29,716 nt of DNA from Albugo candida (lineage: Eukaryota), in contig JBDOQK010000081.1 of NCBI GenBank assembly GCA_040437565.1, forward strand, positions 62,001 through 91,716, read 5' to 3'. Under the pieces are notes generated by a model. That model was not told the origin of the DNA, searched no databases, and saw only the letters and a program-made list of their open reading frames with translations. Shown piece after piece: positions 1 to 29,716 of the stretch. Made by a program: the position numbers and the translations under genes. Position 1 is the first letter of the stretch; each line of letters opens with the position of its first letter.

Positions 1-3000
1 GTACTATCGGGTAAGAAGCTCACGCGATTTGAGCGGAAGTTGGGGCTTTCTTTAGAGACTGTTGAGATTCAGCGAGTTGTAGAAAATGTATCCGATGACC
101 ACAACCGCTTTATTTTTCACGTCAATTGTCGTGATACGATGGATACAAACTGGAAAATGATCACATTGGAATGCAGGACTGCGAGAGAGAAACAGAGCTG
201 GTTGAATGCTTTTTTTCATTCCCTTAACGTGAGAATCGATGAGGCCCCACATAGCGATGACATTGAGCAAGTTCCAGGCCTTCTCGATGTCTGCGAAGAC
301 GTACAATCTGAGCAAGCCACAAGACTCTTAGACGTATGCGAAGACGTACCGATCGAGCAGTTTACCAGCCTTCCAGAAGCCTCCGACAAAATTGTAACGG
401 AACAAGCTTCAGGCCTTTTGGACGTCTCTGACGACGTAAAGACCGAACAAGTTCCAGGCCTTTCAGAGGTCTCAGCTGACGAACTAATCGAACCAACCAC
501 AGACTTTGCAGAGGGCTTTGAAGACTTCCAAATTGGCAAAGAACTCGACACAACTCGAGACCTTTTTCGAGCATATCTTGTCCGTTTCTATAACACTTAT
601 AATCCAAGCAAACTCGCTTCTTTGGACGAACTGATTGCTCATTTTTCTGGAAACGATGGAAAGCGACACCTTCTCAAACAATTGGATGCGGTTTATGGCA
701 CATCCGTGTCATCTGATCCCGAAATCACTTCACTGATCGAAGAAAGAAGCACGTTTGTTGGCACAACAAAGCCTGCGATGTTGATGGAAGGATACCTTTT
801 AAAACGCGGTCATCGCATTCCATCCATGAGAAAACGCTATTTTGTACTGCAAAGTGTCGATCCGACTTTGCGATATTTCGAGACGAAAGAGGATGCTGAA
901 GGCTTTGAATGCGGCTCAAAGCCTTTAGGCGAATTTCAGGTTGCTAACGTATGCAGTTGGCACGGCCGAACGCTGACACAGACTCATCGAAATGGAATGC
1001 AAATAGAAGCTCGTGATGGTCGCATTTACTTCTGCGTCGCCTCCAGCGAAATAGAGAAAGAAAACTGGATTCGAGCCTTCCATCACGCAATCGCTAGTCG
1101 AGAGGCGCTATGTGAAGGTCCTGAGACTCTGTCGTCGCCTTTGAGAGAAAAGCTTTCCGAATTTTACGAACGAGTGAATCCATCCAAACTTTGCGACCTC
1201 GACCTTTTACTCCACTGCTACAAAGACCGTGAGACGGCTTTACTAGAAGCAATCGATTTGCATTACGGGACATCGATCACTGCTGATCCAGAATGGCTTC
1301 ATGTCTTGCCTGAGCCATCTCCTTGCCGAGACTTTCGTCTTACGAATGCTTTGGATACACTCAGTTACGAGGGTCAAATCCTTCGAGCTTCACGGACGCT
1401 CCTTACAAGTGATCTCATCTCCTCCGATTTAAATCATTTGTACGATAAAAGCGTGTCGTTGTTTGCTGTGGTTTCCGGAATCACACTCAAGCTGTACAGC
1501 TGTCGTGCTCAATGGAAAGAAGGGACAAAGCCGAATTCTATTGTGACGATTCTCAGCGTGAAAGACTTGATGGAGAATGCTGAAAACGATCTCTCGGGCC
1601 GGTTTGCTATCGAAACAGCCGATCATACGTGGCTGCTCCTTCAGGCTCTCCACCACGAAGACAAAGGTATTTGGCTCAAGGTGCTTCACGCTGCTATCGA
1701 CGCGGTGTTTGGGCAAAGTATCTTGGCGGAAGAGCAGCATAGTTGGCTTGATACACTCGAGAACGTTGTGTGGATAGAAAGAGATCATTCGTTTGAGAGG
1801 AAGGCGCTTGCACTTCGAGGGAATACGTTACGCGTTGGTATCGATAGCGATGAGGTTGTCCTGCTGGTAGAAGGGATTTCGGCATGGGAGGTGGATGTCA
1901 AGGCCTCCGAATTGCCAGAGAAGTACCCATTCCAAATCGATGCGGAAGGTGGAGTCAAACTGCGCTGTTTGGTCGAAAACGACGTTATTCGTGCGCATTG
2001 GATCCGCACAATTCGACGAAATGTGAATAGACCTGAAAACCGTTCAAGTTTGCTGCAGACTTCCCATATACGTCCAAATTCCCACATGGAAACCATAAGT
2101 TCTCAAGAGCTTGTAGTGGGTCCTTTGCTTGCTTGGAAGCATCTTGAGGCGAGTTCATTGCCAGTTTTGGTGTGTGGCGTGCTGCAAGATAATCACTTAC
2201 AATTGAAGAAATTTGGAACGGAGAATTCGAGCCATTGTGATGTATTTGTGGAAGGCTTTGTCCTAGAGATGAAGGCCTGGAAAGCTACTCTTCATGAGGA
2301 AATGAATGGTGGCGTGCAGGTCGATTTTTGTATAAAGCCTGGCGCTGAGCGTCCTGAAACAGCGTACATAGCCTTCACAAACGCGCAAGTAAGAACGCAA
2401 TGGTATGAGGTATTCCCCAAAACGACAATTCTCTCCGACAGGGAAACACATTCCAACGTTTCAGTAGAGGAAGTGAAAATAGCAGAGAATAAAGTCTGTG
2501 CTGAATCGGGTCGGGGAATCGCAAATTGCATGTTGGAGGGTCATCTGGAAATCCGATCGAATTGGAGCGATTCCCATTGGCATTTCAATGTATCACTCCA
2601 AAAAGCGTGGAAGAAATACTATGTGGTCGTTGACGCTGAGACATCGTCGAGTGTCGTACATTGGCTCATATATGCGACTCGGAGTGATGCGGTCACATCA
2701 TCGGCGGCCCTTACGTCATCAAAGAAGGTCGATGGCCCTCTTCAGGTGTACAATGTGATCGGAGGCTCTGAGATGGATACTAATGAGTGGTTCTACTTTG
2801 AAGTGATGTATTGGACGGACGAGTCTGACACCTCACAGAACGATATTTTGCATTGCCGAACAAAAAGTGCTGAGGATCGAAATCGTTGGCTGAATGGAAT
2901 CAAAGACGCGATCAGAGTGTGTGAGAGCTACTTGAGACGAGAGAAAGAGTCGTTAGAGATTCGATCGAAACTTCAAATTCTGGAATTAGATGCCAGACGT

Positions 3001-3426
3001 CAGTCGATTCAAATCAGAGAATCCCTTCAGATCGCATTAGAGGCTGTTTCTGACTCTGATTCCTCTCAGGATGCAATCTCGATGGAAAGTCGTAATTGTA
3101 CAGACGATGAGCTATACCAGAATGATTGTACACTTGATCTAGAGACTTTGCCGATGCGTCCCGAATTGAATGCATTCGAGAGGGACGAATTGTCTGTACC
3201 TCAAGCGAGCACAAAGCTTTCATTTTGGACTGCTTGGCCCCATACTGTGACTGAGTATGTTCAGAAAACATTCACATGCATTCCTCGCTCGAATGAATGT
3301 GCTCCAATGTGTCACATCTTCTTCCCCGATACAAATTGTCATTTTGTCGCAGATATCACCGGCGTCAGTGATCCGCATAGATGCGGGAAGCAGTATACGT
3401 GCGATTACTTCTCGCAAGATGCCTGA
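1..3426 (+). CDS. Large multi-PH-domain protein, 5'-partial (frame is open from base 1; the TTG at 40 is not the true start)
   Basis: Uninterrupted frame 1-3426. One clear PH domain at ~781-1095 (MEGYLLKRGHRIPSMRKRYFVL...FCVASSEIEKENWIRAFHHAI). Five further PH-type C-terminal helices with the conserved Trp: EKQSWLNAF, DKGIWLKVL, IRAHWIRTI, VRTQWYEVF, DRNRWLNGI. A second PH N-terminus reads MLEGHLEIR...WKKYYVVV. Confidence 0.88.
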   Translation, partial: VLSGKKLTRFERKLGLSLETVEIQRVVENVSDDHNRFIFHVNCRDTMDTNWKMITLECRTAREKQSWLNAFFHSLNVRIDEAPHSDDIEQVPGLLDVCEDVQSEQATRLLDVCEDVPIEQFTSLPEASDKIVTEQASGLLDVSDDVKTEQVPGLSEVSADELIEPTTDFAEGFEDFQIGKELDTTRDLFRAYLVRFYNTYNPSKLASLDELIAHFSGNDGKRHLLKQLDAVYGTSVSSDPEITSLIEERSTFVGTTKPAMLMEGYLLKRGHRIPSMRKRYFVLQSVDPTLRYFETKEDAEGFECGSKPLGEFQVANVCSWHGRTLTQTHRNGMQIEARDGRIYFCVASSEIEKENWIRAFHHAIASREALCEGPETLSSPLREKLSEFYERVNPSKLCDLDLLLHCYKDRETALLEAIDLHYGTSITADPEWLHVLPEPSPCRDFRLTNALDTLSYEGQILRASRTLLTSDLISSDLNHLYDKSVSLFAVVSGITLKLYSCRAQWKEGTKPNSIVTILSVKDLMENAENDLSGRFAIETADHTWLLLQALHHEDKGIWLKVLHAAIDAVFGQSILAEEQHSWLDTLENVVWIERDHSFERKALALRGNTLRVGIDSDEVVLLVEGISAWEVDVKASELPEKYPFQIDAEGGVKLRCLVENDVIRAHWIRTIRRNVNRPENRSSLLQTSHIRPNSHMETISSQELVVGPLLAWKHLEASSLPVLVCGVLQDNHLQLKKFGTENSSHCDVFVEGFVLEMKAWKATLHEEMNGGVQVDFCIKPGAERPETAYIAFTNAQVRTQWYEVFPKTTILSDRETHSNVSVEEVKIAENKVCAESGRGIANCMLEGHLEIRSNWSDSHWHFNVSLQKAWKKYYVVVDAETSSSVVHWLIYATRSDAVTSSAALTSSKKVDGPLQVYNVIGGSEMDTNEWFYFEVMYWTDESDTSQNDILHCRTKSAEDRNRWLNGIKDAIRVCESYLRREKESLEIRSKLQILELDARRQSIQIRESLQIALEAVSDSDSSQDAISMESRNCTDDELYQNDCTLDLETLPMRPELNAFERDELSVPQASTKLSFWTAWPHTVTEYVQKTFTCIPRSNECAPMCHIFFPDTNCHFVADITGVSDPHRCGKQYTCDYFSQDA
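265..534 (+). repeat. Coding tandem repeat, 6 x 45 nt (15-aa acidic unit EQxxxLxxVxxDVxx)
   Basis: Units start at 265, 310, 355, 400, 445 and 490: EQVPGLLDVCEDVQS, EQATRLLDVCEDVPI, EQFTSLPEASDKIVT, EQASGLLDVSDDVKT, EQVPGLSEVSADELI, EPTTDFAEGFEDFQI. Confidence 0.9.
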
Positions 3427-3779
3427 AGGAAAACGCTGTACTCCATATTTTGTATCCTTTTTGCATCGGGCACCGATACGGTCTACTAATTGGACAACAG
3501 CCGAAGATTTGTACTTACCGTATGCAACTGACTACAGTATCTGCTTCGGCTGGATATACTGAGGAAAGTGCAGATGTAAAAGTACTGAATCCGGAATAGC
3601 GTGCGTTCACTGATTCCACATGTTGAAGATTTGACTCTATGGTTGTATTATACATTACATGCGGTGGGAGTCTTTCATTTTGCCATATGGGAATTCTGGT
3701 AGCACTTAGAGGACGACACCCGAAATTTATTGGGTCTTGTGTGTTGGCATACCGATCGTATTCATGGATAGAAACTGCC

Positions 3780-5276
3780 TTGATCGCACTCCCTTGAACC
3801 TTGACGAAGACGACGCGCTTTGATGCTTCTTACATTCCCCCACATTTATCGTACCGCTCTCGTTGACGACCTGTAAATAGACCCACATCTTCATCAACTT
3901 ACTCGGAGGATACAGTGTGTGAGTAAGACATGCCTTGGACTCGAACATGACGCAACACAAGTAATTGTTCGTGGGTCACATATTATAGAATATAGAGATT
4001 GTTCGAAGTGTTTTCTCGAAGAGGATATTGGAAGGAGACATCAAGATGGAGTTTTGGGAGACAATTGAGATCTCACGACATCATTTATATATTTTGATGA
4101 TCGAGACGTATTGCTTTTTTTTATAACGATAGTGAGCGCTTTTAAAGCATTGATTTGCGGTAAAAGATAATCGTACAAGATCCTCGTCATAAACGAAACA
4201 CAAGGGGCAGATGATGCTTTGAAACGATTGATTCATGTTCAGACTCGAGGGGGTGCCTGAGGAGGAAAAGTTGGCTTCAGCGTCTTTACGAACAAGATTC
4301 GTAAATGGCCATCCTTATTGCCGTGATTAAGCTCGACCCATTTGTTAACTGCGACATCCTCAAATCACCAGTTCATCTGATCCGCAGTCAGGACACAAAT
4401 AACTTACTGAAAAAAATTGACCACGCTTGGACTAAAGGTGCAAAAGTGTAGTATGATAGATAGCATCCATAATGCAACCATCCAAGAGGATGGACAGAAC
4501 AAAGCATGGATTGATATAAATAGGAACCTAGCAGTATATCTTGCTCGTGTCGGTGGGTACCTTGATCCTCATCTGAGATCGCTGTCACTCGACATAATAT
4601 ACCCAATACGAGGTATGTGTCTGGGAAGGCACAATAGGCGCATACCACACTTATGAAGTGCATTCTGTCTTAGCTGAGTCACAGTAGTTCGAGGTCCGGG
4701 CTTCCATAAATGCGATGATTTACCAGGCTAAATTACGTCTGAGCGAGAAAGAGTGCGAAAGTTGTCTTAATATCGTGCAGTATACCTGAAAATTGAAGAT
4801 ATCAAGAATCGACTCTTCTCATTACAGCAGTTCCTTATCGGCGTTTAGTTTGCTCAACTTCCTCAGGCTATGAAAATAATATCACGCGAGCGAAGATGCA
4901 GCACGCAGGTACCTCAGGCTAAAACTGATCAATGGTGTTGCATTTAGAATGTGACTTGATCTCTGATCAACGAATAGACGGATATTACACCATAGGAATG
5001 CTTTTAGTGCTCGAGGCACTTGATAGCTGATATACATGCAGCGAAATATGATACTTCCGCCGATTTTGGCTTCTCTTTGGTGTAGCTAAGGTCGGCTAAA
5101 CTTCATATCAAATGCAGGACCTCACTAGTATTGTTTTTCATTGGCATGTATAGGACAAAGCATATGGTGCGAGCTTACTATTATCGAAGGGTAGAAAAGA
5201 AAGGCAGTAATACTTTGATACCTTCGCCACATCATAAACGTCTCTGTCATCATTTTGCAACACGGGAGGGGGGGGG
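3780..5276 (+). pseudogene. Decayed copy A of an unidentified local gene-like family (boundaries approximate)
   Basis: Colinear nucleotide homology to ~25800-27150, e.g. cttgacgaagacgac, aacatgacgcaacacaagtaa, gatgatcgagacg, gcgatgatttaccagg, tgcaggacctcac. Weaker homology to 6150-8520. All frames carry stops or frameshifts. Coding origin and strand are inferred from shared + strand peptide remnants (FWET/FWDT, ETHC/ETYC, SYKI). Confidence 0.5.
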
Positions 5277-6149
5277 NNNNNNNNNNNNNNNNNNNNNNNN
5301 NNNNNNNNNNNNNNNNNNNNNNNNNNNNNNNNNNNNNNNNNNNNNNNNNNNNNNNNNNNNNNNNNNNNNNNNNNNNCATTTTTAATGATGAACCATCCCT
5401 CTTCTACGTCACGCTCATTCAAATCTCAACATGCAGAGCCGTCAAATGACCCTCTATCTCTTACTTTAGGTCCATACCAGCACGGAAATCCAAAGCGAAG
5501 GCTATAGATGCAACGAACACGACACTCCGAATCATATTCAACTCTTCCGGCAGAGAGCGCGAGTGGCAAGCAGGATACCGACGTCACCATTACCAATAGC
5601 TGAAAGATACACAAGTAGACCGAATAAGAATCTGTTTACGGGAATAATATGATCTGTTTGCTTTCGAACAAATTGCCGATTACGATGTTAGTAGGGAAAC
5701 TATGCTATTTACTTGCTACTGCTCACCAAATGATTGAGTGAAGCCGTCTGTCACNNNNNNNNNNNNNNNNNNNNNNNNNNNNNNNNNNNNNNNNNNNNNN
5801 NNNNNNNNNNNNNNNNNNNNNNNNNNNNNNNNNNNNNNNNNNNNNNNNNNNNNNACCATATGTGTGATGAAAGTGCAGATGTTATTGTACTACATTGGAC
5901 CAGCGTGCGTCTACTGACATCACATGTTGAAGTACTAAATCAGAATAGCGTACTTTCCTGATACCACATGTTTTAGATTTGACTTGTGATTCTATTTTTA
6001 TTCACATGCAGTGGGAGCTTTTCGCTTTGCCAGATGAATACCCTGTCTGCGCCCAGAAGCGTGATACGAAATCTTGCGGTCAATTTATCAGATCTTACTA
6101 TCCTAATCTCTCTAAGGAAGCGCCTGCTCACACAGAAGGAATGAGTTTG

Positions 6150-8520
6150 GAATCAAGAGAAGGGTTCAAGGAGCACAGGTAAAACAATCAAAGAATACCT
6201 GGACTGTATTAGATGGGATGTTATTAAGTAGTATGCCGATCGATTCATGAATGAGCTCATTTGTCATTCTTCATCCTCGTATGCGTTAGGATATCGAAGC
6301 TGTATGGAGACTGTGTTTTTTCGCGCTGATTGTACTTTTGTGACAGCTTGATGAAGTCGACTGGTATTATTGGTTCTGATGCTCCTTCCACGTTCAGTGT
6401 AGCACTCCTGGGAGACCTGTATGGTTGTAGCGAGAATTAAACTCGAACACACGAACATACCCCATAATAAGAATCTGCTAGCGATTCGAATTTATAGAAC
6501 AGATAGAAAAGTTCGACAGGTTCCCAAAGAAATGGATCACTCAAAGACAAAATTGGTACATTGTCTTAAGAATACATAAAATGCAGTTTTGGGAGACTGA
6601 TAAGACATTGCGATATCACGTATATATTTGTGCGTTGGGGGAACGAGACGCACTGCTTATTTTCTCTCACCGAAAGTGAACATTCCCAGACCATTTCATG
6701 CGTTAAGCGACAATCGTACAAGATCCTAGTCATAATAAAAATCAAGATGCAGATGACCAATCGTAGCCATTTCTCCACCTCTAGACTCGAGTGGACACCC
6801 AGAAAGAAGATTAGTGCAGTCGATAGACAAATCTATTTTATGGAAAAGGCCTTCGGAGGGTCAATAAAAGTAACTCAGTTGCCGCATTTTCTAAACGAAA
6901 TCCAGATGAGAAGCCACTATTTTTAGATGAACGAAATTAATTGATACTGTCGACAGTTGACCTTCGATAGTCAGCGATTTTTGTATATAATGTATATTTT
7001 ATCACCACTCCATTCTGGTTCTTAGTCAAACCACAAAGTATTTACTAAAATAAGATTGGCCATGCTTGAACTCTAAATATGTTGTCAGGATAGCCAGCGA
7101 AGTTTATCAACTTGAGGTGTGCAATGATAAAAGCGCAAAAAACAAAGCATTAATCAAGATTCAGTACTGCGAGGTTGCCTTTTTCCTTCTCAAATTCAGA
7201 TTATTCTGAAGGAAAGCATCTATGATGCGAATACGCAAAAGTTGTAACGGGAAAACGCATTAGTCAAGAGAAATAAGAGCCTAAGAACATCGGTAAGAAG
7301 AGTGTAGTTTCTCATTACAATTTTCCGAGAAGGATCCACACAGTGACGTTTTATCAATATTAAACAGCAAACTGTCTTCTCCTAGGATTATAAGCGCATT
7401 TTGTAATTTATCAGCATAAGTATATATTGCTGTTGTCGTTAGGTGCCTTGATGTCGATCTGAGATCACATACCTGAGGATTTAACATGATGCATCGAGGC
7501 ATATTCTTCCTGAGCCATTAGTCTTATTGGAACGAATATGGTTTGATAGGCGTGAACTGGCGCATGCCACACGTATAATGAAGAGCGCTCTATTTCAGCC
7601 TAGATCAACAAAGTATGCGGCAAGAGAAGCGCTTAATATTCATTTCTTGTTTGCTCTATCTGCCAAGCAAAGAATGCTTCTCAGCTTGCGCTCTTATTAC
7701 TAATCACTACCATCAAATCTCATGTGTGATATGCCTTTTTGAGTTTGCGCTTCCATAACACCAGGATAAATTACGACTGAGCTGAAATAGTGCGAAAAGT
7801 TTTCCTAGTAGAGTGGAACATAGCTGAATAAGTGGGATTGAACTTCATGATCATGCAGCCGTTAGAAATGAGGATTAAGAGTTCGCAAGTCCATGATGGA
7901 CCCTTCTCTCATGTAACAACATGACTGATGTCGCCGGATCTAAAAGAGACATACATGTAATTGAGTGGTGTAAGCCGCAATTCTCTGAGTACATGAAACA
8001 CTCTTATTTTGAGCTGCTTCATTCAAGCAAATAGTATAGTACAGTTCCAACAGCTTCCTTGAAATTGCTAGTACCGAAAAGTTTGCTGTATCGATTTTCC
8101 ATTTGAAGACTCGACTTTATACACCTGGATACACACTTGAAGGGTATGGCTATCATGGAAAGATTAAAATCGCTGACGCTCCCAGTGTTTCCGAGAATAT
8201 GAAACGAGCTGCGAAGATCAAAAGGACGATGCTGTGGCTATGCCGATACATTATAAATAGAATTTATCGCGCAAGTCAGAAATAAGCATTTTTTGATCGC
8301 TGATGAGAATATCTAGACAGACGTTACACCGTGGAGATTTTTTTTCTGCTGGAAGCACTTTGAAGCTACATATGTCGGACGAGCTATCATGGACACGCCG
8401 TTCTTGTCTTCTCTTCTATCAGCTAGCGTCAGCTGGACTTTGTCGCTATTTATAAAACATTGACTGCAAGACAATTCCAACTACTATGCTGCCAGCAGAT
8501 GGAGAATATCACGGGCATTA
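6150..8520 (+). pseudogene. Decayed copy B of the same family, more diverged (boundaries approximate)
   Basis: Shares with copies A/C: gaatcaaga..gttcaag (6150 vs 25643), atgagctcatttgtcattcttc, ttttgggagac, aatcgtacaagatcct, ccaggataaattacgactga (7761 vs 26470), and ttgactgcaagacaatt (8460) vs ttgactgcgagacaatt (26948). Confidence 0.45.
6255..6270 (+). promoter_or_regulatory. Oomycete Inr/FPR-like core promoter motif at the head of decayed copy B
   Basis: GCTCATTTGTCATTCT matches the oomycete Inr+FPR consensus GCTCATTYYNCAWTTT at 14 of 16 positions. It is followed by ATG at 6281 and a hydrophobic stretch (VWRLCFFALIVLL). The identical 16-mer occurs at 25739-25754. Confidence 0.45.
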
Positions 8521-9190
8521 TTCTTCGTTTGGATATAGAGGACGGCAAACTTGATTCAATCGTACTGATCGAGAAGGTTTCAAAAAAGATGTAGTGATCC
8601 TCTAAATGATTTAAGCCACATCTTAATCATGTTCGGCATCGTTTCGAAATACTTCTGGTACAAAAGTTTCGAAGACGTGACGCTTTCCAATCTCCACCGC
8701 TTTTGGACTCTGTGGAATATCAGTCACACGTGCGCTATCTTGGATTGACAAATTTGCAACTCAAAATCATCTCGATCAATTGATTCGAGCTAGGTTCATT
8801 GTAGCCGGGAAATGATGATAAATGAGATTGAACGGAGAAGGCAACGGCATCACCTGAAAAGCGACAAAAAATGTTGAAGTCGAGAATACAACCAAGGTTA
8901 ACACGACTTGATCCAAGACAAAAATGTGTTATACTTAGCATCAACAGCTTCATTTCTCCTCCCGATATGATTAATATTTGTTTAAGAACAGAATTCTCTC
9001 TCAGTAAACCAATTTTTAGATATCAAGTCGATCCGAGCCGTGATATACCGCAAAGATGGTTTCCTTCGTAAAGCTTGATAGAGTTCCATCTTCCATGACG
9101 AATCCTCCCTTTTCTTTGATATTTCGAGACGCACATCTCAAATATGTAAAAATTCAACGACAAAGAAATCGAGAACACTTTATCGTAAAT

Positions 9191-9382
9191 TTATTTGCGG
9201 GAAGAGAATCAGATCCACGTGAATATATGCGGGACGAGAACCAGAGCCACATGATTATACGCGGGAAGAGAACCAGAGCCACATGATTATATGCGGGAAG
9301 AGAACCAGAGCCACGTGAATACATGCGGGAAGAGATCCAGAGTCACGTGATTATTTGCGGGAAGAGAACTAAAGCCACGTGA
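9191..9382. repeat. Minisatellite, 6 x 32 bp (consensus wTAtwTGCGGGAAGAGAACCAGAGCCACRTGA)
   Basis: Head-to-tail units start at 9191, 9223, 9255, 9287, 9319 and 9351, with no spacers and only a few substitutions per unit. Confidence 0.95.
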
Positions 9383-9544
9383 ATCACTTATCAGAAATTT
9401 TGACAAGTTTGTGTCCAGAACTGTTATAGGTATCATCTGATTATGGTCACGGATCAGGTGCTAAACTTTCAGTCAAGTGCGTGATTTAATGCCCCACGAG
9501 AACTCAAGAGTTAGCTTAATAATTCCACTCACTGTGGTCTTAAA

Positions 9545-9783
9545 TATCACTTTTCTGGATAGATGAAAAAGTTGTGCGACCGTATGTTAAATACCTATGC
9601 ATAATCCGTACTATCGACTATTCTTAAGAAATAAATCCAACCATGTTCTTTCTTGGCCTTTCTCAGATGATGCAGAACCAGCATCAAGAGATATATGTAC
9701 GTTGTACGTCATTCAGATCATGATGATGAAGAGTTCAAAACCACTTATAATTTTGTGCATAATACCATTCCGACTTTGGAAGC
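9545..9783 (+). promoter_or_regulatory. Conserved upstream (promoter/5' UTR) block shared by the two GH28 paralogs
   Basis: Aligns colinearly to 28846-29111 (tttctgga.agat, gtgcgac.gtat, tatgcataat.cgt.ctatc, tcagat.atg.agaa.cagcat, cagatcatg, accactt). Both end in the identical ACTTTGGAAGC-ATG. Confidence 0.6.
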
Positions 9784-10960
9784 ATGGACTCAATCCACTT
9801 GCTTTATCTCTACGTATTCATTGCAATCGTAACTATCACCACCGCTTCACTGCCTTCAAATGAAGATTGCGAGGTGCAGGGCAAGTATAACCCCGATACA
9901 ACAAAGGAAAAATTGATCCGATGCCATACAGTCGTATTTCAAGATGTGTATCTTTCGTCGAATCAGCAACTCAATCTGTTGAATCTAAATGGGACAACTA
10001 TCAAGTTCAACGGGATTATCACTTTCGCTGTCAGGGTGAGACTTCAATCCAATTATGTGTATATATGATTCACATTTTTGCTTACATTGTTCCCTTTTGG
10101 CATTCTAGTATAATCGCATCTATTTGATGCATATTACCGGGACCAATGTACATATATCTGCTTCATCGTCCGCATGGTTCCACGCGAATGGTCAAGAATA
10201 TTATGATGGTAAAGGTTATTATGGGGGAAAATTAAAACCCATGTTTGCTATGATTGAAGTCAAAAATTCCACGCTTACAGGTCTGAAAGTACTCAACACT
10301 CCGGCTCACGCGTTTATGATCGGTGAATCGTATTATTCAGACTTCATAAACTTTGAAGTCGACGACTCATTTGGTGATGTCAATGTTATAGCTAAAAATA
10401 CGGATGGAATTCACATTTTACAATCGTCAAATATCAGGATTGTAGGCGCGAAAATTCATAATCAAGATGACTGCGTATGCATAACATCGGGTTGCGATGT
10501 GAAGATTACTAGTATCACATGCATTGGTGGTGGATTCTCGGTAGGGTCAATTGGTAAAAACAGGTTGAATACGGTTGAAAGAGTCATCTTCGGTCAATCA
10601 ACCCTCACACATGGTCTGTATGGTCTTCTTATCAAAGCATGGGCTGGAACAAAAGGCACTGTCGATCAAATCACGTTCGAAAACATAGTCTTGAAGGATG
10701 TGCGACAACAAGGCATTGCAATTACGCAAGGTTACACAAATGCAGGACTTTATTCAAAACCTATAAAAGGAGTTTCCATCACCAACGTGTTCATGAAGAA
10801 TATACGTGGAAATGTCTTGGAGAAAGGGCAAAATATCATGATCAATTGCGCTCCTGGAGGATGTGGAAATTTCTACTGGGATAATGTCAACATTGTTGGG
10901 GGTGAAAGAATTTTGATGAGAAACGCATCTGCTCCAACTGAGCTTCACAACGGACACTGA
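9784..10960 (+). CDS. Secreted glycoside hydrolase family 28 (endopolygalacturonase-like) protein; join(9784..10035,10109..10960), 367 aa
   Basis: Hydrophobic N-terminal signal peptide (MDSIHLLYLYVFIAIVTITTA). A phase-0 intron joins ...TFAVR to YNRIYLMHITG in frame. GH28 motifs: YYDGKG, LNTPAHAF, KNTDG, HNQDDC, GFSVGSIG, IK, QGY, C-terminal CxxxxC..FYWDNVNIVGG. Confidence 0.93.
10036..10108 (+). other. Spliceosomal intron (73 nt) in GH28 paralog 1
   Basis: Donor AGG|GTGAGA, acceptor TTCTAG|TAT, branch-like CTTAC at 10081. Removal restores the frame. Same position and phase as the intron in paralog 2. Confidence 0.9.
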
Positions 10961-13507
10961 TACGTGCATTGCTTTCTCTGCCTAGCTGTACAGAATCCTG
11001 TCATTTTAATGTTGCGTAATATATGTCGCGTTTGTGCTGGGATGTCGTTATAATGATGTACTTGCAGTTAGTGAGATGAGCTTCTTAATCACACGGTCTG
11101 GCTCCAAAGACCTACTCGAAATAATAGTGCTTCAAAGTGTGTCTTTCACATACATTTTGGTATTCAGCAGCATCAGCAAGCGAAAAATGTACACCAATTT
11201 GAGAGCTACATCCTCTTAATTGCGATATATCTCTTCCACTACCAGTTTATCGTAGCTTGATCAGTACAGTTGAGTGTTTCAGGGAAGTGAAGCAGGGATA
11301 CACGATGATACATTTTCTTTTCCATATGGGCGTGAGTATTTGATGTTAGATGATGATGGGGCGTACTGAATGTCTCGGATAGTGCGTACCTAAAACTTAA
11401 CTGCCTTAGAACTATGAAAAAGAAGACGACAAACACAGCAGGCTTGCGACCCTTTTTGTAGATTGACCTCGGAAAGACCGTTCAAATCTCCAACGGCGCA
11501 TCTGAGCGTTTTGCAGGATTAGGATACATAATCTTTTTTACTTTGCGAACGATAAATGATAAATGAAAATGTACTATATCAAGTGAAGAAGATACTCTAT
11601 ACCTTAGCAGCATTTGTAGAGCTGCAAGAGAACGTATCGCGAATAACTATTGCATATCAGAAGTTAGTACTCGATAGTGCTGCGCTGTCTTTAGTCTCAA
11701 GTCACTCTCTGTATCCGGATAATGTTGTGCTTGAGAAATAATCAACAGATAACTTCCTTAGAAAAGACACACCAATGTAAAGTATCCTCGTGGCCTAACG
11801 GCTATACGTATGCGCAGAAAAATCCTTGTGTCCTCGGTCGTCGAAAAAGTTCAATATGTTTGGGAGATGGTTTCTGATATATTGAGTCAGAGCTGGATAT
11901 TACGCCCTGAAGTACACAGCGCTACTCTGTCGGCGGATTATGCAACGCAAAATATAGATCAGAAGTCAGATCACTAAGGACCACTCAGTTGCTCCATCTG
12001 ACCGGTTGTGCAGGCGATTTTTACGCACTCGGTATTTGCAACGCTCTTGAACGCAGCTACGATTGATTTCCATGACGGTGCAATTCGATTGTGGCATGGA
12101 ATAACGATTTAGCACCCTAATTCTTGTAAATACTTAGTTCTCCCGATGCAGGAAATAGATATAGCCGGCTCAGATTTTTCACTCTATTGATTGGAGTCCA
12201 CTTAGGATTGTTTTATTCGATTTCCTGTAGGCAGTGTGCTAAAGCTCTCACGTTTCAGACGTGACGATTGTCACCACGATGCTGAAATTACTTACATTTG
12301 CGCTATTTTTGTCTGAAGACAGCTGAACATAATGAACACCATGGGAAGATGACCTCAGGGCGCTGGAATTGTAGGAGTGGGAGTGGACAAGACGAGTAAA
12401 AATAATACGGCTGCTTTACCCACCATTACATCCTTTTTCAACTTGATTACATACAAATTGCCATGCAATCCAAAGAATGTTCACTGTCTAACCACTAGAG
12501 TGTGCTTACCCTGTTCCTACTTCAGTGAGTAATTGCCAGCAATGGATATTGACGCAACATGCCCGATCAATGCAATGAGAGCACTAATGAGGCTCGATCT
12601 TGGTTGTTACAGCATCGTATTTTCCACAATTAGGTATCTTATACTATGTTTGTGTGTTTTGCATTAGCAAAATCAAATAGGACGGTTGCGACATGATGGC
12701 CTTGAATTTCTCTAGATATGCAATTGATGTATGATCGTCTGACTCGAAATCGAATCAATAATGAATTCTTGCAGCTCCATCTGCTCCAATATCGGTTCGC
12801 ACTTTCAAGTAGTACTTTAAAGAATGGATCGAGTTCTTCCGAGTTCACGTAGTGTTCGCCTCCAAGATTGTGTCCTCGTCACTTCGGACAAAGAAAAATT
12901 GCTGTATGCTGGTTTACATCATCCTTGGGTCAAGCTCAGCAAGAAAAAGAATTGATCTATGCTGAAGAAGCCATAATATCCTCAATGCTAGCTAGCTAAG
13001 GAGCACCCAGCATAGCTACCAAATAGCTAACAGGATACGCCCTCACGAAACTTTGCAGATTGAAAAGCTGTGCATTCACTGTCGGCTTCCTACTTCAGCC
13101 TTCCTCACTTGTAGGCACTTCTATATATCCTGAAATTTCTAGTGTCGAACATAAAAAGCTCGAAATCGACGGTTACAGCTAATAAGTGGGAGGAGCTAAA
13201 CACAAACACAAGATCCTTATCACGCTGTATTGGCATTTGGCATACCCTAGTATTGAGTAACATGAGCACCGGATGGTCTCCAAAGTCTCAGCTCAGCTTC
13301 CTGCAAAGGCCCATACATATAGAAGCTGGTTCCAACACCCACCCTCGGGCGCCATTTATTAAATGACAGATGTCTGACTTACATGATTGCCAAATTCTTT
13401 CGTCTTTTACCCTTATGTCTTTACGTGAACAGCTATTACACAATAAACGTCAGCGGCAATTTTTCAAGGGAATTGCTAAACTTGTTGAATCAAAGGGGTT
13501 GCATTGT

Positions 13508-13706
13508 TTTGCTTTGATTGGCTTGGCATTGGCGAGAGCAACTGGCTGGTCAACCATTCTAGTCTAATGTTCCCTTATCGCCTTGATGGCACAAAAGTTG
13601 GGCGACTGACGTCCAACTTTTGTGCCATCAAGGCGATAAGGGAACATTAGACTAGAATGGTTGACCAGCCAGTTGCTCTCGCCAATGCCAAGCCAATCAA
13701 AGCAAA
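13508..13706. repeat. Perfect inverted repeat (hairpin): 94-bp arms, 11-nt loop
   Basis: 13508-13601 is the exact reverse complement of 13613-13706, with loop GCGACTGACGT. The right arm ends at the N gap (13707). Confidence 0.92.
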
Positions 13707-15414
13707 NNNNNNNNNNNNNNNNNNNNNNNNNNNNNNNNNNNNNNNNNNNNNNNNNNNNNNNNNNNNNNNNNNNNNNNNNNNNNNNNNNNNNNNNNNNNNN
13801 NNNNNNAACTGATGAATGAAACTGTGCATATATTCTTTGATTGTATCTGTAAGAAATAGCAACGAGGGTCGGCTGTTAAACCAGGAGAAAAGTGAATATA
13901 GCTTTGAATCATTTGATTGGCAACATTGGAAGACTGAACGTCCTCTAATTGGCTATCGTATTTTTGGAGTTTTTTTAGGCCGGCCAAAATTTTGCTACCC
14001 GAGCCAAATCCCTTGGACTTTCTTGGTTTTAGAATTCCCATATCTTCGCCAAAAAAAACCCAGAAATATATCTGAGTCTGTAATCTTCAAGCCTTTTATC
14101 TCTAGTTTCGTATGACAGAGCCAGATTTCGATCAAGAAAAATCCTACTGGCTGTGATAAGGCCCGAACGAACCCTTAGATAGTAGATGGTTATTGATGCC
14201 CCGCACTATATCGGTTGACACTGAAATCTACCGCCAATCATCTACCTTCCCGCAAAATGTCTATCATAATCCTCCTGGACCTGACGTGGATCTTTATCGA
14301 GGACGGTGAAACAAGTAATCAGAGCTGCGGCACTCTCTGACGGCTTACCAGTGAAAGTTGCACGATCCAGAAAAGCCGGAAAGCGTCCTTAGAACGAAGT
14401 GCGAGTAAAAGTTTAAAGTGCGAGCATGCTGGTACTCATCACGACCCAGATCGCCCCAGAACGCAAGGAAACGAAGCCATAAATGTTTTAACTGTATTTT
14501 ACACGTCACTTCAAAGCGCAGGGAGCCAGGGGCTTGGCAGTTAGAGATAGATAATAGAACTCACAACCATGACCTTGTGCATCTTAGTGCACATTCTCTG
14601 TACGCAGGCTTGGAAATACTGCACGTCAGCAGGTGTCTTTACTTCACAATGCTGCTGTCCCTGCCAGAGCAATCTTTTCAATGATTCAGGTAAATGATCA
14701 ATCTTGTTGTGCTACAGTTAAAATATGGTAATAACATCACGCAAGCTTTACGCAGAGACGTTCTTGCTGGGCGCACACCTTTGGAAGCTCTACTTGATAA
14801 ATTGTTAGTATGTCTCCATCCAGAGTTACATCGTGTTCACAGAGATGGCACAAATCAATTGACTGCTCTTCTGGTTCTTCCTAATTCCAGCAAAGAAATT
14901 ACCGAGCATTTTTGTGCAAACAAAATCTGGATTTTAGACTGCACATACAACACTGAACGTTTTAACTTGCCTGTGTTGTATGGTGTAGGGATTGTATCAA
15001 GCAATGATTCTTTTACCCTATTTTATTGTTTCTTGACAGGAGACACAGAGCAGGATTACACTTGGACATTGAATTCTTTTCAGTCAATTTCTCATTTAAC
15101 CATACTTGAAAATTTGATGTTTGTCACGGATCGGGAACTTGCGCTCATGAACGCCCTTGGGACTGTACTCCCTGCAAGCCCAAATTTGATCTGAAAATGG
15201 CACATCTGGACTAGTTTGGTTGCTAATTTACAAAACAATCGAAACATTCTGGTGGGGGAAAGCGGGGACACGTTTTCATCAGATTGGAGGAAGCTAATGG
15301 ACTCACCAAACCTGAAAGGATTACGGAACAAATCTAGAAAAAATGCACGATTTTTTCATACTTGAAACAATCATGCACCAGCTCGAACGAACATGGTTAG
15401 CATACAAAGAGAAA

Positions 15415-15486
15415 GTTGGTGCTGATATTTTATTTTCATCATTATCAACCTGCTATCCTAACTTAATTTTAATTCATCTTTTGTAG
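15415..15486 (+). other. Spliceosomal intron (72 nt) inside the MULE transposase
   Basis: AAA|GTTGGT...CTAAC (15458)...TTTTGTAG|TTT. Removal fuses WLAYKEK to FISVWTSSVNHFG, reconstituting the typical MULE W..xKEKF...WT...HFG motif. Confidence 0.8.
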
Positions 15487-16207
15487 TTTATTTCTGTATG
15501 GACCAGCAGTGTAAACCACTTTGGTCAAACTTCTAGCTCGCGAGAAGAAGGGATGCATGCAACATGGAAAAAATACATCGGTAAAATTCAGGTGATTTTC
15601 TGTCTGTTTACAATTAGATCAGGCTTTCCTGTGAGCATCAATTCAAGAGAATTCAGAATAACAATACAATTCAATCCACTGCGTCGACACAGTAACATTC
15701 GGAAATCTAATTGGCATGGAGTTCGACGAGAGACATCAAAGCATGCATTGAGTATAGCCCGAAACAACAATAGCGAATTACCAGGGACCACTTGCACCGG
15801 TGTTCATCAGCAGGCCCTAGGCATACCATGTGAGCATGAATTTGGTCAGCTAATTCAACACAACACAACACTTGCAAAAAAGCCTTTGACTCACAATGGT
15901 GGCTCAAGCAGGAAACCCTAATCAACCTATGGTGGCCAATCTATAGCACTATTAAAAAAAGACAGGAAAAGTTTGACTTGCTAACTTTGGGGCTACCTCA
16001 TCGGCAATATCACATTTACAATTCAATATGTGAACAATTAAAAAACACAGCAATCCAAAATCCTTCGACAATCTGGGAAGAGTCAGGCCATCAAGTTCAC
16101 TGAATCATTCAACAGAAAGGGAAATTTCAGCTTTTGAATATGTCCAGGCAGAAGATCAAACTCGGGTTTCTAATCCACAAACCCGTCGCCTTCCCAGATA
16201 CAGCATT

Positions 16208-16405
16208 TATCGTAAATGCCGCACAGAATGGAAAGCTGCTTCAATGAAGGGAGGCAAAAATAGAGGTAATTATATTATACATGACTGTTAAACCACCGCG
16301 TTGGGACAGTCCATAGCGGAAGATATACGATACCACTATTTAGATTCTTGCGTCGTTTTACCAAACGTCCGACGGATCGCAATGTGGGGTCGTTACTTTA
16401 CAATA
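16208..16405 (-). repeat. 3' LTR of the nested copia element
   Basis: Homologous to 17284-17514 and preceded on the minus strand by the PPT. Ends form an 8/9 inverted repeat (TATTGTAAA / TATCGTAAA). Confidence 0.8.
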
Positions 16406-16415
16406 CTCCTTCCTC
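16406..16415 (-). other. Polypurine tract of the nested copia element
   Basis: Minus-strand GAGGAAGGAG abutting the 3' LTR. Confidence 0.7.
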
Positions 16416-16579
16416 ACGGCGCCGTGATTTTGTTACCTCAATTCATGTCTTGATCCTTGCCTGTTTCGCGTATCAACGANNNNNNNNNNNNNNNNNNNNN
16501 NNNNNNNNNNNNNNNNNNNNNNNNNNNNNNNNNNNNNNNNNNNNNNNNNNNNNNNNNNNNNNNNNNNNNNNNNNNNNNN

Positions 16580-17279
16580 AGTACCAATTTTGGGGGTTCT
16601 CCTTGTACCAGATGTCCACCTGGCTATGAATGTGTTGTCCAGCTTTAACGGATAGATGCCTACCGAGAATGTCAAGCTATATTCCTTAAGTCCGCATGCA
16701 CCCACTGAGGTCTTCACCAATCTTGACCTGCCGCAGAAACCGTTTCCCCCAGGGTCCGAACCCTGACCCGAGGCTTGGGTACACCTCATTGCCGTCGAAG
16801 TTTTTGATGGCAAGCTTCAGGTCCCTTATCTGCAGGGATCTTTGAGGTGCAAAGTACGACGGTGCTGGCACTGACCTGTATAATGGAACCGTCGGTGGCT
16901 GCATGGGTACTCTCTGTCTGCCACCTTCCTCACTCAATCGTTGATGCCCCTGTCCTGTAGCGTGATGTCGCGCTGGAATCCGTACCGACTCGTCTTCAAG
17001 CAAGGATATCGTCATATTCCGGCCAGGTCCCGCGCCTGTCTCCGCATAAGCGCGAAAAGTGCTGCTACCGGCGGACACGACCGAAGCTTGGTCATCCCCT
17101 AACCTCCGAGCTGCAAGACTGGTGAGGCGAGCTCCAATGTTACCTTTCAGTTTAGTGATCACATCCAGCAGCCTTGGCATGTTCTCATCCGCACTTGAAA
17201 CCGTACTGGCTCCATCGTTGTTGGTGTGAGACGCTTGGGCTTGATCTGGAGCAACTTGTTCCATAGGGGTAGGGCTCAT
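16580..17279 (-). pseudogene. Copia gag N-terminal region, frameshifted near 16686 and running into the gap
   Basis: LAIKNFDGNEVYPSLGSGFGPWGKRFLRQV...SG, then in a shifted frame LDILGRHLSVKA...QVDIWY. This resembles the gag region of oomycete copia polyproteins. The ATG lies inside the PBS. Confidence 0.75.
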
Positions 17280-17283
17280 AACC
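17272..17283 (-). other. Primer binding site, half-tRNA-iMet (Drosophila copia/Hemivirus) type
   Basis: GGTTATGAGCCC, one mismatch from the copia-type GGTTATGGGCCC, immediately 3' of the 5' LTR. Confidence 0.75.
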
Positions 17284-17514
17284 TATCGTAAATGCCGCAC
17301 AGAATGGAGAGTTTCTTCAATGAAGGGAGGAAAAAAATACAAGTAAGCATATTATCCATGACTGTTGGTTTCTCTTTCTACGGCCTTCCTTGATTACGAA
17401 ACCACCGCATCAAGACAGTCCCAACGGGAGGTATACGAAACCACTCTTTAGATCCTTTGATCTTTTCTCCAAAACGTCCGGCGGATGGCAATGAGGAGTC
17501 GTTATTTTCGAACA
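17284..17514 (-). repeat. 5' LTR of the nested copia element
   Basis: Starts TGTTCG on the minus strand and ends ...ACGATA. Homologous to 16208-16405 with an extra ~33-nt segment. Confidence 0.8.
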
Positions 17515-17817
17515 GTATTTGTCAAGCAACAGGACATAATGCCAGGAGCTGCGTCCTGCATCAAGTTCAACTTTTATCAAATCAATCATGATTATAAATG
17601 AATGACTAAATTGACGAAATATGATGGGTTAAAAAATGCATGGGGTGAGCTCAGTAGAAAGCGAGGGTGAGCTTAGCAATCCCCTTTTTCAATACTAGCG
17701 ACAATTTTGACATGATGCGAGGTCCTCACACTCAGTGACTATTATTGGAAAAAATAATGCGTTCGACGAAGTCTACTCATCCCGATCCTTTGAACCCTTT
17801 CACCAAAACTGGCGTAG

Positions 17818-19661
17818 TGGTCTCGGCATCAACTTTTTTTAGGACACACAAGCATCCTTATCAGATCATTCGGATGGTGACACAAAACACGACACGGCGC
17901 GAGTACCGTATGACATCACACAAAAGACCAAGCTATCTTCAAGATCGAATCCATGGATCATATACCTATTACATTCGATGCTGTTTCTATTAATCGACCT
18001 AACGTGAACTGAGGTATTATATCATGCAACGATGAAGTTTACGGAGACAGCCGAGAGACTGCACTGACACCTTATTGATCAGATGCATAATTATTCATCT
18101 TGTCCGAGGGATATTTGGTCACTTGAGTATTAGTGTCTCCAGGGTGCAATCGTCCCGATGCTAATTGCATGAGAAGGACAGCGTTGATGCAACCTATATC
18201 ATAATCATTATTGATGAATACACCTGACTTACGATAAAACTCTAAGCACGAATTGATGCATTTTTGACGAACTATTTGATTGTGTAGCATTCCAGCAATA
18301 ATCACGGTTTAGGAAAGGGGGCCATCGAAACAGGATATTTCTTATAGTGGGATAAATTAGAGCCTTTGTTCCTAAGCGATCAAGTCAAAAATAATTGAAT
18401 GTCTGAAGAGTCAAATAGTCCTCGATTCTTTGACGAGACAAATCAAATTTATAACGAGAACTACGATGCATTTTACATCCACATTCATAAACAGAGATGC
18501 TGATTCGCTGATTCGAGGAAACGATTTTGGTGGATTTTTTAAGCATCATAGTCGTTTTTTACGATGCGAGCTTTACTCAAGATTTTGGTATCTCTATAAC
18601 GCCACTTTTTAACGACTTGTCCAAATGTACAGGCCTTGGTTTAACGATTTGAGGCCTTGCGAACAAGTGGATGTATGATATGTCGTGGTNNNNNNNNNNN
18701 NNNNNNNNNNNNNNNNNNNNNNNNNNNNNNNNNNNNNNNNNNNNNNNNNNNNNNNNNNNNNNNNNNNNNNNNNNNNNNNNNNNNNNNNNTGGTCTCGGCA
18801 TCAACTTTTTTTAGGACACACAAGCATCCTTATCAGATCATTCGGATGGTGACACAAAACACGACACGGCGCGAGTACCGTATGACATCACACAAAAGAC
18901 CAAGCTATCTTCAAGATCGAATCCATGGATCATATACCTATTACATTCGATGCTGTTTCTATTAATCGACCTAACGTGAACTGAGGTATTATATCATGCA
19001 ACGATGAAGTTTACGGAGACAGCCGAGAGACTGCACTGACACCTTATTGATCAGATGCATAATTATTCATCTTGTCCGAGGGATATTTGGTCACTTGAGT
19101 ATTAGTGTCTCCAGGGTGCAATCGTCCCGATGCTAATTGCATGAGAAGGACAGCGTTGATGCAACCTATATCATAATCATTATTGATGAATACACCTGAC
19201 TTACGATAAAACTCTAAGCACGAATTGATGCATTTTTGACGAACTATTTGATTGTGTAGCATTCCAGCAATAATCACGGTTTAGGAAAGGGGGCCATCGA
19301 AACAGGATATTTCTTATAGTGGGATAAATTAGAGCCTTTGTTCCTAAGCGATCAAGTCAAAAATAATTGAATGTCTGAAGAGTCAAATAGTCCTCGATTC
19401 TTTGACGAGACAAATCAAATTTATAACGAGAACTACGATGCATTTTACATCCACATTCATAAACAGAGATGCTGATTCGCTGATTCGAGGAAACGATTTT
19501 GGTGGATTTTTTAAGCATCATAGTCGTTTTTTACGATGCGAGCTTTACTCAAGATTTTGGTATCTCTATAACGCCACTTTTTAACGACTTGTCCAAATGT
19601 ACAGGCCTTGGTTTAACGATTTGAGGCCTTGCGAACAAGTGGATGTATGATATGTCGTGGT
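17818..19661. repeat. Exact 872-bp direct duplication across an N gap (17818-18689 = 18790-19661), probable unmerged contig overlap
   Basis: Constant 972-nt offset and identical ORF translations in both copies. Copy 1 ends and copy 2 begins exactly at the 100-N gap. Confidence 0.9.
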
Positions 19662-21532
19662 GCAAGTGCGGGGTGCAAACGCGACGGAACGTGGCTTCTG
19701 TTTATAATCTTGCACTCTCGTCAGCAAATCACAAAACAAAGCAAAAAAAGTTAATAAAGATAAATGACTGATGATATGTGCACGTTCGCAGTTGTCTTGA
19801 TACCTCAAAGCCGGGACTCAATGAGCGCAACTATCAGTAAAGCAAAGTAATCTCGAGTTTGACATAATTACGACGGCAACTGCCAAATGTTGGAAGTAAA
19901 TGTTAGCTGCTTTAATTGCAATGAGTTCCTATTTGACTGGCAATCCAATGGTCTGGATGGATTCCTTAAATTTTAATAGTGCATGTTCGCCAGTTGCTTC
20001 TTGTTTCAATGAGTCATCAATCTATATTAAAAAGTACATAATATTTGGTAAACGCCGAAAGAGTCCTTTGCCAAGAGAAAAAAATCTCAAGGAACGTAAT
20101 CAATCACGGATCGTGAATCTTTGTGTTCTAGTACACGTCTTTTCGCTCCATTTGCTCCGATTGATCACGCATTGTTCTTAGTATATGTCCCAACCATACC
20201 AACTTTTGTAAGAAGACGGATTAGGATCGAGGCGCCATAATACTGAAGACTGAAGTGGACGAGAAAGAGGTCAAAGTACCGGGCATCTATAAATTCTTTA
20301 CGAGGTTCAAGGCTTTGGTTGCAAAAAATGCCGGAAGTATGCGTGCATGACGGACGCCATCGAAACGGGTCATTCTGGAAATGAAAACCAGCGAGATGAG
20401 AAAAGTTTAAGAAATCGAAGAAGTTCGGCTCAAGCTCATTCCTTAGAGGATATTGGTGAAGATATTGGAGCATAAATAGCACGCGAGGGAACAGCTAGCG
20501 GACGCTTTACATTTGATCAGTTTTGACCTAAGGAACTTACAAAGAAAACGAGACAAAACCACATAAGCCGCGCAAGTTCTTGGCAACGTGAAAAGATAAG
20601 CTTCATTTTTGTAGTTGTTGAAAGCCAAAAACGCAAGAACTCGCTTGCACAACCTGCATATGGAAAAAAGAAAATCGAGGGGCTCTCCAGATCTAAGGAA
20701 GAACGTAAAGCAAAGCAGCACCATTTATAATTCTTAAGTGAAGAAGAGTGTGGTGAACCCGGATCGTTTATTAAGGATCACAATGAGGAACAAGTTCAAT
20801 TCAGGGAGCTCTTTAATTGGCACTTTGGTTGGTGAAAATGTTGCCATTCTAATGATGCTGTTGACACTCACCGGCCCCAGTACTCATAAAACATTATGGA
20901 GGTTGCTACGGAGTGTATATACACATAGGGGAAGCTGCTAGAGCCACCTCGGACCCTGTGTATAATTAATAGCTTCAGAGGTTCGGAGAGACATGTCTCC
21001 TTCTAGTTGAGAGAAACACCTCGCGCTGTAAATCATCAATTGGAAGCGCAACTTTTTGTATCCACAAAAATGAAGTTGACTGAAATCAAAGGAACTCTGA
21101 AAAGAAAGAAGATCGTTTGCATCATGTTAGATATCTAGACGGAGACGTTTCATACCATCAAGTGCCAGAATTACACCTCTGGACAGTATTGTGGGCACAA
21201 GGTTGCTTGCACCTAATGGAACCGATGCTAGATTATACATTAGGCCTATGATACGCTCGAACGTTACATATCAAAAGTGACTACCAAGCTGCAATAAGAA
21301 TATCTCAGTTGTCCTCTCGCTGATTTTCTTTAGATCCAAGCAGTATACCATCCGGGCTATGCTGTATGGTTGAATTAAATCTTTTCAATTGTGCCAATCG
21401 ACAATTGGTCAGATCTAGTGTTTAAACAGAGGAGAATCCCTTGGCGACAAGAAACACAAGAATTTCTTTTTTATCCTTGAGAATCTAAACCCAAAAAAAG
21501 CTAACGTGAAGAGCCGATGCTAAGCGAGCTTT

Positions 21533-21688
21533 TGTTGAGCTTGAATGTAGATTGAAAATTGAGAACTAAATATATTTTTGCTTGTTATCACAGTTACCTT
21601 CAATCTCTTCAACGTGAGTTTACATAAGTCACTACGCCCCATTCTAATAGTCACAACCTTTCACCTCAGTAGTTGCGCTCCTTCAACA
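21533..21688 (-). repeat. Putative 3' LTR (~156 bp) of the truncated copia element
   Basis: Begins TGTTGA directly after the PPT-like GGGAAGGAT (21689-21697, minus) and ends TCAACA. No second copy is available to confirm the distal boundary. Confidence 0.55.
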
Positions 21689-24600
21689 ATCCTTCCCGTG
21701 TGAGCATACTCACCAGATGAACAACACAACTCCGTGAAGCTCGCTGAGTCGGGGCGCTGGGTGGGTCCTGCTCTGAATGTTTCCACACATTTTCTTGAAC
21801 TCGCGGTACTGCAACTTCATCATCTTCTTTTTTCCAGATCTTTGACAAACTTTTATCGCACATCGATGTGTTTCGCTGGACCGGACGTGTCCTCAACCTT
21901 GATCTTAGCAATGGCTAATTGGTTGTCCACGTGTAAAATTGAACTTGGCTGAATTTGTTTGCCAATTTCATTTAGAAGTTCCATAATTACCATCATCTCA
22001 AATGTTTCTGAAGTCGTAACAAACTCGGCATTCATCTTTTAGAGCAACAAACTTCTGCTTTTTGAAAATCCATCCAACGATCATTCCACTCACCGTTATC
22101 ACACCAACGCTGACTGACTTCTGAGCAATCTTTTCTGCGGTGAAGTTGGCGTCCATATGCCTCGACCAACACGTCGTCGTTACCCATTGCAATCTTAGCT
22201 CCCCGCATCATGACTTTAATGCCTTTGTGCCTTTGAGATACTTGACTATCTTCTTTGCCAGACTCCAATCGCTCTCACTTGGCGCGTGCGAACTCCGAGT
22301 TTCTCGGTTCACCGCATATGCTATGTCTTGCCGTGTGCACCGAGCTATTTATAGTAGCCTACCCACCAGCAACTGAAACGTCCGCATAATCGGTCTCTTT
22401 GGAGAGCCACTTCCACTAGACGGCAACAATTCAATTTCTTCGTCTCCATCTTTCTCATATATAGGCACCCTTACTGGCACCGATTCGGCTAGCCCATATT
22501 GTCGACCATCTCTTCAATAATATTTTCTTGATCGATTGTCCATCCGGTCTCTTCACTGCACTTAAACACGATACCAAGACACTTGGTTATCACGCCGAGA
22601 CTCTCTAACTCAACAGCTTGCATGTCGCTGAAAAAGTCATCGACCTTTTCCGCACTGGTTCCCGTCGCCCGGATGTCGTTCACGTACATACTCACAAGCG
22701 TTTTACCCATTAGTCTCAGTCTTGATATATAGACATGTGTCTATCTATATAGGTCTGACTGAAACCCAAAGACATTGTGATCTCTTAAAGCATCAAGCTG
22801 CACAACCGTCTCGACTGTTTTGAGGCTGTACAGGCCTTTCTTAAGTCGCAACGCTAGTTGTCCCTTGTCTTGAAAGCCGAGCTTTTCCAGCCACATTTTA
22901 TTTATTTCCATTTCCGGCGGTATATGGAGTACTATCTCCAAGTCGTCTTCTTTTTTGGCAGTAAAATAAGTGCCCGGCACATCGCCGTGTTTGCAGGTAC
23001 TCCTCAAATGTTAGACACTGCAAGTATCACTTTCCTGGACACCATGTCCATCCCAGACGAAAAGGTATAGGTATAATCAGCACCATAAACATGTTTCTCT
23101 CCGTACGCCACTAGTCTTGCATTGTATCTTTCGATAGTACCGACAGCGTATATACTAAGCTTGTATACCCATTTGCTGTGCAGTAACTTGGCTTCACGCG
23201 GTTATCGGATCACTCCCTATGCGTCAATCTGGATGCGCATTCCCTCCTCCTACTGCTTTACTCGAGGGCCTCTCATCTCTTTGCGCTAGTTATCGGGGTA
23301 TTTAAGGGTAATCGAATTCACACGGCTTGCTGTCACGTGCTTGGTATACAAGTTGCGAATATTTTTCCAATGTTTGTCCGCAGGAAACGGCTTATCACCT
23401 CTGTTGGTTTCTTCTGGTTCATCCAGATTATTTATAACCGCCGGATTCTTGGCTTCCATAACACAATTCATCTTCGACTATGCTGTTTTCTTTCGTGAAT
23501 TCTTCTTGCCTTCAGGAGTATTGTGGTCCTTCGTTCTCTCTTTGTGGTGTAGTACCACCTCTGAATCCTTCCGTTTCGCGACTCCGTTGCGCTCCATCAC
23601 AGAGATTTGCTACATGGATTTTCGCGCTCAATCTGCACCAGAAGCTTCGCGTTCTACTCGCTGTTGAGTGTCCCAACGTTGCGTATGTGCTGTGTTGTTA
23701 TGACTATTCTCTCCTTCGGCAGGTATACTATAATCCATCAGTCTCGTCGTTATTGCCAATTATCATTCCAACCTGGGATCTTGGCGTCCATGTTTGCTTT
23801 TCAGGTTTCCTATACGTCAAGAATGGTCTGCCAAAAGCTACCATATCCGCCAGGTTAGGGATCCTAATCTTCAACACCTCCAGCGATGGCACACGCTCCC
23901 GGTGGCGCTGGACGAGCTCCAGTTCAAATTATAAGTCACACACTCAACGGGCGTCGTCCCTCAATAATAAAGGGAGGCCACTCGCAAACAGCATGCGTCT
24001 TACGATGCTGACTAGCTTCCTGTGCATCCAGTCAGATTTTACATTTGAAGCCTGATTATCAGCTTCGCTTGCTTACGCAAGCCGACTTGCAAAACTGGTC
24101 GACGTTGACGTGCTCGTTACGACCGTCCGTGCGCAGCGCATGGAACCAACAACTTTCTTTTGTCTAAGTAAACGTGGTTTGTCTAGTAGTCGAGAAAGTG
24201 GATAAGGTAACGATAAGCATGTCGGTCTTGCGTTGTCATAGGTCCCTTGGTGGCTCTCGCTTCCTATTACTCCACCAAACTTGTCGGACGTGATCTTGTC
24301 AGTATCTTTTTTGGACTGATTGTTCTTGCTCTGCTTTCCCTTCGCGCAAGTTAGGCGATTTCTTCGAGCTCGGTTTGTCAACCGTATTCTTGAGCCCACC
24401 GAGTCATCCAGACGCTCGAAAGTTTCTTAGGCAAGGTGACCGAACGTCTAGTGCAAATCTAGCACGGCTGTATCCGTTACGGCTTCAATTATTCCATCGT
24501 AACCTTGTATAATGTCTGACTGGACCACTCGAGCGCGCATTTTCGTTTTCTCGCCCATGTCGTCAATTGTTAGGACGTTGTTGTGGCAGATTATTTCAAA

Positions 24601-24860
24601 AATCTTCAGATTATCCCCTTGGCGGACCACGTAGCTTCTAGTATCAACTCTCTTGAGGAACACACCACGCTCTTTTAATATACCATAGATGATGATGTTG
24701 GCAGCGAGGTTTTCAGCGTAGCAAACCTCTGTTTGATCGACTATAACCTCTTTGCCATTTACTGGTGTCCTCAGCTTGGCCAATCCTAGCTTGGAAACTA
24801 AGACCATCGTTATTGTTTGCCGCGCGGCACGATTGAGTATACAAATTCGGTCGCTCAATA
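21533..24860 (-). mobile_element. Decayed, 5'-truncated Ty1/copia retrotransposon (protease region-integrase-RT-RNase H-PPT-3' LTR)
   Basis: Minus-strand relics in copia order: LH*TFGH...TCAKGKQ (integrase HHCC), KWVYK...ARLVAYG, HGDVPGTY, LKKGLYSLK, MYVNDI (YVDD variant), QKSVS...GWIFKKQKFVAL, LHVDNQLAI, KHIDVR. Many stops and frameshifts. No gag or 5' LTR seen. Confidence 0.9.
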
Positions 24861-25639
24861 TATATCAGTCCAGAAGGTGACAGAAAATGGCGCCTCTGTG
24901 GGCATATACACTGAGAAAATGAAACAATGATGGAATGCAGCCAATTCAGTCGTACAGCTTTTCCCGACCGCGTTGTCTCACATCACTATAGGTATTGTGC
25001 CAAATCACGAGTGCTTGAGACATATAGAAACAGAACTTCCAGTAGAGCAGACAAGTATCGATTATACTGTTTTGTGATAGAAGGCATAGTCAGGAATGAT
25101 ATGGTTTGGGTAGATCATACGCAGCACAACTACATTTGATACATTGTAAATACTTAGTACCCTGAGGCTGACGTTCAGATTTCTGCAAGATCGATCTCAA
25201 ATTGACACTGGGACTTGTGTGTTTTGAGGGGATAACCGGATCTTAGTCAAGTCTAGAAGACGCTCAAAACGAAATCGAGAAAAACGGAATTTGATGATAA
25301 TGAATAGCTCCGCTATATGATGCTACGTAATGAGAGCTATCTGCAACGAAAACATTGCATACAATGAGGAGTAAATGCGAGAGGTCTTGTCATCGATTGC
25401 AAGTCAAAGTTGCATGGGCAATTTTCTTCCTTTATTCTACTTGGGGGCTAAAGCTACTCCAAACATATTTGCTTACAGCTGACTCAGGAGGATGACACGT
25501 TTCAGACAATATCATTTGGAAGTAAGCCTCCTAAGGAATGTCAATTTGCGTAGATCGTCTGATCACCTCATGAATTCTGACTGCACTAATATTATCACCG
25601 AAAAGAGAAGAATTCTTCCGCCACACCCAAGAAGCGTGC

Positions 25640-27150
25640 AGCGAATCAAGACAAGTGTTCAAGTAGCATAAAGCATCAAAGAAGACCTGTATTATTTTGA
25701 ATCCTATGTATCAGCACGTCGATCTTATTCGTGGATGAGCTCATTTGTCATTCTTCGACCTCGTACGTATCAGCTGACAGTCAAGTGTATTCTCGGTCTA
25801 ACCGTACTCCCGTAAAGCTTGACGAAGACGACTCGCTTTGATGCTTCTTTCATTTCTCCACGTTCACTGTACCGCAGTCGTTGATGCCCTGTATACGACC
25901 AACATATTCATCAACTTACCGAGAGGTTGCAGTGAGGTATTAGGACATGACTTGGACCCAAACATGACGCAACACAAGTAACTATTCGCGACTCAGATTT
26001 TCTAAAATATAGAGATTGTTCGAACCATTTTCTCGATTAGGATTTTGGAAGAAGACGTCAACATAAACTTCTGGGACACAATTGAGATTTCACGACACCA
26101 TGTATATATGTGGATGATCGAGACGCATTGCTTATCTTTCCTTTCAACGATAGTGAGTGCTTTTATAGCATTTCGTGCGTTCAGAGATAATCTTACAAAA
26201 TCTATCATAAACAAAACGTAAGCTGCAGATGAAGCATTAAAACAATTTTAATCATGTCTGGATCGATTGGGCACCTAAGAAGAAGATAACTGCCTCAACC
26301 ACACTTAGTAAATAACATAAAAAGTATTGAAGGCGTATATATGATTATAGTTGGCTTCTGCGTTGTTACGAGCAAAAACTGGTACGCGCATACCACACTC
26401 CAACAAGCATTCTGTCTCAGCTGCGTAACAGTAATTTGAGGTTCGCGCTACCATGAAAGCGATGATTTACCAGGATAAATTACGACTGATCCAACATTTT
26501 ACCCTTCTCTCACGTCCCATTTCATCAGTTTCTCATCGGCGTTTATTGTTACGAGCTTTTGTAATGTAGTAGCTATCTATTTCATATGAGAGCCGAATTC
26601 ATCGAGTGCATCGAGATCAGTGCACCTAAATTCACACTTGGTATGCTAATATAGAAAGAATCACTTCTTTATGCTTCTCAACCTTCCTCAGCTTTTGAAA
26701 ATAACATCACACGAGTGGATATGTAACTACACAGGTACCTTGAGCTAAAATTGATCATATATGTTGCATTTATAAACTGACTTGATCTCTGATTAAGAAA
26801 ACAGACGGGTACTACACCATAGAGATTCTGCATCTCCTCCAGGCACTTAGTAGCTGAATACATCCGGCAAAATATGATGGATCCACTGATGTTGGCTTCC
26901 CGAAGTGTAGCTAAGGTCAGCTAGATTTCATCGCGAAATTGGAAAGCTTGACTGCGAGACAATTTGAAGTATAATGTGACCAAAAGGTGCAGGACCTCAC
27001 GTGTAGTGTTCTTCGTTGGAACGTATAGTACAACACATATGATGCGAGCTTACTAATGAAAACGGGTATAAAAGAAATGCAGTAATACTTTGGATTCTTC
27101 AAGCCAAATCATAATGATCTCTGTCATCGTTCCCAACAGTTGGGGGGAGC
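25640..27150 (+). pseudogene. Decayed copy C of the unidentified local gene-like family (boundaries approximate)
   Basis: Colinear with 3780-5276 over ~1.3 kb and with 6150-8520. Carries the same GCTCATTTGTCATTCT motif (25739-25754), with ACG where copy B has ATG. Confidence 0.5.
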
Positions 27151-29411
27151 ATTCGAAAAGATCTAAGACGTGATGCATTTTATCTTCAATGCCACTTTTC
27201 CACTCTTTTAAAAATGTGGAATATGCTGCAAGCGTGCTTTATCTTGTATTATCGAAACATATAACATAGCAACATCTCGCTGAATTGATACTTCCATGGC
27301 GCTCGGTTCTTAGTTATATTAAGACGCAAAATATAATAAATTCATGGAAAAATAAATCGAGTGCATCTTCTCGTACGTTTTTTGCTGACGAGAACCAAAT
27401 TCACCGGATGAAACATTTGTCAGAAATCTAGCAAGAAAATTGTCATAGGCGACATCTGACCAAGATCGTGTATTAGGTGTTAAATTGCAGTCAAGTGCGT
27501 GACTAATGCCCAAAGAGAAATAAAGAATAGAGAAATAGATCTCCAATCTTTGTGCTCATTCGCTATCATCTTTCTGGAAAGATCAGGAAGTCGTGCGTGC
27601 GACTGTATCTGAATCATCATATGCATAATTCGTGCTATCAACAATTTTTAGATGAACAAATATGGCCATGTTTTGCATCTGTTCTATTCAGATAATGTAG
27701 AATCAGCATAAAGAAAATTGCGTGCACTTAGATCCAGATCATGCTCAAGACTGTAACACCACTTGAGATGTGCTTCTTCCTTCTCACTTTTTGATTTCCT
27801 GGACACAATCAAATCATCACTTTGGAAGCATGAACTTGGATTATTTGTTTTATATCTATGCTATCACTGCAATCACATCGGAGATCAGCGCGAAGTCACC
27901 AGTGCGACAAGATTGCATGATGAAAGACACGTACAATCCCAATACACTACCGCGTATGCTACAAATGTGCCGCCAGTTCGTTTTTGAAAACCTGCATATT
28001 TCAGCGAACCTTCAATTCCGTTTACTGGACTTGGATAATATAACAATCATATTCGAGGGCAATGTTACTTTCGAACCCAGGGTGAGACCTCACTTCAGTC
28101 GTTTATATTCAGAGCCACTTCTTCTAACANNNNNNNNNNNNNNNNNNNNNNNNNNNNNNNNNNNNNNNNNNNNNNNNNNNNNNNNNNNNNNNNNNNNNNN
28201 NNNNNNNNNNNNNNNNNNNNNNNNNNNNNTTGACTGCGAGACAATTTGAAGTATAATGTGACCAAAAGGTGCAGGACCTCACGTGTAGTGTTCTTCGTTG
28301 GAACGTATAGTACAACACATATGATGCGAGCTTACTAATGAAAACGGGTATAAAAGAAATGCAGTAATACTTTGGATTCTTCAAGCCAAATCATAATGAT
28401 CTCTGTCATCGTTCCCAACAGTTGGGGGGAGCATTCGAAAAGATCTAAGACGTGATGCATTTTATCTTCAATGCCACTTTTCCACTCTTTTAAAAATGTG
28501 GAATATGCTGCAAGCGTGCTTTATCTTGTATTATCGAAACATATAACATAGCAACATCTCGCTGAATTGATACTTCCATGGCGCTCGGTTCTTAGTTATA
28601 TTAAGACGCAAAATATAATAAATTCATGGAAAAATAAATCGAGTGCATCTTCTCGTACGTTTTTTGCTGACGAGAACCAAATTCACCGGATGAAACATTT
28701 GTCAGAAATCTAGCAAGAAAATTGTCATAGGCGACATCTGACCAAGATCGTGTATTAGGTGTTAAATTGCAGTCAAGTGCGTGACTAATGCCCAAAGAGA
28801 AATAAAGAATAGAGAAATAGATCTCCAATCTTTGTGCTCATTCGCTATCATCTTTCTGGAAAGATCAGGAAGTCGTGCGTGCGACTGTATCTGAATCATC
28901 ATATGCATAATTCGTGCTATCAACAATTTTTAGATGAACAAATATGGCCATGTTTTGCATCTGTTCTATTCAGATAATGTAGAATCAGCATAAAGAAAAT
29001 TGCGTGCACTTAGATCCAGATCATGCTCAAGACTGTAACACCACTTGAGATGTGCTTCTTCCTTCTCACTTTTTGATTTCCTGGACACAATCAAATCATC
29101 ACTTTGGAAGCATGAACTTGGATTATTTGTTTTATATCTATGCTATCACTGCAATCACATCGGAGATCAGCGCGAAGTCACCAGTGCGACAAGATTGCAT
29201 GATGAAAGACACGTACAATCCCAATACACTACCGCGTATGCTACAAATGTGCCGCCAGTTCGTTTTTGAAAACCTGCATATTTCAGCGAACCTTCAATTC
29301 CGTTTACTGGACTTGGATAATATAACAATCATATTCGAGGGCAATGTTACTTTCGAACCCAGGGTGAGACCTCACTTCAGTCGTTTATATTCAGAGCCAC
29401 TTCTTCTAACA
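26948..29411. repeat. Exact 1182-bp direct duplication across an N gap (26948-28129 = 28230-29411), probable unmerged contig overlap
   Basis: Constant 1282-nt offset and identical ORF translations, with boundaries exactly at the 100-N gap. Creates a redundant copy of GH28 exon 1 at 27830-28081. Confidence 0.9.
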
Positions 29412-29716
29412 GAAATTCTTTTTGTTATTCTAGTATAATCGAATCGATATGATGCATATCACTGGGACCAATGTACGTATATCGGCTTCACCGGACGCAT
29501 GGTTCATCGCGAGTGGCGACAAATATTATGATGGTGGAGGTTACAACCACGGGAAATTAAAACCCTTTTTTGCGATGATTGAAGTCAAAAATTCCACGAT
29601 TACAGATCTGAAAGTACTCAACACTCCTGCACACGCGTTTATGCTCGCAGAATGTTATGATTCATATTTTGATAATTTCCAAGTCGACGACGCATATGGT
29701 GATGATACCAAGCATC
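29112..29716 (+). CDS. Second GH28 polygalacturonase-like paralog, 3'-partial; join(29112..29363,29434..>29716)
   Basis: Exon 1 is 84 codons, the same as paralog 1. After splicing it reads YNRIDMMHITGTNVRISAS...YYDGGG...KLKPFFAMIEVKNSTITDLKVLNTPAHAFM, clearly homologous to 10109 onward. No stop before the window edge; the catalytic motifs lie outside the window. Confidence 0.9.
29364..29433 (+). other. Spliceosomal intron (70 nt) in GH28 paralog 2
   Basis: AGG|GTGAGA donor, CTAAC branch point at 29406, TTCTAG|TAT acceptor. Same position as in paralog 1. Confidence 0.92.

What the first reader, a model, noticed from the sequence alone, without database searches (positions are those of the whole stretch)
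10397..10636. Intact secreted GH28 missing the conserved active-site His and Arg: candidate pseudoenzyme/decoy or new specificity
Seen: NTD (10397-10405) and QDD (10463-10471) are intact. The canonical TCIGGHGLSIGS reads TCIGG-GFSVGS (10517 onward, a clean in-frame loss of the His), and RIK reads LIK (CTT at 10628-10630); the downstream Lys and Tyr are retained. Established: in Aspergillus niger PGII the equivalent His223 and Arg256 are important for activity and substrate binding. GH28 rhamnogalacturonan hydrolases lack both residues but differ at the NTD/QDD motifs. An inactive paralog acting as an inhibitor decoy is known for Phytophthora sojae XLP1/XEG1 (GH12). Inference: an attenuated pectinase, a PGIP decoy or oligogalacturonide-binding protein, or an enzyme for branched pectin. 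The intact ORF, signal peptide, splice sites and cysteines suggest it is maintained.
Basis: partly seen in the sequence, partly recalled or inferred. Interest (0 to 1): 0.72.

Follow-up and report, generated by a model that had tools for sequence, protein, structure and literature searches.

The report
White-rust pectinases with rebuilt active site
A white-rust plant parasite keeps a small family of pectin-cutting enzymes that retain the catalytic acids but have lost two normally essential active-site residues, so they may cut a different form of pectin, or cut it very gently, rather than being broken.

Summary
The two-exon GH28 gene (9784-10960) keeps Asp180/201/202 and Lys258 (A. niger PGII numbering) but lacks His223 and has Leu for Arg256. 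Two DNA runs and a spliced contig agree. It is a subfamily trait, not a one-gene lesion. Four paralogs in this genome and two Albugo laibachii proteins share both changes, with dN/dS 0.36-0.48 among the paralogs. The three other Albugo-type genes have His-to-Asn, so 7 of 7 lack the His, and a His-bearing relative points to two separate losses. Outside this lineage 134 of 147 domains keep the His, and 9 of the 13 that lack it also have a broken Asp triad. Two further +1-subsite contacts are changed. No pectin methylesterase was found in the genome. Best reading (0.45): a slow or re-specified hydrolase whose +1 subsite accepts a neutral sugar (methyl-esterified galacturonate or rhamnose). Rivals: pectin-binding pseudoenzyme (0.25), near-normal endo-PG (0.15), PGIP decoy (0.10). 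No activity was measured. New variant of a known kind; interest 0.55.

The parts
9784..10035 (+). Exon 1: ATG, putative signal peptide, first beta-helix coils, Cys29/Cys47
   Evidence: Gene model. Best 12-residue hydropathy 2.57 at residues 7-18 (no signal-peptide predictor was available). Same exon layout in paralogs and in the annotated paralog CCI41872.1 = P0162
10036..10108 (+). 73-base GT..AG intron
   Evidence: Skipped exactly by a contig in X6/X7; read through by contigs of X4 and X15
10109..10960 (+). Exon 2: GH28 catalytic domain to stop (367 aa in all)
   Evidence: PF00295 202 bits, E 1.4e-59; best PDB hits are fungal endo-PGs, E 6e-47
10220..10222 (+). Tyr122 in place of the T3-loop Asn (+1 subsite contact)
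   Evidence: Asn in 63 of 77 non-Albugo rows and in 1 of 8 clade-A rows (the loop alignment is gappy); role from PMC4556634 passages
10307..10309 (+). His151 at the Gln/Met150 position, invariant in Albugo-type GH28
   Evidence: His in 13 of 13 Albugo-type rows and 11 of 77 others
10394..10414 (+). K-NTDGIH: Lys for His177, catalytic Asp180 kept, His for Asp183
10463..10471 (+). QDD: catalytic Asp201/Asp202 kept
10517..10549 (+). TCIGG-GFSVGS: His223 deleted in frame; Gly224, Ser226, Gly228, Ser229 kept
10628..10636 (+). LIK: Arg256 to Leu (CTT in 4 of 4 paralogs); Lys258 kept
10733..10735 (+). Tyr293 (Tyr291 equivalent); Y, F or W across clade A
29112..29716 (+). Paralog 2: exon 1, intron and start of exon 2; continues on contig C266 with the same two losses

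Best explanation
The gene belongs to an Albugo-specific GH28 subfamily (clade A) derived from an endo-polygalacturonase. It is probably secreted and probably still binds and hydrolyses a pectic chain by the usual inverting mechanism: Asp201 as acid, Asp180/Asp202 activating water, Lys258 and Gly228-Ser229 holding a galacturonate. The +1 subsite is rebuilt: Arg256 became Leu, His223 is deleted, and His177 and the T3-loop Asn are replaced. Activity on plain polygalacturonate should therefore be very low. The likely substrate has a neutral, methyl-bearing sugar at +1 (methyl-esterified galacturonate or rhamnose), or the enzyme cuts slowly to loosen the middle lamella without releasing many immune-active oligogalacturonides. 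Shown: the residue pattern, splicing, age and constraint of the subfamily, intact fold of a paralog. Inferred: secretion, catalysis, substrate and biological role.
For: Three Asp and Lys invariant in 8 of 8 clade-A rows, against 8 of 40 other charged positions (Fisher p 0.004). Outside Albugo, His loss usually goes with a broken triad (9 of 13), and only 1 of 147 domains (Lygus PG4a) keeps triad plus Lys without His and Arg. The replacements are themselves fixed: Leu256 in 8 of 8; His150 and His183 in 13 of 13 Albugo-type rows. dN/dS 0.36-0.48 over 6 paralog pairs. Spliced contig. AlphaFold model of paralog P0162: pLDDT 92.5, rmsd 1.4-1.7 A to endo-PGs. Active GH28 enzymes without the His exist: rhamnogalacturonases (PMC8952511). 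Arg, Lys, Tyr, the T3 Asn and His177 equivalents are the +1 contacts (PMC5143973). No pectin methylesterase or acetylesterase match in G000, in line with PMC5700374. Methylation next to the cut bond blocks ordinary PGs.
Against: No activity data. Mutating His223 in A. niger PGII nearly abolishes activity, and mutating the T3 Asn cut kcat/Km 8- to 187,500-fold in another endo-PG, so the summed changes could simply kill the enzyme. For Asp alone the conservation excess is not significant (3 of 3 against 4 of 9; p 0.16), and the 8 rows are not independent (about 6 gene lineages). None of the endo-RG compensating residues (Lys196, Glu198, Lys at 207, Phe/Trp at 150) is present. Tyr291 varies (Y/F/W). 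One paralog lost both cysteines of the disulfide next to the site. dN/dS near 0.4 is loose for a core enzyme. A missing esterase in a 7503-contig assembly is not proof of absence, and host esterases could supply pectate.
Confidence: 0.45

Rival explanations
1. Pseudoenzyme that binds pectin or oligogalacturonides, for example sequestering damage signals or anchoring at the wall, with the Asp/Lys residues kept for binding or folding.
For: His223 mutants nearly dead; four cleft contacts changed at once; GH28 pseudoenzymes under purifying selection exist in beetles (PMC6549527); biotrophs are thought to avoid lytic products (preprint 10.1101/2022.05.16.492175).
Against: Degenerate GH28s elsewhere mostly lose triad residues too (9 of 13). 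Tested beetle pseudoenzymes did not bind pectin. Losing a carboxylate-binding Arg is an odd way to build an oligogalacturonide sponge (inference).
Confidence: 0.25
2. Ordinary endo-polygalacturonase in which other changes (the new His at 150 and 183, Lys at 177) compensate, giving near-normal kinetics.
For: Sequence and fold are closest to endo-PGs (Z 44-47.5, against 37.5 for XG hydrolase and 35.1 for RG hydrolase). Position 256 tolerates His in 18 of 147 domains. With no canonical Albugo-type gene found, some member may have to do the normal job.
Against: His223 is kept in 115 of 115 close fungal hits and 134 of 147 wider domains. No characterised endo-PG without it turned up in the papers read. 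Clade B (Arg kept) is the better candidate for the normal job.
Confidence: 0.15
3. PGIP decoy like Phytophthora XLP1: an inactive paralog that soaks up the host inhibitor and protects an active PG.
For: His234 of the Fusarium PG is needed for activity but not for PGIP binding (title of Caprari 1996, seen only in a reference list). XLP1 precedent (PMC8960721). Clade B could be the protected partner.
Against: Catalytic acids intact, unlike XLP1. 0 of 7 Albugo-type genes in G000 have a canonical site. The equivalents of His188 and Arg267, named with Lys269 for substrate binding and inhibition (PMC12620375; primary paper not held), are changed, which points to escape rather than bait. A beetle pseudoenzyme was not bound by classical Brassica PGIPs.
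Confidence: 0.1
4. Assembly error or decaying pseudogene.
For: Fragmented assembly with duplicated stretches around gaps; one low-depth 1-base deletion in X4.
Against: Same changes in 4 paralogs, in 2 A. laibachii proteins and in the runs laid; spliced; dN/dS about 0.4; 6 of 10 coding differences in X15 are synonymous and none touches a motif.
Confidence: 0.02

Closest known systems
Fungal-type endo-polygalacturonases, GH28 (A. niger PGII 1CZF, C. lupini 2IQ7, F. moniliforme 1HG8)
   Same: Beta-helix fold (paralog model rmsd 1.4-1.7 A), Asn178, Asp180/201/202, Gly224, Gly228-Ser229, Lys258, three disulfide positions by alignment
   Different: His223 deleted, Arg256Leu, His177Lys, Asp183His, T3 Asn to Tyr, no WxGP motif, no C-terminal cysteine pair; 28-34% identity in the structural alignment of the paralog model
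Albugo laibachii F0WD02 (CCA19073.1) and F0WCZ9 (CCA19070.1); A. candida CCI41872.1
   Same: Same clade, both changes present, 60-70% identity
   Different: Annotated automatically as endo-polygalacturonase; no characterisation found in the papers read
Endo-rhamnogalacturonan hydrolase (A. aculeatus 1RMG)
   Same: Active GH28 without the His (Gly220 there); a hydrophobic residue at the Arg position is recalled, not checked
   Different: Glu198, Lys196, Lys at 207 and Phe/Trp at 150 absent here; His substituted there but deleted here; Z 35 and 20% identity
Endo-xylogalacturonan hydrolase (4C2L)
   Same: Asp triad; lacks the Arg (recalled, not checked)
   Different: Keeps the His (PMC8952511); distant (Z 37.5, 23% identity)
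Beetle and mirid GH28 pseudoenzymes or degenerate paralogs (Phaedon GH28-2, -3, -6, -7, -8; Lygus PG4a)
   Same: Active-site substitutions in expressed, conserved paralogs; Lygus PG4a also keeps triad and Lys without His and Arg
   Different: The beetle ones sit beside active canonical paralogs, and GH28-3 lost a catalytic Asp; separate origin
Phytophthora sojae XLP1 decoy (GH12)
   Same: Secreted paralog with an altered active site in an oomycete
   Different: Other family; XLP1 lost a catalytic Glu by truncation and shields an active paralog

Membership tests
GH28 | PF00295 above cut-off | tested here: met
   202 bits against 22.9
GH28 | Right-handed parallel beta-helix like solved GH28s | tested here: met
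   Model of paralog P0162 (69% identical), Z 47.5, rmsd 1.4, 333 aligned; the window's own protein was not folded
Canonical endo-polygalacturonase | NTD and DD catalytic aspartates | tested here: met
Canonical endo-polygalacturonase | G-H-G His223 | tested here: not met
   Deleted
Canonical endo-polygalacturonase | RIK (Arg256, Lys258) | tested here: not met
   LIK; Lys kept
Canonical endo-polygalacturonase | Endo-hydrolysis of polygalacturonate | not testable with these tools
   Needs an assay
Endo-rhamnogalacturonan hydrolase | No His at 223 | tested here: met
Endo-rhamnogalacturonan hydrolase | Glu at 202, Lys at 200, Lys at 207, Phe/Trp at 150 | tested here: not met
   Asp, Gln, Thr, His; features from PMC8952511
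Endo-xylogalacturonan hydrolase | His223 kept | tested here: not met
   PMC8952511; deleted here
XLP1-type inhibitor decoy | Catalytic carboxylate lost | tested here: not met
   All three Asp kept
XLP1-type inhibitor decoy | Active canonical paralog to protect | tested here: inconclusive
   0 of 7 canonical in G000, but clade B may be active and the assembly lacks at least one known A. candida GH28
XLP1-type inhibitor decoy | Binds the host inhibitor | not testable with these tools
   No plant PGIP sequence could be supplied to the complex predictor; needs a binding assay
GH28 pseudoenzyme (beetle type) | Expressed, under purifying selection, altered key sites | tested here: met
GH28 pseudoenzyme (beetle type) | No activity on pectic substrates | not testable with these tools
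   Needs an assay

The most novel reading that the evidence does not exclude
Clade A is a new GH28 specificity class: an endo-hydrolase, evolved from an endo-PG, that cuts methyl-esterified homogalacturonan (or the GalA-Rha bond) through a +1 pocket rebuilt in parallel with rhamnogalacturonases. It would let an obligate biotroph with no pectin methylesterase loosen host walls without making the de-esterified fragments that alarm the plant, and slip past PG inhibitors. The His was dropped twice in this one lineage.
Probability: 0.2. Interest if true: 0.8.

Novelty: new variant of a known kind. Interest (0 to 1): 0.55.

Why it matters
A review of fungal GH28s states as an open question why His223 is strictly kept in PGs and XG hydrolases yet absent in RG hydrolases (PMC8952511). 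Albugo supplies a natural series to test it: His kept (P0016), His to Asn with Arg kept (clade B), and His deleted with Arg to Leu (clade A), all on an endo-PG scaffold with the Asp triad intact. It also means that the 'polygalacturonase' counts given for white rust by automatic annotation may describe proteins that are not ordinary PGs, which bears on how obligate biotrophs enter walls quietly. An enzyme cutting methylated pectin directly would also be of technical use.

Tried and rejected
Assembly error and single-gene decay: rejected. Separate fungal origin of Albugo GH28s: best hits are fungal and the Albugo genes form their own clade apart from Phytophthora/Aphanomyces-type PGs, but the AU test did not reject one oomycete clade (p 0.3); unresolved. 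One search returned only the quick tree. Contig C3152 as a canonical Albugo PG: set aside, because GC3 is 0.74 against 0.39-0.49, it is 71.5% identical to a Phytophthora fragariae PG, and it ends before the His site. In one search no holder was on record as RNA, and X6 is RNA by guess only; contig depths were not used to rank genes. Three rows of the table (288-291) were invalid because the anchor motif was not found; they were discarded and the Tyr column was read from the same call's column list and. The 1RMG and 4C2L alignments could not be displayed, so their residue at 256 is recalled. Overlap of the NTDGIH change with the Arabidopsis RLP42 epitope could not be checked (primary paper not held; epitope position recalled). 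The primary PG-PGIP structure paper was not held, and opened an unrelated paper. A search for more distant Albuginales members found none beyond 11 clusters (best 120 of 306 listed). Earlier-scan look-ups returned nothing. Literature: 10 searches gave no paper noting the His/Arg loss in Albugo. Only listings and chosen passages were read, no supplements were opened, and subscription papers are largely absent, so this is weak evidence of novelty.

Full report
The observation. The gene runs from ATG 9784 to stop 10960 with one 73-base intron (10036-10108) and encodes 367 residues. Exon 2 scores 202 bits on Pfam GH28, and its best solved relatives are fungal endo-polygalacturonases. NTD, QDD, TCIGGGFSVGS and LIK lie at the stated coordinates. 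HMMER places a one-residue gap at His223 and Leu opposite Arg256 (A. niger PGII numbering). Of 4 runs laid, the DNA-type runs X4 and X15 show no change at these sites. X15 has 10 coding differences, 6 synonymous and none in a motif. X4 has a 1-base deletion in an A run at 9903 in one depth-5 contig, probably an error but not resolved. The signal peptide rests on hydropathy only.

A family trait. Matching database proteins are named Albugo candida and A. laibachii, white-rust oomycetes. The Pfam search of the own genome gave 10 matches (10 of 10 candidates scored), which resolve as follows. Clade A has four genes: the window gene, paralog 2 (end of the window plus C266) and two on C59. All have the His deleted and Leu for Arg. 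Clade B has three distinct genes on C59, one present twice with identical translation; all have Asn for His and keep RIK. The last match is a 501-base contig that looks foreign (GC3 0.74; 71.5% identical to a Phytophthora fragariae PG) and stops before the His. So 7 of 7 Albugo-type genes lack the His and 4 of 7 also lack the Arg. The inventory is not complete: one A. candida clade-B protein in the database (P0297) has no match in G000. Both A. laibachii proteins found belong to clade A and carry both changes, and one groups with the window gene (99/97), so the changes predate the species split. An unnamed protein, P0016, is sister to clade B (100/99) and keeps His and Arg. The simplest reading is that the His was lost twice in this lineage, once by deletion and once by substitution (inference from tree shape).

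How unusual. Among the 150 best representatives, 147 domains of 130 non-Albugo proteins span the site (4 Albugo-type and 16 partial proteins left out). Of these, 134 keep the His. Of the 13 without it, 9 also have a broken Asp triad, and only one, Lygus polygalacturonase 4a, keeps triad and Lys while lacking His and Arg. All 115 non-Albugo hits are canonical. Position 256 is less strict: 18 of 147 have His there.

Constraint. Pairwise dN/dS among the four clade-A paralogs is 0.36-0.48 (6 pairs, Nei-Gojobori-type count on exon 2). The three Asp and Lys258 are invariant in 8 of 8 clade-A rows against 8 of 40 other charged positions (p 0.004). For Asp alone the excess is not significant (p 0.16), and the rows stand for about six gene lineages. 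The new residues are fixed as well: Leu256 in 8 of 8, and His at 150 and 183 in all 13 Albugo-type rows. The AlphaFold model of the full-length paralog P0162 is confident (pLDDT 92.5, about 98 around the shortened loop) and overlays endo-PGs at Z 44-47.5, against 37.5 for xylogalacturonan hydrolase and 35.1 for rhamnogalacturonase. The scaffold is endo-PG. No coordinates were available, so cleft geometry was not measured.

Mechanism. From passages of PMC8952511: the three Asp are required; His223 mutation nearly abolishes PGII activity, yet RG hydrolases work without it, and it is thought to tune the Asp environment; methylation beside the cut bond blocks PGs. From passages of PMC5143973 and PMC4556634: the +1 sugar is held by the T3 Asn and the His177, Arg256, Lys258 and Tyr291 equivalents, and changing the Asn cost up to five orders of magnitude. 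In the window protein the Asn is Tyr, His177 is Lys and Arg256 is Leu, while Lys258, Tyr291, Asn178, Gly224 and Gly228-Ser229 stay. The losses therefore cluster on the +1 side while the catalytic core stays. I infer poor activity on pectate and a pocket suited to a neutral C6 group, either a methyl ester or rhamnose. That Arg256 pairs with the +1 carboxylate, and that RG hydrolase has a hydrophobic residue there, is recalled. Context fits: no pectin methylesterase, acetylesterase or PL1 match and one PL3 lyase in G000, and passages of PMC5700374 report pectin esterases only in Peronosporales. Against this reading: the endo-RG compensating residues are absent, the summed changes could be lethal to catalysis, Tyr291 drifts to Phe or Trp, and absence from a fragmented assembly is soft evidence. 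Confidence 0.45.

Rivals. A binding pseudoenzyme (0.25) has precedent in beetles (PMC6549527 passages), but the ones tested did not bind pectin (PMC8213348 abstract and one section). A compensated ordinary PG (0.15) cannot be excluded without kinetics. The PGIP decoy (0.10) lacks a lost catalytic acid and a canonical partner, and two of three residues named for inhibition in a review (PMC12620375 passage) are changed. In its favour, a title seen in a reference list says the His is not needed for PGIP binding. Artefact or decay: 0.02.

Known or new. It is a GH28 member and works most like an endo-PG scaffold with an RG-hydrolase-like +1 side. It fails the membership tests for canonical endo-PG, endo-RG hydrolase and XG hydrolase. 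Databases label the relatives endo-polygalacturonase automatically, and an A. candida genome paper counts five polygalacturonases among effectors without comment in the passages seen (PMC13585763). Ten searches of the open library found no note of the motif loss; supplements were not opened and most subscription papers are missing. Degenerate GH28 paralogs and His-less active GH28s are both known, so this is a new variant of a known kind. Its interest lies in a whole biotroph family lacking a residue called strictly conserved, in a graded natural series that makes an open question testable. Interest 0.55.

Noticed in passing
window 9192-9384: Six copies of a 32-base tandem unit about 400 bases upstream of the GH28 start codon; single place in the genome.
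   Followed up: partly
window 3785-5217 and 8500-10372 against 25803-29697: Blocks of about 80% identity some 18-22 kb apart: an old segmental duplication that probably produced paralog 2.
   Followed up: partly
window 26948-29435, 17818-19089, 13508-13706: Identical or inverted copies flanking 100-N gaps; exon 1 of paralog 2 appears twice (27768, 29049). Probably scaffolding artefacts; the twin clade-B gene on C59 may be the same kind.
   Followed up: partly
L018 (G000:C3152:1-501): Phytophthora-type PG fragment with GC3 0.74, likely DNA of another oomycete in the assembly.
   Followed up: partly
All Albugo-type GH28s (window gene, L002-L008, P0016): They form one clade apart from other oomycete PGs and hit fungal PGs first; a separate acquisition is possible, but the AU test did not reject common origin (p 0.3).
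   Followed up: partly
window 10394-10414: NTDGIH replaces NTDxFD. From memory this is the plant-PG form of the motif and lies near the epitope seen by Arabidopsis RLP42, which would suggest immune evasion; not verified.
   Followed up: partly
L004:1477-2337 (minus strand) and P0005: This paralog lost both cysteines (P0005 one) of the disulfide beside the catalytic aspartates and has Phe for Tyr291; a contig of it is present in X6/X7.
   Followed up: no
P0083 (Lygus lineolaris polygalacturonase 4a): Independent case of Asn for both His and Arg with triad and Lys kept; a useful comparison.
   Followed up: no
window 1-3426: Long open frame with several PH domains and five 45-base repeats at 265-501.
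   Followed up: no
window 14694-15194 and about 22000-25000 (minus strand): MULE transposase remnant; broken frames that by eye resemble a retroelement, untested.
   Followed up: no
L020 (G000:C29): A single PL3 pectate lyase, next to an assembly gap; no PL1, pectin methylesterase or acetylesterase match.
   Followed up: partly
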